Source of the DNA: Lentisphaerota bacterium
GTDB taxonomy: Bacteria; Verrucomicrobiota; Kiritimatiellia; UBA8416; JAUUYL01
Length of the DNA stretch: 64,000 nt
Assembly (NCBI GenBank): GCA_030590485.1
Contig: JAUUYL010000004.1
Span: forward strand, 7,878-71,877
Reading direction: 5' to 3'
Part shown: one piece after another, positions 1-64,000 of the stretch
Numbering within the stretch: position 1 is the stretch's first letter
How the letters are laid out: each line of letters begins with the position of its first letter
Translations under genes and position numbers: made by a program
The notes under the pieces: model-generated
Told to the model about the DNA's origin: nothing
Seen by the model: the letters and a program-made list of their open reading frames with translations, nothing else
Databases searched by the model: none

Positions 1-429
1 CTCACATGCTTCGGTAATGCCGGGCTTGTAGATGTTCTTGTGGACATCATCCGCCATGGCTTCCTGGAATGTAAAAGGTATAACGTCGTGAACGGTCAGA
101 ACAGTCGGAACTTTTTTGTTCTTCGGAAAGCTCCAGTTGTAGAAGTAATGAATAAGGTCGGCGCCCTCTTCGACTGCAAGGTCCTGAAAGAATCCTGCAT
201 CCAGAGCTCTGTTCTCGGCGCAGATGGCATGTGTGTCTATATCGACTGTTACGATTTTGAGTCCGTCGCGTTCACCGAGCAGATCTCTGACTTCGGCTTC
301 ACGGCTTTGCTTGCAGACGAGCACACATTCGTTACCGTCTGATGACATGTTCTTTGCTATCTGGAGCGCGCCCTGCTCTACTCCGCCGACTACGCCATCG
401 TATTTTCTTAAGTCTAATATTATTTTCAC
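1..429 (-). CDS. Glycosyltransferase family 1/4 (GT-B), partial. The N-terminus is in the window and the gene runs off the window start
   Basis: The minus-strand translation starts at GTG (complement of 427-429). It reads VKIILDLRKYDGVVGGVEQGALQIAKN...CVLVCKQS...LIHYFYNW...TVHDVIP, a GT4-like N-terminal domain with a GG-x-E motif. It is absent from the ORF track because it has no stop in the window. Confidence 0.45.
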   Translation of the reverse strand, partial: MKIILDLRKYDGVVGGVEQGALQIAKNMSSDGNECVLVCKQSREAEVRDLLGERDGLKIVTVDIDTHAICAENRALDAGFFQDLAVEEGADLIHYFYNWSFPKNKKVPTVLTVHDVIPFTFQEAMADDVHKNIYKPGITEACE

Positions 430-579
430 AATTCCCTTTCAGGGGTTTATAGGTTCAAAGTTACGGGGAGAAGGTAGCGTGTTGAGGGGCTGGAGGCAAG
501 GGAAGACTTACGCCCGAAGATTACAGGACCCCATATGACCAATAGGACATATAAGACCAATGGCGCGTGCAGGCATAGC

Positions 580-1641
580 CTACTTAAGCATCACCTGGCC
601 GCCGGTTACGGGCAAGGCCTGGCCTGTCTCGTACATTTGGTCGACGATGTAGTATATCGCGTGCATGACATCGACTGTGGTACAACCGCGGCCAACTGGA
701 ACCTGAGCCTCATAGAAGTTCCGAACATCATCAACGCTCTTCGCACCAGGCACCTTGCCTGACCGAAAGTATTGAGCAAAGAGACCATTCTCGGGATCCG
801 ACCATAGCGGGCCGTCAAGAAAGTTGCCGGGGCATACTGAGTTGACCTTTATACCGTCCGCTACGAGCTCAAGAGCAAATGACTGCGTCAATCCCATCCC
901 GCCAAATTTACTGCCGGCATAGGCACCGTTTTTGTTAGAGCCGGTCAGGCCGGACTTGCTGTTGATCTGTATGATGTCGGACCATATACCGCTGGCCTTG
1001 TTCTGCACAGACATAACCGGCGCAGCATTCCTGGCACAAAGGAAATAACCCTTGTAGTTGACGTTCGTTACCAGATCAAAATCACTCTCAGGAATTTCCT
1101 TTACGCTCCCTGCCCTGACAATGCCGGCGTTAGCCAGAAAAATGTCTATTCCACCAAAGCGCTTTACAGCTGCGGTAATTGCATCAGCGACAGAAGCGTT
1201 ATCTGTGACATTCATAGCCAGCCCTACAGCGACATCCGCACCAACGTTTTCGTTGATCTTCTCTGCCGCGGCAGTTACACCTTCAATATTGATATCGCCA
1301 AGCACCAGACCTGCCCCCTGCTCAGCCAGGCTGCATGCAATCTCAAAACCGAAACCCTGAGCACCACCTGTTACAAACGCTACTTTCCCAGCAACCCTCG
1401 CAGCTGAATCTGACACAGCTTGAACAGCAAAAGAGCCAACGCCTTCAACATTGATTACATCGCCGCTGCATGCGCTGAGTGCTTTTATGATGGCATCAAC
1501 ATCACTGTCAGCTGGAATTGTACAATCCGCTCCGCCATCAGCAGGTTTATCACTGAACTGCACCACAGGCATTTTTCCATTGTCCGCCTTGATACCGCGA
1601 AGCGCCGGCCCGATTATTTTAATCCACTCATCAATATTCAT
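580..1641 (-). CDS. Short-chain dehydrogenase/reductase (sorbitol-6-P / acetoin-reductase-like SDR) with an ~90-aa N-terminal extension
   Basis: It has the Rossmann motif VAFVTGGAQGFGFEI, NAG, and Y-x3-K (YAGSKFGG). An extra N-terminal domain (MNIDEWIKIIGPALRG...) precedes the SDR core. Confidence 0.7.
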   Translation of the reverse strand: MNIDEWIKIIGPALRGIKADNGKMPVVQFSDKPADGGADCTIPADSDVDAIIKALSACSGDVINVEGVGSFAVQAVSDSAARVAGKVAFVTGGAQGFGFEIACSLAEQGAGLVLGDINIEGVTAAAEKINENVGADVAVGLAMNVTDNASVADAITAAVKRFGGIDIFLANAGIVRAGSVKEIPESDFDLVTNVNYKGYFLCARNAAPVMSVQNKASGIWSDIIQINSKSGLTGSNKNGAYAGSKFGGMGLTQSFALELVADGIKVNSVCPGNFLDGPLWSDPENGLFAQYFRSGKVPGAKSVDDVRNFYEAQVPVGRGCTTVDVMHAIYYIVDQMYETGQALPVTGGQVMLK

Positions 1642-1650
1642 ACTGTGTCC

Positions 1651-3057
1651 TTATTTTTTTCTAGGTTTGCCTGGCTGATGAATGCAGACGCCGTGAAGGG
1701 CGTGTGCTGCTTCCATCCATGACTCAGAGAATGTTGGGTGACAATGAATGGTCTTGCCAAGTTCTTCAACGGTCAGTTCAGACCTTATAGCAACTGCGGC
1801 TTCGGATATCAACTCTGTTGCGTGCGCGCCTACTGCATGTGCGCCGAGTATCTGATCGGTTTCCGGGTCAGCCAGCAGTTTAACAAAACCAACGGTTTCG
1901 CCTGCTGCCATTGCTTTACCCAGTCCGCCAAACGCGTATTTACCGATCTTTACCTTGATGCCCTGCTCTTTGGCTTCCTGTTCGCTGATTCCAACAACTC
2001 CGCATTCAGGAACTGTGAAGATACATGCTGGAACTGATTTCTCAGCTTTCACATTCTCGCCACAAGCATTCTCAGCGGCTGTTACGCCCTGTGATGTAGC
2101 TGCGTGTGCCAACTGTGTACTTCCGGCTGTTACATCGCCAATAGCGTAGATCGTGGCTGCTTTAGTGCGGCAGTATTCGTCAATCTCAATACATCCACGT
2201 TCGTCAGTTGCCAAGCCTGCATTCTTGAGGCCCAGACCATCTGTTACCGGAGCTCTACCAATCGAGACCAGAAGCATTTCAGCTGACAATGTCTTATCAC
2301 CGACTTTGCCGGACACTTCATCTTTAGACGCCTTGATATCCTGCATCGGCTCACCCGTAAGAACAGTTATCTTCAGTTCCTTTTCCATAACCTTGCGAAT
2401 CTCGCTGCGAACATCTGCATCGAGCATGAAGAGTACATCGTCAAGCATTTCAACAATAGTTACTTTCACGCCGAGCTGAGCTGCCATGCATGCAAATTCA
2501 CATCCGATAACACCACCGCCTAGAACGAGCAGACTGTCAGGAAGCTCTTTGATGTCGAGGAACTTGCGGCTTTCAACGATATTCTTACTCTTAGGAATAA
2601 AACCAGGAACTACAGATGTTGAACCGGTAGCGATGATCGTGCTGCCCGCTTCTATCTCTTTATCCTTCGCTTTGCCCTTGCCTTTGACAACGATCTTGTT
2701 GCGGCTTTTGAACGTTGCTGTACCCTTGATGACATCAATACCGTTGCTCTGAAGAAGCATACTAACGCCGCCCTGGAGTTTGGCGACAATTTCAGCTTTC
2801 CTGTCGACCATTACTGAGTAATCATAATCAGCATTAGCTGTAACGCCCATATGCTTAGCATGTATGGAGCGATGATAGATCTCCGATGATGCTATCAGCG
2901 TCTTCGTAGGGATACAGCCCCAGTTAAGGCATGTGCCGCCCACTTGTTCGCGTTCGATTATTGCTACGCTTGCGCCAAGTTGAGCTGCTCTGATAGCTGC
3001 CGGGTATCCGCCTGGGCCTGCACCAATTACTACTACGTCATATTTCTGCATATCCAT
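1651..3057 (-). CDS. lpdA: Dihydrolipoyl dehydrogenase (E3)
   Basis: FAD motif VVVIGAGPGGYPAAIRAAQLG, redox disulfide GGTCLNWGCIPTK, and a C-terminal dimerisation HAHPTFSE-like motif. Confidence 0.9.
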   Translation of the reverse strand: MDMQKYDVVVIGAGPGGYPAAIRAAQLGASVAIIEREQVGGTCLNWGCIPTKTLIASSEIYHRSIHAKHMGVTANADYDYSVMVDRKAEIVAKLQGGVSMLLQSNGIDVIKGTATFKSRNKIVVKGKGKAKDKEIEAGSTIIATGSTSVVPGFIPKSKNIVESRKFLDIKELPDSLLVLGGGVIGCEFACMAAQLGVKVTIVEMLDDVLFMLDADVRSEIRKVMEKELKITVLTGEPMQDIKASKDEVSGKVGDKTLSAEMLLVSIGRAPVTDGLGLKNAGLATDERGCIEIDEYCRTKAATIYAIGDVTAGSTQLAHAATSQGVTAAENACGENVKAEKSVPACIFTVPECGVVGISEQEAKEQGIKVKIGKYAFGGLGKAMAAGETVGFVKLLADPETDQILGAHAVGAHATELISEAAVAIRSELTVEELGKTIHCHPTFSESWMEAAHALHGVCIHQPGKPRKK

Positions 3058-3920
3058 CTCCTTTGTTTTTCTGAATGAAATGATGATCTCACAAGTGGCG
3101 CCGACACTACAACATCGAACCCCATCTCGAGACCTTTTTCTTCGTACACGTTAAATTCTTCCGGCGTTACATAACGTTCCACAGGGAGGTGTTCTTTTGT
3201 GGGCTGAAGATACTGACCCGCATAGAATATGTTGCAGCCTGTTTTACGCGCATCGCGCATTAAACTTAATACCTCGTCTTCAGTCTCACCAAGACCCAGC
3301 ATGACGCCTGTCTTCGTTATGAGCTCCGCATCGACAGAACGTTTTAACAGTTCAAGCGAGCGTGAATAGTCAGCCTGCGGGCGAGCTGACGAATAGAGGC
3401 GTTCGACGGTTTCCAGGTTGTGCCCCAGCACTGCCGGTTTTTCATTAAGAACAATGTTCAGCAGATCTGCATCGCCCCCGAAATCGGGTATCAGCACTTC
3501 GACAATAATTCCAGGCACGGCGTATCTGACGCATTTGATAGTTTCCGCCCATATTCCTGCACCGTCATCCGGCAGATCATCGCGTGTTACGGAGGTTATA
3601 ACGACCTCATCCAGACCCATTTCGGCGACAGCTTCCGCTACCCGTACTGGTTCTTCCGTGTCGCACGCTGATGGCGTACCTTCCTTTACGTTGCAGAAGC
3701 GGCATTTGCGCGAACAGGTACTTCCTAAAATCATGAGAGTTGCCCTACCCTGCTCCCAGCATTCGCCCTTGTTCGGGCAAAGTGCTTCGTCGCAGACAGT
3801 GTGCAAGCCCTTCTCGCGAACGAGAGCTGTCATACGAGTACAGTTCGGCCCACTGCCGATCCTTCCTCGCAGCCATGCAGGCTTATTGGTAATGCTTTCC
3901 TTACTTGCTATCATATTCAA
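3033..3920 (-). CDS. lipA: Lipoyl synthase
   Basis: Radical-SAM CSRKCRFC plus the auxiliary cluster cysteines CDEALCPNKGEC. Its 3' end overlaps lpdA and its 5' end overlaps lipB. Confidence 0.9.
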   Translation of the reverse strand: MNMIASKESITNKPAWLRGRIGSGPNCTRMTALVREKGLHTVCDEALCPNKGECWEQGRATLMILGSTCSRKCRFCNVKEGTPSACDTEEPVRVAEAVAEMGLDEVVITSVTRDDLPDDGAGIWAETIKCVRYAVPGIIVEVLIPDFGGDADLLNIVLNEKPAVLGHNLETVERLYSSARPQADYSRSLELLKRSVDAELITKTGVMLGLGETEDEVLSLMRDARKTGCNIFYAGQYLQPTKEHLPVERYVTPEEFNVYEEKGLEMGFDVVVSAPLVRSSFHSEKQRRWICRNMT

Positions 3921-4563
3921 ATACTTCCATGAAACTCTCTATGACCTTTGCCTTAACGTCCTCGAATTCGACATCCGGCACAAGAAGGTCAAGAGACGTA
4001 ACGCCCTTGCCCTGTATGCCGCAGGGAATAATCCCCGCGTACTGGCCTAGATCAACTTTGACATTCAGAGCAAAACCATGCAGGGTGACGCCTCTCGATA
4101 TTCTGACGCCTATGGCAGCGATCTTATCGCTTCCTACCCATACGCCCCTGTTTTTCCTGTCGGTACCGCCAGTGACGCCGTAATGTGCCAACGTCTTGAT
4201 AAGTGTCTCCTCCAGATTTCTGACATACCGAACCACTTGCGCACGTTCCTTGCCGAGGTCGATTATCGGATACCCGACGATCTGACCTGGACCATGGTAC
4301 GTTACATCGCCACCCCTGGTGGATTGCACGACATCGATGCCCATATCCTTGAGCTGATCTTCAGATGCCGTAACATTGTCGTTATCGGCATTTGTGCCCA
4401 GCGTATATACGGCATCGTGCTCCACAAGAAGCAAGGTGTCAGGGACAAGTCCCTGTCTGCGTTCCTCGGCCGTTGCCTCCTGCAGTTCGAAAACCGGCTC
4501 GTAGGCACGTCTTCCGAGGTTCTGCACCCTTAGTTGTTTGCTTGGCATTCTGCGGTCTTCCAC
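3901..4563 (-). CDS. lipB: Octanoyl/lipoyl-(ACP) protein transferase
   Basis: LipB motifs RGGDVTYHGPGQIVGYPIIDL and IGVRISRGVTLHGFALNV. Confidence 0.8.
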   Translation of the reverse strand: MEDRRMPSKQLRVQNLGRRAYEPVFELQEATAEERRQGLVPDTLLLVEHDAVYTLGTNADNDNVTASEDQLKDMGIDVVQSTRGGDVTYHGPGQIVGYPIIDLGKERAQVVRYVRNLEETLIKTLAHYGVTGGTDRKNRGVWVGSDKIAAIGVRISRGVTLHGFALNVKVDLGQYAGIIPCGIQGKGVTSLDLLVPDVEFEDVKAKVIESFMEVFEYDSK

Positions 4564-4571
4564 TTATTCTA

Positions 4572-4650
4572 ACCCACCCCGCCCTTCGCCTTGCCAGCCC
4601 TCCCGACTGGACGGGGACAGGCTGGGGCACCCCTCCAAGGAGGGGATATT
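4572..4650 (+). repeat. GC-rich structured intergenic repeat, copy A (short form) of a 3-copy family
   Basis: cccttcgccttgccagccctcccgactggacggggacaggctggggcacccctccaaggaggggat. It holds nested hairpins ccagcc/ggctgg and cccgac/gtcggg plus cccctcc-aa-ggagggg. Near-identical copies lie at 12536-12645 (inverted) and 34585-34692. Confidence 0.7.
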
Positions 4651-4728
4651 CCCGTGGTTGCGGTTGAGGACGGCTGAATCCAATGTCCAGAACCCTCAAC
4701 AGAGCGTGTCCATAGTCCACTGCCTCTA

Positions 4729-6075
4729 CTACACAAGGGTTTCCCACAGAGCAATGTCTTCGAGTTTTTCCTTCACAGCATTGACGAACATGGCGCCTAC
4801 GGTTCCGTCGACGATACGGTGATCGACTGACAGGGTAAGTTTCATGATATCGCGAACGACGACTTTGTCATCCTTGACGACAGGAGTCTTGATCGTACTT
4901 GCGACAGCCAGGATTGCTGATTCGCCAGGGTTGATGATGGCGTTGAAGTTATCGACGCCAAACATGCCCATATTGGACACCGTAAACGTACTACCCTGCA
5001 TTTCGTCAGGCATAAGCTTGCCGGATCTTGCGCGTGTTGCCAAATCCTTGACGGTATCATGCAGTTCCTGCATGCTCAGGTTACCTGAGTCACTGATAAC
5101 AGGCACGACCAGTCCGTCATCAAGACCAACGGCGAGACCAAGATCAACGCTGCTGCTCCATGTAACGGTTGTTCCGTCTGTCATGCTGTTTACAGGCTTA
5201 AACTCTTCGAGTGTCATAATGACTGCCTCGAGAATAAAATCTGTCACGGAATACTCCCCGCCCTGACTCTTGACTTCCTGCCTGAAAGCAAGAACATCTG
5301 TCATATCAACACTTACTGTTACGTAGAAATGCGGAACATCTCTGAAGCTTTCAGTTAAGCGCTGAGATATAACCTTACGCATCTTGGTCATTGTCTTCGG
5401 CTTTTCATCTACAGCTCTACGTACATCCTCAATGACCATACGTCCACCGAGGCCTGTGGCCTTGACGGTAAGAATATCGATCTCTTCATTTACAGCCAGC
5501 TTCTTGGCTGACGGAGAGATCTTGATATCGTCATAGTTGTACGAATCGAGATAGGCAACGATGTCTTTTACGACAATTCTGCCTTCAGGACCTGTACCGG
5601 TTACGCCAGCAGGACTGATGCACTTGCTCACCGCCAATTTTTTCGCACGAGGCGAGATCTTCAGGCGAACAGGAGCAGCTACAACTGGTGCAGACACCAC
5701 TGGCGCTGCTGCTTTAGCTACAGGCGATGCTACTGGTGCAACGGCAACTTTTGGTGCAGCAGCCTTTTTCTCGCTGACCTCTGGTGCCGGCGTAGCCGGC
5801 ACGACCGCCGCAGGCGGTTGATCCGGCACATCTTCGCCGTCTTTCCCGATGTATCCCACTACGCTTAAGACGGGGAGTGTATCTCCGTCGACGGCGAATA
5901 CCTTGAGCAGTTTACCTTCGAAGAAGCTTTCCACTTCCAGAACAGCTTTATCAGTTTCGATTTCGAACAGGATGTCACCTTTGGCGACATCATCTCCTTC
6001 AGACTTGTGCCACTTGACAATCGTGGACTCTTCAACAGTCTGACCTAATTTTGGTAATATAACGGCATCAGCCAT
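4729..6075 (-). CDS. Dihydrolipoamide acyltransferase (E2) with one lipoyl domain and two tandem peripheral-subunit-binding domains
   Basis: Lipoyl-lysine motif EIETDKAVLEVES. Two PSBD-like segments: ISPRAKKLA...GTGPEGRIVVKDI and ISPSAKKLA...GLGGRMVIEDV. Catalytic DHRIVDG at the C-terminus. Confidence 0.9.
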   Translation of the reverse strand: MADAVILPKLGQTVEESTIVKWHKSEGDDVAKGDILFEIETDKAVLEVESFFEGKLLKVFAVDGDTLPVLSVVGYIGKDGEDVPDQPPAAVVPATPAPEVSEKKAAAPKVAVAPVASPVAKAAAPVVSAPVVAAPVRLKISPRAKKLAVSKCISPAGVTGTGPEGRIVVKDIVAYLDSYNYDDIKISPSAKKLAVNEEIDILTVKATGLGGRMVIEDVRRAVDEKPKTMTKMRKVISQRLTESFRDVPHFYVTVSVDMTDVLAFRQEVKSQGGEYSVTDFILEAVIMTLEEFKPVNSMTDGTTVTWSSSVDLGLAVGLDDGLVVPVISDSGNLSMQELHDTVKDLATRARSGKLMPDEMQGSTFTVSNMGMFGVDNFNAIINPGESAILAVASTIKTPVVKDDKVVVRDIMKLTLSVDHRIVDGTVGAMFVNAVKEKLEDIALWETLV

Positions 6076-6102
6076 TCTAATTCTCCTTAATCTTCTCTAA
6101 TC

Positions 6103-8394
6103 TTACATAAGGCTTTTGCAAACATTCGCGATATCATTGGCATTCGGCAAGAATGCAGCCTCAAGCACATGTGACTGAGGTGCGATACCGTTGAGGGCAC
6201 CGATTCTTGCTACAGGCGCGTCGAGGTAATCAAACACCTTTTCCATGACCTGCGATGCGATTTCGCCAGTGAAACTGGCGTTACTTATGCACTGACTTGC
6301 GACTACGCAACGGCCTGTTTTCTTGACAGAATCAAGAACCGTATCGATATCCAGCGGCACTATCGTGCGAAGGTCGATGACCTCGACGCTGACTTTTTCC
6401 GCCTGAAGTGCTTCTGCAGCCTTGAGTGCGTCGTGTACTGCCGGACCCCATGTAACCAGAGTCACATCTGTTCCAGCTCTCTTGACATCTGCAACACCAA
6501 ACGGAATTGTGTATTCTTCTTCTGGAACTACGCCCTTGAATCCGTAAAGCATCTGAGACTCAACGAACATCACCGGGTTATTATCCCTGATAGCTGTCTT
6601 AAGCATACCTTTAGCGTCGTAAGGTGTGGAAGGATAAGCAACGATCATTCCAGGCATATGAGCAAACATTGTTTCCAATGTCTGTGAATGCTGACCGCCA
6701 TAGCCTTTTCCGCCACCGACTGCAGCTCTGTATACTACCGGTACTTCGACGCTGGCGCCGGTCATGTAGTGCCATTTTGCGGCCTGGTTACTGATCTGGT
6801 CAGAAGCCATGAGCGCGAAATCCATGTACATCAACTCAACGACTGGCCTCAGACCTACCATTGCGGCACCAACAGCTGTTCCGCATATTGCGGCTTCAGA
6901 TATTGGTGAGTTGAATACGCGGTCGCGGCCGAATGCTTCGAGCAGTCCTTTAGTGACCTTGAACGCGCCGCCGTAATCAGCGACATCTTCGCCGTAGATC
7001 ATGACACGTCCGTCACGCTTCATCTCTTCGAGAAGTGCTTCCTTGATAGCGTCCTTATAAGAAAGCTGACCTTCGGCGTCTCTTTCGATAACCGGCTCTT
7101 CCTTGACGATCTTGACCTTCTGATGCTTCGCAGGAACTTCTTCAGAATTCCCGTCGGTGTACATGTACTTGATTACATCAATAGCTTCCGGATCCGGAGA
7201 CTTGGCTGCCCTACCCGCGGCAACAGCGTTACGTTCCTCGACCTGCATCTTCAGTGACTCATACCTGGCTGCAGACATCACTTTGTTTTTGATCAGCTTA
7301 TTAGCGAATGTGTCGATAGGATCGACAGCTTTCCAGTTCGCTTCCTCTTCGCGCATTCTGTATTCATTACGCGGATCACTGAGTGAGTGACCATAGTAGC
7401 GATAAGAATCGATCTCCATAAGGTAAGGGCCTTTACCCTTGCGGCAGCCTTCTGCAGCGGTCTGAACGGCGTCACGAACAGCCATGACATCCATGCCGTT
7501 TACAACCTGCGCATGCATATTGTTATCTGCAAATCCGACAGCGCGTCGTGCGAGACAGCCAACACCAGCGACCTCATCATCAGCTCTACCGGTCATACCG
7601 TAATGGTTATTGATCAGAAGATAGATAACAGGCAGGCCAAACTTGTTGCCCTTTGCCAGATGGTTAGTAAACTGGTGCATTGCTGCCCAGTTGAGGGATT
7701 CGAGAACAACGCCATTCGCGTACGCACCGTCACCGGCGAAACATGCTGTGACTGTCTTTTCTTTCTTATATCTTGCGGCCATAGCGGCACCAGTTGCTAT
7801 AGGAACACCGCCACCAACGATAGCGTTAGCGCCCAGATGCCCTACTGAGAAATCGGCAATATGCATACCACCACCGCGACCTTTGCAATAGCCCGCTTCT
7901 TTACCGAAAAGTTCTGCGCAAGTCTTGAAGATATGATCTTCCAGAACGGCTTCGAGTAGATCCTTGCGGCCCTTTGCTTTAGACTTAGGTACGCGCTTCT
8001 TCAATTCGTCAGTCGACATTGCGCGAATAGCAGCACAGCCCTTCGCGATACTGTCACCGTGTCCACGGTGTGTGGATGTGATCTGATCATCAGCGGCGAT
8101 ACCTATGCATCCGCCAACGGCACTGGCTTCCTGACCGATCGACACGTGAGTCGGGCCACGATAATCAAAGCCTGCGCAAGATGGGTATGCACCCGAGCGC
8201 AGCTTGATGATCATTTCCTCAAACTCGCGAATCATCATCATATCCTCGAGCATATCGATACACTCTTGTTTTCCGACTTTTTTCGAGCTGAGTTCACTTT
8301 TCAGCGTTTTTTTATAGCTGAAAGCTTTGATTTCCCCGCAATCTACTGTGTACGGCTTGAAATCCGGCTTACTGTTACTTAGATAATTCGGCAT
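6103..8394 (-). CDS. Fused E1 alpha-beta subunit of a TPP-dependent 2-oxoacid (pyruvate/acetoin) dehydrogenase
   Basis: The N-terminal half is E1-alpha-like (TPP-binding GDGA...NNxYG...) and the C-terminal half is E1-beta-like (RVMIYGEDVADYGGAFKVTKGL...). It is a single 763-aa ORF with no internal stop. Confidence 0.85.
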   Translation of the reverse strand: MPNYLSNSKPDFKPYTVDCGEIKAFSYKKTLKSELSSKKVGKQECIDMLEDMMMIREFEEMIIKLRSGAYPSCAGFDYRGPTHVSIGQEASAVGGCIGIAADDQITSTHRGHGDSIAKGCAAIRAMSTDELKKRVPKSKAKGRKDLLEAVLEDHIFKTCAELFGKEAGYCKGRGGGMHIADFSVGHLGANAIVGGGVPIATGAAMAARYKKEKTVTACFAGDGAYANGVVLESLNWAAMHQFTNHLAKGNKFGLPVIYLLINNHYGMTGRADDEVAGVGCLARRAVGFADNNMHAQVVNGMDVMAVRDAVQTAAEGCRKGKGPYLMEIDSYRYYGHSLSDPRNEYRMREEEANWKAVDPIDTFANKLIKNKVMSAARYESLKMQVEERNAVAAGRAAKSPDPEAIDVIKYMYTDGNSEEVPAKHQKVKIVKEEPVIERDAEGQLSYKDAIKEALLEEMKRDGRVMIYGEDVADYGGAFKVTKGLLEAFGRDRVFNSPISEAAICGTAVGAAMVGLRPVVELMYMDFALMASDQISNQAAKWHYMTGASVEVPVVYRAAVGGGKGYGGQHSQTLETMFAHMPGMIVAYPSTPYDAKGMLKTAIRDNNPVMFVESQMLYGFKGVVPEEEYTIPFGVADVKRAGTDVTLVTWGPAVHDALKAAEALQAEKVSVEVIDLRTIVPLDIDTVLDSVKKTGRCVVASQCISNASFTGEIASQVMEKVFDYLDAPVARIGALNGIAPQSHVLEAAFLPNANDIANVCKSLM

Positions 8395-8397
8395 ATT

Positions 8398-9225
8398 CTA
8401 CTTCCCTTTCTTTTCTTGTTTACTCTTTGTTATAACTTTCGTTCCTTTTTCCTTCAAAAGCTTCATCTGCTTTGAGCTGATACCCGAATCCGTTATTAAC
8501 GAATTCGATGCATTCAATTCTCCGCACTTTACAAACGACACCTTTTCCAGCTTTGAACTGTCCGCCATGAGATAAACATCCCTCGCCTGCTCCATAACCA
8601 TCTCCTTGGTCATAGCCTCCGCGGGGTCCGTCGTCGTCATCACACCGTCCTTCAGTCCGATTGTTCCCATAAACGCCTTATCCACATTCAGCTGTTTGAT
8701 AGTCGGCTTGGTTAAAGGTCCGACAAACGTCTGGCTGATCCTTCTGAGTTCTCCACCTACAATGATCATTCTCGGCCCGGCTGAGGCCAGAAGACCCGCC
8801 ACACGCAAAGAATTTGTAACTACTGTGAGTTTTCGCATATCAGTCAGCAAGCGCGCCAGCGCCAGTACCGAACTGCCTCCATCCAAAAAAATCGTATCAT
8901 TAGGCGCAACCAGCTTGAATGCTAATTCAGCTATTACATGCTTCTCATCTGCGGCAATCTTCGCCTTATCATCGAATACCGGTTCATCAAGCTGCGACTC
9001 AGTGCAAACCGCGCCACCATGCACTCTGCGAACATGCCCGCGCGCATCGAGCTCAGCCAAATCACGCCTTATAGTAGCGCCGGAAACAGCAACTACCTCA
9101 CAAAGTTCATCAACAGAAACCACCCCCCGCTCCTTCAGACAAGCCCTGATTTTCCGGAACCGTTCCTCCGCTAACCCTGTATTTGCTGTGTTCATACTTG
9201 CACACTCTTGCTCATTAATAATCAA
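8398..9225 (-). CDS. DeoR-family transcriptional regulator
   Basis: N-terminal HTH VSGATIRRDLAELDARGHVRRVHGGA plus a DeoR C-terminal sugar-phosphate-binding domain. It lies immediately upstream of the E1 gene on the same strand. Confidence 0.8.
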   Translation of the reverse strand: MIINEQECASMNTANTGLAEERFRKIRACLKERGVVSVDELCEVVAVSGATIRRDLAELDARGHVRRVHGGAVCTESQLDEPVFDDKAKIAADEKHVIAELAFKLVAPNDTIFLDGGSSVLALARLLTDMRKLTVVTNSLRVAGLLASAGPRMIIVGGELRRISQTFVGPLTKPTIKQLNVDKAFMGTIGLKDGVMTTTDPAEAMTKEMVMEQARDVYLMADSSKLEKVSFVKCGELNASNSLITDSGISSKQMKLLKEKGTKVITKSKQEKKGK

Positions 9226-9391
9226 ATATAATCATATTTGAGCAGAGGCGTCAAGAGGAAAGGGAAGAAAAGAATGATAAATGCTGAGTACTGAATCATG
9301 AGTGGGAGAATTATGGGCTATGTGGGCTCCGCGGCTCGCGGGGACCATGCCTTTAGCTTGGCAACTGCTCCACCGCTTACTGCTCACTTCT

Positions 9392-10315
9392 CTATTCCTT
9401 CCACTCATTCCAGGTTTTGAGGAGATCGTCGTCTGTCATCACACCCTCTTTGACTAGCAATAAATATTTGAGGGTAAATTCTGCATTGGGCTTCAGAATG
9501 AGCGGTGCAGCATAAAGTATCGCAGGGCTGAAGTAGGGCATTTTTTCGGATATGTACCAACACGTTGGATGCCTTGGATTTGAGGGGTGGTCGAAAATGA
9601 CTATAGTTGCCGTCTTACCATCGACGGTCTTTCCCGAAAACGTCATCCATCGCGCGGGTTGGCCATGCCCGCGTTTGCCGTCTAAGTCTGAGCTGCTTTT
9701 AAACTTCCAACCTAAAGTTTCCCTGGCTGCGCGAAAAGAGAACCCCGCATATCCGCCATAGTCCTTCTCGCCCTGCTCACCGGGTATCGCGGTCCGATCG
9801 AGAGAAATGTCTTTTTCACCGACCTTGAATGCGCTTTCCCACTCCATAGAATAACCGTCTTGCTTGGGCTTACTGAACTCTATACTTCGGGTTTCGGTTA
9901 TGAGCGCAGGTTGTTGCGGCATATGATACGAGAGAGCCATCTTGATTCTTGCACTATGCTTCAAAAGGCCTGTCCGAACTTTAACTGACAACACCTCCGT
10001 TATGCCCTGGGACTGGCCGTCATGCCGTTCCTCCCAAAAATTAGCGCCTCTGATATACTTCCACGCAAACCATACGCCCCGGTGCCACGGATGATCGGCG
10101 GGCCGAAAGGCGGTGAGAGCGGTCCCGTCAACGAGACTCAACGGATGTATTGATGGCTTTCCGGCTCCAATGGCGTGATTTGAGCACCACACGATCTTGC
10201 CGTCATTCAGAAGTGCAAGGCTATCATTCCTCTTTTCCCAGCGGAGCTGCCCGCCATACGCAGAAGCAATTTGCGTCAAAAAGATACACAACAGATGTAC
10301 ATATTGTTTTCTCAT
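9392..10315 (-). CDS. Hypothetical exported protein (possibly PmoA-like/DUF6807)
   Basis: Signal-peptide-like N-terminus MRKQYVHLLCIFLTQIASAYGG. The longer ORF track call (to 10606) overlaps ychF and is rejected. The family assignment is tentative. Confidence 0.4.
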   Translation of the reverse strand: MRKQYVHLLCIFLTQIASAYGGQLRWEKRNDSLALLNDGKIVWCSNHAIGAGKPSIHPLSLVDGTALTAFRPADHPWHRGVWFAWKYIRGANFWEERHDGQSQGITEVLSVKVRTGLLKHSARIKMALSYHMPQQPALITETRSIEFSKPKQDGYSMEWESAFKVGEKDISLDRTAIPGEQGEKDYGGYAGFSFRAARETLGWKFKSSSDLDGKRGHGQPARWMTFSGKTVDGKTATIVIFDHPSNPRHPTCWYISEKMPYFSPAILYAAPLILKPNAEFTLKYLLLVKEGVMTDDDLLKTWNEWKE

Positions 10316-10367
10316 ATTTCGGGACATATTACAGCTTTCAGGTTGTCCGGCCGCAGGCCGTCTCGTC

Positions 10368-11393
10368 TTACACGTTAAACAAATAATGGCAGATGTCGCC
10401 GTCCTGGAGAATGTAATCTTTGCCGTTTGTCTGGAGCTTGCCCTGCTCTTTTGCTTTCTGTTCTGAGCCGGCCTCCATGAGGTCATCGTACCCGATGACT
10501 TCCACACGTATAAATCCGCGTTGTATGTCGGTATGAATCTTGCCGGCAGCTTCGGGCGCTGAGGCACCTTTGATGATTGTCCAGGCGCGACATTCGTCTT
10601 TACCAACCGTATAGAATGACATCAGGCCCAGTGCTTCATATGCTGCGGCGTTGACCCGAACCAGCCCGGATGACTCGATGTCGAGCGAGCCCATAAACTC
10701 CTCGCGTTCGGCAAGATCTTCAATATCCATAATCTCTTTTTCGATACTGCAGGAAACTTTCAGCCTATCGTCTGCGGCGCCCAAATCGTCTTCCGAAACA
10801 TTATAGACGCAGAGCACTGTAATACCGGTGAGCAGCGGAAGGCTTTTTATTGATGTCTCTTCATGTTCCGCCAGTTCTATATCACAGATCTTTTTCTCCG
10901 ATTCCAGGGCCTCCATACATTTCAAGAGGGTCGCTTCTTCCAATGCCTGCTCAGGGCTCAACCCAGCCTTCTTCTCCTTCTCGACTTTCTGGAGTCGCTT
11001 CTCAATTACCTGCATATCGGCAAGAAGAAGTTCTGATTCAAGAAGATCGCGATCGCGATCGGGGTCAACGCTTCCTTTTGGATGATAAACTTCATCACCC
11101 TCAAACGCTCTCAGCACCAGGCATATCAGGTCAGATTTTCGGACAGCATCCATCCACTCCGCATTCCCGGTCCCCTCGACAACATCCGGACAAAGTGCGT
11201 AATTGTTCTCAGCATAGACCTTCGTTTCCGGCTGGAACATCTCGGCCAGCTTATCAACGCGTTCGTCCTGCACAGGCGCGACCCCTTCAAGGACATCACC
11301 AGGCTTACGCCCTTCCTGCACTTCTCTTCCTGTTAACAGAGTAAATAATGTTTTCTTACCTGCCTGAGGCAGGCCTAATAACGCAATCTTCAT
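10368..11393 (-). CDS. ychF: Obg-like ATPase YchF (divergent P-loop)
   Basis: N-terminal P-loop GLPQAGKKTLF. C-terminal TGS domain GFIRVEVIGYDDL...GKDYILQDGDICHYLFNV matches YchF. Confidence 0.7.
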   Translation of the reverse strand: MKIALLGLPQAGKKTLFTLLTGREVQEGRKPGDVLEGVAPVQDERVDKLAEMFQPETKVYAENNYALCPDVVEGTGNAEWMDAVRKSDLICLVLRAFEGDEVYHPKGSVDPDRDRDLLESELLLADMQVIEKRLQKVEKEKKAGLSPEQALEEATLLKCMEALESEKKICDIELAEHEETSIKSLPLLTGITVLCVYNVSEDDLGAADDRLKVSCSIEKEIMDIEDLAEREEFMGSLDIESSGLVRVNAAAYEALGLMSFYTVGKDECRAWTIIKGASAPEAAGKIHTDIQRGFIRVEVIGYDDLMEAGSEQKAKEQGKLQTNGKDYILQDGDICHYLFNV

Positions 11394-11580
11394 AATATAT
11401 TCTCAATCCTAATCCCTGCCAAGCCGCAGGCATGGTTAACCCCATTTCGCATATCATCCCTGCCAAGCCGCAAGCGACGCTGGATAAGTCCCTATCTGCT
11501 TTATCCTGAGCCTCTGGCGACGGGGAGAGCGGGCGGGTAAGTTTTTTACACTCCACAATTCACCTCCCACTGCTCACTGC

Positions 11581-12477
11581 TCACTTCACCTTCTTTCTTA
11601 TACTAAAATCACTCAACTTCCCAGGCATATACTTGTAACTATAAAATTTATCAAAGACTTTATCTCCTTTTACATGGACGATTCTAAGTCCTGATGGATG
11701 ACTTTGCGAATGACAGGCTGATGCTGTAGAAATCAGTTCCATTTCCTCGTACTTAGCATACATATTGGCATGAAGGTGTCCGGAAAAGACGATTTCGACC
11801 TTATATTTCTCAAACATCGTCAAAAGCTTATTCCTCAGCTCATGCGGCATATTATTATAAGCGTCAAGCTCATCAACCTTTTTGACATATGGCGGATGGT
11901 GCAGAAAGACTGTACGATGCTGATAATTCTTCTTTGCAGATTTCTTCAAAAGCTTCTCGATCCATTCCATCTGCTCCCGCGCCTGATCCTTAACATTAGC
12001 AGGTTGGATCAAGGTGTTGGATTCCATGATAATAAACAGGCTGTTCTTGTGCTCAAACGAATACCAGGGTTTACCAAAGCGTTCTTCGTACCATTCGAGA
12101 GTCGCCTTCGTGGGGTATTGACAAACGTCATGATTGCCTGCGGCATGATAGATCGAGATTTTCTTATCCAGCTTTTCAAGCGCACCGAAATACGCTTCTG
12201 ACATTTTCTCCGCGCGTTTCATATCGAGAGCCTTGGGATCATTTGGCAAGGCAAGCATATCACCACACACTACCAGAAAGTCCGGCTTCAGTTCATTCAC
12301 TACCGACACAGCATTTATCCAAGCCTTGTCATCGTCCTCTTTCCACCATAGTTGAGGATCCGCGGCGACCATATAGTAATAACCCTTATTGCCCCACGCC
12401 ATTGCCGGGGTGGTGGATAGCGCGACACCCGCCACAGCCAGCGACCTGATAAAATTACGTCTATTCATGTATCTCAT
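11581..12477 (-). CDS. Tat-exported calcineurin-like metallophosphoesterase
   Basis: Twin-arginine signal MNRRNFIRSLAVAGVALS...AMA. Metallophosphoesterase motifs GDM...D, AAGNHD, HHPPY, GHLHAN. Confidence 0.75.
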   Translation of the reverse strand: MRYMNRRNFIRSLAVAGVALSTTPAMAWGNKGYYYMVAADPQLWWKEDDDKAWINAVSVVNELKPDFLVVCGDMLALPNDPKALDMKRAEKMSEAYFGALEKLDKKISIYHAAGNHDVCQYPTKATLEWYEERFGKPWYSFEHKNSLFIIMESNTLIQPANVKDQAREQMEWIEKLLKKSAKKNYQHRTVFLHHPPYVKKVDELDAYNNMPHELRNKLLTMFEKYKVEIVFSGHLHANMYAKYEEMELISTASACHSQSHPSGLRIVHVKGDKVFDKFYSYKYMPGKLSDFSIRKKVK

Positions 12478-12535
12478 AATTTACTCCGAAACATCTTACC
12501 CGCCCCGTCTTGGCCTCGCTTGAAGCTCGTCAAAT

Positions 12536-12645
12536 CCACCCCTCCAAGGAGGGGATCTTTAGTCTTTTCATCCCCTCCTCCGGAGGGGTGCCCCAGCCTG
12601 TCCCCGACCAGTCGGGAGGGCTGGCAAGGCGAAGGGTGGGATGGG
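12536..12645 (-). repeat. GC-rich structured intergenic repeat, copy B (long form, inverted orientation)
   Basis: The reverse complement reads cccttcgccttgccagccctcccgactggtcggggacaggctggggcacccctccggaggagggga...agatcccctccttggaggggt. It holds 3 hairpins. Confidence 0.7.
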
Positions 12646-12652
12646 TTTATTT

Positions 12653-14128
12653 TTACCGCCAACCTGCCAATATCATCATTACTGTCTCATTCATTTCGAC
12701 AGCTCTTTCCTCGCTGTCGGCTTCCGTATAGCAACGAAGTTCCGGTGCATTGCCGGATGGGCGAAGGTGAACGACCTCGTCGTTATCAAACGTTATTCTC
12801 AACCCATCGATATTGTTCACATCCTTAAACGTACCAAACACTCCGAGTACGGCCTCGATGGCAGCTGAGCCGCCTTCGGACAGTTCCACGATCTTCGCGT
12901 TGCTGATTTCCGTCGGAAACTCCTGCAGGCGATCGCTGGCCGTGACGCGCTGCGGCAATGCCGCGAGAAGCTCTGATATTGGAACGCCCTTTTTAATCGA
13001 CAGCCCAATGATACCTAGATGTATGATAGCGGCATCACGTGTAGGCAAAGCGGCGAGGATCTTGCCTTCAATCTCAATATCGGATGCAGTAAGGAATCCG
13101 CCATTAGCCTCGTAGCCTACGACGCACTTACTTCCGGCATCAACAGCTGCTGCCATTTCAGCAACAACATATGGTGAGCCTATTCTGGTCCGTCTTACAT
13201 CTTTAAACGCGCCGCATTTTTCGACAGCGGTGTTACAGCTTACTGGTGTTACGACGGCGTCGGCACCAAAATGTTCCGCGCAGAGGATGCCTGCAACGTC
13301 GCCTCTGAGCCATTTGCCGTTTTCATCGCTGACCAGGGGGCGATCGCTATCGCCATCGGTAGAGACAATAGTATCGAACGAGCCGTCGCTCGCCCATTCC
13401 CTGGCGAGCTCTACATCTTCCGGGCGTATGGCTTCGGTATCCACAGAAATAAACTTGTCTGAATGACCGAGCTTTACAACCTCGGCGCCCAGGCTGGAAT
13501 ATATATCGCACAGAATATCGCGTCCTACGGCTGAGTGCTGGTAGAATCCGATTTTCTTTCCTTGAAGATAATCTGCCGGGAAGAAGGCGGACCAGCGCTT
13601 GAGATATGCTTCTTTGGCACCATTATCCTTTTCTGTAATTGTATATGGTATCGTTAGCATTCCACCATCGTCAAATATGTCAGGGGTCTCGATTTCCTGG
13701 CTCATCATGCCTGCCTCATCATCCTTGAGCACTTCGCCTTCCGGCTTATTGTATTTCAAGCCATTGCGGTCGTCAGGAATATGGCTGCCTGTGACCATTA
13801 TGGCGGGGCATTTCTGCATTATTCCGTAGAGTGCGATTGCCGGTGATGGTATTTTGCCGCAATCGACGGGGATATAACCTTTGTCGTCGCATGCCTTGGC
13901 GGCGGCGGCCATGATGCGGTCTGTACTTGATCTCAGATCGCCGGCGATGACGACGCGTTCGCCTGAAGATGTCAGGGCGCCTATTTGCTCCAGATACTGG
14001 ATAAAGCCCAATGTGTATGAATAGCAAACCACGTCAGTCATATCGACAACAAGTCCTCGTGCACCACTGGTACCGAATTTGACGCCGCAGGTTTCCATTA
14101 ACTCAGATATTTTCATTCTTCCGCTCAT
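12653..14128 (-). CDS. Alpha-D-phosphohexomutase (phosphoglucomutase/phosphomannomutase family)
   Basis: Active-site serine loop TGSHIP, metal-binding DGDSDR, and a sugar-binding GEANGG-like motif (EANGGF). Confidence 0.8.
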   Translation of the reverse strand: MSGRMKISELMETCGVKFGTSGARGLVVDMTDVVCYSYTLGFIQYLEQIGALTSSGERVVIAGDLRSSTDRIMAAAAKACDDKGYIPVDCGKIPSPAIALYGIMQKCPAIMVTGSHIPDDRNGLKYNKPEGEVLKDDEAGMMSQEIETPDIFDDGGMLTIPYTITEKDNGAKEAYLKRWSAFFPADYLQGKKIGFYQHSAVGRDILCDIYSSLGAEVVKLGHSDKFISVDTEAIRPEDVELAREWASDGSFDTIVSTDGDSDRPLVSDENGKWLRGDVAGILCAEHFGADAVVTPVSCNTAVEKCGAFKDVRRTRIGSPYVVAEMAAAVDAGSKCVVGYEANGGFLTASDIEIEGKILAALPTRDAAIIHLGIIGLSIKKGVPISELLAALPQRVTASDRLQEFPTEISNAKIVELSEGGSAAIEAVLGVFGTFKDVNNIDGLRITFDNDEVVHLRPSGNAPELRCYTEADSEERAVEMNETVMMILAGWR

Positions 14129-14322
14129 CTTTAAAATCCTCTCATTTGACCTGCAGTAAACTAGAAAAGGCGGATTCAGTCAACGTAAAGCGGGAAGAAA
14201 CAGGCATTTTCCAGAGCTTCGGGTTAAGGCATTCATTAGTGCTTGGGTATTTAGTCATTCGTCATTATTGGCAAGTCTCTCCATTTTAGACAGCTAGCGC
14301 TATGGAGATATTGACCCTGGGG

Positions 14323-15249
14323 TCAGTTCCCCGCAAGAGACATTAATTCAAGCATATCAGGCCATAGCGGAGCCTCAAATTCAACCATCCGCCCATCTGA
14401 AGGGTGCGATAATGCAAGAAACTGCGCATGGAGCATCTGCCTCGGCGGCTTTAGAGAAAGCACATTGTCGCGCTTAGCCGAACCATATTGCTTATCCCCC
14501 ACAACAGAATGCCCCAAATGTGCCATATGGACACGAATCTGATGTGTTCTGCCCGTGGCAATTCGAACCCTCACAAGACTTGTTTCATCATAACGCTCTT
14601 CCACCTCGTACTCAGTTATGGCATCTCGTCCGGAAACAGGATTCACCGACATCTTCTTTCGATCATGACTGCTTCTACCGATCATAGTGCGAATCTCTCC
14701 CGACTCCGGGCTCGGCGTCCCATAGACAATCGCAAGATACTCTTTGCGCACCAATCGATCCTTAAACTGTTGCTGTAAAGCTTCCATTGCCTGATCATTC
14801 TTCGCCGCCACCAATACGCCAGACGTATCCTTATCCAGACGATGAACTATCCCCGGCCGCATTTCACCGCCAATCCCCTTTAGATCCTTACAGTGAAACA
14901 AAAGTGCGTTTACGAGCGTCCCCGACCAATGTCCTGGCGCAGGATGCACTACCAGACCAGCAGGTTTATTGACGACGATGATATCGTTGTCCTCATAAAT
15001 GACTTCCAGCGGTATATCCTCAGCCTCAAGATCGACATCTATTGCTGGCGGAATATCAACATTTACATCCATTCCCTCTCGAATCTTCTGGTGGGCTCGA
15101 ACACGTTTCCCGTCCACAAGGATGCTTCCGGACTTTATGAGCGCCTGAATACGCGCGCGCGACAGCTCCGGCATTTGTTCTGAAAGCCAAACGTCAAGTC
15201 TGACGGCAGATTTGCATTCGGGAACTCTAAAGACAAATTGATCATTCAT
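14323..15249 (-). CDS. rluD: 23S rRNA pseudouridine synthase RluD (RluA family)
   Basis: N-terminal S4 domain (RLDVWLSEQMPELSRARIQALIKSG) and catalytic HRLDKDTSGVLVAAK. Confidence 0.85.
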   Translation of the reverse strand: MNDQFVFRVPECKSAVRLDVWLSEQMPELSRARIQALIKSGSILVDGKRVRAHQKIREGMDVNVDIPPAIDVDLEAEDIPLEVIYEDNDIIVVNKPAGLVVHPAPGHWSGTLVNALLFHCKDLKGIGGEMRPGIVHRLDKDTSGVLVAAKNDQAMEALQQQFKDRLVRKEYLAIVYGTPSPESGEIRTMIGRSSHDRKKMSVNPVSGRDAITEYEVEERYDETSLVRVRIATGRTHQIRVHMAHLGHSVVGDKQYGSAKRDNVLSLKPPRQMLHAQFLALSHPSDGRMVEFEAPLWPDMLELMSLAGN

Positions 15250-15261
15250 AACGCAAAAAAG

Positions 15262-16017
15262 TCATTCACTTTTAGACACAGGTTTCCTGAGAAAGAACAC
15301 AAACATCACAATGCCCGAAAAAGCAATTGTGAGGCTGATTATCTGAGCTACTGACAAAGCGGCAACACGCGTCCTGTCATCCCCCCTGAGCAATTCCAGG
15401 AAAAACCGTCCCAATGGATAAATAATCAGGTAAACCGAAGAGACAATACCATCACGTTTTCTGCGCCTGAACAAGAGTACGATAAGCATATAGATGGCAA
15501 TATTATAACCTGCCTCTACCAACTGCAAGGGGAACAGCTTTCCTTCCCCTCCGGCGAGCGGCGTCCCATGACAACACCCATTTAAATAACATCCCACCCG
15601 TCCCAGCGCATGAGAAAGACCCACTGATGTCGCAGCAAAATCATACAGCGCTACGATTGGTTGATTTTTAGCCCTGGCAAATAGCGCTATTGCCATAAGA
15701 GAACCGATGAGACCTCCATAAAAGATCAAGCCTCCCTGATCCAGTCTTGGTATCAGGAATGGATCCTGCGCAAAAATGTCCCAGTTAGCCATGACATATG
15801 CCACCCGGGCCCCGAGAATTCCCGATACCATTATCCAAAAAAGTAAATCCGAACAAAACGTTACATCTCGACCATCTTTTTTCCCCAATACGGACCAGTT
15901 CACAAGCGCAGCAATAAAGCCCATCGCCATCATCACCCCATACCACCTGATTGTCACAGGCCCCAATTCCACAAATACAGGATCAATCAAAACGTGTCTC
16001 CTTAAAAAAATAATCAA
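15262..16017 (-). CDS. lgt: Prolipoprotein diacylglyceryl transferase
   Basis: Lgt signature; the N-terminus reads PVFVELGPVTIRWYGVMMAMGF, and the protein is a multi-pass membrane protein. Confidence 0.85.
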   Translation of the reverse strand: MIIFLRRHVLIDPVFVELGPVTIRWYGVMMAMGFIAALVNWSVLGKKDGRDVTFCSDLLFWIMVSGILGARVAYVMANWDIFAQDPFLIPRLDQGGLIFYGGLIGSLMAIALFARAKNQPIVALYDFAATSVGLSHALGRVGCYLNGCCHGTPLAGGEGKLFPLQLVEAGYNIAIYMLIVLLFRRRKRDGIVSSVYLIIYPLGRFFLELLRGDDRTRVAALSVAQIISLTIAFSGIVMFVFFLRKPVSKSE

Positions 16018-16096
16018 ATAATGTTAATTTCATATGGACAAGGTTCATACAGTGCTTATGATGACTAATGACACGTAGTTTAAGCAAGGAAAATGT

Positions 16097-18721
16097 ATGA
16101 GCGCTGAAGACAAGACCCCGGATATTATCTTCGATAGAGTCAATGTTGCGATCTGCAGTCTATGCGGTTGCGACATAGATGTTGCGGGTATAGACCCTTT
16201 TCTGCAGATGGAATGTCCCGACTGCGGCAGTCTTGAGCCTGTCCCAGGTAAACTGGGCCCATTCCTTCTCCTCGAACTTCTTGGTACAGGCGGCATGGGC
16301 GGAGTATACAAAGCTCGGGACACTGCACTTGGCAGGCTCGTAGGTATCAAGGTAATGCTGTCATCCGTGGGCGAGGACGCACAGTTCATTGAGACATTCA
16401 GGCGTGAAGCACAGGCGGCAGCCAAACTCAATCATCCAAACATTGCTCAGATTTATTCATTCGGGCAAGAAAAAGGTCAACCATACATAGTGATGGAACT
16501 TGTTTCCGGACAACATTTCGACAAAATGGTTGATGAAGAAGCATCTCTGGACCAGGGTCTTATAATGCAGGTCGGCTATGACATTGCTCTCGGACTTCAG
16601 GCCGCGGACGAGATCCACCTCATACATGGCGACATCAAACCTGAGAACATTCTTCTCGACGAAAAGATGAGCGCCAAACTCGTAGACTTCGGAATTGCAA
16701 GTTTTGCGCACCAGGGTGCACAGGAAGGTATATGGGGAACGCCTTATTATATTTGTCCTGAAAAAATAAGGAAACAGCCAGTAGATGCGCGCTCCGATAT
16801 CTACAGCTTAGGTGCAACTCTTTACCATGCAATCACAAAGCATCCTCCATTTGACGGTAAAACGCCAATAGAAGTGGTTAAAGCGCGCCTCAATAGACCG
16901 CCGTTGCCGATGGGCCGCTACCGAAAAGACATTAATCCACGTGTCAACCAAATCATCAATCGCATGCTTCAACTGGAACCATCTCGCAGATATCCAAATT
17001 ATAGCTCCCTCCTCAGCGATATACGGAAAGCCACAATGGAGCTGGGCTCGGGCTCACGTTCGCGTTCAAAAATGAGCAAAAAGGGAAGAAAGGTGATAAT
17101 CTCCAAACACTCTACGGCGGAACAAAGGCCCTCGTCTGAGCGACGGCCTGCGGTTAAAACAAAACGAACAATTAAAGCACCTCCGTCCAGCAGTCGCTCC
17201 TCGCTCAAGACCACTCACAGCGCCACTACATCCGACCCGGCCGAGGGAGAATCGGATTCCGCAATCAAGAAATACAAAAACCAATCTACTCAGGTCGTCA
17301 AACCCGAAAAGAAAGGCAAAGGCGGCCTCATAGCTCTTATGGTCGTACTGGTCGTACTGTTGGCAGGAACCGGTCTTGGTCTCTTTCTCTATATAAAAGA
17401 CAAAAATATAAAAGCATATAACGTCTATGTTGAGATGACAACGCTTGCTGCGCACAAACAAACAGGTGAAAATACATATGCACAGATATTGACTGTTGCA
17501 AGCAATGTATCCGCCATAGCCGAGTCTGCCCTGGAACACAATGCAACAGGCAAAGCAGCAGTCCTACTCATACTCGGCGACCCCCTTCAACCTGAAGAAC
17601 CCGTGGCCCCGTTTCCTGGACCAAAACAAGAATCCACGCCGCAAAGAGAAGGCGATTCATCCGCCATTGAGAAAAAAGCTGACGGAACAGAGATGCCGGC
17701 AGGCATGCTGACTCGTGCACAGCTTGATGCAGGACGCAATAAAACGATGGCCCCACCTCCAGCAGCCCCAAGACCCGGGCCAGAGCCAGAAGATGCTGTT
17801 GAGACAGTTCACCCCATCAAAGTGCTTGCAAAAAGGATCGCAGCCATAGCTGCTGAGCTACAAAGCAACTCCGAAGAGGTAGAGCAGATAGCGGTCACCT
17901 GCTTCGCAAATAAAAGCAAAGTAGATACATCGAGAACATCTAAGGACGCAGCCGGAAACCTGGCAACTCTTACTGCCGACCTGACATCTGTCAGCGCTCT
18001 CCACGAGAACTCAACCACTATATTCGCGGCCCTACAGACGCTCTCGAAAGAAGCTGGAAAAATGAAGGACGAGAAAGATACTGAAGAAGCAGCGCGACTC
18101 AAAGCCATCAAAGAGGAAGAAGACAGGCGCAACGCCGAGATTGAAGCCCAGCGCAAGGCTGAAGAATACGCCGAGCTTGTGAAAAACGAGATGGAACTTG
18201 CCGAAGCCGCAAGGAAGATGAACGAGCCCTTTATAGCGCAGCTCAATTTCGAAGAAGCAGCCACTACTGTTAGAAGCCAAGTCTCGGATTACAAGAGCAA
18301 GGAAGGGCGAGAGTCCATAGCCGTACTACTCGACAAATACGAACGCCTTGCAAAGTTCAAACTGTTTCTAATCGAAAGCATCAACAAGACTCCATACAAA
18401 TGGGGCTATGGCAGGGGCACTTCAACAAGAGATATAGCATCTGCAAATGATGAAGGCTTACAAATATCAGGTATTCCCCAAACTCTTCCATGGGACAGCG
18501 TCAGCCCAAAACTATTCCTGAAGATAACTAATCACTATCTCGCCAATAAAAGAACAAGAATCCGTGTACTCGGCGAAGGAAATCTAGGTGCAGCCATTTA
18601 CTGCAAAGAGATTGCTAATGGCAACGACGCCGCGCTGTTAGCCGCCAGGAAATACGCAGAAACCGCCACTGAGTTTTGCGAAGATCTTCAGGAGCATGTC
18701 GAAAGACTCCTGCAATTCTAA
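16097..18721 (+). CDS. Membrane Ser/Thr protein kinase: N-terminal zinc ribbon, kinase domain, low-complexity linker, one TM helix, ~430-aa extracytoplasmic coiled-coil domain
   Basis: Zinc ribbon CSLCGC...CPDCGS. Kinase motifs GTGGMGGVYKA, HGDIKPENILLD, and DFG (KLVDFGIASF). TM helix LIALMVVLVVLLAGTGLGLFLYI. RBS aaggaaaatgtATG. Confidence 0.8.
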   Translation: MSAEDKTPDIIFDRVNVAICSLCGCDIDVAGIDPFLQMECPDCGSLEPVPGKLGPFLLLELLGTGGMGGVYKARDTALGRLVGIKVMLSSVGEDAQFIETFRREAQAAAKLNHPNIAQIYSFGQEKGQPYIVMELVSGQHFDKMVDEEASLDQGLIMQVGYDIALGLQAADEIHLIHGDIKPENILLDEKMSAKLVDFGIASFAHQGAQEGIWGTPYYICPEKIRKQPVDARSDIYSLGATLYHAITKHPPFDGKTPIEVVKARLNRPPLPMGRYRKDINPRVNQIINRMLQLEPSRRYPNYSSLLSDIRKATMELGSGSRSRSKMSKKGRKVIISKHSTAEQRPSSERRPAVKTKRTIKAPPSSSRSSLKTTHSATTSDPAEGESDSAIKKYKNQSTQVVKPEKKGKGGLIALMVVLVVLLAGTGLGLFLYIKDKNIKAYNVYVEMTTLAAHKQTGENTYAQILTVASNVSAIAESALEHNATGKAAVLLILGDPLQPEEPVAPFPGPKQESTPQREGDSSAIEKKADGTEMPAGMLTRAQLDAGRNKTMAPPPAAPRPGPEPEDAVETVHPIKVLAKRIAAIAAELQSNSEEVEQIAVTCFANKSKVDTSRTSKDAAGNLATLTADLTSVSALHENSTTIFAALQTLSKEAGKMKDEKDTEEAARLKAIKEEEDRRNAEIEAQRKAEEYAELVKNEMELAEAARKMNEPFIAQLNFEEAATTVRSQVSDYKSKEGRESIAVLLDKYERLAKFKLFLIESINKTPYKWGYGRGTSTRDIASANDEGLQISGIPQTLPWDSVSPKLFLKITNHYLANKRTRIRVLGEGNLGAAIYCKEIANGNDAALLAARKYAETATEFCEDLQEHVERLLQF

Positions 18722-18782
18722 GGGTCTTCCGCAGAATTTGCGGGTAGGTAATGAGACAAAATACGGGGGAGATTAAGCCGTT

Positions 18783-18898
18783 GGACTAAGGGTATGCGGA
18801 CTAAGTGTGGCGACTAAGAACGGGACTAAGTGTTTGGATATACGATCCCTACACTTCAGCGTACACTTACGCCCACACTTCGTCGCACACTTACTTGG
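18783..18898. repeat. Two inverted arrays of short tandem repeats: 4x GACTAAG units, ~10-nt spacer, then 4x 12-bp ACACTT units
   Basis: Left arm ggactaagggtatgcggactaagtgtggcgactaagaacgggactaagtgtttgg. Right arm tacacttcagcg|tacacttacgcc|cacacttcgtcg|cacacttacttgg with exact 12-bp periodicity. The arms are imperfect reverse complements (AAGTGT/ACACTT). Confidence 0.6.
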
Positions 18899-19188
18899 TT
18901 ACGCTTAAACGACTCGCTTTATCGGTCTCAACTGCCCCAATAATCTCGCTACCTGCCCGCAGTGCTACATAGCAGGCGGGCAAGATAATTCCGCCCATTC
19001 TACGCAGCAATTGCACTCTATACCTCCACCGAAAGACCAGATCCTATTCGGTTGGCAATTCCATCTACCCACAGATTATTCATAAGACCCTCTTTTCAAC
19101 TTCCAACAACCAATTATTCAAGTATTTTCTCTTCTTCGGGTGTTGGAAGTTGACTGTTGGCTGTTGAATTAATTTGTTCCTTCTTTAA

Positions 19189-19473
19189 TTAAGAATCGGG
19201 ATCCAGCCTGAATCCTATTGTCTTAACACGTTTTGGTCCGAAACGCGCCTGAAGATTACCAAGCATCGTACCCTTGCCGTGCCGGGACAACTCGCTCATC
19301 CACACCGAGCTATCAACAAACACCGTTAAATTGCTATCTTTAACCATGCCAGGCCTACTGTGTTTAGAAACAGCATCCCCGACGATAGCGGGCCATTCAT
19401 CTTCAAGGACAGCGAGCCAATGCTGATCTTCCATTCCGAGTTTCTTCATAATACCCGGCATCACGTTTGACAT
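19189..19473 (-). CDS. DUF721/DciA-like protein (start uncertain; the ORF extends to 19632)
   Basis: WPAIVGDAVSKHSRPGMV...LTVFVDSSVWMSELSRHGKGTMLGNLQARFG...VKTIGFRL matches the DUF721 pattern. The 19632 start would leave only 17 bp before the divergent pfk, so a start at MSNVM is preferred. Confidence 0.5.
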   Translation of the reverse strand: MSNVMPGIMKKLGMEDQHWLAVLEDEWPAIVGDAVSKHSRPGMVKDSNLTVFVDSSVWMSELSRHGKGTMLGNLQARFGPKRVKTIGFRLDPDS

Positions 19474-19649
19474 GGGAACAGGATTACGCAACCCCTGCGA
19501 CGGCTCCGACCCATCCAGGCGACAACGCTCCCGCTGTATTTGTTTGATGCGTGATTTCTTTTTTCTCGGTCTCATATCTTTTTCTCTTGATTCCAACACG
19601 AAAATGATGTCAACTTCCCTACTTTCAAACAACTAAAAAAGGATAAATA

Positions 19650-20855
19650 ATGAAACATTCTAAAAATGGGAATATGCTTATTGCGCAAAGTGGCGGCCCT
19701 TCGATGGTCATCAACCAGAGTCTGGTTGGCGCTATTCAAGAGGCAAAGAAACACAAAAACATCAAGAAGATATACGGCGCCATACACGGCATAGAAGGTG
19801 TTCTCAACGAGAATTTCATCAATCTTCGCAAAGAGACATACAAGACGCTCGAAGCAGTAGCGTCATCACCATCTTCCGCACTCGGAACAGTTAGAATGAA
19901 ACCTACGCCCGCTGATTGTCATAAGATCTTTGAGGTACTGCACAAGCATGGTATACGCTACTTCTTCTATATTGGCGGAAACGATACGGCCGAAACGGTT
20001 CATATTATTAACAACGAAGCTAACAATTCCGGTTATCCTATCCACTGCTTTCACATTCCCAAAACAATAGACAATGATCTCCGTTCAAACGATCACACGC
20101 CAGGCTTCGGCAGTGCGGCTAAATTTGTAGCTTGCGCTCTGATGGGCATAAATCTGGACAACCGGGCTCTCCCAGGTGTTCACATCTCAGTGATCATGGG
20201 ACGTCACGCCGGGTTCCTTACTGCTGCATCGGCCCTTGCAAGGGTATACCCTGATGACGGCCCGCATCTCATTTATCTCCCTGAAAAGCCTTTCACAATC
20301 ACGCAGTTCGTGAAAGACGTCAAGGCTGTTTACAAGAAGTACGGACGTTGCCTTATAGCGGTATCCGAAGGCATTGCCGACAGAAACGGCGTGGCTATTG
20401 CTGCTAAATTCTCAAAAGAAGTCGATTCACACGGTAATGTTCAGCTTAGCGGGACAGGCGCACTTGGCGACCTCCTGGCAAAGGAAATAAAAGCCAGAAC
20501 AAGTATTTCCAGGGTTAGAGCCGACACATTTGGATACCTGCAACGGTCGTTTCCTGCAATGATCTCCGACGTTGATGCAAAAGAAGCACGTATCGCCGGC
20601 ACCAAAGCCGTGCAGGCTGCCTGCAAGGGTAGCAGCAGTGGTTCTATTGCGATCAAAAGAGCACCAGGTAAGACATACAAGGCGTATTACGAACGTGTTG
20701 ACCTGAAAGATGTCGCAAGGCATTCAAAGGAAATGCCAAGTAAATTCATCAACAAGGCTGGCAACGATGTCACAAAAGCGTTCATCGAATACGCAAAGCC
20801 GCTTGTTGGAAAACTCCCTGCTCCAGGCCGCTTCAAAGAAATTAAAATGAAGTAA
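19650..20855 (+). CDS. pfk: 6-phosphofructokinase (PFK-A family, long type; PPi- or ATP-dependent)
   Basis: YIGGNDT (variant of GGDGS), IPKTIDNDL, MGRHAGFL. Confidence 0.85.
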   Translation: MKHSKNGNMLIAQSGGPSMVINQSLVGAIQEAKKHKNIKKIYGAIHGIEGVLNENFINLRKETYKTLEAVASSPSSALGTVRMKPTPADCHKIFEVLHKHGIRYFFYIGGNDTAETVHIINNEANNSGYPIHCFHIPKTIDNDLRSNDHTPGFGSAAKFVACALMGINLDNRALPGVHISVIMGRHAGFLTAASALARVYPDDGPHLIYLPEKPFTITQFVKDVKAVYKKYGRCLIAVSEGIADRNGVAIAAKFSKEVDSHGNVQLSGTGALGDLLAKEIKARTSISRVRADTFGYLQRSFPAMISDVDAKEARIAGTKAVQAACKGSSSGSIAIKRAPGKTYKAYYERVDLKDVARHSKEMPSKFINKAGNDVTKAFIEYAKPLVGKLPAPGRFKEIKMK

Positions 20856-21156
20856 TAAGAGTGGACGGCGGACGGCTTGCCACGGCGGAGTGCTTGCATC
20901 CCGAACTCCTTTCGGTGTTCCAGGAAGAAGCCGGGTGGACTGTAAGGCTTCTATCACGCCTGTGGCGTGACAAGTCTTAATCCCTGGAGGGCGAGCCGCT
21001 AAGCCTATAAGTCTTAACCAGAGGGCAGGCGGGAATCAGCCTGCGGCTGATCAATATCGAATACTGAATATCGAATGTCGAATGTCGAAGGATCGAGGTA
21101 GCTCAAGCAGTGAGCATAAATCTCCCATTCATCACTCACTAATCATTACTCATCAT

Positions 21157-22860
21157 TTAACTCTCCCAGCTCACAACGGGAACAGACGAGTACTGCGACC
21201 TCATTTCGAGAACTTTTGCTCTGGTTTCCAAAATGATGTTCTCGTCATCCATGTTAGACAGCAGATTGTCTATCATAGAGACAATGATTTCCATTTGCGG
21301 CTCTTTCATGCCAATACTGGTAATGGTTGGCGTGCCTATTCTGATTCCTGAGGTAACAAAAGGACTCTGTTCATCAAAAGGAATGGAGTTCTTGTTGACG
21401 ATCATACCTGCTCTATCAAGAACCAATGCCGCATCTTTACCCGTCAGTCCCATGGGCGATAAATCCAACAACATCAAATGATTATCTGTACCGCCAGATA
21501 CAATCGTATATCCAGCTGCTTTAAAACACTCCTCCATGCGGGCGGCATTCTTCACAACCTGCTCACCGTATTCCTTGAAATACGGCTGAAGTGCTTCCTT
21601 AAAACATACAGCCTTAGCCGCTATTTCATTCATCAACGGGCCACCTTGAATGCCAGGAAAGATTTGCTTGTCGATATCATTCGCAAACTCATCGCGGCAT
21701 AATATCAATCCGCCACGCGGTCCTCTCAACGTTTTATGCGTGGTTGTCGTTACAAACTCAGCAAATGGAACCGGACTGGGGTGACATCCAGCAGCAACCA
21801 ATCCGGCGATATGAGCCATATCCACCATAAGGTATGCCCCTACTGAATCGGCAATCTCACGAAACTTATCAAACTCCAAGGTTCTGGAATATGCACTGGC
21901 ACCTGCCACAATCATTCCGGGCTTTGTCTCTTCGGCAATTCTGGCGACATTGTCATAATCAATGCATCCGGTTTCTTTCTCAACGCCATAGGAAACAAAA
22001 TCGAATAACCTTCCGGAAAAATTAATGTCATGCCCATGCGTCAAATGACCTCCATGCGCAAGATCCATGGCAAGAACGGTATCCCCAGGCTCTAATGCCG
22101 CGAAATATACCGCCATATTTGCAGAACTGCCGCAATGCGGTTGAACATTCGCATGATCTGCTCCGAAAAGTTGTTTTGCCCGCTCTATCGCGAGACTCTC
22201 CGCGTCATCAATGTATTTACAGCCATTGTACCATCTCTTGCCGGGATAACCTTCTGCGTACTTGTTCGTCAGCACAGAACCTTGCGCCTCAGCCACAGCT
22301 CGGCTCACGACATTCTCTGACGCAATCATGTTAATAGTCGTGTTCTGACGGTGTACTTCCTCGCCAATAGCCAAGCAAACCTCAGTATCCGATTTCTGAA
22401 GCATCGTCAAATCGCGAAAGTTCAATCCTTCGGTATCCATTTTGGAAACTCGTCTTGCGTGACGCTCTTCATCAGAAAAGGAACAACTCAGCCACGCATC
22501 AAGAATTTCCCCGACCTCATCGACTGGAATATATTTGGATGCAAGAACCAGGACATTGGCGTTATTATGCTCGCGAGCATAGAACACCATATCAGCATTC
22601 ATGCAAAGCGCAGCTCGCACACCCGGGAACCTGTTTGCCGCCATACTCATTCCTATTCCGGTTGTACATACAAGCACACCTTCAATATCCGGATTCACAG
22701 AAACCTTCTGAGCAACTTCGACGGCATAATCAGTATAATCGACAGAATTCAAACCGTGACACCCGAAATCCTTCAGATCCATATCACGGGCAACGAGAAG
22801 CTCCTTTACTCGCTCCTTCAGTTCAAAACCACCATGGTCTGCGCCCAACAATACTTTCAT
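21157..22860 (-). CDS. glyA: Fusion protein: ribose-5-phosphate isomerase B (N-terminal) plus serine hydroxymethyltransferase (C-terminal)
   Basis: Residues 1-140 are RpiB/LacAB-like ([15 protein letters not shown]...[14 protein letters not shown]). Residues ~150-567 are GlyA ([10 protein letters not shown]...[21 protein letters not shown]...[10 protein letters not shown]). One uninterrupted ORF. Confidence 0.85.
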
Positions 22861-22878
22861 TATACTCTTCCCTTTATA

Positions 22879-23340
22879 TCAACCTAGTTCTCTTAAAAAA
22901 GCAATAAGGCCGGGCATTGCTTTCAAAATATCATCTCTCACAGTGCGATAAACATCTATCGTCGCACCTATTGGATCAGCAATGTCTCTATTCACAGCAT
23001 TTTCATCAAATGATGTAAGAAGAAACACCTTCTCTCTTGCTTCCGGAAACAAATGCTCGATCTGCTCCGCGTGACCACCCGTCATTACCACGAGTACAGA
23101 AGCCAAGTCAATCAGATCTGAACTCAAAGGCATGCTTCTATGCTTATGCATGTCGACACCCTCCTCCTCCATTACCTGGACAGCATGCACACTGGCAGGC
23201 GCACCCATTCCTGACATGACACCGGCAGAAGACACCGTCCACCCGCTATCTTCACCCATATGATCCCTGAGCATATACTCAGCTATAGGGCTCCTGCATA
23301 TATTGCCAGTACAAACAAAAACAACATGTCGATTATCCAT
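22879..23340 (-). CDS. Low-molecular-weight protein-tyrosine phosphatase
   Basis: P-loop VFVCTGNICRSPIAEYM (C-x5-R) and a C-terminal DP motif. Confidence 0.8.
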   Translation of the reverse strand: MDNRHVVFVCTGNICRSPIAEYMLRDHMGEDSGWTVSSAGVMSGMGAPASVHAVQVMEEEGVDMHKHRSMPLSSDLIDLASVLVVMTGGHAEQIEHLFPEAREKVFLLTSFDENAVNRDIADPIGATIDVYRTVRDDILKAMPGLIAFLRELG

Positions 23341-23968
23341 TTAAAACACTCTCCAACTCGGCCCTACTCAGAACGCCATCTCTGAGGATATTTAACTTCC
23401 AGGCTTCTTCATCTCCTTCAATCGCAACAACCGTGCTTGGTGTGGCGCCCGGCGTTCTACCAGCGTCCACAACAGCATCTACACCATCTCCGAGACTTTC
23501 CACGGCATCTTCAGCTGTCAATGCCGGTAGTTCTCCGCTGAGGTTGGCACTGGTGACACGAAGCGTACCCCCCGCAGCTCTAATCAACTCTACTGCAACA
23601 GGATGGTCAGGGACCCTGAACCCCTCTGTCCGCTCCTCTACCTTAAGAATAATCGTCAGAGGCCCCGGCCAGAATCTATCTGCAAGCCTTTTCTCAAGCG
23701 GGCCTATCTTCGCCCCATACTCCTGCACCGCGCCCACATCTGCAGCGAGCAATGGTAATGGCTTACTTCTATCCCTACCCTTTATCTGATATATCCGCGC
23801 CTCTGCTTCTGATATATCTGAACGCGCTGCGACACCGTATACGGTATCGGTCGGAATAATGACTATACCGCCATCATGAAGCACTCTAACGGCATTTTCT
23901 ATACTGATCACAGTCTTATCAACTACCCTCTCAGGCAAGATCCTTCTGAACTCTTGCATCACCAGCAT
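23333..23968 (-). CDS. tsaC: L-threonylcarbamoyladenylate synthase (YrdC/TsaC)
   Basis: YrdC-domain motifs GGIVIIPTDTVYGVAA and K-x-R. Confidence 0.8.
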   Translation of the reverse strand: MLVMQEFRRILPERVVDKTVISIENAVRVLHDGGIVIIPTDTVYGVAARSDISEAEARIYQIKGRDRSKPLPLLAADVGAVQEYGAKIGPLEKRLADRFWPGPLTIILKVEERTEGFRVPDHPVAVELIRAAGGTLRVTSANLSGELPALTAEDAVESLGDGVDAVVDAGRTPGATPSTVVAIEGDEEAWKLNILRDGVLSRAELESVLNG

Positions 23969-24440
23969 ACACCTTCTTCTTCATACGACTCTTATGCTGG
24001 GCCAACTTCTTCTGGAGTCCCGGCTTCCCTAACGCCAGAATCTGCACTGCAAATAAAGCCGCGTTGACAGGCCCTGCGCTTCCTAAAGTGACGGTGGCAA
24101 CCGGTATTCCCGAAGGCATCTGCAAGGTCGCCAAAAGAGAGTCCAGACCATTGAGAGCGCCGCCCTTGATCGGGATACCTATCACCGGCAGACTTGTGTG
24201 CCCGGCAAGAACTCCACCCAAATGCGCAGCTCCACCCGCCGCCGCTATAATTACCTTAATTCCGCGTCTCGCAGCACTCTTTGCATAAGTCGAAGCCACC
24301 TCAGGCGTGCGATGCGCCGAAATCACTCTCACTTCATACGAGACATTAAATTGCGCCAGAGTCTCTGTCGCAGGTTTTACAATACTCCAATCTGAATCGC
24401 TACCCATTACAATTGCCACTTCTGGTTTCTTCATAAACAT
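23931..24440 (-). CDS. purE: N5-carboxyaminoimidazole ribonucleotide mutase
   Basis: PurE signature IVMGSDSDW and GGAAHLGGVLA. Confidence 0.9.
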   Translation of the reverse strand: MFMKKPEVAIVMGSDSDWSIVKPATETLAQFNVSYEVRVISAHRTPEVASTYAKSAARRGIKVIIAAAGGAAHLGGVLAGHTSLPVIGIPIKGGALNGLDSLLATLQMPSGIPVATVTLGSAGPVNAALFAVQILALGKPGLQKKLAQHKSRMKKKVYAGDARVQKDLA

Positions 24441-24451
24441 TCCTTTTTGAC

Positions 24452-25726
24452 TTAAAGTCGTTTAAGAGCCTTGGCTCCAATATCCGTCCTATACTGTGCC
24501 TGATCAAATCTTATCTTAGTGATTGCGAGATATGCGCGCTTAATAGCAGCGGGAAGTTCATCTCCCAACGCAGTGACTCCTAGAACACGTCCTCCGGCGG
24601 TCGCAAGATCACAACCGACAAGCTTCGTTCCGGCGTGAAACACTATAACATTCTCCTGATCTTTCACCTTATCCAGACCTTCGATGACCTTCCCGTTCTC
24701 GTATGAGCCAGGATACCCTCCCGAGGCCATCACAACACACACGCAAGCTTCATCCTTCCATTTAATCATACTCTCGCTCAAGCATCCGTCAATACAAGCC
24801 TCCATAGCCGGAATAATATCGCCCTCTATCCTGGGGATAATCGCCTGCGTCTCCGGATCACCGAATCTGCAATTAAACTCCAGTACTTTCAAGCCTGAGT
24901 CGGTCAGCATAAGCCCCGCATACAGCACACCCTTATAAACGATTCCCCGCTTTTTGAGTTCCGTCAGCATCCGCTCAAACACTTGCTCCTTTATGATCGG
25001 CCACAAATCATCGGTCACGACAGGAGCAGGAGAATAGGCACCCATTCCGCCCGTGTTAGGACCTTCATCATTATTATACACCCTCTTATGGTCCTGTGAC
25101 GATGCAAGCATCACCACATTCTCCCCGTCGACCAAAGCAAGTATCGAGGCTTCCTCGCCCACAAGACATTCTTCGACAATAAGCAATTCGCCTGACTCGC
25201 CAAACGACTTATCCACCATTACCGTATTAACAGCCTGCACCGCTTCTTCGGTATCAGCACATACAAAGACCCCCTTGCCCGCAGCGAGCCCGTCAGCTTT
25301 TACGACCAGAGCACCTGGTTGCTGTTGAATGTATTTTATTGCCTCATCAGCATCACTGAAACTTTCGGAGTAGGCGGTAGGAACTCCTGCGGCGGACATA
25401 ACCTCTTTTGCAAAATTCTTACTACCCTCAAGACGTGCGCCATCTTTTGAAGGCCCAAAAACCCTCAATCCTTCTTTCTGGAAGACATCGGTCAGGCCTG
25501 CGCACAAAGGCACTTCGGGGCCAACAACGGTCAAATCAGGTCTGTTCTCAACTGCCCAGGCAAGGAGTCCAGTAACATCTTCCCCTCCAATATCAATATT
25601 GGTCGCGACGTCAGCCGTCCCCGCGTTCCCCGGAGCACAAAACACCTTTGGCCTGCAACTGTCACTAACCAATTTCCATGCCAACGTGTGTTCCCGGCCT
25701 CCACTTCCTATTACAAGTATTTTCAT
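24452..25726 (-). CDS. purD: Phosphoribosylamine-glycine ligase
   Basis: MKILVIGSGGREHTLAWKL and an ATP-grasp domain. The 51-aa upstream extension in the ORF track is rejected. Confidence 0.9.
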   Translation of the reverse strand: MKILVIGSGGREHTLAWKLVSDSCRPKVFCAPGNAGTADVATNIDIGGEDVTGLLAWAVENRPDLTVVGPEVPLCAGLTDVFQKEGLRVFGPSKDGARLEGSKNFAKEVMSAAGVPTAYSESFSDADEAIKYIQQQPGALVVKADGLAAGKGVFVCADTEEAVQAVNTVMVDKSFGESGELLIVEECLVGEEASILALVDGENVVMLASSQDHKRVYNNDEGPNTGGMGAYSPAPVVTDDLWPIIKEQVFERMLTELKKRGIVYKGVLYAGLMLTDSGLKVLEFNCRFGDPETQAIIPRIEGDIIPAMEACIDGCLSESMIKWKDEACVCVVMASGGYPGSYENGKVIEGLDKVKDQENVIVFHAGTKLVGCDLATAGGRVLGVTALGDELPAAIKRAYLAITKIRFDQAQYRTDIGAKALKRL

Positions 25727-25972
25727 AACATCTGAGAATATCGAATTCACCGTATTAGTCAATAACGCACTTAATACACAATAAGATAAATCGGGCATAC
25801 CCTGATATATGTATTCTAAAGACCCTAGTCGCCCCCAACCGTAATCAGCCCCACTCAGTCCCTTCCGCATCTGAATCATCAGTTCTTTATAACGAAGCCG
25901 GACTATTCACGTGCATCGTCCTCCGTCATGTCACGGCGTATCCGTCAGCTGATGGCGAGAACGGAGCATTCA

Positions 25973-27517
25973 TCACGTCCCATCTTCTCTCTCTATGATT
26001 CGCATTGCCGCCTTAATGCCATCAGCAGCACTGGAGACAATGCCTCCGGCATGACCACTTCCCTCGCCCACGACAAACAGATTCTCGAAGCCAGAGCAAA
26101 CACCGCTTTTTTCACGTACGATTTGTATGGGTGCTGATGTCTTACTTTCCAATCCAAGGAGATTACCTTTGCTGTATCCCTTGATCTTTCTGTCGAAATC
26201 CATCAATCCAGCACGCAAAGATGCCACAATATTCGCAGGTAACATCGCCCACAAAGGTGCAGGCTTCAATCCCAACGGGTAAGAAGTATCCGCTGTATCA
26301 TCCGGCATTTTCCCTTTAATAAAATCATCGATACTGCAGAAAGGAGCTGCATAGCCTTGGGAGTAATCATAGAAAGACACTTCAAGACTCTCAATCCAGT
26401 CCAGGGCCTCAAGCGGCGTAAGAACTTTCCCGGCGAGCTGGTCAGGATGTACCCCGACAACACAGGCGGCATTGGCAAACTGTCCGCCTCGTTGATAACA
26501 ACTCATTCCATTCACAATGTTTGTGTGTTCAGAGGTTGCAGCAGGTACTATAGAACCCCCGGGACACATGCAGAATGAATAAACGGAGTGATTCCCATCG
26601 GCATTGGAGGTCAGACGATACTCCGCGGCTTTCACCCCGGGCAAACGTTTAACGCCCCATTGTGCTTCGTTGATAGCTTCCTGCCTGTGCTCGGCCCTAC
26701 ATCCCATCGCAAAATTCTTTGTTCTGAATCCCACCCCTCGATTAATCAACATGCGATACGTTTCATACGCTGAGTGACCGGTTGCCAAGACAAAATGGTC
26801 AGCATGAATCGCATCGGCATCAGTAATGGCAATCTTTACCTTATCGCCCTCGATCTCAAGATCTTTCAGTTGGGTTTCAAAACGAATAGTTCCTCCCAAT
26901 TTCTGATATTGATCACGGAGATTTCTTACAATTTGTTTCAGATTATCGCTGCCCACATGAGGATGGGTCATATAGCGGATTTCCTCAGGAGCACCAGCAT
27001 CCACGTAACTATCCAGAAAGAATGCCCTTTCCAGCGCGATTCGCTTAGAGCGCGATGTTAATTTCCCATCCGAAAAAGTACCAGCTCCGCCCTCTCCAAA
27101 AGAATAATTGGCAATCGCGCTGAATTCCGATGTTGTTTCAAAATGCTTTATTCCCTTGTCGCGCTTGGCTACCTCGGCTCCCCTTTCGAGCATTATCGTT
27201 TCAAATCCGGCCTTTCGTAAAACAAAGGCAGCAAAGAATCCTGCAGGCCCGCTTCCAACAATAACAACCTTCTTATTCCTTTTCCTGTAAGGAATCTTCA
27301 GTGTTTCCTTCTTCGGGTCGTCGGTACTTCTTATTTCGGGAGAATGGACTCCAATACGCATTACCCAGTGGATATTATTTTTCTTGCGCGCATCCAGACT
27401 TTTGGTTTCGATGGAGTAAGAAAACTCTTTTATGCGAAGTTTCTTACCAATTGAAGATTCAAGCAATGCTTCCAAATAGTCGGTTGGTAGTTTTAGCTCA
27501 ATTAATTTATATCCCAT
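25973..27517 (-). CDS. FAD-dependent dehydrogenase (COG2509-like)
   Basis: FAD motif VVIVGSGPAGFFAAFVL. Start is taken at MGYKLIELKL; the upstream basic extension is rejected. Confidence 0.65.
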   Translation of the reverse strand: MGYKLIELKLPTDYLEALLESSIGKKLRIKEFSYSIETKSLDARKKNNIHWVMRIGVHSPEIRSTDDPKKETLKIPYRKRNKKVVIVGSGPAGFFAAFVLRKAGFETIMLERGAEVAKRDKGIKHFETTSEFSAIANYSFGEGGAGTFSDGKLTSRSKRIALERAFFLDSYVDAGAPEEIRYMTHPHVGSDNLKQIVRNLRDQYQKLGGTIRFETQLKDLEIEGDKVKIAITDADAIHADHFVLATGHSAYETYRMLINRGVGFRTKNFAMGCRAEHRQEAINEAQWGVKRLPGVKAAEYRLTSNADGNHSVYSFCMCPGGSIVPAATSEHTNIVNGMSCYQRGGQFANAACVVGVHPDQLAGKVLTPLEALDWIESLEVSFYDYSQGYAAPFCSIDDFIKGKMPDDTADTSYPLGLKPAPLWAMLPANIVASLRAGLMDFDRKIKGYSKGNLLGLESKTSAPIQIVREKSGVCSGFENLFVVGEGSGHAGGIVSSAADGIKAAMRIIEREDGT

Positions 27518-27590
27518 GGTTAGAGTATAAGAGCTTGGAGGTTCATGGACAAGCCGTAATAGTCCAGAGGCAACGACGCTAGCCTGCTCG

Positions 27591-28370
27591 TTACAAGGTC
27601 GAGTTTCTGGAAGGCTTAAGGATGATATTAGTGATCTTGTTGGCAGTGTTCTTGTACTGACCGTCTGCCTTGAGCTTTTTCCAACCGTCTGAATCAACAA
27701 ATTTCCTCCATGCCTTCTTTTTCTCTTCCGGCGTCTCAAAAGAAAGCATGTATGTCAGATTGGGCAACTTGTCACCGCTGACGGCATGACCGAAGAAAAC
27801 CGGAGGCATACCTGCGTCGCGAAAGAGTTGTATCTCGCCCCCATCATCAAACATCGAGATCTTCTTGGCGTTTCTTTCGATCGTGTAACTGTTGTAGATG
27901 CGAATCTGCACGATCCTGTCGGGCGACTTTGCAACTTGCACGACTTCCGGGCTTTTGTCAAACGTCTGCAGCAGCGAGCTTTTGCATGTGTCGTAAAGCG
28001 GATTCTTCATAGACGCATTGAACAGAGCCTTCACTTTCTTAATATACGTCTTATCACCCAGCAGTTTGTTCTCAGATGCTGCATAACTTTCCAGATCCTT
28101 ATAGACCGCTACAGTAAAAAGCTGCTTATCATAGATCTCCATGCCCTTATTCTGCCCGGAACTTGCCGAATAAACACCGAGTTTGGATACACCCTGACGC
28201 TGTAGAGCCGGAATTAGAGCCCCGTCAAACATCTCCATCAATGCATCACGCTTCTCTTGCGATGAACATGTAAACGTGCGCAACTCCACAAACGAGCGGG
28301 CTTGCGCAAATACTGATACTGCCGCCAAAAACACAAAAATGATCGAATGATGAACAAGATTCTTCTTCAT
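27591..28370 (-). CDS. Hypothetical secreted protein
   Basis: Signal peptide MKKNLVHHSIIFVFLAAVSVFAQA. No recognisable domain. Confidence 0.4.
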   Translation of the reverse strand: MKKNLVHHSIIFVFLAAVSVFAQARSFVELRTFTCSSQEKRDALMEMFDGALIPALQRQGVSKLGVYSASSGQNKGMEIYDKQLFTVAVYKDLESYAASENKLLGDKTYIKKVKALFNASMKNPLYDTCKSSLLQTFDKSPEVVQVAKSPDRIVQIRIYNSYTIERNAKKISMFDDGGEIQLFRDAGMPPVFFGHAVSGDKLPNLTYMLSFETPEEKKKAWRKFVDSDGWKKLKADGQYKNTANKITNIILKPSRNSTL

Positions 28371-28500
28371 ACACATACTCCAGTTAACTGCAGAAATCCT
28401 ACACAAGAAACCCCACCGACTCAAGAGCCAATAGAAAGGGTGCAGGACAGGAAGAAACATGGGCCCTGACATGGCGAACGTTTCACTCGCGGTGGCTCGC

Positions 28501-28708
28501 TTATCGACTACAGTGGTGTTTTGACCCCTCGCAGGGTCATCAGACCTTGATTATTAGCATTTAGCCGCCATCTTGCTCTTTAACTTGGTCATACATGCAT
28601 TTAGTTTGTTATCTTCATTCAGGCGTTTACGAATGTTTTTCCTTTGTCGCGAGACGACAGCATCTCAACTATCCTAAAGCCTGTCAATATCTAAATGCTA
28701 ATAATCAA
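28501..28708. mobile_element. MITE-like element: ~38-bp imperfect terminal inverted repeats flanking a ~126-bp AT-richer core
   Basis: Left arm ttgacccctcgcagggtcatcagaccttgattattagcatttag. Right arm ctaaatgctaataatcaaggtctgaccctgtaggggcc. The arms are reverse complements with a 3-nt indel. Confidence 0.4.
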
Positions 28709-28775
28709 GGTCTGACCCTGTAGGGGCCCATATTGGGACTATTCAGCTGTCACCAATACCAATATTCCTCAGGAA

Positions 28776-29936
28776 CTAGTCGCCAATCTCTTCAGCGTCT
28801 GTATACGGCTCACTGCGACGACCTGCAGCAGCAAGCATCTTGCCTACAACGAATCCCGTCGCAATCGCGATAAGAATAGTAACAATAATACCTTTTGCCT
28901 GGGATACCTTCGATATATCTTCAACAAGGAACAGGGCTGCAACACCACCGAGCAGTCCCGGCAAGCCGTGAAGATGTAAAACACCGCATGTGTCGGCTTT
29001 TTTGAGCAGGCCTTCGAGCTTTGGCTGTATCACTGCGAAACTAAATGTGGATAGTGCGCCAGCGAGAATACCAATGGTGAACGCAGCCACTGGACCAACC
29101 TTGTCACAGGTGGAACCAATTGCCACACCACCAGCCAAAGCTGCATTGGCAATATCTGCAATAGAGAATTTCTTGCGGAGTGTTACGGATGCAAAGTAAG
29201 TTGCAAGAGTCGAACCGCAAAGTGCCAGGATCACATTAACCGCAGTGGCAGGAACATCTGCAGGTGCTACAAGCGCGCCACAGAAACTCGGCCAGAAAAC
29301 CCAAAGAACCATACTACCAAGCAAGGAGAACCGGTCGCTGGTCTCGTCTGATTCAATCTCAGTCTCAAACTCTTTCTTTGTGGTCATCGTCATGATCACA
29401 CCAAGCCCAAACAAAGCACCAAACGCATGAATTACGATAGAACCGCCTGTATCAACAAAGTTACCTTTTGTGATCAAACCAAGTCCACCGTCCAGAACCA
29501 ACCATTCATTAAACGCGTAACATGGAACAAAAAGAAGCCCCAGCAAGATATACTGTATCATCTTGAGCCGGCCCAAAGCCGCCCCGGCGCATATCAACAA
29601 ACTCGCCGCCGCAAATTCAGCAAGGATAACTCGATCAATCGCCGCCTCAGCACCACCCAGTATATGCAGTGAAGCTTTAAGGAAGTATAATGGCAGAGCC
29701 ACGCTCACGAGGAGGTATGTTGCAGTAACAGCAGAACGTCCGTACTTCTTTACGAACACCATCAGGAAGCCAAAACCCACGAGCAACATCGCCATGATGT
29801 GAATCGCCCTGTTGTATTTCTGGACGTCCGCCAGTGCGGAGATATCATCTTCCATCGCGGCGTAAGCCGGCGTGCAAAAACTCATTACAACTACAAATGC
29901 TATTCCCAACATCCACATAAACCGACTTACTCGCAT
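28776..29936 (-). CDS. Rh-type ammonium/gas channel (Amt/MEP/Rh superfamily)
   Basis: It has ~11 TM segments and the Rh-like motif GGSIVIHAFGALFGLGV. Length is 386 aa. Confidence 0.6.
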   Translation of the reverse strand: MRVSRFMWMLGIAFVVVMSFCTPAYAAMEDDISALADVQKYNRAIHIMAMLLVGFGFLMVFVKKYGRSAVTATYLLVSVALPLYFLKASLHILGGAEAAIDRVILAEFAAASLLICAGAALGRLKMIQYILLGLLFVPCYAFNEWLVLDGGLGLITKGNFVDTGGSIVIHAFGALFGLGVIMTMTTKKEFETEIESDETSDRFSLLGSMVLWVFWPSFCGALVAPADVPATAVNVILALCGSTLATYFASVTLRKKFSIADIANAALAGGVAIGSTCDKVGPVAAFTIGILAGALSTFSFAVIQPKLEGLLKKADTCGVLHLHGLPGLLGGVAALFLVEDISKVSQAKGIIVTILIAIATGFVVGKMLAAAGRRSEPYTDAEEIGD

Positions 29937-30091
29937 ACCTTCTGCCTTTCTTGGTTAATTATTTGCAAGGCATATTGCACAAACATTTGCGAGAGTACAA
30001 GCGTGAACGCGCAATGGGAACCTAAAGGAAAGAGATTTTCACCATCCGGCGTCCCCGCCTCAAGGGCCCGGAGGAAAGCTAAGGAGAGAAG

Positions 30092-30138
30092 AGAGCCTCA
30101 GATTGCTGAGTTTTTCAAACAGCGCAGCAATCTGAGGC
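30092..30138 (-). terminator. Intrinsic terminator-like hairpin downstream of the porin gene
   Basis: Perfect 16-bp inverted repeat gagcctcagattgctg...cagcaatctgaggctc. On the minus transcript it is followed by ucuucucuccuu. Confidence 0.5.
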
Positions 30139-30165
30139 TCCAGCCACACAAGGTGGCAGGGGCAA

Positions 30166-30873
30166 TTAAAACCCGACTTTAACACCGAGAGAGCCATATA
30201 CTTTTGTGTCGTACATTCCGCCGTCTTTGAGATCAGGCAAAACATCATCCTCGAGCTGGGCGACATACGTCACCGTAGCGCTGACGGCTTTGTAACTTAA
30301 GCCAGCCGATATATCAGCATGCGAGAAGCCGCTCTCACCTTCATCCGCCTCCAGATAGCCAACTGCAACAGAAACCGCAGCACCTACGTTTTTAGAGAGT
30401 TCAAGCTCATGCCCGAGACCAAGCTCTACGTAGATGGAGTCTTCTATGCCTCCGTATAGGCCGTAATTTACCGATAATGATGGTGCTAGCACTACATCCA
30501 GACCAGCGGCTAATGTTACCTCGTGATCGGAGTCCACACCGTCATTCGGATACGTATAAGCCGTATACCCAACAGACAAGTCAGCGGCCTCACAAGGAAT
30601 GTTGTATCCTGCGATTATATCCACCTCATTGAACTTATGCTGCTTCAGCGTGCCATTGTAATCGTCTATATCCAGGTTACCCCACACCCCCAGATCAAAG
30701 TCTGAAAGATGAAACATGCCACCATGCTGAAACACAAGCCCGTCATTCAAGGTAGCACCCCTGAACACATACGCGCTCGCGAGGTCAAATGTAGCGCTCG
30801 CCGTTATATCCTCCGCCATCCCTACGGAGGTAAAAACCCAAACCGCCATTATTAATATTGATACTTTTCTCAT
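30166..30873 (-). CDS. Putative outer-membrane beta-barrel porin encoded in the amtB-glnK operon
   Basis: Signal peptide MRKVSILIMAVWVFTSVGMA, alternating amphipathic beta-strand pattern, C-terminal F. Start is taken at M26 of the ORF. Confidence 0.5.
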   Translation of the reverse strand: MRKVSILIMAVWVFTSVGMAEDITASATFDLASAYVFRGATLNDGLVFQHGGMFHLSDFDLGVWGNLDIDDYNGTLKQHKFNEVDIIAGYNIPCEAADLSVGYTAYTYPNDGVDSDHEVTLAAGLDVVLAPSLSVNYGLYGGIEDSIYVELGLGHELELSKNVGAAVSVAVGYLEADEGESGFSHADISAGLSYKAVSATVTYVAQLEDDVLPDLKDGGMYDTKVYGSLGVKVGF

Positions 30874-30948
30874 TTCTATATTTCCTTCATTTTCCCGTCC
30901 AACCATTAGCCATTTAACCATCAACCATGGATGATTGGCGAGCGCCAA

Positions 30949-31290
30949 TCATCCTATGGAGTCATACCCTGTTTCACCCGTTCTGATTCTAACGCATTCC
31001 ACCAGATCCATGACAAATATTTTTCCGTCACCGATCTTTCCCGTCTTAGCCCCTTCGCAAATTGCGCCAATTGTCTTCTTGACGTACTCCTTGTTTACCG
31101 CGATTTCAAGCCTCACCTTCTTAAGCAGGTTCACCTCTATGTCTGTCCCGCGGTAACTCTCGTGATATCCCATCTGTTCTCCGCAACCTAATGCGTTTGT
31201 AACCGACATCTTATGTACATCATTCTCAAACAACGCCTTCTTTACTGCATTCAGTTTTTCCGGCTGTATATATGCTACTATCAATTTCAT
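30949..31290 (-). CDS. glnK: Nitrogen regulatory protein P-II
   Basis: [20 protein letters not shown]...T-loop [16 protein letters not shown]...[11 protein letters not shown]. The T-loop lacks the canonical Tyr51 (RGTDI). Confidence 0.85.
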
Positions 31291-31374
31291 CTCTTCTCCT
31301 CCCATTCTTGATCTTACTCTTAGTCCCCGAATCAAGTTCGGGATCACTGCTACGTAGCGACTTAATCCTCTACC

Positions 31375-32745
31375 TTACTGACTTGTAAAGATCTGAAATC
31401 CTGAATATGCTTCCATTCCATGTTCACCAATATCCAGCCCTTTAAGTTCTTCATCTTCACTGACCCTTATGCCAACTGTAGATTTGAGACCTTTGAAGAT
31501 AAGAAATGCCACAGGGAAACACACAACAGCATAACTGGCGATTCCGACAAGTTGAACGCCCAGAGATATTGTATAAGCATCTGCACCCTCTCCAACAACT
31601 GTTCCGTTTGCGAAGACACCAACAAACAATGTGCCTAAAATTCCACAGACAAGGTGCACAGTCGTCGCACCAACAGGATCATCTATCCTGATTCGGTCAA
31701 AAGTCATAACGGAAACCACTGCTATTGCACCGCAAATTAGACCTACGAGAACCGCGACTCTTACCGACAATATATCCGCACCTGCAGTGATTCCGACTAA
31801 GCCAGCAAGACAGCCATTCAGAACCATACTTAAGTCAGGCTTCTTCTGTATGGTCCAGGACGCGATCATTGCACCCATGATTCCGGCAGCCGCAGCAAGC
31901 GAGGTCGTGGTCAGCACGTACGGTACTGCAGTCGGATCAGCCGACAACACAGAGCCGCCATTAAAACCAAACCATCCCAACCAAAGCAGAAACGCTCCGA
32001 TGGTCAACAGAGGCATATTGTGCCCCATGATCGGCTTAACCGTGCCGTTGACATACTTTCCAAGCCTTGGACCCAGCAAGATAATACCGGCCAACGCCGC
32101 CCATCCGCCTACAGAGTGAACAAGAGTCGAGCCAGCAAAGTCATGAAAACCCATCTCGGCCAACCAACCGCCGCCCCACTTCCATGAACCCACAAATGGA
32201 TACACGAGCATTACGTATATAGCCGAGAAGATCAGAAATGGTCCCAATTTTATTCTTTCAGCAACCGCACCCGAAACGATTGTTGCCGAAGTGGCAGCAA
32301 ACATCCCCTGAAACAGGAAATCCGTCCAGTAACTGTAATTACCCCCTGCATAGGCAATTCCGCCCGCGGCACCTTCAGGGCAACTAAGTCCCATGCCTGC
32401 AAAACCAAGCACTTTGCCAAACAACCAACTGTCGCCCGGATACATCAAGTTGAAACCTATTAACGTATAAGTCAGCAACCCTATAGAGACAATTGCAGTA
32501 TTCTTAAAAAGAATATTCACCGTATTTTTCGCTCTGGTCAACCCTGACTCTACAGTGGCAAACCCGAGATGCATAATAAATACGAGAAAGATGGAAACCA
32601 TCATCCAAATATTATTAGCCGTATACAACGCAATATCTGCGGTCGAATACTCAACCGCCGCCTCTTCCGCCATCACTTCACCTGCCCCCGCAAGGAATGC
32701 CAAAGCAACCCCCGCCACTATCATGTACTTGAACCAAGTTTTCAT
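31375..32745 (-). CDS. amtB: Ammonium transporter
   Basis: Signal peptide MKTWFKYMIVAGVALAFLAGAGEVMA, Amt motif DFAGSTLVHSVGGWAALAG, and 11 TM segments. RBS aaggagtagg precedes ATG at 32745; the upstream 11 codons in the ORF track are rejected. Confidence 0.9.
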   Translation of the reverse strand: MKTWFKYMIVAGVALAFLAGAGEVMAEEAAVEYSTADIALYTANNIWMMVSIFLVFIMHLGFATVESGLTRAKNTVNILFKNTAIVSIGLLTYTLIGFNLMYPGDSWLFGKVLGFAGMGLSCPEGAAGGIAYAGGNYSYWTDFLFQGMFAATSATIVSGAVAERIKLGPFLIFSAIYVMLVYPFVGSWKWGGGWLAEMGFHDFAGSTLVHSVGGWAALAGIILLGPRLGKYVNGTVKPIMGHNMPLLTIGAFLLWLGWFGFNGGSVLSADPTAVPYVLTTTSLAAAAGIMGAMIASWTIQKKPDLSMVLNGCLAGLVGITAGADILSVRVAVLVGLICGAIAVVSVMTFDRIRIDDPVGATTVHLVCGILGTLFVGVFANGTVVGEGADAYTISLGVQLVGIASYAVVCFPVAFLIFKGLKSTVGIRVSEDEELKGLDIGEHGMEAYSGFQIFTSQ

Positions 32746-32792
32746 ACCTACTCCTTCCATTTGAGTGTTAAGGTTCATTGACAGGGGTTATC

Positions 32793-32808
32793 GCAACAAG
32801 CGTGCCAA
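32793..32808 (-). promoter_or_regulatory. Sigma-54 (-24/-12) promoter for amtB
   Basis: The minus strand reads TTGGCACGCTTGTTGC, which matches the TGGCAC-N5-TTGC consensus exactly. It sits ~45 bp upstream of the amtB start. Confidence 0.6.
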
Positions 32809-32957
32809 CTTTACATGAAAATTACGCCAATTTTTTAACACTCTGCATTCAAAGGTCTTACATCGAAAAAGATGGAGAGCGAGGACTCTTTGCGCTATAA
32901 ATTTTATACATTTTTGTAGTTGACATCTAAACGTAATACATTATTGTAAGTGGCGTT

Positions 32958-34520
32958 ATGAGCTCATCTCAAGATAAAGCCAAGAGTAATTCAAAGCGGT
33001 CGAAGCTGGAGCTGGATATCTTCTATAAGATATCGCAGGCGATGGCGCATCAGCATGAGATCCCCACTCTCCTTAATGAAGTGCTGGATATTATGGAGAC
33101 GGAGCTTGGCCTTTCACGGGGTACTCTAGCCTTAAGACAGCCGGACTCGGACATCTTTGAGATCAAGGCATCGCGAGGCCTCACATCTGCCGAAAGAAAG
33201 CGTGGTCAATACAATCTTGGTGAAGGAGTCACCGGCATAGTGGCGAAGACAGGCAAGCCCGCCACCATAGCTGACATCTCAAAGGATCCTAATTTTCTCG
33301 ATCGCACCAAATCAAGAAAGGATGCCCGCGTCGCGTTTCTTTGCGTACCCATCACCCATCTGCGCCAGGTTATAGGCACGATAAGCATTGATCGCCCAAT
33401 TACCAGTGATGACGAACTTAAGCGGGACATTAAATTTCTCAAACTCGTAGCTGACCTCCTTGCCGAATCGGTATCAAGCATCAGAGAGCAAATGGAGGAG
33501 AAGGAAAGCCTTACAGCGGAGAACCGCCTGCTCAGACAACAGCTTGGCGACAGATATCACCCGAGCAACATAATTGGTAACTGCGGTAGCATGCGCCAGG
33601 TTTACGAGCATATCGCGCAAGTCGCCGACAGCGCGGCAACGGTACTGATTCGAGGTGAGTCAGGAACAGGCAAAGAACTTGTGGCGCGCGCCATCCAGGC
33701 AATAAGCCCCCGAAAGAACAACGCATTCATCTGCGTCAACTGCGCTGCCCTTCCTGAAAACCTTATAGAAAGCGAACTTTTCGGCCACGAAAAAGGCGCG
33801 TTTACAGGCGCAATGAACCAGCGAAAAGGCCGATTCGAAATGGCCAACGGCGGGACACTGTTCCTTGACGAAATAGGCGACATCTCCCCAAGCGTTCAAG
33901 TGCGCCTTCTACGCGTTCTCCAGGAGCAGACTTTTGAGCGAGTCGGAAGCGACAAGACAACGACCGTTAACGTACGAGTGATTACGGCCACAAGTAGCAA
34001 TTTGGAAGAAGCCATCAGGGACGGCAAGTTCAGAGAGGATCTGTACTACAGGCTCAACGTGTTTCCTATCCACATCCCTTCGCTACGCGAAAGACGAGCC
34101 GACATAATGATGTTGGCCGATTACTTCATTCAGAAATATAACGAGCTTTACAATAAGAATATCAAGAGGATTTCGACTGCAGCAATCAATATGATGATGG
34201 CATATCACTGGCCGGGAAACGTCAGAGAGCTTGAGAACTGCATTGAGAGAGCTGTCCTTACATGTACGGATAATGTCATCCATGGCTACGCGCTACCACC
34301 TTCTCTACAGACAAGCGATGAGACAAATACTGAAGTCATGTCCGCAGAAGGTGCTAGTTTAAAAGCACTACTTGAATCATACGAGCGAGAGATAATTATC
34401 GATGCGTTGAAAAAGCATCGCGGTAATGCTACCGCCGTAGCAAAGGAACTGCATGCAACGCAGCGAGTGATCAATTACAGTATCAAGCTGCTTGCCATCA
34501 CCCCGCATAACTATAAATAG
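32958..34520 (+). CDS. Sigma-54-dependent transcriptional activator with N-terminal GAF domain (NifA-like architecture)
   Basis: GAF domain (residues ~20-180), AAA+ sigma-54 interaction module [15 protein letters not shown]...[16 protein letters not shown]-terminal Fis-type HTH. Confidence 0.85.
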
Positions 34521-34521
34521 T

Positions 34522-34547
34522 CTTTACGCTACCGCGTAAAGACTGGT
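34522..34547 (+). terminator. Hairpin immediately after the activator stop codon
   Basis: agtctttacgc-tacc-gcgtaaagact is an 11-bp perfect stem followed by T-rich sequence. Confidence 0.5.
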
Positions 34548-34584
34548 TATTAGTTATTGGGCTTAAGAATCAAAGACTTCACCA

Positions 34585-34692
34585 CCACACCGCCCTTCGC
34601 CTTGCCAGCCCTCCCGACTGGTCGGGGGCAGGCTGGGGCACCCCTCCGGAGGAGAGGAACAAGATTTAGAAGATCCCATCCTTGGAGGGGTC
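34585..34692 (+). repeat. GC-rich structured intergenic repeat, copy C (long form)
   Basis: cgcccttcgccttgccagccctcccgactggtcgggggcaggctggggcacccctccggaggagaggaa...agatcccatccttggaggggt. Confidence 0.7.
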
Positions 34693-34718
34693 CGCGCAGC
34701 GGGGGGTTGGTTGATACC

Positions 34719-35723
34719 CTACCGGAACTTACGAAGCACTTCTCGCGCGCTGATGAACGAGGCATAATCCTCGAGACCTGCCAGAGAATAAAATGACAGC
34801 CGAATTCCCAATTCCTTAGCTGCGGCCACAGCGTTCAAGCCGCCCGCGACAACCATGCCGCAATGCCCTTCCGAGACATTTATACCAAACAGCGGCTGAT
34901 TCGGCCGTCCGATAGCAAGAACTCCGCCAAGATTAAATTTTTTGATTCCTTTCACTATAGTCTTGATCTGATCAACCGCAGCAGTCGGGACCTCGCGAAA
35001 ACTGGCACATATTATTCCCGACCCCCGCAAAACAACATTTCTTACTCTGGTCATGTCGGCCCTGATAAAGATTTCAAGCGGGTCAAGCGTCGATCCACCA
35101 TACTCTATCATATTGACAAATCGAGTCATTCGTCGTTCCTTGATTTCCAGTAACCCTCCGAAGCGCGAAACAACAGGCACTCCCGCCTTCTGCAAAATAC
35201 CATTTAGCGTAAGACTACAAACAGTTCCAATGGCAGTAAACCCCTCAGGCACAATCATCCCTCCGAGCTCCTCGCCCGACTCCGCGACAGCCATCATATT
35301 CCCCATAACCAGATCCTGCGCAGCAACAAGCTGTATTTCCCTCACAATCCTTCCAACCTCAGCCGGATCGACCAAAGCTATATTGACAATTACGCTTCCC
35401 TCACCTTTCTCAGCATCCAGGGTCATTCGATATGCAAGCGTATCAACCTTTGCAGAGACTATTCCTACACGCGACACATGATCATCCGACGTCAACAGCT
35501 CCTGACGCCCCTTCTCCGTTATCTCTCTCCCCATTCTCCGACTGACAAGGCGCGTAAACCCACCGTCATCCAACTGCATAAGATAATGGCGAACCGTCCG
35601 AGGCTGAAGATCTACGCCCTCAGCCAAAAGCAAAGCCGCAATCTGCGATGCCCCAATCGGCCTCATCGTATCATTCAACGCCCTCAGAATCCCCATACGC
35701 GCACGATCAGCTCTCTCCGCCAT
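34719..35723 (-). CDS. Winged-helix regulator, possibly an NrpR-like (archaeal-type nitrogen repressor, DUF128) protein
   Basis: N-terminal wHTH (GILRALNDTMRPIGASQIAALLLAEG...RTVRHYLMQLDDGGFT...GREITEKG) plus a ~230-aa C-terminal domain. It sits between the nitrogen activator and gdhA. The family assignment is from memory. Confidence 0.35.
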   Translation of the reverse strand: MAERADRARMGILRALNDTMRPIGASQIAALLLAEGVDLQPRTVRHYLMQLDDGGFTRLVSRRMGREITEKGRQELLTSDDHVSRVGIVSAKVDTLAYRMTLDAEKGEGSVIVNIALVDPAEVGRIVREIQLVAAQDLVMGNMMAVAESGEELGGMIVPEGFTAIGTVCSLTLNGILQKAGVPVVSRFGGLLEIKERRMTRFVNMIEYGGSTLDPLEIFIRADMTRVRNVVLRGSGIICASFREVPTAAVDQIKTIVKGIKKFNLGGVLAIGRPNQPLFGINVSEGHCGMVVAGGLNAVAAAKELGIRLSFYSLAGLEDYASFISAREVLRKFR

Positions 35724-35894
35724 TTCTAAAACCTCCGCTTTATCTTACCGCTTCAATGAAAAGAAAACACCATTTCTACCGCATTCAACCGAATCAATGA
35801 TAAGTCTTGGACAAAACTATTAACGGCAATATTGCCGTTTAAATGTGCCTCTATATTGCATCATTGCGGTTGCATGTCAACGTTATTGGGGTAG

Positions 35895-37292
<1,398 letters not shown>

Positions 37293-37316
37293 GGCTGTTT
37301 AAAAGCAATTAGAAAG

Positions 37317-37353
37317 CGGCCCTGTATCACTACGATCAGGGCCGTTTTTCTTT
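37317..37353 (+). terminator. Rho-independent terminator of gdhA
   Basis: cggccctg-tatcactacgat-cagggccg followed by tttttcttt. Confidence 0.6.
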
Positions 37354-37482
37354 ATAGACTTCAAATTTAACATTAATCTGTTCAAGACGCTTGCATAGCG
37401 GCAACAATTTTGACAGATTGACTCTGCTGTCAGCAAATTACTGACATCCACTACAAATATTCTTAACCTTAAGGAGAACAAA

Positions 37483-38895
37483 ATGGGCGGTTTCTTCGGC
37501 GTAACTTCAAAAGACGACTGTGTTAATGATTTATTTTTCGGCACAGACTACCAGTCACATCTGGGCACGCAACGTGGTGGGCTTGCTGTAATCGACGGCG
37601 ACGAATTCACTCGGTTCATTCACGACATCCGCAACGCACAATTTCGTTCAAAGTTTGATGATGACATCAAAAAAATGAACGGCCCATCAGGAATCGGCGT
37701 CATCAGCGATTTCGAAGATCAACCCATTATGGTCAATTCACATCTTGGCCAGTATGCCATCGTCACAGTGGGCGTCATACAAAACGCCGAAGAGCTTGTC
37801 GCAAAGGCTTTCAAGAGAAAACATACACATTTCGCGGAAATGGGCGGCGGCTACGTCAACCCGACAGAAATAGTTTCCACCCTTATAAACGAAGAAAACT
37901 CTTTCGAAGCAGGTCTTGAAAGCGCTCAGGAACAGATCGAGGGCTCATGCTCCATCCTCCTCTTATGCAAAGACGGCATATATGCCGCTCGCGACAGATT
38001 GGGACGTACCCCTATCGTTATTGGCCGAAAAGAGGATTCTTATTGCGCCGCTACGGAAAACTGCTCGTTCCCAAATCTTGATTACGAAATAGAGAAGGAT
38101 CTTGGGCCTGGCGAAATAGTCCTGATGACCTCGCAAGGAATCGAGCAAAAGAAAGCTCCAAACGAAAAAATGCAGATATGCTCCTTCCTTTGGGTTTACT
38201 ACGGATATCCATCATCATCCTATGAAGGCATAAACGTTGAAAACGTCAGATATAGATGTGGAGCCGCACTCGCCAAGAACGACGCTCACACGGTCGACAA
38301 GGTGGCCGGCATACCAGATTCGGGAACAGCACATGCTATCGGATATGCCAACGAAGCAAAAGTTCCATACATGAGACCTTTCGTTAAGTACACACCAACA
38401 TGGCCTCGTAGTTTCATGCCGCAAAATCAGGAAATAAGAAATCTAGTCGCACGCATGAAGCTTATCCCAATCAAGGAATTGATCAAGGGTCACAGCATTG
38501 CATTCTGCGAAGACTCGATTGTACGCGGTACTCAGCTACAGGATATCGTGCAGAGGGTATTCGATTACGGAGCGAAAGAATTTCATATGCGCCCCGCCTG
38601 CCCGCCCCTGGTCTACGGTTGCAAATACCTGAATTTCTCAAGATCTAGATCAATACTGGATCTAGCAACAAGAAAAGCCATGAAGGAAATCGAAGGGACA
38701 GAGTATCCTGACAATCATGCGGAATACGCTGATTTCAATTCAGACAAATATGCGGAGATGATAGAAAGTATCCGCAAGCGCCTGAAACTGTCTTCTCTGC
38801 AATTCCAAAAACTTCCTGACCTTGTTGAGGCTATTGGCCTGCCAAAAGAAAAGCTCTGTACATACTGCTGGGACGGATGCGATGGCTGTAATTAG
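37483..38895 (+). CDS. Amidophosphoribosyltransferase (PurF) paralog lacking the N-terminal catalytic cysteine
   Basis: The Ntn class-II amidotransferase fold aligns with PurF (LFFGTDYQSHLGTQRGGLAVIDG) but begins MGGFFGV instead of MCG. PRPP-binding motif CEDSIVRGTQ. Strong RBS aaggagaacaaaATG. Confidence 0.65.
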   Translation: MGGFFGVTSKDDCVNDLFFGTDYQSHLGTQRGGLAVIDGDEFTRFIHDIRNAQFRSKFDDDIKKMNGPSGIGVISDFEDQPIMVNSHLGQYAIVTVGVIQNAEELVAKAFKRKHTHFAEMGGGYVNPTEIVSTLINEENSFEAGLESAQEQIEGSCSILLLCKDGIYAARDRLGRTPIVIGRKEDSYCAATENCSFPNLDYEIEKDLGPGEIVLMTSQGIEQKKAPNEKMQICSFLWVYYGYPSSSYEGINVENVRYRCGAALAKNDAHTVDKVAGIPDSGTAHAIGYANEAKVPYMRPFVKYTPTWPRSFMPQNQEIRNLVARMKLIPIKELIKGHSIAFCEDSIVRGTQLQDIVQRVFDYGAKEFHMRPACPPLVYGCKYLNFSRSRSILDLATRKAMKEIEGTEYPDNHAEYADFNSDKYAEMIESIRKRLKLSSLQFQKLPDLVEAIGLPKEKLCTYCWDGCDGCN

Positions 38896-38898
38896 ACG

Positions 38899-39753
38899 AT
38901 GAATAGAATTATAGAGACAACTCAGCTTTCGGACGATGTTTTTAAACTCATAGTTGACGCTCCCCTCATCGCGGAGGAGCGCAAACCTGGTCAGTTCATC
39001 ATCCTTCAAATCCATGACGATGGTGAGCGTATTCCGCTTACAATCGCGGATGGCAACAGCAAAAAAGGTACCATCACCCTGATATTCCAGGCTGTTGGCA
39101 GATCCACTCATATGCTCGCAAACTTTAAAGTGGGAGATGAGATTGCTCATCTACTCGGACCGCTCGGGACGCCCACACATATTGAGAAATTCGGACATGT
39201 AGTCTGCGTCGGCGGCGGGATTGGTGTCGCGCCAATGCATCCCATCGCTCAAGGAATGAAAGTGGCAGGAAACAAGGTGACAATCATCATGGGTGCCAGG
39301 AACAAGGAACTGATGGTTCTCGAGGACGAAATGCGTACCATAGCAGATGACCTGATTATCTGCACGGACGACGGCTCGCACGGCCGCAAATGTCTGGTCA
39401 CGGAACCGCTGAAGGAACTCTGCGAAAACGATCCGAAGCCCGATCTGGCTGTTGCCATAGGACCACCTATCATGATGAAGTTCTGCGCCGAGACGACCAG
39501 ACCTTACGAGGTCCACACGCTCGTATCACTAAACACTATAATGATAGACGGAACAGGAATGTGCGGCGGATGCAGAGTCTCTGTTGGCGGAAAAACTAAG
39601 TTCGTATGCGTAGACGGTCCGGAATTCGACGGACACAAAGTGGATTTTGATAACATGATGCTTCGACTCGGTGCTTACAAAAAGCGCGAAGCGGACGATC
39701 ATCACAAATGCCACATAGAGCTTGGAATAGATTGGACTGCGGACAAAGGATAG
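38899..39753 (+). CDS. nfnA: PyrK/NfnA-like FAD/NAD(P)-binding ferredoxin reductase subunit with C-terminal [2Fe-2S]
   Basis: FNR-like fold and C-terminal cluster motif GTGMCGGCRV...C. It is translationally coupled to the downstream GltD-like gene. Confidence 0.65.
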   Translation: MNRIIETTQLSDDVFKLIVDAPLIAEERKPGQFIILQIHDDGERIPLTIADGNSKKGTITLIFQAVGRSTHMLANFKVGDEIAHLLGPLGTPTHIEKFGHVVCVGGGIGVAPMHPIAQGMKVAGNKVTIIMGARNKELMVLEDEMRTIADDLIICTDDGSHGRKCLVTEPLKELCENDPKPDLAVAIGPPIMMKFCAETTRPYEVHTLVSLNTIMIDGTGMCGGCRVSVGGKTKFVCVDGPEFDGHKVDFDNMMLRLGAYKKREADDHHKCHIELGIDWTADKG

Positions 39754-41229
39754 ATGGATTATCACTTAATGAACGACGAAGCAAAGAAACAACTTGCCAA
39801 TATTGATTCACGCGAAGAACCGCTGAAGCCCAAAGACCGCATTGCGATTCCAACGCAGGAAATGCCAACGCAAGACCCGATTGAGCGAGGTAAAGATTTC
39901 ACCGAGGTTGCCACTGGCTACACTGCAGAACAGGCACAACTGGAGTCTATCCGATGCCTGCAATGTAAAACGGCACCATGTATAGCTGGCTGCCCGGTCG
40001 GAATCAACATCCCCGGCTTTCTCAAGGCTGCATCCGAAGGCAATTTCGAAAAATCTGTCCAAATCATAAAAGAAAGCAGTCTCCTTCCCGCAATATGCGG
40101 CAGAGTCTGTCCGCAGGAAACCCAGTGCCAGGAGCCATGCACAGTAGGTAAAGCACTTAAAGACGTCGAGCAGGCTGTCTCCATAGGACGCGTTGAACGA
40201 TATGTAGCTGACCTCGAACGTGACAATGGTATCGTAACCCCTGCCGTGAAATCGAAAACAGGCAAAAAAGTAGCTGTAATAGGAAGCGGTCCAGCGGGAC
40301 TCGTGGTGGCAGCAGACGTCCGACGAGAAGGTCATGACGTAACAATCCTGGAAGCATTCCACAAACCCGGTGGTGTCATGGTTTATGGCATTCCTGAATT
40401 CAGATTACCCAAGGCTATTGTTCAGACAGAAATCGACACCCTCATAGCTATGGGCGTGGAACTTAAAACCGATTTCGTAGTCGGACGCACCCGCAAACTC
40501 AAGGACCTGATCGAAAAAGACGGTTACGATGCTGTCTTCGTCGCAACAGGTGCAGGGTTGCCAAGATTCATGAATATCGAAGGCGAGAATCTTGTCGGAG
40601 TCTTTTCCGCAAATGAATATCTGACACGCGCAAATCTTATGAAAGCATACGACCGTGAAAACGCAGATACACCCATCATACAATCACGGAAGGTTGCTGT
40701 CCTGGGAGGCGGAAATGTTGCCATGGATTCTGCTCGCACCGCATTACGTCTTGGCGCAGAAGAAGTTCATATCGTTTACAGGCGCACGGAAAAAGAAATG
40801 CCCGCGCGAGTCGAAGAAGTTCACCACGCACAAGAGGAAGGCATCGTTTTCCATCTTCTAGAGAACGCAAAAAGCATACTTGGGGACGATCAGGGCCTCG
40901 TGACCGGCATGGAATGTCTGCGTTACGAGCTGGGCGCGCCGGACGAGTCCGGGCGACGCCGCCCCGTTGTTATCGAAGGAAGCGAATTTATTATGGATGT
41001 TGATACAGTAATTGTCGCTATCGGCAACGACTCGAATCCGCTCATCAAGCAGACCACCCCAGAAATCGAATGCAATAAATGGGGGAACATCATTGTCGAC
41101 GACACCGGAAAGACATCCATGGATTGCGTCTACGCAGGTGGCGACATCGTTCTGGGGGCGGCAACTGTAATCCTCGCTATGGGCGAAGGACGCAGAGCCG
41201 CAGCATCGATCAACGCATTGCTTGCGTAA
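39754..41229 (+). CDS. nfnB: GltD-like NADPH-dependent oxidoreductase (NfnB / glutamate synthase small-subunit family)
   Basis: N-terminal 2x[4Fe-4S] CLQCKTAPCIAGCP...CPQETQCQEPC, FAD/NADPH Rossmann motifs VAVIGSGPAGL and VAVLGGGNVAMD. Confidence 0.75.
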   Translation: MDYHLMNDEAKKQLANIDSREEPLKPKDRIAIPTQEMPTQDPIERGKDFTEVATGYTAEQAQLESIRCLQCKTAPCIAGCPVGINIPGFLKAASEGNFEKSVQIIKESSLLPAICGRVCPQETQCQEPCTVGKALKDVEQAVSIGRVERYVADLERDNGIVTPAVKSKTGKKVAVIGSGPAGLVVAADVRREGHDVTILEAFHKPGGVMVYGIPEFRLPKAIVQTEIDTLIAMGVELKTDFVVGRTRKLKDLIEKDGYDAVFVATGAGLPRFMNIEGENLVGVFSANEYLTRANLMKAYDRENADTPIIQSRKVAVLGGGNVAMDSARTALRLGAEEVHIVYRRTEKEMPARVEEVHHAQEEGIVFHLLENAKSILGDDQGLVTGMECLRYELGAPDESGRRRPVVIEGSEFIMDVDTVIVAIGNDSNPLIKQTTPEIECNKWGNIIVDDTGKTSMDCVYAGGDIVLGAATVILAMGEGRRAAASINALLA

Positions 41230-41346
41230 GAACAAACACCATTCCTTGCACTCAGCCATAAGCCATTCTAATCCGAAGGATCGTGCCGTATCAAAAACCT
41301 CTTTTGACACGCGGATCAATAACTACTGCTTTTGTTAGAAGCAGGC

Positions 41347-41718
41347 TTACCTGGCAATATCTTTATCGCCTTCCCACTTATCTTTAAATCTGATGCCTAC
41401 AGCATCTACCTGTGTTAGCGTCCTGGTAAAAAGAATGAAGAACTGTGTGCAATTTTCCACGGTTATCTCTATTAACGCATCCGCCCCGACATTTTCTTTG
41501 GCCTTTTTAATAGCATCTCTTGTTGAGTTACCTTTTGTAACTGGAATAAGGCCTAAAATTGCGAATCGACTGTCCGCAGCCGATGTAGGGCCAATCACAT
41601 TATACGATTTAGCATGTAGCGGTGTATTTGACGCGGCTATACCACCCGGATAAGAAGCGCATCCGGCCAACATAGCACTCATTATGATCACTAATAACAA
41701 ACCAATGTATTTGCTCAT
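41347..41718 (-). CDS. Small lipoprotein (TRL-like family candidate)
   Basis: Signal peptide with lipobox MSKYIGLLLVIIMSAMLAGC. ~100-aa mature domain. Confidence 0.4.
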   Translation of the reverse strand: MSKYIGLLLVIIMSAMLAGCASYPGGIAASNTPLHAKSYNVIGPTSAADSRFAILGLIPVTKGNSTRDAIKKAKENVGADALIEITVENCTQFFILFTRTLTQVDAVGIRFKDKWEGDKDIAR

Positions 41719-41837
41719 AACATATCCTCCTTTATAAGAACTTTAGATAATCAATAAATACTATAACATCTAAAAAATAGCAATTAAGAACTGAAGTGTT
41801 TATTAACTGACAGGAATTTGCCTGCCATGTAGCGTGT

Positions 41838-41938
41838 TTCGCAGGCGGCGACATAGTATTAGGCACCTCAACGGTGATTCTCGCTATGGGCGAAGGCCGC
41901 AGAGCAACAGCCTCGATCAACACATTACTTGCGGAATA
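41838..41938 (+). pseudogene. Remnant 3' fragment of a gltD/nfnB-like gene
   Basis: It translates to FAGGDIVLGTSTVILAMGEGRRATASINTLLAE*, against the real NfnB C-terminus YAGGDIVLGAATVILAMGEGRRAAASINALLA* at 41140-41229. Identity is ~85% at the nucleotide level, and the fragment lacks the upstream body. Confidence 0.55.
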
Positions 41939-42002
41939 GCAAACTGAAATCGTTTTCAGTACAGCCGCCATGTAATGGCGGCTATACTTTTGGACAGCGC
42001 GA

Positions 42003-44120
42003 CTACATCATAAACATCATTTCTGAATACGACGGCAATGGCCGGAGTTCGTCAGAAAGCATGCCTTCAATATTATCAGCGGCTTCGCGCAGCACTAACA
42101 TAGCCTTAAGCTTGTCGGAAGGCTTGCCCTTCTTGATTACAGCTTCAAGCTTGCTTGTGGCTTTCAACAGCTTTTCTGTTTCGGCTACAACCGCAGTGAA
42201 CAGCTTTTTACTCTCAGGTATATTCTTTACACCAACAGCCTTTACCGCGCCTAGGATGTCAGCAAGCTCACCCTGGTACTCTAACACAGCTGGAGCTATC
42301 ATTGTCTTTGCGATTCTGACAGCACATTGAGCTTCGATAGCAATAGTCTCCTCGTAAATCTCGCTGTAAATCTCATAGCGCGCTTCAAGCTCTCTCTTGC
42401 TCAGCACGTTGAATTTCTCAAAAAGCGTTATGGTTTTTTTAGATATTATCTGCTTCAAGGCTTCATCTGTTGTTTTCAGGTTAGGTAGCCCCCTACGTTC
42501 CGCTTCTTTATGCCAGTCTTGCGAATAATTATCGCCCTCAAACAACACTCTTTTGTGCTTCTTAACGATACCTTGCAGAACCTTCTGCAACGCATCGTTA
42601 AACTTTACCTTCTTCGACAACATCCCCTCTACCGCCGTGCAAATATCATCCAGTGCCTCGGTAACAATTGTGTTCAGCACTACGTTTGCGCCAGCGCAAC
42701 TCTGACTGGAGCCCACTGCCCGGAACTCAAACTTGTTTCCTGTAAAAGCAAATGGTGATGTTCTGTTGCGGTCAGTAGCATCGCGAGGCAGGGAAGGAAG
42801 AGATGACACACCGATTTCGATTGTTCCTCCATTCTTAGAGCTTTTAGCCCCACCCTTTTCTACCTGCCGTATCACGTCATGCAGCTGTTCCCCAAGAAAT
42901 ATCGACATAATCGCTGGAGGCGCCTCATTAGCGCCTAGCCTGTGATCATTGCCTGCGGTCGCTACAGACGCACGAAGCAATCCAGCATGAGTATCAACAG
43001 CCTTAATGACCGCACATATTACTGTAAGGAATCGTGCGTTATCATGAGGATTATCTCCAGGCTTGAGCCAATTCTTACCATCCGGGCCATTCACATTCCA
43101 GTTGTTGTGTTTACCGGATCCATTTACGCCCGCGAATGGTTTTTCATGAAGCAGGCAGGCAAAGTTATGTCTCTCGGCTACATCTTCAATAACCTCCATC
43201 ATTAGCATGTTGTGATCTACGGCCAGGTTAAGCTCCTCATATACGGGCGCCAACTCAAATTGCCCCGGACAGACTTCGTTATGCCTGGTCTTCGCCGGCA
43301 CGCCAAGACGCCACATCTCCCTATCGAGCTCACACATGAACGCTACTACCCTGCTCTTTATCACCCCGAAATAATGATCATCCATCTGTTGGTGCTTAGC
43401 AGGAATCTTTCCGAACAAAGTCCGCCCAGTCTGAAGCAGATCGGGCCGCATCTCATACAATTCTCTATCAATGAGGAAATACTCCTGTTCAGCGCCAAGC
43501 GAGGCCGTTGTCTTCCGCCCATTGACTTTGACACCAAACAATTTTGCTAACCGGCAGAACTGCTCTGACAGAGCATCGCCTGAACGCAACAATGGCGTCT
43601 TTTTATCCAAAGCTTCTCCATTGTATCCGCAGAACACAGTTGGTATGCACAGTGTTGCGCCATTTTCACCTTCACGAATGAATGCCGGACTGGTTGGATC
43701 CCACGCTGTATACCCGCGCGCCTCAAAAGTTGCGCGCAAACCGCCTGATGGGAAACTCGACGCATCCGGCTCACCCTGGATCAATTCCTTCCCCGAAAAC
43801 TTATAGACTGCGCCATCATTCCCATCCGGAGTCACAAAGGAGTCATGCTTTTCAGCTGTAGAGCCTGTCAACGGCTGAAACCAGTGTGTGAAATGCGTAG
43901 CGCCCTTCTCCAACGCCCAAGTCTTCATAGCCTCTGCCACGTCATCAGCAATCTCCGGATTTAGGGTTTTCCCTTTGCGGACTGTTGACACTAAAGACTT
44001 GTAAACCGTTGCCGACAGATACTTCCGCATCGTCTTTATGCTGAAAACATTCTCGCCAAAGAATTTAACAATATCATCAGTCTTTTTCTTTTTAGTATTT
44101 CCTGAAGTCTTTCGAGGCAT
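42003..44120 (-). CDS. glnN: Glutamine synthetase type III
   Basis: 705 aa with GS catalytic-domain motifs and the characteristic GSIII N- and C-terminal extensions. Confidence 0.85.
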
Positions 44121-44267
44121 TGCATTTCTCCGTTATTGATAAACCATATTCAGGTCATACTATACATCAAAACCTTCAACTGCAAGTGACGAGAACATAA
44201 AAGGCCGCTTTTTTGTAATGCCAGAAGCCAATTTAACACCTGCCTCGCACATTTTAGACAGTAAGTC

Positions 44268-44295
44268 TTGACTGAAATATTTATTGCTTTATTAT
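44268..44295 (+). promoter_or_regulatory. Sigma-70-like promoter upstream of the hdrL operon
   Basis: TTGACT-16 nt-TATTAT, ~40 bp upstream of the TTG start, with RBS gcaaggagtgg. Confidence 0.35.
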
Positions 44296-44333
44296 GTTTG
44301 TCCTAGTAGTGCAATCGCAAGGAGTGGTTCGTC

Positions 44334-47300
44334 TTGGTTGAGAATAGTAAAAATGGTTCGGTACTCATTTTGGGTGCAGGTATCGCTGGAATACAGGCGG
44401 CGCTGGATCTTGCCGACTCCGGCTATAAGGTATACCTGGTCGAATCCAAAACCGCTATCGGCGGTCATATGGCACAGCTTGATAAGACATTCCCCACTAA
44501 CGACTGCGCAATGTGCACAATCTCACCTCGTCTCGTAACCGCTGGCCTGCATAGAAACATTGAGATTATCACAAACGCCGAACTGCAAGAACTCAAGGGT
44601 GAAGCTGGTAATTTCGAAGCAACAATACGTCTCAACCCTAATTTTGTAGATCTCGACAAATGTACAGGCTGCGGTCTCTGTGCAGAGGAATGTCCTATTA
44701 ATATCCCTGACGAATACAACCAGGGACTGAACAACAGAAAAGCCATTTACAAATTATACCCGCAAGCCGTACCAAACAAATTCACTATCAGCAAACTGGG
44801 CGAAGCACCATGCTACGACGCGTGCCCTCTTCACGGAGACCCCAGCGGCTATGTCGCACTGACCGCTGAAGGCCGCTATCAGGAAGCTCTGGATCTTGTC
44901 AGAGAAAAGAACCCCTTCCCCGCTATCTGCGGCAGAATATGTCAACATCCATGCGAAACAGAATGCAGCCGATGCAAAGTCGATGAGCCCGTTTCCATCG
45001 CATACATAAAACGATTTCTGGCTGACTGGGAAATGGGTCATGGCGAAGAGAAAACACCCGCCGCTGAAATAATTGAAAATGGAAAGAAAGTCGCCATCAT
45101 CGGGTCAGGTCCCGCAGGACTTACCGCCGCACGCGAGCTTAGGAAAATGGGCTATTCTCCCGCAATTTACGAGTCTCGCGCAAAAGCCGGCGGCATGATG
45201 ACTCTCGGCATCCCCTCGTACCGCCTACCGCACGAGATTATAGAAAAGGAAATAAAAGACATTACCGATCTGGGTGTAACCCTTAAAATCAATTCACCGA
45301 TTAATTCCGAAGAAGACATCGAAGCTCTCTTTAAGGATGGATGCGAAGCCGTCTTCCTCAGTGTAGGCTCCCACCAAAGCAGAAGCATGGATATTGAGGG
45401 CGAAGACCTTGAAAACGTTACGGACGGTGTTACCTTTCTGCGCGAACTAAGCCTTGGATCAATAACTTCAGTCAAAGAACGAGTTATTGTTGTAGGAGGA
45501 GGCAACGTAGCACTCGACTGCGCGCGCTCCGCCCTGCGTCTTGGTGCCAAGGCTGTAAATATCGTTTGCCTGGAAGCTTACGAGAACATGCCTGCGCACC
45601 GCAACGAGATTGACTGGGCGGAAGAAGAAGGCATCGTCGTCAACGCCGCAAAGGCGACACAAAGCATTACAGATAAAAACAACGCCTTTGCCGGGTTGGC
45701 ATTGATGGATGTAAAGAAAATGGCGTTCGTAGAAGGAAAACTCGAGCTAGAGACTGAGCCGGGTTCAGAATCAACAATTGAAGCCGACCAGATGATTGTA
45801 GCCATCGGCCAGGCACCTGACCTCTACTTCCTCTCCGATGACAGCAAAATCAACACCACCCCACGGGGTACTCTGGATGTGGACAGCAAAAGCTTTATGA
45901 CATCCTGGAAAGGCGTATTCTCAGGAGGCGATGTAGTGCGTGGAGCGGCAAGCGTTATCGAGGCCGTTGCAGACGGCAGAAATGCAGCCATGTCGATAGA
46001 CGCCTATATCAAGGGCGAAGAATTTACTCCAGACGCAAGCAATCAGCCGATTGTAACGCTATCAGACGAAGAAATTAGAGCAAAACTGAAAAGTAAGGAA
46101 ATACAAAAGACGCCTCGTCACATCATGCCAGAACGCCCAGTCGAAGAACGTATTTCAAACTTTAGCGAAGTAGATCTCGGGTTGAGCGAGGAAGCCGCAA
46201 AGAAGGAAGCCGAACGCTGTCTCTATTGCTCTATCTGCTCCAACTGCCGAAGATGCGAAACAGTATGCGAAGCTAACGCGCTCATCTATGATGACGTTCC
46301 TAAGAACAGAACAATCAATCCGGGCGCAGTTATCCTCGCCCCTGGTTTCGAACTGTTTGATTCGGGCAAAAAAGGAGAATTTGGCTACAAACGATTTCCA
46401 AATGTCATTTCCGCTCTGGATTATGAACGCATACTCAGTGCGTCCGGCCCTACACTTGGTCATATACAGAGAATCTCCGACAGCAAGACGCCTCGGAACA
46501 TAGCCTTCATTCAGTGTGTGGGATCAAGAGACGAAGACAACCCATATTGTTCATCCGTTTGCTGCACCTTTGCAATAAAACAATCCATCATTACAAGAGA
46601 GCATGCGAAGGACACACAATGCACCATTTTCGCGATGGACATCCGTGCCTTTGGTAAGGGCTTTGATGAGTATTTCGAGCGTGCAAAAAACAACTACGGC
46701 GTCAAAGTTGTATACACACGCCCATCGTCGATTAAACAGGATTTCAAAACCCACAATCTTCAGCTGCAATTCACCGAAGATGGTCAAGACTGGATCGAAC
46801 AGGAATTCGATCTGGTCGTTCTCTCAGCTGGCTTATGCCAGAATGACAAGGCCAAAGAAATCGCAAATGTCTGTGAAATCGACCTGAACGACTACTCGTT
46901 CGCCAATTCACCCGTCTTTTCGCCAACATCGACCAACCGCGAAGGTGTATATCTCGCCGGAACATTTGAGGAGCCGAAAGACATTCCGGAATCAGTGACC
47001 CACGCAAGTGCAGCCGCAGCGAGGGCAATGGAACTGCTTGCCGATGTCAGAGGCACTGAAGTAGAAGAAAAAGTTTATCCAAAAGAAAGAGACGTATCAC
47101 AGGAAGAACAACGCATAGGCGTCTTTGTATGTCACTGTGGATCAAACATCGAGGGATTCATCAGTTGCAAAGAAGTAGCCGAGTACGCTCAAAGCCTCAA
47201 AAACGTAGTATACACAGACCATCTTCTCTACAGTTGCTCTCCAGACGGACTGCAAACCATTAAAGATATGGTGATAGAGCATAACCTCAACCGTGTGGTT

Positions 47301-48794
47301 GTAGCATCCTGCACACCGCGCACACACGAGCCACTATTTCAAGAAAACATCAGAGAAGCAGGACTAAACCCCTACCTCTTCGAGATGGCCAACATACGCG
47401 ACCAATGCACATGGGTACATGCAGATATGGGCGAAGCGACCCAAGAAAAGGCCAATGACCTAGTGCGAATGGCCGTCGGCAGAGCACGAACGATTGAATC
47501 GCTATCTTCAAAGACGTATGTACCAAAGCGCAGCGCGCTGGTCGTCGGAGGAGGAATCTCAGGCATGAGCTCCGCACTCTCCGTAGCCAACCAGGGCCAC
47601 GAAGTATACCTGGTCGAAAAATCGGACAAACTTGGCGGCAGTGCATTGAAGATCAAGAAAACCATAGACGGCAGCAACCCAGCCGAACTAGTACAAAGTC
47701 TCGAGGAAAGCGTGCTTGAACATGACAAGATCACGGTAATGATGAACGCTGAAGTCGCAGAAACCAGCGGTTTCATCGGCGATTTCCACACTCAGATCAA
47801 AAGCAAAGCAAAAGACGTATCCTTTGAACATGGCGCAACAATTATTGCGACAGGCGCGGAGGAGCTCAAGCCTTCCGAATATCTTTTCGGAGAGAACGAG
47901 CATATTGTAACTCAACAGACTTTCGAAGAAACGATCGAAAACAGCCCCGAAACCATTAAGAGCATTAAAGAAATTGTGATGATCCAATGTGTCGGCTCTA
48001 GAGAGCCTGATAGAATGGTCTGCAGCAGAGTGTGCTGTACCGAGGCCATAAAAAACGCCATTGCTGTAAAAAATGCTAATCCTGAAGCATCTGTTTCCAT
48101 TCTTTATCGAGACATACGCACATATGGGTTCCTTGAGAAATACTACACCGAAGCACGCGAGATGGGCATCTTGTTTTTTAGGTACGATCTGGAAAACAAG
48201 CCTGAGGTGACTTCCGGCAATGACGGTAAACTCAGAGTACGGACAAAGGATCTCAATTCCGGCCTCGAAATAAGTTTCGACCCTGACTGCCTGGTTTTAA
48301 GCGCAGGAATGGTGACCCCTGAGGGGACGCAAAAGGTAGGAACAGCCTTCAAAATCCCATTAAACCTCGAAGGCTTTTTCCAAGAGGCCCACATGAAACT
48401 GCGTCCTGTAGACTTTGCCTCTGACGGCATATTCCTTTGCGGCACCTGCCACAGCCCTAAGTTCATCAGAGAAAGCATTATACAGGCGCAAGGTGCGGCA
48501 GCTAGAGCGATTGGCATACTTTCAAAACCAGAAATGGAAATAAGCTGCATCATTTCAAAGGTTGACGAGGACAAGTGCGTTGCCTGCCTTACCTGCGTAA
48601 GGACATGTCCATACGATGTCCCAAAGATAAATAAGGATGGTATTGCCGAGATTGAACCTGCGATGTGCCATGGATGCGGTATCTGCGCTGCCGAATGCCC
48701 GGCAAAAGCCATAAGCATGATGCATTACAAGGATAGACAGATTATTTCCAAGACCCAGGCCCTGTACAACGAGAAAGGCGAGCTGCAAAAATAA
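44334..48794 (+). CDS. hdrL: Giant HdrA-like flavoprotein with an inserted GltD-like NAD(P)H-binding module and a second HdrA-like module (HdrL-type), 1486 aa
   Basis: HdrA N-terminus VLILGAGIAGIQAALDLADSGYKVYLVE...CTGCGLCAEECP. A GltD-like insert follows (PFPAICGRICQHPCETEC; VAIIGSGPAGLTAARE; VIVVGGGNVALDCARSA). HdrA continues (FIQCVGSRDEDNPYCSSVCC). A second module follows (ALVVGGGISGMSSAL...IQCVGSREPDRMVCSRVCC) and a C-terminal 2x[4Fe-4S] CVACLTCVRTCP...CHGCGICAAECP. It starts at TTG. Confidence 0.75.
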   Translation: MVENSKNGSVLILGAGIAGIQAALDLADSGYKVYLVESKTAIGGHMAQLDKTFPTNDCAMCTISPRLVTAGLHRNIEIITNAELQELKGEAGNFEATIRLNPNFVDLDKCTGCGLCAEECPINIPDEYNQGLNNRKAIYKLYPQAVPNKFTISKLGEAPCYDACPLHGDPSGYVALTAEGRYQEALDLVREKNPFPAICGRICQHPCETECSRCKVDEPVSIAYIKRFLADWEMGHGEEKTPAAEIIENGKKVAIIGSGPAGLTAARELRKMGYSPAIYESRAKAGGMMTLGIPSYRLPHEIIEKEIKDITDLGVTLKINSPINSEEDIEALFKDGCEAVFLSVGSHQSRSMDIEGEDLENVTDGVTFLRELSLGSITSVKERVIVVGGGNVALDCARSALRLGAKAVNIVCLEAYENMPAHRNEIDWAEEEGIVVNAAKATQSITDKNNAFAGLALMDVKKMAFVEGKLELETEPGSESTIEADQMIVAIGQAPDLYFLSDDSKINTTPRGTLDVDSKSFMTSWKGVFSGGDVVRGAASVIEAVADGRNAAMSIDAYIKGEEFTPDASNQPIVTLSDEEIRAKLKSKEIQKTPRHIMPERPVEERISNFSEVDLGLSEEAAKKEAERCLYCSICSNCRRCETVCEANALIYDDVPKNRTINPGAVILAPGFELFDSGKKGEFGYKRFPNVISALDYERILSASGPTLGHIQRISDSKTPRNIAFIQCVGSRDEDNPYCSSVCCTFAIKQSIITREHAKDTQCTIFAMDIRAFGKGFDEYFERAKNNYGVKVVYTRPSSIKQDFKTHNLQLQFTEDGQDWIEQEFDLVVLSAGLCQNDKAKEIANVCEIDLNDYSFANSPVFSPTSTNREGVYLAGTFEEPKDIPESVTHASAAAARAMELLADVRGTEVEEKVYPKERDVSQEEQRIGVFVCHCGSNIEGFISCKEVAEYAQSLKNVVYTDHLLYSCSPDGLQTIKDMVIEHNLNRVVVASCTPRTHEPLFQENIREAGLNPYLFEMANIRDQCTWVHADMGEATQEKANDLVRMAVGRARTIESLSSKTYVPKRSALVVGGGISGMSSALSVANQGHEVYLVEKSDKLGGSALKIKKTIDGSNPAELVQSLEESVLEHDKITVMMNAEVAETSGFIGDFHTQIKSKAKDVSFEHGATIIATGAEELKPSEYLFGENEHIVTQQTFEETIENSPETIKSIKEIVMIQCVGSREPDRMVCSRVCCTEAIKNAIAVKNANPEASVSILYRDIRTYGFLEKYYTEAREMGILFFRYDLENKPEVTSGNDGKLRVRTKDLNSGLEISFDPDCLVLSAGMVTPEGTQKVGTAFKIPLNLEGFFQEAHMKLRPVDFASDGIFLCGTCHSPKFIRESIIQAQGAAARAIGILSKPEMEISCIISKVDEDKCVACLTCVRTCPYDVPKINKDGIAEIEPAMCHGCGICAAECPAKAISMMHYKDRQIISKTQALYNEKGELQK

Positions 48795-49240
48795 TGAATA
48801 ACTTTGAACCGAAAATAACTGCGTTTTGCTGCACCTTCTGCGCGTTCAGTGCGGCGGACCTTGCGGGATCAATGCGATTGCAGTACCCACCGAACGTAAG
48901 GATTGTAAAACTGCCATGCACAGGCAAAGTAGATGTCCTTTACATCCTCAAGGCCTTTGAAGACGGCGCAGATGGTGTGTTTGTTGCAGGTTGCCTCGAG
49001 GGCGAGTGTCATTACCTTGAGGGTAATTTCCGAGCAAGAAAACGGGTCGAATATGCGAAAATGCTTCTTGAGGAAGTTGGGATCGAAGGTGAGCGCGTCG
49101 AAATGTACAACCTATCCTCGGCTATGGGTGCCCGGTTCGCTGAAATCGTTGAGGAGATGACGGCAAAAATCAAGGAACTTGGACCGAGAGGAAATGGCTA
49201 TAGGTCAGAGGAAGAATGTGAAGAGGGAAAACGTGACTGA
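48794..49240 (+). CDS. mvhD: MvhD-like [2Fe-2S] electron-transfer protein
   Basis: KITAFCCTFCAFSAADLAG...VKLPCTGKVD...FVAGCLEGECHY is the MvhD signature. Confidence 0.8.
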   Translation: MNNFEPKITAFCCTFCAFSAADLAGSMRLQYPPNVRIVKLPCTGKVDVLYILKAFEDGADGVFVAGCLEGECHYLEGNFRARKRVEYAKMLLEEVGIEGERVEMYNLSSAMGARFAEIVEEMTAKIKELGPRGNGYRSEEECEEGKRD

Positions 49241-49288
49241 TGGGCTTAGGGGGAAGAGACTTGAAGCATAGATACTTGTGGATTTAAG

Positions 49289-49843
49289 ATGAGAATTGAA
49301 GAGAACAACGTAAATATAGACAGTTCCTTCGCGCTGGAAGTGCAGAAGCGAAGCGGAGAGAATGTCTTTTTGTGTTACCAATGCAGAAAATGTGCTTCTG
49401 GTTGTCCGCTAAGAGAAATGATGGACAGCAGTCCCACCGAATTTATGCGCTTTGTTCAGCTTGGCATGAAAGATAAGGCAATGACAGACAGTACAGTTTG
49501 GCGTTGCACATCCTGCCAGACCTGCACTACGCGCTGTCCGCAAGGTATCGACATAGCACATGTCATCGACACAGTTAAGATGATGGCACAGGACGAGAGA
49601 ATCAAGGTAGACAGCAAGAATGTAAAAGCTTTTAACGTCATATGGATGAATATGCTCAAACATATGGGCAGGATTTACGAACTCGGACTTGTCGCCCTTC
49701 TTAACATGGCCATGAAACAACCGCTCAAGGGCGCTGAACTGGCCGTCGAAATGGTTAAGAAAGGTAAGCTGAAGTTCATACCAACGATTAAACGTTCTGC
49801 ATCGATGCGAAGAATGTTTAAAAGAGCTAAGGGGTTAAAATAA
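49289..49843 (+). CDS. hdrC: Heterodisulfide reductase subunit C-like (2x[4Fe-4S])
   Basis: CYQCRKCASGCP and CTSCQTCTTRCP. Confidence 0.8.
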   Translation: MRIEENNVNIDSSFALEVQKRSGENVFLCYQCRKCASGCPLREMMDSSPTEFMRFVQLGMKDKAMTDSTVWRCTSCQTCTTRCPQGIDIAHVIDTVKMMAQDERIKVDSKNVKAFNVIWMNMLKHMGRIYELGLVALLNMAMKQPLKGAELAVEMVKKGKLKFIPTIKRSASMRRMFKRAKGLK

Positions 49844-50703
49844 TGAAAGTATCATATTATCCGGGTTGCTCACTGCATTCAACAGCAATAGAATACGATA
49901 TGTCTACCAGAAAAGTCCTCGAGGCACTTGGTGTTGAATATGTTGAGGTGAAAGACTGGATATGCTGCGGGTCAACACCGGCGCATCAAGCTGATGAACT
50001 GATGTCGGTGGCTCTACCAGTCAAAAACCTGGCAATAATGGCTGAGAACGATAATCTTACTGATATGTGCGTACCATGTGCGTCCTGCTATTCACGCCTG
50101 AGAGTTGCGCAGGAAAAGATGAAAAACCCCGAAACACGGAAGAAGGTCGAAGATGTCATAGAGGCACCCTACCCCGAAAACGTAAATGTCATGCATGCTC
50201 TCGACCTTATAATCGAGAAAGTTGGCATCCCCGCTATCAAAGAAAAGATTATCAGCAAGCTGAACGGCATGAAGGTTGTCTGCTATTATGGATGCCTGAT
50301 GACTCGCCCTCCAAAAGCTACGGGCAAGAAGGAGTGCGAGAACCCGATGGAGATGGAAGAGCTAATGGAAGAGCTTGGTGCAAAGCCCCTGGACTGGAAT
50401 ATGAAAACGTTCTGCTGCGGAGCGGCATCCGCATTGACCCAGACGGAAATAGTTCTCGATCTCACCAGAGAAATCCTGGATGACGCTGTTAGCGTAGGCG
50501 CAGAAGCCATTGTCGTAGGATGCCCCCTCTGTCACGCCAACACCGACGGTCGCCAGAAGGAGATCAACGCTAAATATAAAACAGACTTCGATATACCCGT
50601 ATTTTATTTTACCGAACTGCTCGGGCTCTGCCTCGGCATCGACCCTAAAGAACTTGGCATAGACAAACACCTGACCGAGGCCATGGATTTGATTAAGAAA
50701 TAA
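49843..50703 (+). CDS. hdrB: Heterodisulfide reductase subunit B-like (two CCG domains)
   Basis: Cys-rich CCG motifs WICCGSTPA and FCCGAAS plus CPLCHAN. Confidence 0.85.
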   Translation: MKVSYYPGCSLHSTAIEYDMSTRKVLEALGVEYVEVKDWICCGSTPAHQADELMSVALPVKNLAIMAENDNLTDMCVPCASCYSRLRVAQEKMKNPETRKKVEDVIEAPYPENVNVMHALDLIIEKVGIPAIKEKIISKLNGMKVVCYYGCLMTRPPKATGKKECENPMEMEELMEELGAKPLDWNMKTFCCGAASALTQTEIVLDLTREILDDAVSVGAEAIVVGCPLCHANTDGRQKEINAKYKTDFDIPVFYFTELLGLCLGIDPKELGIDKHLTEAMDLIKK

Positions 50704-50773
50704 CGGAGAATAAACACAATGAAGAAATATTATACGCTTCACGTTTCACGTTTCACGGGGCAAAGGGGATCTC

Positions 50774-51442
50774 ATGATCGTAGGTGACAGAAAACCATTA
50801 GAAGAAATCCTTGAATCGATTAAGGACTTCAAGAAGATACTGCTACTTGGATGCGGCGGATGCGTTACTATCTGCTTTTCCGGCGGCGAAAAGGCTGCAG
50901 GCCTGCTTGCGTCTCAGATATCCATTGCACGAAAAGATGCGGGCAATCCGATAGAAATCGACGAAGCAACTCCTACACGAGTCTGCGAGCATGAATTCAT
51001 CGATGAGCTGAAGGATAAAATTGATTCGGTAGATGCTGTACTTTCCTTATCTTGCGGTGTCGGAGTACAAACGCTAGCCGAACAATACGAAGACAAGATC
51101 ATCATCCCCGCGCTTAACACTACGTTTATGGGTTATCCTGTTGAGCATGCTGTATGGGAAGAAAGATGTGCCGGATGCGGTGACTGCGTTCTTGGATGGA
51201 CTGGTGGACTTTGCCCAATTTCCAGATGCGCAAAGAAACTCCTGAACGGCCCATGCGGCGGGTCGGTAGACGGCGTATGCGAAGTCGATTCAGAGAAGGA
51301 ATGCATATGGCACTCGATTTATGATCGTCTAAAGAGAATTGGCAAACTCGAGAACCTTGAAAAGGTTAGAGATCCTAAAGACTGGCGAACAAGCACAAAC
51401 GCGGGCCAGAGGAAATCTGAATTTAAGGAAGCACAACTATGA
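50774..51442 (+). CDS. metV: MetV-like Cys-rich subunit of methylene-THF reductase (MTHFR C-terminal-domain family)
   Basis: ~220-aa Cys-rich protein (CGGCVTIC, CAGCGDC, CPISRC, CGGSVDGVC). It overlaps the metF start by 4 nt. Confidence 0.6.
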   Translation: MIVGDRKPLEEILESIKDFKKILLLGCGGCVTICFSGGEKAAGLLASQISIARKDAGNPIEIDEATPTRVCEHEFIDELKDKIDSVDAVLSLSCGVGVQTLAEQYEDKIIIPALNTTFMGYPVEHAVWEERCAGCGDCVLGWTGGLCPISRCAKKLLNGPCGGSVDGVCEVDSEKECIWHSIYDRLKRIGKLENLEKVRDPKDWRTSTNAGQRKSEFKEAQL

Positions 51443-52353
51443 AATCTGACAGCAAGCTGGAAAAAGTATTAAGCGAGGGTAAGTTTGGTGTCACATGTGA
51501 GCTTGGGCCACCCCAGCACGCAGACCCGGATAATATAAGCAAGAAAGCGGAGCACTTAAAAGGCAACGCTGATGCTGTTAATATTACAGATAATCAGACT
51601 GCAATTGTAAGAATGTCCAGCATTGCGGCATCAAAACTTGCCATTGATGCAGGACTGGAACCGGTGGCGCAGATGGTTTGTAGAGATAGAAACCGCATTG
51701 CTATGCAAAGTGACATTCTGGGCGCTGCCGCGCTGGGAATAAAGAACATCCTTCTGCTTTCAGGTGACCACCAGACTTTTGGCAACCATCCAGAGGCAAG
51801 CAATGTCTACGATTTGGACTCCATCAACCTAATTCAAATGGTAAAGAACATGAGGGACGAAAAGATATTCCAGTCAGGAGACCCGATTAAAGAACATGAA
51901 CCACGAATGTTTATCGGCGCTGTAGAAAATCCATTCGCAGACCCCTTCGAGTTCAGAGTCGCACGTCTAGCCAAGAAGGCCAATGCCGGTGCAGACTTCA
52001 TCCAGACCCAGTGCATCTTTGATATGAATAGATTCAAAGAGTGGATGAAGATGGTTGTAGATCGCGGAATTCACGAAAGACTCTATATTCTGGCAGGAAT
52101 CACACCTGTACGGTCTCACAAAGCACTTGTTTACATGAACAAGAACGTTGCGGGGATTACGGTTCCAGAAGAACTCATCAAACGGATGGAAGACGCTGAC
52201 GAACCGAAGGAAGAAGGCGTTAAGGTAGCCATCGAGCAGATTCAGGAAATCCAGGCAATTGAAGGCGTGGCAGGATTGCATTTAATGCCCATCGGCTGGG
52301 AATCCATCACATCTGTTATCATGGAAAAGACAGGACTCCTGCCAAGACCATAG
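51439..52353 (+). CDS. metF: 5,10-methylenetetrahydrofolate reductase
   Basis: MetF TIM-barrel family: GKFGVTCELGPP...NITDN...LSGDH. Confidence 0.85.
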   Translation: MKSDSKLEKVLSEGKFGVTCELGPPQHADPDNISKKAEHLKGNADAVNITDNQTAIVRMSSIAASKLAIDAGLEPVAQMVCRDRNRIAMQSDILGAAALGIKNILLLSGDHQTFGNHPEASNVYDLDSINLIQMVKNMRDEKIFQSGDPIKEHEPRMFIGAVENPFADPFEFRVARLAKKANAGADFIQTQCIFDMNRFKEWMKMVVDRGIHERLYILAGITPVRSHKALVYMNKNVAGITVPEELIKRMEDADEPKEEGVKVAIEQIQEIQAIEGVAGLHLMPIGWESITSVIMEKTGLLPRP

Positions 52354-52465
52354 TAACGGACGCTGGACCCCGCCTTTGGCGTGGCAGGCAGTGGACGGCG
52401 GACAGGCGTATAGAGGGTAGAACGTACATCTTGACTCGTGAGATGAGTTTGCCTATTATTTCTGC

Positions 52466-53242
52466 ATGAAAAAACACATCTTAGCCTTTGCATTACTCAC
52501 CCTTGCTTTCGGATGCGGTAAACAGGTGGAAGTTCCCGAAGCATCATCCGTAATGGACCAGATAGACAGGATGGCTGCATTGGAAGCCCGCATCAAGGAG
52601 CTCGAGTCCACCGTAAAAACCCTACGCATCGAACAGCTTCATGCAGAACCTAATGCTGCGCATAAAGCCATAGCCATCTCAACTGACGACAACAAGACGA
52701 CGGAACTATCATTTAAGGCTTTAGAACAGATGGTTTCAGTGGCCGTAGAACAAAGAATTGGAACCCCGCAGCAAATCGAATCTATATTTGCTGAGACAGT
52801 AGAGGAACAGATGACCTCTTATGAAGTCCGCAAAGCACAGGAAGAGGTCCTGGAAAAAGAGACGAAGCAGGAAGAAGCAAAGGAACGTCGAGCCGAATGG
52901 GAAGAACGCCGCAAAGTCGAGAGGGAGAAGCAGGAGGCAAGCCGATTCGAAACCTATACAACTGCACTGAATATTAATGAAGAACAGTATCAAACATTGA
53001 GAGTCCTCGAGGACGCAGCATGGAAGACCACATGGGAGACCATGAGCAAGATGAGGAAAGATGGAGGATACACCCCAAAGAATTACAGCGAAGCTATAAC
53101 GCACATCAAAACCCAACATACTGAGTCCGTTAAAGAGATTCTGGACGAGAACCAATTTCAGACTTACAAGGAACAGTACGTGGATCCCATGAGCCAACAA
53201 GGCGGGTTCCGAGGGTTCGGCGGAAGCCGATACCACAGATAA
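52466..53242 (+). CDS. Hypothetical lipoprotein with coiled-coil and charged E/K/R-rich region
   Basis: Signal and lipobox-like MKKHILAFALLTLAFGC, then charged repeats (EEAKERRAEWEERRKVEREKQE). Confidence 0.4.
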   Translation: MKKHILAFALLTLAFGCGKQVEVPEASSVMDQIDRMAALEARIKELESTVKTLRIEQLHAEPNAAHKAIAISTDDNKTTELSFKALEQMVSVAVEQRIGTPQQIESIFAETVEEQMTSYEVRKAQEEVLEKETKQEEAKERRAEWEERRKVEREKQEASRFETYTTALNINEEQYQTLRVLEDAAWKTTWETMSKMRKDGGYTPKNYSEAITHIKTQHTESVKEILDENQFQTYKEQYVDPMSQQGGFRGFGGSRYHR

Positions 53243-53398
53243 CCGTTGCGACGAATCACGGTTACAGCAGCACCCTTCCAATTATCCAGAATGGCCGCCC
53301 ACAATACCGTTAGTAATCGGCGCATCATGCAACCAGAAGACCACAAAGAGATAATCCCAATTCCAGCAAAGTGGGGTATAAAGGACTCATGGATGAAG

Positions 53399-53720
53399 TC
53401 AGATTATAGCCAAGTCATATTCATACTTCTCATGCCACTTATTCAGCACAGGAATCATTTTTCTGCAGGGCGGACAATATGCGCCCCAGAACTTTATAAG
53501 GATGTACTTCCCTTCGGTGTCAGGCTTCTCAGCGAGCCATGGCTCAACCTCGAGCTTTGGCGCTTCAGCGTAAAGCCATGAGTCGGCCCACATGACAACT
53601 CTTTGATCGGCTTAGGATTGTATTACTATCCTGAAGCTCTTTGTCACTCAGAGTGGATTTATTGAGATTCGAAGTCGAACATCCAGCCGCCAGTACAACA
53701 ATTGCAAATAATATATTCAT
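53399..53720 (-). pseudogene. Disrupted TlpA/ResA-like thiol-disulfide oxidoreductase lipoprotein (frameshift plus truncation)
   Basis: ORF 53565-53720 carries the lipoprotein signal MNILFAIVVLAAGCS. The overlapping, out-of-frame ORF 53399-53593 carries the thioredoxin CxxC FWGAYCPPCRKMIPVL, then stops after ~25 more aa with no remaining Trx fold. Confidence 0.4.
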
Positions 53721-53768
53721 GAGACTAATAACAGGCAGAAAGCCGAGCATATCAAGGGCTGCATAGAC

Positions 53769-53826
53769 AAAAAAAAACGCACGATGTAAAAGAGAAGTAA
53801 TACACCTCATCAATTACAATCGTGCG
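53769..53826 (-). terminator. Rho-independent terminator of the RRM-protein gene
   Basis: The minus-strand RNA forms cgcacgat(u)guaa...uuacaucgugcg, a stem of ~12 bp, followed by U9. Confidence 0.6.
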
Positions 53827-53849
53827 CTAATTTGCAGTTTAAACGCTGT

Positions 53850-54146
53850 TTACCAGCGTCCGCCGCCGCCACCGCCGCCACCACCGCCGCCGCGATTATC
53901 TCTTGGCTTAGGCTGAGACTCGTTGACGCGAAGAGCACGGCCATCACTATCAGTACCGTTCAAAGCATCAATTGCTTTTTCTGCTTCACTATTGTCCGGC
54001 ATTTCAACAAAGCCGAATCCTTTTGAGCGACCCGACATTCTGTCAATGATTACACGGGCCGAAGTCACTGAACCATGGCTCGCGAAGAGCTGGTTCAGTT
54101 CGTCATCTCCTACCGAGTACGGCAGGTTTCCTACATAGATATCCAT
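53850..54146 (-). CDS. RRM-type RNA-binding protein with C-terminal Gly-rich tail
   Basis: RNP-2 IYVGNLPY, RNP-1 KGFGFVEM, and a G11 tail encoded by a (GCC/GGC)n stretch. Confidence 0.8.
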   Translation of the reverse strand: MDIYVGNLPYSVGDDELNQLFASHGSVTSARVIIDRMSGRSKGFGFVEMPDNSEAEKAIDALNGTDSDGRALRVNESQPKPRDNRGGGGGGGGGGGRW

Positions 54147-54298
54147 GATATCCCTCACATGCGCCATTCTTAACACTCACCAAGCTCTCTGTGACACACA
54201 AATAAACTTGGTTTGGTCCTTGGACCGAAGAAAGGATGACAGAGTAAAAAAGGAAAGAAAAGGACTAATTTGCTTTTTTTTAATGTTTTTTAGATTTA

Positions 54299-54727
54299 TT
54301 ACAAATGCTTCTCTACAAATTCAGCAGCAAAAGCCACACAATCTTTACAACTCATTATTTTTTTCTTTCGAATCGGCTTACACGTAGATGCACCTGCGGA
54401 TCCATTAAACTGACTTGCAAGCTGAAACGTCAACTGGTCATCATCCAATAAAACTTGCGCCGCATACAACGCTCCGCAAACTCCCCCCGGTGCCTTGCCG
54501 CCACCAGCGTTAGCATAACCGGCTATATCCTCATCTGTCATTCCAGATATATATTGGAACGTCTTAAAAATTGCCTGCGCGCAATGCAGCTTATCCTTAC
54601 CACGAAACAAATCCTTCGCCCTGTCACCGATCTCGCTCACCTTGTAATCTCCTCTCTTCCTCGTCACTATACACGACAACAACCACTTTGAAGATATTAA
54701 TTCTTCCAAACAGACACAAAATATCAT
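54299..54727 (-). CDS. C_GCAxxG_C_C-family putative redox protein (start uncertain)
   Basis: Cys pattern HCAQAIF...GGVCGALYAAQ...SCKDC. Confidence 0.4.
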   Translation of the reverse strand: MIFCVCLEELISSKWLLSCIVTRKRGDYKVSEIGDRAKDLFRGKDKLHCAQAIFKTFQYISGMTDEDIAGYANAGGGKAPGGVCGALYAAQVLLDDDQLTFQLASQFNGSAGASTCKPIRKKKIMSCKDCVAFAAEFVEKHL

Positions 54728-54763
54728 ATATATTCAAGCGATAACAATATCACTGGAGATCAA

Positions 54764-55177
54764 ATGGCGACAAAGAAAAATACGCATAAAGGGCTGACAC
54801 TTCTTAAGAAAAACGAAAAAAAGTACCCTACCTCACCAAACAAGGCCAAGCTGGAGACATTTAAGAACTCCCACCCCAAGCGCGATTACTGGATTGAGTT
54901 CGATTGCCCTGAATTCACATCTATATGCCCCATCACCGGGCAACCGGATTTCGGATACATATCAATCCAGTACATACCCGACAAACTTTGCCTGGAAAGC
55001 AAATCACTAAAGCTGTACATGTTTGCGTTCCGTAACCACGGCGCGTTCCACGAAGAAGTCGTCAACAGAATACTGGACGACCTGGTAAAGGCAATCAGCC
55101 CACGCGAAGCAATCGTACTAGGTGAGTTCAACCCACGCGGCGGCATATCAATCAATGTCGAAGCAACTCACCCGTAG
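54764..55177 (+). CDS. queF: NADPH-dependent 7-cyano-7-deazaguanine reductase
   Basis: Type I QueF: catalytic Cys in FTSICPITGQPDF and the E-S-K-S-L-K-L-Y motif. Confidence 0.85.
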   Translation: MATKKNTHKGLTLLKKNEKKYPTSPNKAKLETFKNSHPKRDYWIEFDCPEFTSICPITGQPDFGYISIQYIPDKLCLESKSLKLYMFAFRNHGAFHEEVVNRILDDLVKAISPREAIVLGEFNPRGGISINVEATHP

Positions 55178-55224
55178 AGTTGACAAATGACATCTATCGT
55201 GGTATCTCATTCAACCTTAATCAT

Positions 55225-55300
55225 GGGGGTGTAGCTCAGTTGGTAGAGTACTTGAATGGCATTCAAGGAGTCGGGGGTTCGAATCCCCCTACCTCCACCA
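55225..55300 (+). tRNA. tRNA-Ala (anticodon GGC)
   Basis: It folds as a manual cloverleaf: acceptor GGGGGTG/TACCTCC with G3:U70, anticodon loop ATGGCAT, T-arm GGGGGTTCGAATCCCCC, encoded CCA. Confidence 0.85.
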
Positions 55301-55332
55301 AGAACACAAGTCCTGCGAAGGATTCTTCCAGC

Positions 55333-55602
55333 AAGCTTTTCTTCACATACATCATTCAAAGCGCAACCACAGGCCAATTTTATGTCGGTTCATGCTCAAA
55401 TATCCTCAAAAGGTTTGATAACCATCAATCAGGCTACTGTAAAGCAACAAGAGGTCGAGGGCCATGGTGGATGCCCTATTATGAAATTTACACATCACGT
55501 TCAGAGGCAATGAAGCGTGAATACGAAATCAAAAGAAAAAAAAGCAGTAAGCACATTAAAAGAATAATTTATGATGCATACCCGTTTATTGAACTCTATT
55601 AA
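55333..55602 (+). CDS. GIY-YIG nuclease-family protein (YhbQ-like) with no canonical start codon
   Basis: FFTYIIQSATTGQFYVGSCSNILKRFDNHQSG...R...EYEIK is the GIY-YIG motif. No ATG/GTG/TTG lies between the tRNA and the motif. The ORF is open in-frame back through the tRNA to TTG at 55180. Confidence 0.55.
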   Translation, partial: KLFFTYIIQSATTGQFYVGSCSNILKRFDNHQSGYCKATRGRGPWWMPYYEIYTSRSEAMKREYEIKRKKSSKHIKRIIYDAYPFIELY

Positions 55603-55626
55603 ACTCAGTTGGTAGAGCGATCCGAA

Positions 55627-57186
55627 TTACTCGCCACCTCTAGTCTTCATGAATGCGGCCCACAGATCCGAACGTATATAGAGAGCCAGCGGGACTTCAT
55701 GGCGGAGACCCCAGTATTCTGACTGATACGCATCTTCCGTCCTGCCGCGCAATGCGTCCTGCATTTCAATGGACGCTACTATGATTGGTGGTTTTACTTC
55801 GTCGGGAAGCAGCGATACATCATAACTGTAACCAACATTCTCATACCCCCTCAAGTACCAGGGGAGAGGCCAGGCATCCTGCGGATTTGTGATAACCATT
55901 ATTCTCATGGCTTTGCCATCATCTGAGACCGCAGCGATATCATCCACCCTCTTGACCAAATTAAGAAAGTCGCAGACTGTATGCGAATATGCATACGGGT
56001 TGCGGGCATCAGCACTATATCTGAAATTAGCCATAAAGGTCTGGACCGAGAGCGTAAACGCCATATAGCTCACAATCAGACACCATAATATCTGCAATGG
56101 AAGATTACCCAGCATATTGAACATGCCTGCCGCACCAATGCCCGCCAACAATATCCATCCGTGCAGAAACGACATCATACACCAAGGCGTCTTATACGGT
56201 ATCAGAGAATACACCAACGTCATCAGGAGGGTGTAAAAAAGAAGAAAAGATCTCAAGCCTACATCGACCTTATCAATACAGCGGGCCTTAATGGCGATCA
56301 TGACCACACCTGCCAGCCCCAGGAGCAGTATCCCAGCCTCGCTCCATTCAAGCCCGCCGGATTTGTGACAAACGAGCATCTGTAGATAATAATAGAAGGG
56401 ATGTACATGATCTGTGTTTGCTCCTGCCCCCCTCTCAAAATACACAAGATATGTCGCAATTGAATCCCACACTCCAGACGGGTTCGTAAAGAACGACGAG
56501 AAGAGGACTGCAGATACGATCATCGATGTGAGCGACATATAAAGAACATGTATTGGCAGTACGATAAATTGCACCCGCTTAAACTTCAGGCCAGTGCGCC
56601 AAATGACGGTCAATAGAAATGCTACAAGGATAACCCCGTACGCGATTATACAAGTCTCTTTAGTGGCATGCATAAGCCCGAGAAAGACACCTGCCGCCAC
56701 AGCCCACGGTGCCGTCTCTCTCCTGAAATATTGCCACCCGCAAGCTATAGCGCCAAAAGTAAAAAAGACAAGGAGCGTTTCCTGTATGTAAAATCGACTG
56801 TAATAAACCATGCAGGTTGAAACAGCAGTAAAGAGTGCTGCAACAAGTGTCGCCCCCCAGCCCAACCCTGTCCGAATAAGAAGAATGAGCAAAATCAGAC
56901 CTACCCCGAAAAGAACAGGTACCATCCTGAATACGGTGATGTTTGTTTCTGAGAAGTCCCTGCCAGCTATCAATGCAGCCAGAGGCATCGAGAGATAATA
57001 CAATGTAGGACCATGATGCTCCTGAGGGTCGTACTCGTATTCACCCTTCTCCAAAAGGATACCCGCACGCACCATCTGATTGGCCTCATCGTTGTGCAAC
57101 ACCCTCTTCTCAAGCTGCACAGTCCTGAAAGCCAATGCCAAGACCACTAACGCTGCAAACAACACCCAGTTGACGACCTTCTTCAT
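55627..57186 (-). CDS. Integral-membrane glycosyltransferase, family 39/83-like (ArnT/PMT fold)
   Basis: N-terminal loop motif HNDEAN, then DPQEHHGPTLYY, and >10 TM helices. Start at MKKVVNWVLF. Confidence 0.6.
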   Translation of the reverse strand: MKKVVNWVLFAALVVLALAFRTVQLEKRVLHNDEANQMVRAGILLEKGEYEYDPQEHHGPTLYYLSMPLAALIAGRDFSETNITVFRMVPVLFGVGLILLILLIRTGLGWGATLVAALFTAVSTCMVYYSRFYIQETLLVFFTFGAIACGWQYFRRETAPWAVAAGVFLGLMHATKETCIIAYGVILVAFLLTVIWRTGLKFKRVQFIVLPIHVLYMSLTSMIVSAVLFSSFFTNPSGVWDSIATYLVYFERGAGANTDHVHPFYYYLQMLVCHKSGGLEWSEAGILLLGLAGVVMIAIKARCIDKVDVGLRSFLLFYTLLMTLVYSLIPYKTPWCMMSFLHGWILLAGIGAAGMFNMLGNLPLQILWCLIVSYMAFTLSVQTFMANFRYSADARNPYAYSHTVCDFLNLVKRVDDIAAVSDDGKAMRIMVITNPQDAWPLPWYLRGYENVGYSYDVSLLPDEVKPPIIVASIEMQDALRGRTEDAYQSEYWGLRHEVPLALYIRSDLWAAFMKTRGGE

Positions 57187-57300
57187 AAACGTATCATAGT
57201 TGATTCGGGCAACAAGAAAAATACAAAAACACAAAAAAGGCCGACAACCGCCTTCGGCCGGAGAGATTAGAGATTGGAGAGAAGAGAAGAGAGAAAACCG

Positions 57301-57370
57301 ATATTACTGCCGGTCTTGTAGTCCGTGGTCCGTAGTGTAGTCCACGGAAAATAATCTCCGATTATTTTCC
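57301..57370 (-). terminator. Tandem hairpins at the 3' end of the discoidin-protein gene, overlapping its stop
   Basis: ggaaaataatc-tcc-gattattttcc is an 11-bp perfect stem. ccgtgg...ccacgg forms a second stem. On the minus transcript, U-rich and GA-rich (agagaagagaagagag) sequence follows. Confidence 0.4.
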
Positions 57371-58018
57371 GTATACCTCCACTTCAATATAATGGTTCAT
57401 CTCGCTGGATGTACTGCCATTGCTATACAAGCGGACATACTGCGCCTTCTCGCCTTTTACAGGAATAGGCCTGCCGAAATTCGTCTCGATCCACTCCTTA
57501 TCCTTACCAATGCCCAGCCCTATGGAGTTGTCATGGTCGTTGTTAAAGACTGTACGGACGTTCGTAATAAAATCAGAATCATCTGCGACCTGGACGACAA
57601 CATCCCTGTAAACGCGTGCCTGGCTATGAAAATGCCATAAAACAATAGCGTAGATCGTATAAGCTTCTTCCAGATCGATCTGAACATGCTGCTTCATCGG
57701 GCCAAGCTCGACATAGCTGCCGTCCGAGCCCTCCTTGTCACCATCAGTAATAAGCTCCAACTCGCCTATAATCGGCATATTATCACTGCCTGTCACATCT
57801 TTATCCATAGCAACGTTCTTGACCCCTTTTGGCACCATCAATGGAGAACGTTTACCTGAATTACCTTTTCTTGCCGACTCCAGATTATCTGTTTTTATAG
57901 GCTTTGGCGTCCCGACAAACATTGCCTGAGGCAGTTCCAACTTCAAAGGAACACGGTCCTGCGCCATACATACAGCCGCAGTAGTCATCAGCATTACTAT
58001 CATCATATATTTCTTCAT
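57362..58018 (-). CDS. Secreted discoidin (F5/8 type C)-domain protein
   Basis: Signal MKKYMMIVMLMTTAAVCMAQD. C-terminal discoidin pattern QIDL...YTIYAIVLWHF...RVYRDVVVQVADDSDF...AQYVRLYSNG. Confidence 0.55.
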   Translation of the reverse strand: MKKYMMIVMLMTTAAVCMAQDRVPLKLELPQAMFVGTPKPIKTDNLESARKGNSGKRSPLMVPKGVKNVAMDKDVTGSDNMPIIGELELITDGDKEGSDGSYVELGPMKQHVQIDLEEAYTIYAIVLWHFHSQARVYRDVVVQVADDSDFITNVRTVFNNDHDNSIGLGIGKDKEWIETNFGRPIPVKGEKAQYVRLYSNGSTSSEMNHYIEVEVYGK

Positions 58019-58099
58019 ATTTCTCCTCATCATTAATACAGAAAGTAAATCACTCAATCGATTGGATATACTATAGAATACATCCTTGTATTTCAAGTC

Positions 58100-58897
58100 T
58101 CAGAATGACAAAAAATCTCCTTTTTCATTGAGCAAATGAGCATAAATACCGTCATGAGCAAGACAAAACGCTTCAACAGCTTCAGTACTCATCACCATAA
58201 ATGCAGTAGAAAGCGCGTCGGCAACCGCACCGGACGGACATATTGCCCATGCTTTCTCATGCCCTGCCGCGTTATCGCCTGTCCTTGGGTCTATTACATG
58301 CTCACCCTGGACATCCTTGCCTGATGCACTAAGCGCTTGGTCTCGCAAGCATACAGGTTCGCCGTTAACACCAATCTTCCACTCTTCACCTTCTCCGGAC
58401 CCAACGCAGAGCACGGTACTCGGCCCCGCCGCTACCAAAAAGTCTTTAAGATCCCAGTCATTGAGAATCTCTGCAGCCAGATCCAATGCATAACCCTTAC
58501 CGATACCACCAAGGTCGAGAGATAGAGAATGGTTGATGGTGGCTGTCAGATTATCAGGGTCAAGGATAAGATGCTCCAGTCCCTGCCCCTTGGAAATATC
58601 AAAAGCCCCTGCTGTCTCCTTATGAACCCACATTGCCGAAAGCAGGCAATCCATAGTCTCGGGGGTAATGAAAACCGATTCACCAGGCTTAAGCACGGCG
58701 ATTCTCCCGACATCACTGTACTCTATGAACTTGCTGAGTTTCTCTTCAAGATGATCTATCTCACGGAAAACCGCGCCGGACACCTTCCTCGCGTAATCCT
58801 CAGCGCATCCATAAATAGCCAGTTCGTATGGCGCATCCATTGCATCGTGATAAAAAGTGTACAGTTCCTCAGTCATAAATAATTTAGATTTGGTCAT
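58100..58897 (-). CDS. apbE: FAD:protein FMN transferase (ApbE family)
   Basis: The GGIGKGYALD motif (DLGGIGKGYALDLAAE) is typical of ApbE/Ftp. Confidence 0.8.
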   Translation of the reverse strand: MTKSKLFMTEELYTFYHDAMDAPYELAIYGCAEDYARKVSGAVFREIDHLEEKLSKFIEYSDVGRIAVLKPGESVFITPETMDCLLSAMWVHKETAGAFDISKGQGLEHLILDPDNLTATINHSLSLDLGGIGKGYALDLAAEILNDWDLKDFLVAAGPSTVLCVGSGEGEEWKIGVNGEPVCLRDQALSASGKDVQGEHVIDPRTGDNAAGHEKAWAICPSGAVADALSTAFMVMSTEAVEAFCLAHDGIYAHLLNEKGDFLSF

Positions 58898-58922
58898 GTG
58901 ATGCGGCTCGCAGATTGTAAAT

Positions 58923-61886
58923 TTATTTCTTCCGCTTCACAGTGTAAACAACTGCAGCTATCAGCGTCGCAGCCCCAGCATAACGATGTATCAGGATCAG
59001 CGAGTGCTGACAATGCGAAGAAACAATCGGAACCATCGAAGCTAACATAGACATCACAAGAACTATACCGCAAACAACCACCACCCAGAAACATATCTTC
59101 TGAGCAAACGAATACTTGTCAGCCTCATCACTACTGGTAAGCTTGCAGGAATCAGACCTCATAACCGACAGCACAGCAAGGCACAAGGCGTACAGAGCGC
59201 CAAACACAACATGTGCCAGAAGACCATACCCAGAGATAGTCCGGCCAATACAGGCCGCTGTGCAAAAACCAGTAATCGTGAGTATAATCGCACTAAGACA
59301 CCCTATCTTCGCTGCTGCTCCATCAATCAATGGAAACTGGAATGTGCTCGCAACCTTCTTCAAGCCTAACAAAGCATAAAGCAGGGCAACCAATGCCGCT
59401 ATACCAGCCATACCCAGCAGGAACAGTTTCAACAGAGGTCTGACAATGAACGTCAAACCGAAGAGTCGATGATATCCACCAGATATATCCATATAATCAC
59501 TCATTTTGCCAACGGTAACCTTATCTGTCCTCAGCGCCCCTTGAGGTATCACTGAAGCAAAAAAGAAATCAGAATCAGCACTATGACAATCAGTACATTT
59601 ATCGGAACCCAGAGCCTGGGATGCCGAACGTACATCATGAGCAATCGGCCAGGTGACAGGCGCCGCATCTTTGTGCTCCTCAGCCTTTAGTCCGCCTTTG
59701 CCGTCATCACTAAACATCTTACCACGACTCACATAGACATGACCGTCCCCAAGTCTACCGAGAACTATTGCAACCTGGTTCTCTGTGAAGACCACTTCGT
59801 CACCGCCAACTGTATCGACTATCAATTTTTCAGCCTCCGGCGACACAAACGGCATGAACACACCATCTTTGAGCCACCCCCAATTGGAGCCCTTGGATGG
59901 GCCAACTTCACTCGGCTCAACAAGCAGCCTCTTTGCGACATCCTTGTCAAAGGTGTTTCTATATGCCTTGTTGCCGAATATTTCCAGCAGATTGACTTTT
60001 TTCTCCGCAGATGACTGTGCACGCATAAGCAGCTTTAACTCATAAAGCTTTGGTGTCTTCTTTTTAGAAGGCGTAATCTGCTTCCTATCAACATTATTGA
60101 ATATTTTCTGACTTGTCCCCTGGACCTCTGCCGTAACGTTCAACTTCGTCGCAAGAACCTTCACTGCAGCCTTGGTGACTGCGGCATCTTTTATAAGAGT
60201 ATCAGCCTCCTCTTTGGGCACAAGTTCATATTCAACATTAACCAGTCTGTGCAAAATGCCATCAAGTTTCCATGCCGGCTCAGCCCCGGCGGGTGCCGCA
60301 GGCTTGAGCGCCTCTATTACTGCCTGCAAATGGTTCTGATCGGCCTCACCAAGCCCGTAAAAAGCATATTCCTCGCTGGCATCATACTCAAGAGTTAGAG
60401 ACTCTATCCCCTTCTCGATGATATAGCCAAAGACACGTCCTGCCTTCGGCGCCTCACCCTTGTAATCAAGTATATCCAGTCCACCATCAAAGTTGCGGAC
60501 ATAAACCTTGCCGCCGGACACATAAACAGGCTGTCCATAAGTATCGCCATCAGCATTCTTTACGCCGCCCAAAGCCCCCAGAATGTTGGCTGCAACTGAC
60601 CCTGGGTCAACAATCTCTCCAGCAATATCCATGACATCTTCAGCCTTAAGCGGCGTCAGTTCATCTCCCTCCCGCTTAGCCCAGAATGACGGCCACATAA
60701 TACGTGATGGTGCAATCTTGCCATCAGAACCTTTCACAAACACAGGTTCGAGAATAACAGGTGCTTCCGTAAACCACTGTGCAATGCCGTGAATTCCAAG
60801 TCTGTTGATTTTAGCAGTCCTGACGACCTGCAACTTCCCGTCATCAGAAATCACAGACCCTGAATGACACGTCGTACAGGCAAGCTTCTCCAGATGAACA
60901 GGAGGAAGACCCTTATGCTCTGGGTTCGGTGCGCCGTAAGTACCATCTTCATGACATCCCTCGCAGGAATACATTCCAGCGACACCACGATCGATCTTAT
61001 GGTCTAACCCGTTACGGTGACATTTGACACAGCTCATTCCTGAAGCACTGTGAATATCTCCTGTCACCTCTTTCTTCTCCTTATGCACCTGAGCAACTGA
61101 ATGACATTGCAGGCAACGAGCATCAGACGGCTTGCCAATATCCAGAAGCGCGCGATGCTTACTATCGAAAAGGCTTTTCTTGTACAATACAGATGGCGGT
61201 GCACTGAAGACCATGTCATCAGGATCATATCCATCAGAAGGCACCCAGGAATCAGGCAGCCTTTCAGCAACGCCACTTATTTCGCCAAGCCCTGATGCGG
61301 CTGTAGCCGCCCAACGGAAATTCTCGCGAGCCACCTGCTTGACCCATTCGGTCGGATCCTGACATTTGGCGCCATTATGACAGGCCATGCAGTTAATCTC
61401 CAGATCACCTGACACCGCCCAGCGCGGATTTGCACCAAGTTCAGGACGCTTGTTTTCGCCAGGCCCACCGCCCGGCATATGACGCCCGAAATTCATAATA
61501 AATGACCAGTCTGTGAGACCCAAATCGGAAGGAGACTTCAGACCCGAGGACGAACGAAGCGAGAGAGGTATCTGCGTGCCTGTCTTCTCATCAAGAAGAA
61601 CCCATGGTTCGCTGGCTCTGCCCTCCAAATCACCCTCTGAACTGAAATGCCAGCCATGTCCGATCTTTTTGTAATCATGACACTCCCCGCAAGTCGTCTT
61701 GGCAGAAAACGGCTTAGGCACCTTTTCCACAGGCAGGATCTTTAGATCATTCTCATCCTTCAGCTGAACTTTGTGAACAGGTATTGTCTGACTACCATCC
61801 CATGGCACATTCGCCTGAGCTGTTCTGGACGAGATAACAACCCCCAAAAGAAGCAGGAAACTCAGTTTAGTGTATATTGACTTCAA
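58923..61886 (-). CDS. Heptaheme c-type cytochrome fused to a C-terminal 5-TM cytochrome-b-like membrane domain
   Basis: Signal peptide. 7 CxxCH motifs: CGECH, CMACH, CLQCH, CVKCH, CEGCH, CTTCH, CTDCH. The C-terminal ~180 aa holds 5 hydrophobic helices with conserved His residues. Confidence 0.8.
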   Translation of the reverse strand: MKSIYTKLSFLLLLGVVISSRTAQANVPWDGSQTIPVHKVQLKDENDLKILPVEKVPKPFSAKTTCGECHDYKKIGHGWHFSSEGDLEGRASEPWVLLDEKTGTQIPLSLRSSSGLKSPSDLGLTDWSFIMNFGRHMPGGGPGENKRPELGANPRWAVSGDLEINCMACHNGAKCQDPTEWVKQVARENFRWAATAASGLGEISGVAERLPDSWVPSDGYDPDDMVFSAPPSVLYKKSLFDSKHRALLDIGKPSDARCLQCHSVAQVHKEKKEVTGDIHSASGMSCVKCHRNGLDHKIDRGVAGMYSCEGCHEDGTYGAPNPEHKGLPPVHLEKLACTTCHSGSVISDDGKLQVVRTAKINRLGIHGIAQWFTEAPVILEPVFVKGSDGKIAPSRIMWPSFWAKREGDELTPLKAEDVMDIAGEIVDPGSVAANILGALGGVKNADGDTYGQPVYVSGGKVYVRNFDGGLDILDYKGEAPKAGRVFGYIIEKGIESLTLEYDASEEYAFYGLGEADQNHLQAVIEALKPAAPAGAEPAWKLDGILHRLVNVEYELVPKEEADTLIKDAAVTKAAVKVLATKLNVTAEVQGTSQKIFNNVDRKQITPSKKKTPKLYELKLLMRAQSSAEKKVNLLEIFGNKAYRNTFDKDVAKRLLVEPSEVGPSKGSNWGWLKDGVFMPFVSPEAEKLIVDTVGGDEVVFTENQVAIVLGRLGDGHVYVSRGKMFSDDGKGGLKAEEHKDAAPVTWPIAHDVRSASQALGSDKCTDCHSADSDFFFASVIPQGALRTDKVTVGKMSDYMDISGGYHRLFGLTFIVRPLLKLFLLGMAGIAALVALLYALLGLKKVASTFQFPLIDGAAAKIGCLSAIILTITGFCTAACIGRTISGYGLLAHVVFGALYALCLAVLSVMRSDSCKLTSSDEADKYSFAQKICFWVVVVCGIVLVMSMLASMVPIVSSHCQHSLILIHRYAGAATLIAAVVYTVKRKK

Positions 61887-61948
61887 ATTCAGTACTCCTT
61901 TTCACGCTTTCCGCCTCAGGCGGATTTACGCGTTCGCTCCAACATGTT

Positions 61949-63298
61949 TCATACCACAAAATCGCTTTTCTTAAACTCGATTTTCTTGTTTGTTCCTATA
62001 GCTCTATTCACTGCAAGAACGGCCACCGCTGTCGCATAACCCATCTCTGCCGGGCAATTCAGCGTGCATTGACCGCGAATAGCGTCAAAGAAATTCTCCA
62101 GGTGCGGCTGATGCGGAAGTTTTGCCAACTCGATTGGAAGCGGCCACTGGGGCATTCCGGGGCTTTCCCTTGCATCGAGCTTTACATTCTTGGTCTTCAC
62201 TTTGACCATGCTCTTGCCTTCAGGCTTAAGAAGACCTTCCTGAACCATGACATTCCAGTCCGGAGCATGCTTTTCACGCTCTATGGTGTTACCCCTTTGA
62301 GCAACTTCCGAAATGAGTAATGTCCCGTTCACACCCATAAATGCTTCCGAGTTGCCACCGTGACTGCTGGTAGTAAGCGTTTCGTAAAACGCCCTGGACA
62401 CACCATGCTTTGTCTCGTACTCATATATGCACAGAGCGTTGTCATACCACTCATGATGAGTGTGATAATCAGTCCCGCCCGATGCGATCACCGACTTGGG
62501 CGTAGTATGAAAAACCCACTCGAATATATCGATCTGATGAGAGCCCAGATCCACAATAGGCCCGCCACCGTATTTCTTGTACATACGCCAGTTGAGAAAC
62601 TGTTGCATTGATGCATAGCCGTACTTTGCGAGAATATCAGGCGGAATAACATCCCTGAACGCACATCCAATATCCTGAGCAGCCGAGACCGCCCTGTTCC
62701 ACTGAGCGTTAGCATGAGTGACCTGGCCCAGTATATTAGACTCATGAACAAGCTTATCAATAGCATGAATATAGCGAGGATTACTTCTGCGCTGGTGCCC
62801 GATTTGAAGCAACTTCTTCGTACGCCGTGCGGCCAGAACCATCTGCTTCGCCTTTTCGAGAGAATTCGACATCTCTTTCTCACTGTAAACATGATGCCCC
62901 GCCTCCATCGCAGCAATAGAATGCTCTGCATGCAACCAGTCAGGCGTAGCCACTATCACCGCGTCCAAGTCCTTTTCATTCGCAAGCATTTCCTGATAAT
63001 CAATATACTCGTTTGGCTCGTGTTTATATGTCTTAAGGTAATCAACCGCTACCTTCCTGTTCTTGTCCCATATATCACATACTGCTTTAAACCTGATTCC
63101 GGGAATAGATAGGCATGAATTGATCAGAGCCTTCTTGCCCTGCTGACCGACACCTATGATGGCAACATTCAGATCATCGGTCTTCTTTACCGGCGCCGCT
63201 ACTGTAGCTAAATCTTGCGCTAATGCACGCTGAGCCATGGCAATACCAGCTCCCGCAACACTAACGGACTTTACAAATTCTCTTCTGCTAATCTGCAT
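61949..63298 (-). CDS. Tat-exported Gfo/Idh/MocA-family oxidoreductase
   Basis: Twin-arginine signal MQISRREFVKSVSVAGAGIAMAQRALA. Rossmann motif LNVAIIGVGQQGK. GFOR-like size. Confidence 0.8.
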   Translation of the reverse strand: MQISRREFVKSVSVAGAGIAMAQRALAQDLATVAAPVKKTDDLNVAIIGVGQQGKKALINSCLSIPGIRFKAVCDIWDKNRKVAVDYLKTYKHEPNEYIDYQEMLANEKDLDAVIVATPDWLHAEHSIAAMEAGHHVYSEKEMSNSLEKAKQMVLAARRTKKLLQIGHQRRSNPRYIHAIDKLVHESNILGQVTHANAQWNRAVSAAQDIGCAFRDVIPPDILAKYGYASMQQFLNWRMYKKYGGGPIVDLGSHQIDIFEWVFHTTPKSVIASGGTDYHTHHEWYDNALCIYEYETKHGVSRAFYETLTTSSHGGNSEAFMGVNGTLLISEVAQRGNTIEREKHAPDWNVMVQEGLLKPEGKSMVKVKTKNVKLDARESPGMPQWPLPIELAKLPHQPHLENFFDAIRGQCTLNCPAEMGYATAVAVLAVNRAIGTNKKIEFKKSDFVV

Positions 63299-63427
63299 TA
63301 TAGTTATCTCCTGTTATAAACTATTGATTATTAACGTCTAATAATTACACAAAAACAAGCAAAATTCTTGTACATTTCACGCATTTAGTTGTAAAAAATT
63401 CCATCGAGCAGGCGTTCATACCAGAGC

Positions 63428-64000
63428 CTAGCCATTCAAGATAGAATTCCATTTCCCATAAGAATCATCGAGAACTTGCTTTAATTCCGGATCAGGCTCT
63501 ATTGATTCCTGAGGCTCAAGGCTGGAAAACGCCTCTTTTGCGGACTTGTATATTCCTGCGCCTATGCCTGCACCGCGCGCCGCGCCAAGTGCGCCGTCAG
63601 TATTGTAGAGCTCCACAACCGCGCCAGTAACCGTAGCAAATGTTTTCTGGAATATCGGACTGATAAACATATTCGCACGTCCAGCACGGGCTGTACCAAT
63701 CGTCAGCCCCATGTCTTTCATGATGTCCATGCCATATTTAAGCGCAAAGACGATGCCCTCCTGAGCCGCCCTGAACATATGTGCCTGCGTATGGCGATTG
63801 AAATCCAACCCATGAACCGAAGCTCCAACATTCTTATTACCAAGCGTCCGTTCCGCACCGTTACCATAAGGAAGAAGCATCAAGCCGTCAGACCCGGCAG
63901 CAACTTCCCCTGCCATCCGGTCCATTTCTTTGTAATCAAGACCACCGGCAACATTATGCTTTAGCCAACTGTTAAGGATTCCTGTACCATTGAGACATAA
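63428..64000 (-). CDS. FGGY-family carbohydrate kinase (xylulokinase/glycerol-kinase-like), C-terminal part; the gene continues beyond the window end
   Basis: FGGY C-terminal domain GSDGLMLLPYGNGAERT...GGALGAARGAGIGAG-like. The in-frame translation continues upstream to position 64000 (…HNVAGGLDYKEMD). Confidence 0.7.
   Translation of the reverse strand, partial: LCLNGTGILNSWLKHNVAGGLDYKEMDRMAGEVAAGSDGLMLLPYGNGAERTLGNKNVGASVHGLDFNRHTQAHMFRAAQEGIVFALKYGMDIMKDMGLTIGTARAGRANMFISPIFQKTFATVTGAVVELYNTDGALGAARGAGIGAGIYKSAKEAFSSLEPQESIEPDPELKQVLDDSYGKWNSILNG

Follow-up and report, generated by a model that had tools for sequence, protein, structure and literature searches.

An NrpR-family regulator and two helically phased operators point to an apparently undescribed circuit at a bacterial gdhA gene

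Introduction

The NrpR repressor of the euryarchaeon Methanococcus maripaludis, which acts on nif, glnA and amtB, contains two regulatory domains, and NrpRI of Methanosarcina mazei has one winged helix and one regulatory domain. According to the title of Weidenbach 2010, M. mazei NrpRI works with a partner, NrpRII, that lacks the HTH. Operator binding by archaeal NrpR is reversible by 2-oxoglutarate, and two operators are described at the M. maripaludis nif promoter (PMC9765008, PMC11957540, PMC4902934). In bacteria, transcription of ammonium assimilation genes is likewise tied to nitrogen status, by Nac/NtrC in enterics, AmtR in Corynebacterium, NtcA in cyanobacteria and TnrA/GlnR in Bacillus. 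However, these regulators come from unrelated families (LysR, TetR, CRP and MerR types), none has an NrpR regulatory domain and their operators differ from those described below. NtcA senses 2-oxoglutarate directly. Several bacterial relatives of NrpR carry the JGI label 'global nitrogen regulator NrpRI', and we found no binding or expression experiments on any bacterial NrpR in the literature. Here we describe an nrpR gene and its surroundings in a 64-kb stretch of bacterial DNA (the window).

Results

All of the genes that the original prediction had named in 28776-44120 were recovered by domain and family profile matches (Table 1). The mechanical ORF starts of several of them are too long. 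The true gdhA start is most likely ATG 35952 (RBS AGGAGG), and gene callers assign 446 aa to its orthologues. For amtB, ATG 32745 (RBS GGAAGGAG), which gives a product with a signal peptide, is the most likely start because the upstream ORF start leaves a leader of ~3 nt from the sigma-54 promoter; glnK most likely starts at the ATG at ~31290. A terminator lies 3′ of gdhA and implies a monocistronic gene here. Further downstream, the NfnB-like product matches T. maritima NfnAB (PDB 4ylf_B, E 4.3e-154) and PDB 5jca_L (E 1.5e-141), and the Gly at position 2 of the PurF paralogue is kept in 5 orthologues. The porin scores 28.9 bits against TIGR02001, under the model cut-off.

Table 1. Features of the nitrogen locus, in window coordinates
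Feature	Position	Strand	Evidence or sequence
Rh50-type ammonia/ammonium channel with signal peptide	28776-29936	-	PF00909 E 5.8e-49
Gcw_chp/TorF-family outer-membrane porin	30166-30948 (likely start ~30873)	-	PF09694 E 9.9e-12
P-II (GlnK-like) signal protein	30949-31347	-	PF00543 E 4.2e-24, match begins at ORF residue 20
Amt-type ammonium transporter	31375-32778	-	PF00909 E 6.5e-112; TIGR00836 398 bits (cut-off 343)
Sigma-54 (-24/-12) promoter of amtB-glnK-porin	32792-32807	-	TGGCACGCTTGTTGCG (16-mer); TGGCACGCTTGTTGC at 32807-32793
Candidate enhancer (UAS) for the sigma-54 activator	32898-32948		two 21-nt direct repeats, 30 nt apart, each with TACA-N4-TGTA
GAF + sigma-54 AAA+ + HTH_8 enhancer-binding protein	32958-34520	+	PF00158 E 1.4e-73; PF01590 2e-12; PF02954 2.8e-05
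Bidirectional terminator hairpin between convergent activator and nrpR	34518-34545	both	12-bp stem
NrpR-family regulator	34719-35723	-	PF01995 E 3.7e-75; PF08461 E 3.5e-13
Operator O1, perfect palindrome ACGGCA-N4-TGCCGT	35823-35838 (extended 35821-35840)		ACGGCAATATTGCCGT
Predicted sigma-70-type gdhA promoter	35870-35897	+	-35 TTGCAT 35870-75, 16-nt spacer, -10 TAGTAT 35892-97
Operator O2, ACGGCw-N6-TdCCGT type	35898-35915		ATGGCTAGTAGCAACCGT (ATGGCT-N6-AACCGT)
NADP-specific glutamate dehydrogenase, gdhA	35952-37292 (mechanical ORF from 35898)	+	NF006929 774 bits, from ORF residue 19
Intrinsic terminator after gdhA	37317-37353	+	CGGCCCTG, 12-nt loop, CAGGGCCG, then TTTTTCTTT; read from sequence
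PurF paralogue without N-terminal catalytic Cys (start MGGFFGV)	37483-38895	+	TIGR01134 192 bits (cut-off 350); 1ao0 E 8e-43
NfnA-like FAD/NAD + [2Fe-2S] subunit	38899-39753	+	NF004862 406 bits (cut-off 220)
NfnB/GltA-like NADPH, FAD, 2x[4Fe-4S] subunit	39754-41229	+	TIGR01316 610 bits (cut-off 472)
Glutamine synthetase type III (glnN)	42003-44120	-	PF12437 E 6.6e-79; PF18318 5e-43; PF00120 6e-17

The NrpR-like regulator that had been proposed at 34719-35723 is a true NrpR-family transcription factor in a PVC-group bacterium. Its 334 residues comprise a winged helix (residues 11-76) and one NrpR regulatory domain (residues 86-323). The product finds the NrpR domain of Methanocaldococcus jannaschii MJ0159 (PDB 3NEK) both by sequence search (E 8.3e-27) and by Foldseek with an AF2 model of pLDDT 89.7 (E 1.5e-20, TM 0.89, rmsd 2.5 Å, 29% identity), and MJ0159 and bacterial NrpR share the Cys of a TVCS/TICA motif. 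The crystallised chain (238 residues) is a regulatory domain only, whereas the window protein adds the N-terminal winged helix. Its single-domain architecture is shared with M. mazei NrpRI, although the latter works with the archaeal basal transcription machinery and another operator; the neighbourhoods of the bacterial nrpR genes showed no NrpRII-like gene.

NrpR relatives occur in at least 264 species genomes, the closest being mostly from Kiritimatiellae, Lentisphaerae and Verrucomicrobiota. We compared the 80 closest of these at least 264 carriers, almost all of them PVC-type, as related loci from different species (1.09 Mb in total). The same sigma-54 activator gene neighbours nrpR in several of them. 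Thus the co-occurrence of NrpR and a sigma-54 activator in one bacterium, which had been singled out as unusual, is real but unexceptional. In 66 of the 80 loci gdhA is divergent from and adjacent to nrpR.

The space between the two genes in the window contains the perfect palindrome O1, which scores 29.8 of a maximum 33.4 bits with a PWM built from other genomes and is centred ~70 bp before the point where gdhA transcription is predicted to start. O1 is unchanged in 4/4 close relatives with divergent flanks. Moreover, the exact pattern has 35 copies, in 34/80 loci and every one a short distance upstream of nrpR, whereas ~0.07 copies would be expected in 1.09 Mb, and a site with at most two mismatches is present in 63/67 intergenic regions. 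Of the 74 PWM sites that reach 14 bits, 70 fall within 520 nt upstream of nrpR. The distance from O1 to gdhA, measured to the codon aligned with window GdhA residue 19, is constrained (median 123 nt, IQR 114-141), while that to nrpR varies from -2 to 438 nt. In a terminator scan, 35839-35822(-) came up as a hairpin of 7 bp with a T-rich tail behind it, and on that basis O1 might be an RNA element or intrinsic terminator instead of a protein-binding site. We give this reading next to no credence: nrpR and gdhA both point away from O1 and therefore no transcript ends there, the arms ACGGCA/TGCCGT are kept in sequence across genomes whose NrpR proteins are 44-60% identical, with no compensatory changes, and a related second site recurs at phased distances.

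This second site, O2, differs from ACGGC-N9-CCGTA by one mismatch in the window. It begins right after the -10 of the gdhA promoter, whose hexamers are predicted by inspection, and therefore would cover the transcription start. The predicted promoter is conserved in close relatives and O2 partly so; across loci, a -10-like hexamer recurs immediately before O2, and O2 is found with at most two mismatches in 46/63 regions compared with 2.6/63 in shuffles. The window O2 is a weak palindrome, and its half-sites are separated by 2 bp more than those of O1. Distances between O1 and O2 group at 75-78, 85-89, 97-99 and 105-108 bp, that is, in classes ~10.5 bp apart (Rayleigh p ~3e-13 at a 10.5-bp period; p 5e-8 when each NrpR cluster at 70% identity contributes a single value, n=25), and the window, at 76 bp centre-to-centre, belongs to the modal class. 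Such helical phasing suggests cooperative or looping binding.

The palindromes may instead be bound by a different regulator of gdhA, with nrpR governing other, unlinked targets. The link between NrpR and the sites is drawn from sequence comparison, O1 is unlike the archaeal NrpR box, and most loci cannot tell the two genes apart because nrpR and gdhA almost always occur together. However, when the two genes part, the motif goes with nrpR (L076, L044, L050, L068, L081, L074). In L076, gdhA lies 9 kb off and has no site while nrpR keeps its own; in L044, L050 and L068 the partner of nrpR is a Glu_synthase-domain gene and in L081 a glutamine-dependent NAD synthetase, the site lying between the partners in each case. 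Moreover, all but one of the 4 stray PWM sites are inside nrpR ORFs, and the two half-sites of O1 have a centre-to-centre distance of 10 bp, matching the M. maripaludis operator, a geometry that would fit a winged-helix dimer. Counting against an NrpR-operator-gdhA circuit, neither gdhA nor the motif is found near three mid-contig nrpR homologues (L024, L064, L069). On balance we regard a different binder as improbable and infer that NrpR itself occupies the palindromes and most likely represses gdhA. Probably nrpR is its own target too.

The original prediction had suggested looking for GGAA-N6-TTCC operators in the promoters of glnN, gdhA and amtB. This archaeal operator has zero matches in the 64-kb window, where the other palindrome is found at gdhA/nrpR only; a PWM scan of the window found nothing O1-like at 8 bits or more upstream of glnN, amtB, the Rh gene or the PurF-like gene. 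The family membership of NrpR and the clustering of nitrogen genes would suit a methanogen-like global repressor of the whole island. Nevertheless, the operator sequence is already contradicted and amtB is served by a sigma-54 promoter and activator of its own, both conserved in the relative L160, making such a repressor very improbable. In the window, neither glnN nor amtB looks like an NrpR target.

The proposed consensus sigma-54 promoter at amtB is a perfect element: TGGCAC-N5-TTGC occurs with zero mismatches only once in 64 kb, and L160 has the same 16-mer 43 nt upstream of its amt gene. The divergent GAF/sigma-54 activator beside it is also real. Like NifA-type enhancer-binding proteins it has GAF, AAA+ and HTH_8 domains and adjoins a sigma-54 promoter, and its best score is to the NifA model (TIGR01817). 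However, at 500 bits it stays under the equivalog cut-off of 529, the window has no nif genes and its apparent target is amtB-glnK-porin. The 21-nt direct repeats, which precede the -24 element by ~90-155 nt, are a tentative UAS, with no recognisable conservation in L160. Thus the amtB-glnK-porin operon would be under separate control by its sigma-54 promoter and the adjoining enhancer-binding protein. A terminator claimed between the porin and Rh genes is unconvincing, since it is merely a 5-bp hairpin whose coding strand has no T-run. The Rh-type channel held up, siding with Nitrosomonas europaea Rh50 (3b9w, E 1.8e-109) and human RhAG/RhCG (E 1e-48) and not with AmtB (just 4e-08) in a PDB search. 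Alignment with E. coli GlnK/GlnB places Ile at position 51 of the P-II T-loop YRGTDI. The noted lack of Tyr51 is therefore correct; it is common outside Proteobacteria and unremarkable.

Discussion

We propose that NrpR represses the divergent gdhA through O1 and O2 and is released by 2-oxoglutarate, an account that we hold, as a whole, to be reasonably probable. NrpR oligomers would bind both operators cooperatively from one helix face, as a DNA loop or dimer-of-dimers, and occlude the sigma-70 promoter. 2-Oxoglutarate, at once the substrate of GDH and a signal of nitrogen need, would then free NrpR from the DNA, as in archaeal NrpR, so that GDH would be made once its substrate accumulates. 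That the effector is 2-oxoglutarate, and with it the polarity of the response, we infer only by analogy.

The same parts may operate with another polarity or mode, in which 2-oxoglutarate, glutamine or glutamate acts as co-repressor, or NrpR activates from O1, and gdhA is on in nitrogen excess and off under limitation. Enteric gdhA behaves in this way, and a low-affinity GDH is usually favoured when ammonium is in excess. Moreover, the O1 centre near -70 is a position compatible with activation. In Methylacidiphilum fumariolicum SolV, RNA-seq gave gdhA mRNA ~2.4-fold lower in N2-fixing than in ammonium-grown cells (RPKM 182 vs 436 and 500; PMC3404531). This change runs opposite to simple 2-oxoglutarate derepression; however, it is modest, comes from another species and is confounded by growth mode, and the nrpR-O1-gdhA arrangement behind the comparison is that of a related MAG (L053). 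Against this reading, O2 abuts the -10, a repressor position, and every NrpR characterised so far is a repressor that 2-oxoglutarate releases. We consider the other polarity possible, though rather unlikely.

Compared with M. maripaludis NrpR, the repressor proposed here belongs to the same family, with a winged helix and NrpR regulatory domain, and has palindromic operators, two per promoter and at or after a core promoter element, nitrogen-assimilation targets and 2-oxoglutarate as the expected effector (PMC9765008, PMC4902934, PMC11957540). It differs in its bacterial host, with a sigma-70-type promoter instead of archaeal TATA/BRE, in its single regulatory domain, in its operator (ACGGCA-N4-TGCCGT vs GGAA-N6-TTCC), in the helically phased spacing of its operators (~76-107 bp) and in its main target, gdhA as opposed to nif/glnA. 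We found no description of an NrpR-gdhA two-operator circuit in the literature. A bacterial NrpR acting at gdhA via two phased operators unlike the archaeal one would represent an apparently undescribed circuit.

An NrpR homologue in a bacterial nitrogen island

The 334-aa product of 34719-35723(-), originally predicted to be an NrpR-like regulator, is a genuine NrpR homologue in a bacterium. Residues 86-323 match the NrpR regulatory domain PF01995 at 252.7 bits (cut-off 25; E 3.7e-75) over profile positions 1-236 of 238, and a winged helix, PF08461, lies at the N-terminus (residues 11-76; E 3.5e-13). In an AlphaFold2 model built on 25 homologues (pLDDT 89.7), residues 2-68 form three helices and a beta-hairpin wing. 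M. jannaschii MJ0159 (3NEK), which we take to be the only solved relative, is similar both in sequence (E 8.3e-27) and in fold, with Foldseek placing the model on 3nek_B at E 1.5e-20, a target TM score of 0.89 and an rmsd of 2.5 Å. Moreover, C169 is invariant across 25 bacterial sequences and is aligned with a Cys of MJ0159; in M. maripaludis NrpR a Cys in this region is reportedly important for the response to 2-oxoglutarate. A single winged helix with a single regulatory domain is also the architecture of Methanosarcina NrpRI, and several relatives of the protein carry the JGI name NrpRI. The further prediction, that one bacterium carries both NrpR and a sigma-54/GAF activator, also holds, as a real homologue adjoins the activator.

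More than 1,400 NrpR relatives were among the candidates scored in the protein database. With an alignment as the query, scanning one genome for each species identified relatives in 264 genomes; the same scan with a single NrpR protein as the query identified none. An exact look-up of the window protein in assemblies gave no entry. The best 80 of the 264 are nearly all of PVC type, together with one Chitinivibrionales and one Syntrophaceae. The closest NrpR among the species genomes scanned is 60% identical, so these genomes do not include the species of the window itself; metagenome contigs encode NrpR proteins at 78-96% identity. In 2007 bacterial homologues were known in Dehalococcoides only and were attributed to lateral transfer (PMC1852104). 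Besides this remark, our literature search for bacterial NrpR returned archaeal work only, with characterisation confined to archaea in the papers found and no paper on NrpR in PVC bacteria. The wide distribution of the family in PVC bacteria is part of what the present analysis adds.

A conserved pair of predicted operators between nrpR and gdhA

A tblastn search with the window's proteins showed nrpR to be divergent from and adjacent to gdhA, encoding an NADP-glutamate dehydrogenase (GDH), in 66 of 80 loci, and approximately six of the remainder break off too near nrpR to judge. The archaeal operator GGAA-N6-TTCC, originally suggested for the promoters here, has zero matches anywhere in the 64-kb window and was rejected; the conserved palindrome is ACGGCA-N4-TGCCGT instead. 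The nrpR-gdhA spacer of the window carries it within a perfect 18-bp palindrome, AACGGCAATATTGCCGTT, and the two patterns have in common a spacing of 10 bp between half-site centres. This site (O1) has a best match with at most 2 mismatches in 63 of 67 nrpR-gdhA spacers, the window's included, and is exact in 32. The compared loci, each taken with 10 kb on either side, contain 35 exact copies spread over 34 loci and all just upstream of nrpR, against a chance expectation of ~0.07 in 1.09 Mb. A weight matrix from the other genomes, built without the window's own site, scores that site at 29.8 of 33.4 bits, and 70 of the 74 sites scoring at least 14 bits fall within 520 nt upstream of nrpR. Measured to the codon that corresponds to residue 19 of the window's GdhA, the distance from O1 to gdhA is constrained (median 123 nt, IQR 114-141); that to nrpR is variable (-2 to 438 nt).

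Aligning the spacers at O1 and following them towards gdhA brought out a second related site, ACGGCw-N6-TdCCGTAt (O2). It lies directly 3′ of a -10 hexamer resembling TATAyT, and ~20-45 nt separate its end from the start codon of gdhA. With up to 2 mismatches allowed, 46 of 63 spacers contain it, where shuffles give an expectation of 2.6. No conserved flanking promoter elements were found at a fixed distance from O1; they appear only with O2 as the anchor. Centre-to-centre distances between O1 and O2 fall into classes of 75-78 bp (27 spacers), 85-89 bp (12), 97-99 bp (3) and 105-108 bp (3), giving a Rayleigh p of ~3e-13 at a period of 10.5 bp for what are related sequences. For this reason the spacings were reduced to one value per NrpR cluster, and the phasing then has p 5e-8 at 70% identity (25 clusters) and 0.004 at 60% (11 clusters). 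As read from the spacers, such whole-turn length changes are the signature of two sites predicted to be filled from the same DNA face by one protein assembly, and the quantised spacing is consistent with cooperative binding.

The predicted layout of the gdhA promoter is given in the table. Among four close relatives (67-84% NrpR identity) O1 is invariant and the -35, -10 and O2 are conserved, with diverged flanks. The mechanical gdhA ORF opens at 35898 with an 'ATG' that belongs to O2. A good terminator lies 3′ of gdhA (37317-37353) and gdhA is therefore monocistronic in the window; in the compared locus L158, nfnA-nfnB follow gdhA directly. Two additional elements were observed in the vicinity. 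The gdhA leader contains, between O2 and the RBS, a 19-nt palindrome (35916-35934; ATTGTGAATGGTTCACAAT) that is kept in the two closest relatives and absent from more distant loci; because its loop is 4 or 5 nt, an RNA hairpin is the likelier reading and a protein-binding site the less likely one. On the nrpR side, TACCGCwTTCAA occurs twice, ~32 nt apart, in the leader or promoter region (35749-35795). In a Spartobacteria locus (L027, 450-500), an O2-like site is accompanied by a pair of exact O1-type sites that lie upstream of nrpR, 35 nt from each other, and therefore three operators are possible there.

Coordinates of features in the nitrogen island (window positions) and of genes behind the NrpR-box in other loci
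Feature	Position	Strand	Sequence or remark
Amt transporter gene	31375-32778	-	first in transcription order
P-II protein gene	30949-31347	-	PF00543 E 4.2e-24
Gcw_chp/TorF-type porin gene	30166-30948	-	
Rh-type channel gene	28776-29936	-	229-nt gap after porin
O1 (predicted operator)	35823-35838		ACGGCAATATTGCCGT
-35 of predicted gdhA promoter	35870-35875		TTGCAT
-10 of predicted gdhA promoter	35892-35897		TAGTAT
O2 (predicted operator)	35898-35915		ATGGCTAGTAGCAACCGT
gdhA RBS	35941-35946		AGGAGG
gdhA start codon	35952-35954		ATG
Gene other than gdhA behind NrpR-box	L044 6837-8705		
Gene other than gdhA behind NrpR-box	L050 2334-4088		
Gene other than gdhA behind NrpR-box	L068 673-2289		
Gene other than gdhA behind NrpR-box	L122 1736-3409		
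Gene other than gdhA behind NrpR-box	L081 4048-5766		

The motif follows nrpR

In most loci nrpR and gdhA are inseparable; several loci separate them. In L076 gdhA lies 9 kb off without a site, and a site is retained 75 nt ahead of nrpR. In L044, L050 and L068 the site lies between nrpR and a divergent gene with a glutamate synthase FMN domain (PF01645), in L081 the partner across the site is a glutamine-dependent NAD synthetase, and in L074 two nrpR paralogues are arranged face-to-face with sites between them. In L122, where nrpR is absent from the surroundings, a site is found upstream of a gene with PF01645. The PF01645 genes behind the NrpR-box encode proteins of ~540-620 aa with a Cys-rich N-terminus. 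From these split loci we conclude that the motif follows nrpR and that the other putative targets likewise encode nitrogen enzymes. Three mid-contig nrpR homologues (L024, L064 and L069) have neither gdhA nor the motif.

The exact 18-mer TACGGCAATATTGCCGTA was recovered from 77 metagenome stretches, 11 of which are flanked by nrpR and/or gdhA. Approximately 42 represent one coding sequence (...ELALAYGNIAVAAVLL...) of a repeatedly sampled human-gut organism (e.g. L083, L085 and L087); these copies were rejected as operators, being a chance occurrence that inflates raw match counts. The remaining stretches are miscellaneous, L122 being the one informative case, and the metagenome scan with this 18-mer yielded no broader regulon. 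Within the window, a weight-matrix scan found nothing of the O1 type scoring 8 bits or more upstream of glnN, amtB, the Rh gene or the PurF-like gene. A 16.3-bit site does lie inside the PurF-like ORF (37971-37990), with a similar intragenic site in the orthologue of locus L062; since both copies encode D-G-x-x-A-A, it is most likely a coding coincidence and not an operator. Judged by the placement of these sites, gdhA appears to be the main NrpR target, via a conserved two-operator architecture.

An apparently separate sigma-54 circuit

All of the genes named in the original prediction are present in the ORF list and in Pfam/NCBIfam scans. The channel gene following the porin scores 369.6 bits against NeRh50 (E 1.8e-109), 169 against human RhAG and 36 against E. 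coli AmtB. With Rh50 and RhAG far above AmtB, an Rh-type channel does sit beside Amt as proposed, and on these sequence comparisons the assignment is firm. The P-II protein indeed lacks Tyr51, having Ile aligned there, in YRGTDI, relative to the E. coli references. The consensus sigma-54 promoter claimed for amtB is the only perfect TGGCAC-N5-TTGC in the 64 kb (32807-32793(-)). A start at 32778, where the mechanical ORF opens, would leave a leader of ~3 nt; ATG 32745, with GGAAGGAG ahead of it and a signal peptide encoded after it, is the likely start. An identical sigma-54 16-mer is found upstream of amt in locus L160, again beside a GAF activator and nrpR. No further convincing sigma-54 promoter was seen in the window at glnN, gdhA or Rh, and the terminator proposed before the Rh gene is a weak 5-bp hairpin only.

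The divergent gene (32958-34520) encodes a GAF, sigma-54 AAA+ and HTH_8 protein whose best score is to NifA. Its architecture is the same; however, at 500.1 bits it falls below the cut-off of the NifA equivalog TIGR01817 (528.85) and we have not filed it as NifA proper. Given that amtB-glnK-porin has its own sigma-54 promoter and no O1-type site, the island appears to hold two separate regulatory circuits. Between amtB and the activator gene (32898-32948) are two 21-nt direct repeats 30 nt apart, each with TACA-N4-TGTA, which overlap a sigma-70-like promoter of the activator gene. They are a candidate enhancer (UAS) upstream of amtB, kept as tentative because they are not conserved in L160.

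Other genes of the island

The PurF paralogue (37483-38895) scores 191.7 bits to TIGR01134, below the cut-off of 350. In its N-terminus, MGGFFGV, Gly takes the place of the catalytic Cys1 of class-II amidotransferases, a substitution kept in 5 orthologues from other PVC loci; the PRPP loop (EDSIVRGT) is retained, as are the Fe-S cysteines. The gene recurs near gdhA/nrpR in L062, L065, L070 and L076, and may encode a PurF-like protein that depends on ammonia or has a regulatory role. The NfnAB-like assignment stands, both subunits being similar to solved NfnAB proteins: NfnB matches 4ylf_B (E 4.3e-154) and 5jca_L (E 1.5e-141), and NfnA scores 406 bits to NF004862 (cut-off 220). Likewise, the type III glutamine synthetase has the GSIII-specific N- and C-terminal domains (PF12437, E 6.6e-79; PF18318, E 5e-43).

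A 32-codon fragment (41838-41933), 84% identical to the NfnB C-terminus (residues 460-491), lies ~600 nt downstream of the intact gene, past a small lipoprotein gene (41347-41718(-)), and looks like a remnant of duplication or rearrangement. Divergent from glnN, 44334-48794 encodes a 1486-aa multi-domain flavin/Fe-S oxidoreductase, which is not a GltB large subunit. It combines several 4Fe-4S domains with three modules of the pyridine-nucleotide-disulphide type and one that resembles GltD/NfnB (37% identity to NfnB at 44805-46010). Elsewhere, 21157-22860 is one 567-aa ORF fusing ribose-5-phosphate isomerase B (PF02502) with serine hydroxymethyltransferase (PF00464).

Discussion

We propose that NrpR oligomers would bind O1 and O2 cooperatively, with O2 over the transcription start and O1 ~70 bp upstream. 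Occupancy of both would repress gdhA at its sigma-70-type promoter and, where the spacing allows, would repress nrpR as well. Archaeal NrpR leaves its operators when nitrogen limitation raises 2-oxoglutarate, and the M. maripaludis nif promoter has two of them (PMC9765008, PMC11957540, PMC4902934). By analogy, GDH would be induced once its own substrate accumulates, and the adjoining NfnAB would plausibly be the source of NADPH for the NADP-dependent enzyme.

The polarity of the response is the weakest step of this mechanism. In M. fumariolicum SolV, gdhA mRNA is 2.4-fold lower with N2 fixation than with ammonium (PMC3404531); the same nrpR-gdhA arrangement is known from a related MAG (L053). 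If SolV shares this locus, the result would better fit NrpR acting on gdhA in a co-repressor or activator mode. However, that comparison is confounded by mixed growth modes. We give about even weight to the proposal that PVC bacteria, together with others, Chitinivibrionales and Syntrophaceae among them, use an NrpR-family sensor dedicated to controlling enzymes that form glutamate or consume glutamine (NADP-GDH, a GltB-like FMN protein and glutamine-dependent NadE), acting as a looping repressor on sigma-70 promoters via two helically phased operators with their own sequence, ACGGCA-N4-TGCCGT.

To our knowledge, nitrogen control is largely uncharted in Verrucomicrobiota, Lentisphaerota, Kiritimatiellota and their relatives, which are abundant in gut, freshwater, sediment and soil. 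The arrangement described here recurs in at least 60 species-level genomes and offers a specific, testable circuit with a named protein, two predicted operators, a target promoter and a likely small-molecule effector. Moreover, regulons in PVC genomes can already be annotated with the operator motif. If true, this would be a nitrogen-control circuit apart from NtrBC, GlnR/TnrA, AmtR and NtcA, and a rare instance in which members of a single transcription-factor family serve the same purpose with archaeal and with bacterial transcription machinery. NrpR, so far an 'archaeal' repressor, would become a family that spans both domains, and would provide a natural system for how one repressor family adapts to archaeal versus bacterial promoters.

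Follow-up and report, generated by a model that had tools for sequence, protein, structure and literature searches.

What can a PurF-like protein do when Gly stands in the place of the catalytic Cys1? PurF is the first enzyme of purine synthesis and catalyses the step at which the pathway is committed and regulated; that it depends on glutamine is textbook knowledge. The question is raised by an ORF at 37483..38895 (+) of the window, by which we mean the whole 64,000-nucleotide stretch of Lentisphaerota DNA analysed here. The ORF encodes a protein of 470 amino acids, here termed PurFL together with its relatives, which begins MGGFFGV and has lost the glutaminase residues of PurF while keeping its phosphoribosyltransferase (PRTase) motifs.

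Gene start and upstream signals

Translation of the ORF bears out the MGGFFGV N-terminus described in an earlier note on this DNA, and the strong ribosome-binding site reported there is readily seen as a Shine-Dalgarno sequence, AAGGAG (37471..37476, +), separated by 6 nt from the ATG at 37483 and also found in L081, a 91%-identical relative. A propeptide or upstream start carrying a Cys, which would have refuted the earlier reading, is excluded by in-frame stops upstream and by the absence of any in-frame ATG, GTG, TTG or Cys codon between the last of these stops and the ATG. The unusual N-terminus is the one point in favour of an artefact, be it a misassigned start, an error in the sequence or a purF pseudogene in decay. 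Against this stand the upstream stops, the strong ribosome-binding site, more than 100 homologues with the same N-terminus and thousands of intact, strongly conserved relatives, and we regard it as refuted.

PurFL is separated from the upstream glutamate dehydrogenase gene (gdh) by a hairpin with a U-run resembling an intrinsic terminator (37312..37352, +; -24.2 kcal/mol, z -7.1), which lies 3' of gdh and marks the boundary between the two units. Its stem is kept in L081 and its loop is changed. A palindrome between the hairpin and the start, TGACAG-N10-CTGTCA (37411-37432), occurs once in the window, and its left half is changed in L081. Rfam scans of the window and of 10 Firmicutes loci at the gathering threshold found no RNA 5' of PurFL. 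The NrpR operator GGAA-N6-TTCC, an archaeal consensus, had 0 matches, and matches to the sigma-54 consensus occurred at chance frequency, none of them 5' of PurFL.

Loss of the glutamine site and retention of the PRTase site

The assignment of PurFL to the two-domain PurF type, as first proposed, holds at the level of profile, sequence and fold. Residues 3-389 match the purF model TIGR01134 (hmmscan, E 2.8e-56), with a score of 191.7 bits that is below the curated cutoff of 350; residues 3-384 match Bacillus subtilis PurF 1ao0 (phmmer, E 8e-43); and the AlphaFold model aligns with PurF structures over both domains (Foldseek, TM 0.76-0.79). An Ntn-type amidotransferase-like domain, delimited by a Pfam GATase_7 match (77-192) and by alignment with canonical PurFs, occupies residues 1-230 (37483..38172, +). 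It is followed by a type I PRTase domain (residues 231-385; 38173..38637, +) and a C-terminal helical region (residues 386-470; 38638..38892, +) ending in CTYCWDGCDGCN.

To read the glutamine-site residues, PurFL was aligned with PurF of B. subtilis and with canonical PurFs from four genomic loci. Besides lacking Cys1, PurFL has Leu in place of canonical Arg26, Val-Gly in place of Asn101-Gly102 and Pro in place of Asp127, and the loop carrying Arg73 and Tyr74 is deleted. The PRTase motifs are kept, including GIPDSG, the flexible loop KYTPTWPRSFMPQ with K302, R309, S310 and F311, and the PRPP loop FCEDSIVRGTQ, which contains the CEDSIVRGTQ motif noted previously. Cysteines C233 and C380 in the PRTase domain and C459 and C462 in the C-terminal region, the latter two matching the final pair of [4Fe-4S] ligands in Fe-S-type PurF, align with the B. 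subtilis ligands C236, C382, C437 and C440, and these four predicted ligands are invariant in all PurFL alignments. PurFL thus lacks the N-terminal nucleophile and all residues that bind or activate glutamine, while the PurF fold and the PRTase elements are retained. Since the complete glutamine site is lost rather than Cys1 alone, PurFL cannot act as a glutaminase, and the case against glutamine hydrolysis is stronger than originally argued.

Departures from canonical PurF also extend to the PRTase side, where YFSRPDS is replaced by YYGYPSS, KNRYVGR by KYTPTWPR and RGTT by RGTQ, and the protein carries a 7-residue insertion, NAQFRSKF. The three replacements imply that the substrate or the regulation of PurFL may differ from those of PurF.

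An ancient and widespread clade

Relatives of PurFL are present in at least 600 GTDB species genomes from more than 15 bacterial phyla and the Asgard archaea, and those fetched share 56-77% identity. Cys is missing at the Cys1 site from every one of the 120 nearest homologues in the databases, so its absence from PurFL is genuine. Gly, which the earlier note had asked to be sought in orthologs, is indeed shared by 98 of them, but 21 have Ser instead and one is truncated. Across the clade position 2 is occupied by G, S, T or A, plus one D. The first four are residues that permit removal of the initiator Met, which fits a buried Ntn-fold N-terminus that has no nucleophile. PurFL constitutes an ancient, very large and strongly conserved PurF-derived clade rather than a local mutation, and the original framing as a C1G substitution in one PurF paralogue was misleading.

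All named copies are labelled "amidophosphoribosyltransferase" in the databases, and a full-text literature search returned no description of the family. PADLOC gave no match for the window PurFL and matched a distant TIR-fused relative (P0219) through its TIR domain only. Domain fusions, to TPR in one protein and to TIR in another, are singletons from which no generalisation is possible, and they were set aside as Rosetta-stone hints. Two hosts, Ruminococcus sp. zg-924 and Oligosphaera ethanolica DSM 24202, are in culture, whereas the locus fetched from Victivallis vadensis derives from a MAG.

Conservation within the clade bears on what is under selection. Among 43 diverged representatives, residues conserved at 90% or more fall nearly all in the PRTase domain, together with the four Fe-S cysteines, and no conserved polar set was found in the N-domain, so the PRTase site is what is commonly selected. 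The motifs FCEDSIVRGTQ, GIPDSG and K302...R309-S310-F311 all reach this level of conservation in the broad clade. Among close relatives, by contrast, 67% of the N-domain is still identical, and many of its basic and polar residues are invariant. Such conservation exceeds the obvious needs of a passive lid and would be in keeping with a surface that binds a ligand or contacts another protein. It can be read, along with the strong conservation of the sequence between phyla, as the mark of a regulatory pseudoenzyme in which PurFL, without turnover, would bind PRPP and/or a purine nucleotide at the PRTase site and perhaps, through its remodelled N-domain, some nitrogen metabolite, and would modulate partner enzymes of the glutamine and ammonia economy such as CarB, canonical PurF or glutamine synthetase (GS). 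We consider this explanation rather unlikely, because what is conserved across the broad clade are catalytic-type PRTase elements including the flexible loop, and not the N-domain, whereas such motifs are usually relaxed in pseudoenzymes.

A sister group (P0214, P0251 and P0261) retains Cys1 but has already lost the RYAT loop and Asn101, which suggests that departure from the canonical reaction preceded loss of the Cys. This order of events, the NAQFRSKF insertion, the deleted glutamine lid loop and the near-universal, family-specific changes around the PRTase site (Q351 for Thr, KYTPTWPR, YYGYPSS) would also fit PurFL as an active PRTase in which the altered N-domain binds not NH3 but another nucleophile (an amine, amino acid or heterocycle, for instance), to form a new ribosyl-5-phosphate compound. 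That reading is rather improbable: no biosynthetic partner genes that could use a special product recur beside PurFL, and the neighbours that do recur are ordinary purine, pyrimidine and nitrogen genes.

Gene neighbourhoods in other genomes

Neighbourhoods were surveyed at 80 PurFL loci, each with about 8 kb of flanking sequence, and in close relatives of the window. The recurrent neighbours are carB, Cys-bearing purF, purB, guaA, glnA/GS-III, gdh and nrpR, with guaA, glnA, GS-III, gdh, nrpR and pyrG close to PurFL in several phyla. The gene carB lies within two genes of PurFL at 9 of the 80 loci and is tightly co-directional in five of those nine. One Anaerolineae genome has a purC-purE-purF-PurFL operon, one Lachnospiraceae genome a purB-PurFL pair, and canonical purF adjoins PurFL in three Asgard genomes and one planctomycete. 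The neighbourhood is otherwise variable, and the majority of loci have no informative partner; for the diverged representatives P0131, P0251 and P0153 the contigs proved too short to give useful context. Genome context links PurFL to purine and nitrogen metabolism, and the adjacency of a Cys-bearing purF in five other genomes supports the prior view of PurFL as a paralogue rather than the canonical enzyme.

These arrangements cut both ways for a regulatory pseudoenzyme. Where a complete canonical PurF shares an operon with PurFL there is no obvious need for a second catalyst, and adjacency to carB or purF is repeated without a fixed pathway operon; on the other hand, no partner is conserved at most PurFL loci.

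The nitrogen island of the window

In the window, PurFL sits in a nitrogen island, as previously described. Upstream are two amt genes, PII, a GAF/sigma-54 activator, an NrpR-type nitrogen repressor (34719..35723, -), which is also found beside gdh-PurFL in L089, and gdh (35898..37292, +), directly upstream of PurFL in an order kept in L081 and L089. Two co-directional genes follow PurFL. The first encodes an NfnA/PyrK-like FAD/NAD(P) and [2Fe-2S] subunit (38899..39753, +; NF004862, 405.6 bits against a cutoff of 220; Pfam DHODB_Fe-S_bind) and the second an NfnB/GltD-like subunit (39754..41229, +; TIGR01316, 610.4 bits against a cutoff of 471.75; Pfam Fer4_20 and Pyr_redox_2). With PyrK-like and GltD-like ORFs side by side, they probably constitute an NfnAB pair. 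A type III glutamine synthetase (GS-III; 42003..44120, -) lies further downstream and also adjoins PurFL in L081, L089 and L090. The ORF at 44334-48794 was considered as GltB, the large subunit of a glutamate synthase (GOGAT) belonging to the island, and rejected; it encodes a 1486-aa HdrA/GltD-like flavoprotein fusion and is the first gene of an Hdr-like/MetVF cluster.

The tight linkage of PurFL to the two Nfn-like genes stands, with small corrections to the spacings first given: PurFL and the PyrK-like gene are 3 nt apart (TAG acg ATG) rather than 4, and the PyrK-like and GltD-like ORFs abut at 0 nt instead of leaving a 1-nt gap. As a general feature, this linkage does not hold. The PurFL-nfnAB order is confined to the window and L081; tblastn with the window NfnA and NfnB gave 0 matches in the 80 other PurFL genome loci, and nfnAB is missing beside PurFL in the relatives L082, L083, L089 and L090. 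A conserved PurFL-NfnAB module was accordingly discarded.

These observations also weigh on the idea that PurFL joins the NfnA-like and NfnB/GltD-like proteins as a subunit in a redox complex, which might be a new kind of reductive aminating enzyme or one resembling glutamate synthase. GltD-type subunits are commonly electron-input modules, and the close spacing of the three ORFs, the order kept in L081 and the predicted [4Fe-4S] site of PurFL would all accord with such a complex. It is nonetheless very unlikely, given the absence of nfnAB from all 80 loci and from the four close relatives, the lack of an FMN/synthase domain and of glutaminase function in PurFL, and scores for both Nfn-like proteins that exceed the curated cutoffs of ordinary NfnA- and NfnB-type families; NADPH supply is a simple explanation for nfnAB beside an NADP-type gdh. 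A more specific version, in which PurFL and the GltD-like gene form a GOGAT, was rejected because Cys1 is absent and neither PurFL nor its neighbours have an FMN/GltS domain.

Proposed function and implications

We tentatively propose that PurFL is a phosphoribosyltransferase that does not depend on glutamine and, most likely, makes phosphoribosylamine from NH3 beside canonical PurF, a proposal to which we give somewhat less than even weight. PurFL would bind PRPP and transfer the ribosyl phosphate without glutamine, the most likely reaction being PRPP + free NH3 -> phosphoribosylamine + PPi. The former glutaminase domain would be a structural lid on the PRTase site and nothing more, and PurFL would work as an ammonia-using isoenzyme alongside canonical PurF. 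A precedent is provided by the C1A and C1S variants of E. coli PurF, described as having lost glutamine activity and retained NH3 use (Mei and Zalkin 1989, PMC3261824).

In the window, PurFL may be transcribed from its own promoter past the gdh terminator and together with nfnAB, which could supply NADPH within an ammonium-assimilation island of the NrpR/sigma-54 type. This arrangement is proposed to tie entry into purine synthesis to ammonium and glutamate status. The combination of amt, GS-III and NrpR is a nitrogen-limitation-type setting, which is odd for an enzyme needing free NH3. Use of NH3 is ranked ahead of the sensor alternative, and both are plausible.

At a more general level, there is close to an even chance that PurFL represents a functionally unrecognised family, labelled as amidophosphoribosyltransferase in thousands of genomes, whose role is other than the reaction of textbook PurF. 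It may provide ammonia-dependent entry to purine synthesis in anaerobes, act as a PRPP- or nucleotide-sensing pseudo-PurF coordinating CarB, PurF and GS, or be a PRTase making a new ribosyl-phosphate metabolite. A widespread conserved clade unable to use glutamine implies that purF is miscounted by automatic annotation and in metabolic models, affecting many anaerobes, gut Firmicutes, PVC bacteria, sulfate reducers and Asgard archaea. If PurFL is an NH3-dependent phosphoribosylamine synthase, it would open a route into purine and thiamine synthesis that spares glutamine, and would rank with AsnA and NH3-type NadE, the ammonia users that parallel amidotransferases. A role as a sensor, or the formation of another product, would instead make PurFL a new regulatory or metabolic node joining PRPP, carbamoyl phosphate and ammonium assimilation.

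Comparison with known systems

The closest known system is Fe-S-type PurF (EC 2.4.2.14; B. subtilis 1ao0/1gph), with which PurFL shares the two-domain architecture and fold, the four cluster cysteines, the PRPP loop (E/D)DSIVRGT, the GxPDSG loop and the flexible-loop K...R(S/T)F. It differs in having no Cys1 and no propeptide, RGTQ for RGTT and changed glutamine-site residues, and it is found alongside canonical PurF in the same genomes. The E. coli C1A and C1S enzymes, as described in PMC3261824, offer a mechanistic model for possible PurFL activity, namely NH3-dependent phosphoribosylamine synthesis without the nucleophile; they were made in the laboratory by single substitutions that leave the rest of the glutamine site intact, whereas PurFL is an ancient clade that arose in nature and whose site is remodelled throughout. 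A second purF-like gene with Ser replacing Cys, left unexplained, is known from Methanocorpusculum labreanum (Mlab_0150), where it is described as having arisen by recent duplication, with the purF of that organism as its closest match (PMC3261824); by this description it would stand apart from PurFL, a broad separate clade.

Beta-lactam and carbapenam synthetases, the Cys-less homologues of AsnB, are distant fold matches to the PurFL model and, like PurFL, natural class II Ntn homologues without glutaminase chemistry, in which the N-domain is kept as a structural part and the synthetase domain is kept or repurposed. They differ from PurFL in their C-terminal domain, an ATP-pyrophosphatase rather than a PRTase, in having a known function, and in being rare enzymes of secondary metabolism.

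Loss of the glutamine site in a PurF-derived protein

The ORF at 37483-38895 (+) encodes a 470-aa protein with the N-terminus MGGFFGV, the window's member of a PurF-like clade without the N-terminal cysteine (hereafter PurFL). Its description in the earlier note as a PurF paralogue in which Cys1 is replaced by Gly is confirmed. An AAGGAG motif (37471-37476) precedes the ATG by six bases, and the in-frame region 5′ of this start contains stop codons; after the last of these, neither another start nor a Cys precedes the ATG, which excludes a Cys-bearing N-terminal extension or propeptide. We regard an annotation artefact as virtually inconceivable. The NCBIfam purF equivalog model aligned to residues 3-389 (E 2.8e-56) with 191.7 bits, under its curated cutoff of 350, and GATase_7, a class II amidotransferase domain, was the only Pfam domain detected. 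The nearest solved structures are those of the Fe-S-type Bacillus subtilis PurF (1ao0/1gph, E about 1e-42), followed by plant, other and Escherichia coli PurFs, and an AlphaFold model based on 22 family members (pLDDT 79.5) superposed on PurF structures in both domains (TM 0.76-0.79), consistent with the proposed PurF relationship.

Judged by alignment with B. subtilis PurF and four canonical PurFs from related loci, the loss exceeds a single substitution: Cys1 is Gly, the HRGQE motif with Arg26 reads HLGTQR, the H-x-R-Y-A-T loop with Arg73/Tyr74 (E. coli numbering) is removed by a 7-residue deletion, the oxyanion Asn101-Gly102 is Val-Gly and Asp127 is Pro. In PurF, Arg26, Arg73/Tyr74, Asn101-Gly102 and Asp127 are glutamine-binding and oxyanion residues, with Asp127 binding the amino group of glutamine. 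These replacements strengthen the earlier prediction that the protein would be unable to hydrolyse glutamine. They coincide with a retained phosphoribosyltransferase (PRTase) half comprising GIPDSG, a flexible loop (KYTPTWPRSFMPQ versus canonical KNRYVGRTFIxPxQ) and a PRPP loop (FCEDSIVRGTQ versus canonical DDSIVRGTT). C233, C380, C459 and C462 correspond to the four [4Fe-4S]-ligating cysteines of B. subtilis PurF and are invariant in all alignments made. PurFL therefore has the fold, PRPP site and Fe-S ligands of PurF but neither Cys1, the glutamine site nor a score above the curated cutoff, and is outside the PurF equivalog family as defined.

Identity in the N-domain, PRTase domain and C-terminal region is 67%, 81% and 71% among 22 sequences of the close family, and 35%, 42% and 34% among 43 diverged representatives. 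Thirty-five positions are at least 90% conserved in the latter, including K302, R309, S310, R319, K326, D344, S345, V347, R348, T350 and Q351 as well as the glycines of the loops and all four Fe-S cysteines. Each of these falls in the PRTase/Fe-S part; survivors in the N-domain (Y23, G33, F58, P81, N101, several Gly and E211) look solely structural. This pattern argues for a shared function at the PRTase site and against the former glutaminase domain having gained a catalytic centre of its own; that domain is nonetheless tightly constrained inside the close family.

Distribution of the family

Searching a 5.8-billion-protein collection with PurFL gave at least 8000 matches. The best 120 of these share 69-91% identity along their entire length, and those with a name are invariably labelled "amidophosphoribosyltransferase". 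Position 2 in this set is Gly (98/120), Ser (21/120) or truncated (1/120) and never Cys. At least 597 relatives were confirmed on GTDB contigs (one genome per species), and 80 loci fetched among the matches listed share 56-77% identity with PurFL, the closest being from Kiritimatiellae (77%). Hosts of these 80 loci include PVC members (Kiritimatiellae, Lentisphaerae/Victivallales, Planctomycetota, Verrucomicrobiota), Gemmatimonadota, Acidobacteriota/Aminicenantes, Desulfobacterales and other Thermodesulfobacteriota, Anaerolineae, Spirochaetes/Treponema, Bacteroidales, Clostridia (many Lachnospiraceae, Ruminococcus and others) and Asgard archaea (Promethearchaeota, Hermod- and Heimdallarchaeota). 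Scanned exhaustively with HMMER, representatives of 50%-identity clusters gave 775 matches at E below 1e-30. Among full-length members, to an identity as low as about 34%, position 2 is G, S, T or A (D once), and the RYAT, NG and D127 motifs are missing. G, S, T and A permit removal of the initiator Met, and their presence agrees with an Ntn-fold N-terminus that is buried and has no nucleophile. A full-text search of literature available without subscription found no description of this clade.

Three distant representatives, P0214, P0251 (locus L088) and P0261, form a sister group approximately equidistant from PurFL and canonical PurF, which may represent a third functional type or an intermediate stage in evolution. 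They keep the propeptide, Cys and HRGQ, with the RYAT loop and Asn101 already gone, suggesting from sequence that the clade departed from canonical chemistry before the Cys was lost. This Cys-bearing sister group without RYAT, along with clade-specific changes around the active site, favours a PRTase with a different nucleophile, an explanation we consider unlikely. Two singletons may reflect genuine fusions or chimeric assemblies: P0219 (665 aa, metagenomic), a distant PurFL type that is 35% identical and has Ala in place of the Cys, with a fused C-terminal TIR domain matching Thoeris/TIR defence models, and P0123, with C-terminal TPR repeats.

Genomic context

The nitrogen island reported around PurFL is genuine, comprising two amt genes (28776-29936 and 31375-32778, both -) with a Gcw_chp protein of an outer-membrane-type family between them (within 28776-32778), PII (30949-31347, -, 131 aa), a GAF/sigma-54 activator (32958-34520, +), NrpR (34719-35723, -), GDH (35898-37292, +) and, beyond PurFL and the PyrK-like NfnA-like (38899-39753, +) and GltD-like NfnB-like (39754-41229, +) genes, GS-III (42003-44120, -). 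The PII start may be called too early, since its N-terminus extends about 18 residues beyond the Pfam model. Gaps previously put at 4 and 1 nt are 3 nt after PurFL and 0 between the two downstream ORFs, which abut. A strong hairpin and U-run 3′ of gdh (-24.2 kcal/mol, z -7.1) makes PurFL-nfnA-nfnB look like a separate transcription unit. The palindrome TGACAG-N10-CTGTCA, followed by a third TGACA half-site (37411-37446, +; 40-70 bp 5′ of the PurFL start), is exact and unique in the window and a possible operator; its left half is changed in a 91% identical relative. Of the sigma-54-like elements in the window, the best, TGGCACGCTTGTTGCG (32792-32807, -, 1 mismatch), immediately precedes the amt gene at 31375-32778 and neighbours the divergent activator gene; such matches are no more numerous across the window than expected by chance. 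Canonical purF is absent from the 64-kb window, which does contain purD and purE (23931-25879, -). Downstream of these, a Sua5/YrdC-family protein and a low-molecular-weight phosphatase (22879-25879, -), one ORF (21157-22860, -) fuses RpiB (LacAB_rpiB, residues 2-140) to serine hydroxymethyltransferase (residues 153-529).

The NfnAB linkage holds in the window and in the 91% relative (L081), which keeps the order gdh-PurFL-nfnA-nfnB-GSIII, but is found in none of the 80 genome loci nor in the close relatives L082, L083, L089 and L090, and is thus a lineage-local detail. A redox complex of PurFL with NfnAB, or a GOGAT-like enzyme, is highly improbable given this lack of conservation and the missing domains. 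PurFL stands alone in L083, follows pyrG, GS-III, nrpR and gdh in L089, and lies between a GuaA C-terminal-type protein and GS-III in L090. The GuaA-like protein (322 aa) has the GMP-synthase C-terminal/ATP-PPase part, with no amidotransferase domain reported. In L090 (2-1940) and L082 (1-3289), both close PVC relatives, carB and DUF1846 (PF08903) are divergent and upstream of PurFL. L082 has an HdrA-like/MetVF cluster with an additional FlpD gene directly 3′ of PurFL. Its window counterpart (44334-52353, +) encodes a 1486-aa HdrA/GltD-like multi-flavin/Fe-S fusion, then HdrC-like (Fer4), HdrB-like (CCG), MetV (DUF5981) and MetF (MTHFR) proteins, and appears to be a methylene-THF reductase cluster coupled to Hdr; the 1486-aa ORF heads these genes and is not a GOGAT large subunit.

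No universal partner of PurFL was found among the 80 loci. carB lies within two genes in nine, from at least three phyla (in five, on the same strand as PurFL and at most 44 bp away), and a Cys-bearing canonical purF adjoins PurFL in five (three Asgard, one Planctomycetaceae, one Anaerolineae). By a rough estimate, any given single-copy gene is expected about 0.3 times per 80 such flanks; the carB and purF associations are thus real, if not phylogenetically independent. Also nearby are guaA (2 loci), glnA (3), gdh (1) and GS-III (1), and one Lachnospiraceae genome has purB-PurFL. The recurring neighbours form one theme: enzymes making or spending glutamine and ammonia for nucleotides. The clearest example of both PurF types in one transcription unit is an Anaerolineae MAG (L016, 4901-9398) with an apparent purC-purE-purF-PurFL operon, in which Cys-bearing purF and PurFL are in tandem, 24 bp apart. 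Both this apparent redundancy and the degree to which close family members conserve the N-domain favour a non-catalytic PRPP/nucleotide-binding regulator of CarB, PurF or GS, a role we consider somewhat unlikely.

Predicted function and comparison with known systems

PurFL co-exists with canonical PurF in other genomes. We propose that it binds PRPP and would pass ribosyl-phosphate to a nucleophile not derived from glutamine, the simplest candidate by analogy being free NH3, with phosphoribosylamine as product. NH3-dependent formation of phosphoribosylamine remains in E. coli PurF Cys1 mutants (Mei and Zalkin 1989, as quoted in a passage of PMC3261824). In its simplest reading, nfnAB beside an NADP-type gdh would supply NADPH for ammonium assimilation, and PurFL within the nfnAB unit would link purine entry to ammonium status. 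An NH3-using, glutamine-independent PRTase that couples the two is the reading we tentatively prefer, as a possibility short of an even chance. More broadly, PurFL belongs to an extensive and strongly conserved PurF-derived family that spans bacteria and archaea, has no glutaminase site and is annotated uniformly as PurF.

Among known systems, PurFL would most resemble a PurF confined to its NH3-dependent half-reaction. Beta-lactam synthetase and carbapenam synthetase, both distant fold matches of PurFL, are AsnB homologues without the N-terminal Cys and follow a similar evolutionary logic. A purF-like duplicate in Methanocorpusculum whose Cys is replaced by Ser was pointed out in 2011, and is left unexplained in the passage that deals with it, where it is described as a recent copy of the organism's own purF (PMC3261824).

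Follow-up and report, generated by a model that had tools for sequence, protein, structure and literature searches.

HdrL, a tandem HdrA protein with an NfnL-like insert, encoded in a putative variant of the Moorella-type methylene-THF reductase operon

How acetogens, acetate oxidisers, and sulfate reducers that contain Hdr couple the methylene-THF reductase (MTHFR) step to energy conservation has been a question since 2014 and was a matter of debate in 2026, with the third redox partner at issue. A central case is MetFV-HdrABC-MvhD of Moorella thermoacetica, whose HdrA contains 2 FAD and oxidises NADH (Mock et al. 2014); complexes of this type are termed 'Type IV' in PMC13040438. The Moorella complex is encoded in one transcription unit, its six proteins co-purify, and it shows NADH:viologen activity as well as methylene-THF reduction with reduced viologen. 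It cannot couple NADH oxidation to methylene-THF reduction and reduces neither ferredoxin nor any other tested carrier, which suggests that a third partner is missing. Complementary loss of 'Cys197' and of the N-terminal domain has been described for fused HdrAs, including that of Moorella.

HdrL was described in Desulfobacterium autotrophicum HRM2 (Strittmatter et al. 2009) and also in Syntrophobacter fumaroxidans (HdrABC/HdrL), and electron supply to sulfite/DsrC reduction has been proposed as the role of this type. In Bfu-type NfnA/StnC, the FAD of an NfnL-like domain is a non-bifurcating input port for nucleotides. For HdrA9-11 of ANME-1, the proposed couples are CoM-SH/CoB-SH and NADPH (Chadwick et al. 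2022).

The hdrL gene and the domains of its product

The window analysed here, a 64,000-nt stretch of a Lentisphaerota bacterium contig (JAUUYL010000004.1), encodes a 1486-aa protein of the HdrL kind in a single intact ORF, exactly where the original prediction had placed it. Domain scans reproduced the predicted three-part order of an HdrA module, a NAD(P)H:FAD module, and a second HdrA module with a terminal ferredoxin domain. The label HdrL was likewise supported, as was the lack of biochemical characterisation noted for HdrL proteins.

44268..44295, + strand: promoter-like site TTGACT-16-TATTAT, 39 nt 5' of the hdrL start
44334-48794, + strand: hdrL, 1486-aa tandem HdrA with NfnL-like insert
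44334..44795, + strand: module 1 part a (residues 1-154), aligns to residues 146-290 of HdrA (5ODC)
44796..46229, + strand: NfnL-like insert (residues ~155-632), boundaries from homolog P0208, which cleanly lacks residues 153-624
46230..47048, + strand: module 1 part b (residues 633-905), aligns to HdrA 293-509
47103..47513, + strand: module 2 N-terminal HdrA domain (residues 924-1060), aligns to HdrA 2-155
47514..48533, + strand: module 2 flavin domain (residues 1061-1400)
48534..48791, + strand: C-terminal 2x[4Fe-4S] ferredoxin domain (residues 1401-1486), aligns to HdrA 515-651

The gene starts with TTG, preceded by AGGAG at 9-13 nt, and stops with TAA. Promoter-like sites are not above chance in this region (14 found, 11 expected), and the one before hdrL is well placed. 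A frameshift or assembly artefact was ruled out by the deposited 1486-aa protein P0001 (100% identical), by hundreds of full-length homologs, and by cluster-binding Cys residues that are invariant across phyla in the homolog alignment. Nearly all of the best 120 homologs listed are 1470-1520 aa long, with a query coverage of 98-100%. The domain scan gave no membrane-protein Pfam match in HdrL.

Four stretches of HdrL align to methanogen HdrA (10-154 to 146-290, 635-848 to 293-509, 924-1077 to 2-155, and 1346-1479 to 515-651). Module 1 has neither the N-terminal HdrA domain nor the C-terminal ferredoxin domain. Its part a, in which the scan of residues 1-154 found an HdrA-type FAD start and a Fer4 motif, opens a thioredoxin-reductase-like FAD domain with GAGIAG, carries the 'Cys197' equivalent (C58/C61) on the motif DKTFPTNDCAMC, and contains the inserted ferredoxin domain's first CxxCxxCxxxCP (C110-C120). 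Part b, where HdrA sequence was also matched (residues 632-904), supplies the second ferredoxin motif (C635-C645) and then the remainder of the flavin domain, with the cluster motif CVGSRD...CSSVCC (C728/739/743/744). Module 2 has the N-terminal domain with its cluster Cys residues (C933/C935/C968/C993), a second FAD site (GGGISG, 1072-1077), and the flavin-domain cluster motif CVGSRE...CSRVCC (C1219/1230/1234/1235). It lacks the inserted ferredoxin domain and 'Cys197', and a Cys in the equivalent loop of module 2 is absent from 78 of 78 HdrL homologs. The terminal 2x[4Fe-4S] unit was matched at residues 1409-1462; it is through this domain that methanogen HdrA contacts MvhD. Two complementary HdrA modules are thus fused in HdrL into a pseudo-dimer, an asymmetric covalent counterpart of the methanogen HdrA homodimer, with a predicted content of 3 FAD and 9 [4Fe-4S]. 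The NCBIfam HdrA models all scored under their cutoffs (934.5 vs 1100, 699.7 vs 1300, and 694.8 vs 1400). A canonical methanogen HdrA (single, ~650 aa, four domains, with MvhAG or FdhAB as donor) was rejected on these scores and because scans of the window ORFs found no hydrogenase or Fdh gene near the operon.

The ~470-aa insert is a NAD(P)H:FAD/2x[4Fe-4S] unit placed within the ferredoxin domain of module 1. Fer4_20 covers residues 157-236, Pyr_redox_2 covers residues 251-548 (E 2.7e-51), and the NCBIfam model PRK12771 scored 543 bits on HdrL (cutoff 516). The FAD site is GSGPAG (257-262) and the NAD(P)H site GGGNVA (388-393). C164/C203/C207/K226 are the predicted ligands of a first cluster, and C160/C211/C629/C632 those of a second; the position of K226 is occupied by Lys in 71 of the 78 homologs. 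The insert is permuted, in that the N-terminal segment of NfnB (residues 6-47) has its aligned counterpart at the C-terminal end, in residues 593-632. Its top PDB matches are the NfnL-like domains 9bov_A (Csac NfnABC), 8oh5_C (which we take to be the Sporomusa ovata Stn complex), and 9n5u_A, at E 1e-93 to 1e-98; NfnSL-type structures matched more weakly (4ylf_B and 5vj7_A, 1e-77).

The middle module had been predicted to be 'GltD/NfnB-like'. Its nature as a NAD(P)H:FAD unit was confirmed by the Fer4_20 and Pyr_redox_2 matches, whereas a generic GltD was rejected in view of the permuted segment, the Lys ligation, and the better NfnL-like PDB matches. The insert is instead of the circularly permuted, Lys-ligated NfnL-like type of Bfu-type NfnA/StnC. 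An NfnSL (NfnAB) bifurcating transhydrogenase was also discarded, as Lys stands at the Glu position of the proximal cluster and the operon has no NfnS. The window has a distinct NfnS/NfnL-type pair at 38899-41229, outside the hdrL operon.

Residues 412-414 read CLE in place of the 2'-phosphate motif YRR, which follows beta-2 of the nucleotide fold and marks NADPH specificity; all five NADPH-oxidising Nfn-type structures in the alignment carry YRR. The motif is bimodal in the HdrL family, with ~48 YRR and ~24 CLE among 78 sequences. Since CLE replaces YRR, NADH is the predicted nucleotide, instead of NAD(P)H in general. The prediction comes from one motif, and the split in the family speaks against it.

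Operon partners and distribution of the insert

Five genes follow hdrL on the same strand with overlapping or coupled starts, confirming the original prediction.

48794-49240, + strand: mvhD, 148 aa, FlpD family (FlpD/MvhD match, E 1e-50); start overlaps the hdrL stop
49289-49843, + strand: hdrC, 184 aa, two CxxCxxCxxxCP motifs
49843-50703, + strand: hdrB, 286 aa, two complete CCG motifs with ten Cys in all
50774-51442, + strand: metV, 222 aa, PF12225/DUF5981 (E 7e-38), 13 Cys
51439-52353, + strand: metF, 304 aa, PF02219 MTHFR (E 2e-41); 4-nt overlap with metV

ATAATG spans the hdrL/mvhD junction and also that of hdrC/hdrB, ATGA spans metV/metF, and the remaining two gaps measure 48 and 70 nt. 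From this gene order, hdrL to metF would be co-transcribed and their products would form one complex. HdrB keeps all ten active-site Cys residues (CCG, non-cubane cluster). No similarity of MetV to HdrC or MvhD that might show a docking site was detectable.

The operon is flanked by nitrogen-assimilation genes. Domain scans of the window ORFs found no CODH/ACS, fhs, or folD, and no NuoF/NuoE-like BfuB/BfuC genes. Related loci adjoin fhs, methyltransferases, or CODH/ACS. The predicted assignment to the Wood-Ljungdahl pathway is unsupported for the source organism, as the window has none of CODH/ACS, fhs, and folD.

Synteny was counted at 43 well-flanked species-level hdrL loci. An mvhD gene lies within 1 kb in 41 of them, and metV within 6 kb in 22, over many phyla; about half of the loci have no metVF. 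Where metV is linked, it is in most cases directly 3' of mvhD, and hdrCB is missing within 6 kb in 10 of the 22. The order hdrL-mvhD-metV-metF, overlapping or tightly spaced, recurs in many phyla, and the same six-gene set is present in two Planctomycetota MAGs. HdrL proteins form a large family, well represented in Desulfobacterota, Desulfotomaculia, and Chloroflexota and extending to many phyla, including Planctomycetota and Acidobacteriota, and some archaea. The HdrL-metVF arrangement is common and widespread among anaerobes, is present in long-published genomes of cultured bacteria, and is less exceptional than had been implied. Homologs carry names such as 'FAD-dependent oxidoreductase', 'NAD(P)-binding protein', 'glutamate synthase', and 'selenate reductase YgfK'; such annotations hide HdrL, so that C1 reconstructions of uncultured anaerobes are likely to mis-assign the electron carrier of the MTHFR step.

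In the Wood-Ljungdahl cluster of Desulfoscipio gibsoniae, X in the slot hdrCB-X-mvhD-metV-metF is a 1473-aa HdrL, and in Desulfofundulus kuznetsovii the same slot holds a 1001-aa form without the insert. Forms with and without the insert in one syntenic slot indicate that the NADH module is optional, apparently a plug-in on the Moorella-type MetFV-HdrABC-MvhD reductase. The insert-minus sequences compared were P0208 and the D. kuznetsovii protein. D. gibsoniae and D. kuznetsovii are cultured relatives and offer a ready-made comparison. Moorella HdrA is most likely insert-minus, judging from its 2 FAD, its description as '2 fused HdrA domains', and synteny rather than from its sequence. The earlier claim that acetogen complexes lack a NAD(P)H dehydrogenase domain is probably right as regards the NfnL-like module, but Moorella HdrA does oxidise NADH.

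Possible electron routes

We consider it probable, though well short of certain, that the operon encodes the insert-plus (HdrL-type) version of the Moorella-type MTHFR, with the insert as a non-bifurcating NADH port and an HdrA flavin as the site of bifurcation. The predicted function of the middle unit, to act as the NAD(P)H:FAD module of a methylene-THF reductase built on MetFV, is supported by the domain scans, the matches of the insert, and the literature. The enzyme had also been called 'self-contained'. The NAD(P)H module is indeed present, but the intact active-site Cys residues of HdrB and the retention of MvhD mean that a third redox partner is still expected.

The NfnL-like unit sits in the ferredoxin domain through which, in methanogens, electrons leave to free ferredoxin. 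At this port, hydride would be exchanged between NADH and the FAD of the insert, and single electrons would then pass through two [4Fe-4S] clusters into the HdrA chain. Module 1 would contribute the missing Cys ligand ('Cys197' equivalent), a second flavin, and the sole inserted ferredoxin domain. The HdrA flavin may act as the bifurcation or confurcation site linking NAD+/NADH, methylene-/methyl-THF (MetF via MetV), and a third couple. A flavin of its own and a complete HA4-type cluster are also present in module 1; the model leaves their role unexplained.

The wiring that we favour, with somewhat less than even confidence, would place MetVF on MvhD, the position of hydrogenase or formate dehydrogenase in methanogens, where MvhD bridges HdrA to interchangeable donor modules. 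In this scheme the folate couple (-200 mV) is the mid-potential hub, the branch that once led to ferredoxin is fixed to NAD(H), and HdrCB would handle a thiol/disulfide-type or quinone-linked partner. This assignment is drawn from the position of metV right after mvhD in most linked loci, the 10 of 22 loci without nearby hdrCB, and the intact Cys residues of HdrB. Thermodynamically, it resembles a 2026 proposal in which NADH and menaquinol are confurcated onto methylene-THF. Redox potentials are not settled by homology to the methanogen wiring. It is a tentative and rather doubtful extension that the roles in Hdr-type MTHFRs are generally reversed relative to the textbook, with folate (via MvhD-MetV) at mid potential, NAD(H) at low potential, and HdrB serving a higher-potential thiol/disulfide or quinone-linked partner. 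If true, HdrL-MvhD would be a general 'NADH-terminated' bifurcation core with swappable MetVF, Fdh, or Dsr modules, and the failure of the Moorella enzyme to reduce methylene-THF with NADH alone would be explained.

The opposite polarity follows the original Moorella proposal (2 NADH + CH2-THF + Fd-ox, about -5 kJ/mol). Here NADH, entering through the NfnL-like port, would be the mid-potential donor bifurcated at the HdrA flavin, downhill to methylene-THF (via HdrCB or the HA4-type cluster, then MetV-MetF) and uphill to ferredoxin or flavodoxin via the C-terminal ferredoxin domain and MvhD. The homologous NfnL-like domain of Bfu NfnABC feeds in a substrate that is then bifurcated, an analogy that points to NADH as mid-potential donor and speaks against the wiring favoured above. 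Run in reverse, with reduced ferredoxin driving methyl-THF oxidation to NADH, the scheme would suit acetate oxidisers, and the phyla and classes in which HdrL is plentiful agree with it. Against this stand the inability of the Moorella complex to reduce ferredoxin or any carrier tested, an insert that ends the methanogen branch for ferredoxin exit and not for donor entry, the loci in which no nearby hdrCB could bridge to MetV, and an intact HdrB active site left without a substrate. On balance, we regard this scheme as unlikely, although worth keeping in view.

A linear, non-bifurcating NADH:methylene-THF oxidoreductase, with the Hdr parts as a long wire, is very improbable. The reaction is exergonic and needs no coupling, and MetFV-RnfC2 of Acetobacterium woodii shows that an added NADH-oxidising subunit, such as the insert, suffices. 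However, a tandem HdrA of ~1000 aa, MvhD, and a ten-Cys HdrB conserved across phyla would be an expensive wire, and the insert-less Moorella enzyme, which has a NADH site, still fails the linear reaction. Least credible of all are two neighbouring separate enzymes, an NADH-linked HdrL-MvhD-HdrCB reductase of disulfide or another substrate, a role proposed for DsrC-linked HdrL in sulfate reducers, and a ferredoxin-dependent MetVF as in Clostridium ljungdahlii (where MetFV alone is functional). In favour are the hdrL loci without metVF and the first descriptions of HdrL beside dsr and fdh genes or as HdrABC/HdrL. Against it, the tight gene order is found again in many phyla, D. gibsoniae has a duplicate of the whole unit, and the Moorella homologs co-purify in a single complex.

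In the insert-plus form, one HdrA branch would be permanently tied to a nicotinamide nucleotide, which leaves fewer possible partners elsewhere and makes the mechanism directly testable.

Comparison with known systems

The closest relative is the Moorella MTHFR. The same six gene products are clustered, with metF (PF02219) and metV (PF12225) as the folate site, both have a tandem HdrA with complementary loss of 'Cys197' and the N-terminal domain (known for Moorella by description), and NADH is the substrate, as predicted for HdrL and reported for Moorella HdrA. In contrast to the 2 FAD and '2 fused HdrA domains' of Moorella, HdrL has an extra ~470-aa FAD/NAD(H)/2x[4Fe-4S] module and 3 predicted FAD, and the gene order is hdrL-mvhD-hdrC-hdrB-metV-metF instead of hdrCBA-mvhD-metVF. 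With three dinucleotide-binding flavin sites and a NAD(H) site, the HdrL operon would be a variant of the Moorella type and not a plain member.

The HdrLs of HRM2 and S. fumaroxidans, described as soluble, are also large HdrA/glutamate-synthase-type fusions with an NADH-binding domain and mvhD next to them. They are paired with dsrABC, fdh, or a separate HdrABC, whereas the partner here is MetVF; two of three D. autotrophicum HdrLs are selenoproteins, whereas the window's HdrL has Cys at all relevant positions. ANME-1 HdrA9-11 are archaeal, are not clustered with metF, and have been described apart from the fused-HdrA types.

In the insert, as in the NfnL-like domain of Bfu-type NfnA/StnC, the N-terminal segment is permuted, the predicted ligands of the first cluster are Cys3-Lys, and a FAD ends an FeS chain as a port for the nucleotide. 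The NfnA/StnC domain is fused to a Fdh/NuoG-like domain, has NuoF/NuoE-like BfuB/C partners, and uses NADPH (YRR); the insert is embedded in HdrA, has no BfuBC genes, and carries CLE. From methanogen HdrABC-MvhAGD (5ODC), all four HdrA domains with their cluster ligands, MvhD, HdrC, and HdrB with both CCG motifs are retained. However, the domains are spread over two fused modules that would form one asymmetric path and not a symmetric dimer, a hydrogenase is absent, and the ferredoxin exit is taken by the NADH module. MetFV-RnfC2 of A. woodii likewise combines MetFV with an added NADH-oxidising subunit, but its NADH module is RnfC-like and unrelated to NfnL, it has no Hdr or MvhD, and it is non-bifurcating.

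The operon and its reading frames

The original prediction placed hdrL and five same-strand downstream genes at coordinates that coincide exactly with the ORFs, and an AGGAG sequence sits 9-13 nt 5' of the hdrL start codon.

Genes of the hdrL operon (window coordinates)
44334-48794, + strand, hdrL, uninterrupted ORF of 1486 codons with a TTG start
48794-49240, + strand, mvhD
49289-49843, + strand, hdrC
49843-50703, + strand, hdrB
50774-51442, + strand, metV
51439-52353, + strand, metF

The junction sequence is ATAATG for both hdrL/mvhD and hdrC/hdrB and ATGA for metV/metF, and the remaining two intergenic gaps of the six-gene operon are 48 and 70 nt. Searches for a riboswitch or structured RNA 5' of hdrL gave no Rfam match at E<=1, and the hdrL leader folded no better than its own shuffles (z = 0.91). 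Promoter and terminator scans returned site counts that were not above chance, with no terminator-like site on the + strand 3' of metF.

Splitting of the giant ORF into separate hdrA and gltD genes by a frameshift or assembly error had been considered, and is ruled out because an already deposited protein (P0001) is identical to the HdrL of the window and full-length homologs are abundant. Nearly all of the best 120 listed homologs are 1470-1520 aa long, at a coverage of 98-100%, and the closest named relatives among the homologs listed come from Planctomycetota (Sedimentisphaerales/Phycisphaerae) MAGs (60-65% identity). A third length class of about 1340-1368 aa (P0179, P0181, P0184, P0191, P0207, and P0211, found for example in Sporotomaculum syntrophicum) keeps Fer4_20, with only about 66% of the query aligned.

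Among the partner proteins, both CxxCxxCxxxCP motifs are present in HdrC, the ten Cys of the two complete CCG motifs in HdrB constitute the ligand set of two non-cubane clusters, and MvhD has its Cys set. MetV contains 13 Cys; its N-terminal half has no Pfam match, and comparison with HdrC and MvhD, made in search of a docking clue, revealed no significant similarity. MetF belongs to PF02219 and has no close relative of solved structure, and the PDB copy searched held neither a MetFV-Hdr complex nor an HdrL-type chain.

Fused HdrA modules and the NfnL-like insert

The domain order proposed for the giant ORF was reproduced by Pfam and NCBIfam scans. Residue-level mapping onto HdrA of the methanogen HdrABC-MvhAGD structure (5ODC) gave four separate matches, and HdrL therefore consists of two HdrA modules, each incomplete in complementary ways.

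Residue-level mapping of HdrL onto HdrA of 5ODC
HdrL 10-154, HdrA 146-290
HdrL 635-848, HdrA 293-509
HdrL 924-1077, HdrA 2-155
HdrL 1346-1479, HdrA 515-651

Module 1 (residues 1-154 and 633-905) has neither the N-terminal domain nor the C-terminal ferredoxin domain, and carries the sole inserted-ferredoxin domain and the DKTFPTNDCAMC loop, the equivalent of Cys197. Module 2 (residues 924-1486) contributes the N-terminal cluster domain and, at its C terminus, the 2x[4Fe-4S] domain; it has no inserted ferredoxin domain, and none of 78 HdrL homologs has a Cys in the loop that matches the Cys197 position. The dinucleotide motif and the CVGSR(D/E)...CSxVCC cluster are kept in both modules, and the cluster Cys of HdrL are essentially invariant in the 78-sequence alignment. 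Complementary losses of this type were described by Chadwick et al. for fused HdrAs, including that of Moorella, and HdrL shows the same complementarity. In the dimer formed by methanogen HdrA, each N-terminal cluster is completed by Cys197 from the opposite protomer. Since the HdrL modules are complementary in the same manner, HdrL resembles an HdrA dimer made covalent and asymmetric, with a single MvhD entry and a single former ferredoxin exit. It is predicted to hold three FAD and nine [4Fe-4S] clusters.

HdrL residues ~155-632 match GltD/NfnB-type proteins along the full length of the latter, and domain scans and structural matches agree with the proposed GltD/NAD(P)H-type fold of the middle segment. 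The boundaries of the insert are set by a natural insert-less relative (P0208), in which residues 153-624 are absent. Structurally, the insert is closest to NfnL-like domains from NfnA/StnC of the Bfu type (9bov_A, 8oh5_C, and 9n5u_A; E 1e-93 to 1e-98), and matches to NfnB of the NfnSL type are weaker (E about 1e-77). The insert and Bfu-type NfnA/StnC share two diagnostic features. One is a permutation, in which the N-terminal segment of NfnB (R..NF.EV...EA.RCL.C) comes last in the insert. The other is a lysine ligand, K226, which replaces the Glu of NfnSL proteins and is Lys in 71 of 78 homologs; C164, C203, C207, and K226 align with Cys108, Cys147, Cys151, and Lys170 of Caldicellulosiruptor NfnA. 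Ligand and permutation together rule out membership of the insert in the NfnSL group. In Caldicellulosiruptor NfnA, the FAD beside the Lys-ligated cluster is a nucleotide port at the end of the electron chain, and was judged incompatible with bifurcation.

All five structures of the NADPH-oxidising Nfn type in the alignment carry the YRR motif, and the window HdrL has CLE instead. The motif corresponds to the HRR of thioredoxin reductase, which binds the 2'-phosphate. Rossmann folds that bind NADH are classically recognised by an acidic residue that closes beta-2. The window HdrL is predicted to use NADH, because CLE puts an acidic residue at this point. A 12-sequence alignment had given the impression that CLE is near-invariant, an idea rejected with the alignment of 78 HdrL homologs (loci L001-L084), in which residues 412-414 are bimodal (about 48 YRR and about 24 CLE). 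Nucleotide preference has evidently been switched within the family, and since both states are found among metV-adjacent HdrLs, the alignment suggests repeated switches.

Linkage to metVF and genomic setting

A scan of species-representative genomes detected at least 80 full-length hdrL loci in many phyla, including Bathyarchaeia and Hodarchaeota MAGs. The archaeal HdrL-type genes (L084 and L076, respectively) have mvhD adjacent; L084 also has hdrCB and a weak [NiFe]-hydrogenase large-subunit-like match, lacks metVF, and yields only a 1008-aa continuous ORF at the HdrL match. Neighbourhoods were counted at the 43 loci where the gene is full-length and flanked on each side by 3 kb or more of sequence. 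There, mvhD lies within 1 kb of hdrL in 41 loci, metV within 6 kb in 22, and hdrB within 6 kb in 21, with metV and hdrB both present in 12; linkage of the fused architecture to metVF, for which a homolog search had been proposed, is therefore strong and not universal. A nearby hdrCB copy is missing from 10 of the 22 metV-linked loci, and mvhD is directly followed by metV in most of them. In a neighbour-joining tree, metV linkage recurs in several clades, including the Planctomycetota clade of the window, Anaerolineae, and Desulfobacterales, and is absent from one Acidobacteriota and one Smithella/Syntrophales clade.

The identical six-gene order is found in two other Planctomycetota MAGs, one with formate-THF ligase directly 5' of the operon, the other with flanking MttB-family and pterin-binding methyltransferases. 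A Chloroflexota MAG has the order hdrL-mvhD-metV-hdrCB...metF, and in a Syntrophaceae MAG CODH/ACS genes come after hdrC-hdrB-hdrL-mvhD-metV-metF. In the Syntrophaceae MAG GCA_013388675 (L001, 1-24530), hdrC-hdrB-hdrL-mvhD is directly surrounded by a [NiFe] hydrogenase and three metV-metF pairs, and CODH/ACS genes come next.

No CODH/ACS, fhs, or folD gene was found in the window. Upstream of hdrL is a nitrogen-assimilation island, in which the GS-III gene lies on the opposite strand, divergent from hdrL. The NrpR family is best known from archaea.

Other features of the window
21157-22860, - strand, 566-aa RpiB (ribose-5-phosphate isomerase B)-serine hydroxymethyltransferase fusion
28776-44120, island with two Amt genes, a GAF/sigma-54 activator, an NrpR-type regulator, GDH, and type III glutamine synthetase
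35898-37292, glutamate dehydrogenase
37483-38895, GATase_7 protein; both precede the following pair
38899-41229, + strand, NfnS/PyrK-like protein (DHODB_Fe-S_bind and NAD_binding_1), then NfnL/GltA-type protein (TIGR01316, 610 bits, above cutoff)
52431-52459, promoter-like site of the 258-aa ORF
52466-53242, + strand, 258-aa ORF directly after metF
55180-55602, mechanical ORF with a GIY-YIG match
55225-55297, + strand, tRNA (Rfam, 65 bits)
58100-61886, - strand, 986-aa protein with cytochrome c3/c7-type multihaem matches, adjoining an ApbE flavin-transferase gene

Judged by its domain matches, the organism has a separate NfnSL-type or archaeal-GOGAT-like pair 3 kb from hdrL. The 258-aa ORF has no Pfam or NCBIfam match, is E/K-rich with a signal-peptide-like N-terminus and a lipobox-like LAFGC, and was not found beside hdrL in any other locus. 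The GIY-YIG gene probably starts after the tRNA, because the match is confined to the C-terminal part of an ORF that contains the tRNA. As related Planctomycetota operons adjoin fhs or methyl-transfer genes, the HdrL operon likely acts in C1-THF metabolism.

Proposed electron wiring and comparison with known enzymes

In the MetFV-HdrABC-MvhD complex of Moorella thermoacetica, NADH is oxidised at HdrA, a subunit with 2 FAD, and reduced viologen serves as donor for methylene-THF reduction. The original claim that such complexes have no NAD(P)H dehydrogenase function is therefore inaccurate. In this complex, NADH oxidation was not coupled to methylene-THF reduction and ferredoxin was not reduced; a 2026 paper proposes menaquinol as co-reductant.

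From the observed gene set, domain order, ligand conservation, and synteny, a mechanism can be proposed in which the six operon proteins would form one complex and the insert would trade hydride with NADH. Single electrons would pass from the two clusters of the insert to those of the HdrL inserted ferredoxin domain and to the cluster of its N-domain, with bifurcation or confurcation at an HdrA flavin and MetF as the putative folate site. MvhD of methanogens is an adaptor for interchangeable donor modules. We tentatively favour a wiring in which MetVF would sit on MvhD. In this scheme the mid-potential hub would be the folate couple (-200 mV), the branch formerly used for ferredoxin would be taken by NAD(H), and HdrCB would lead to a partner of higher potential, of the thiol/disulfide type or quinone-linked. 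This arrangement fits the adjacency of mvhD and metV, the linked loci without nearby hdrCB, the intact HdrB site, and the Moorella biochemistry. The original proposal, with NADH as bifurcated donor, methylene-THF as high-potential acceptor, and an additional low-potential acceptor, is the main rival, held somewhat less probable; it draws on Bfu NfnABC, in which the substrate to be bifurcated enters through the NfnL-like domain. A purely linear NADH:methylene-THF reductase is less likely still, as is the reading as two independent neighbouring enzymes. Sequence alone cannot decide among these wirings.

Moorella itself was absent from the at least 80 loci listed and from two protein searches seeded with Firmicute proteins. 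The paper that describes its HdrA as "2 fused HdrA domains" lists NfnB insertions as a separate feature. This description, the 2 FAD, and synteny indicate that Moorella-type complexes most likely lack an extra NfnL-like module. At position X of the synteny slot acsE...hdrCB-X-mvhD-metV-metF, Desulfofundulus kuznetsovii has a 1001-aa tandem HdrA without the insert, and Desulfoscipio gibsoniae has a 1473-aa HdrL, followed by a second hdrL-mvhD-metV-metF unit. The two consecutive units of this cultured sulfate reducer (L086, CP003273, 9001-22422) encode HdrLs of 1473 and 1495 aa, and the cluster also encodes, a few kb further upstream, an insert-less 1008-aa tandem HdrA. Insert-less proteins of about 1000 aa form a large family. 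Because insert-plus and insert-minus forms fill the same slot and some genomes have both, the NADH module is, on this synteny, an optional addition to a machine that is otherwise conserved.

In the literature searched, no paper was found that recognises the HdrA linked to metVF as an HdrL whose NfnL port is of the Bfu type, or that remarks on the alternation between insert-plus and insert-minus forms, and no HdrL purification has been reported. HdrL was described in 2009, the Moorella-type reductase in 2014, and NfnB-like insertions in archaeal HdrA in 2022; fused HdrAs were likewise described earlier, and "Moorella-type" hdrA-mvhD-metVF clusters have been reported in Chloroflexi and others without domain analysis. 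The metVF-linked HdrL is no categorical novelty and is not unique to the window; it occurs commonly in nature, its annotation is poor, and it is informative about mechanism.
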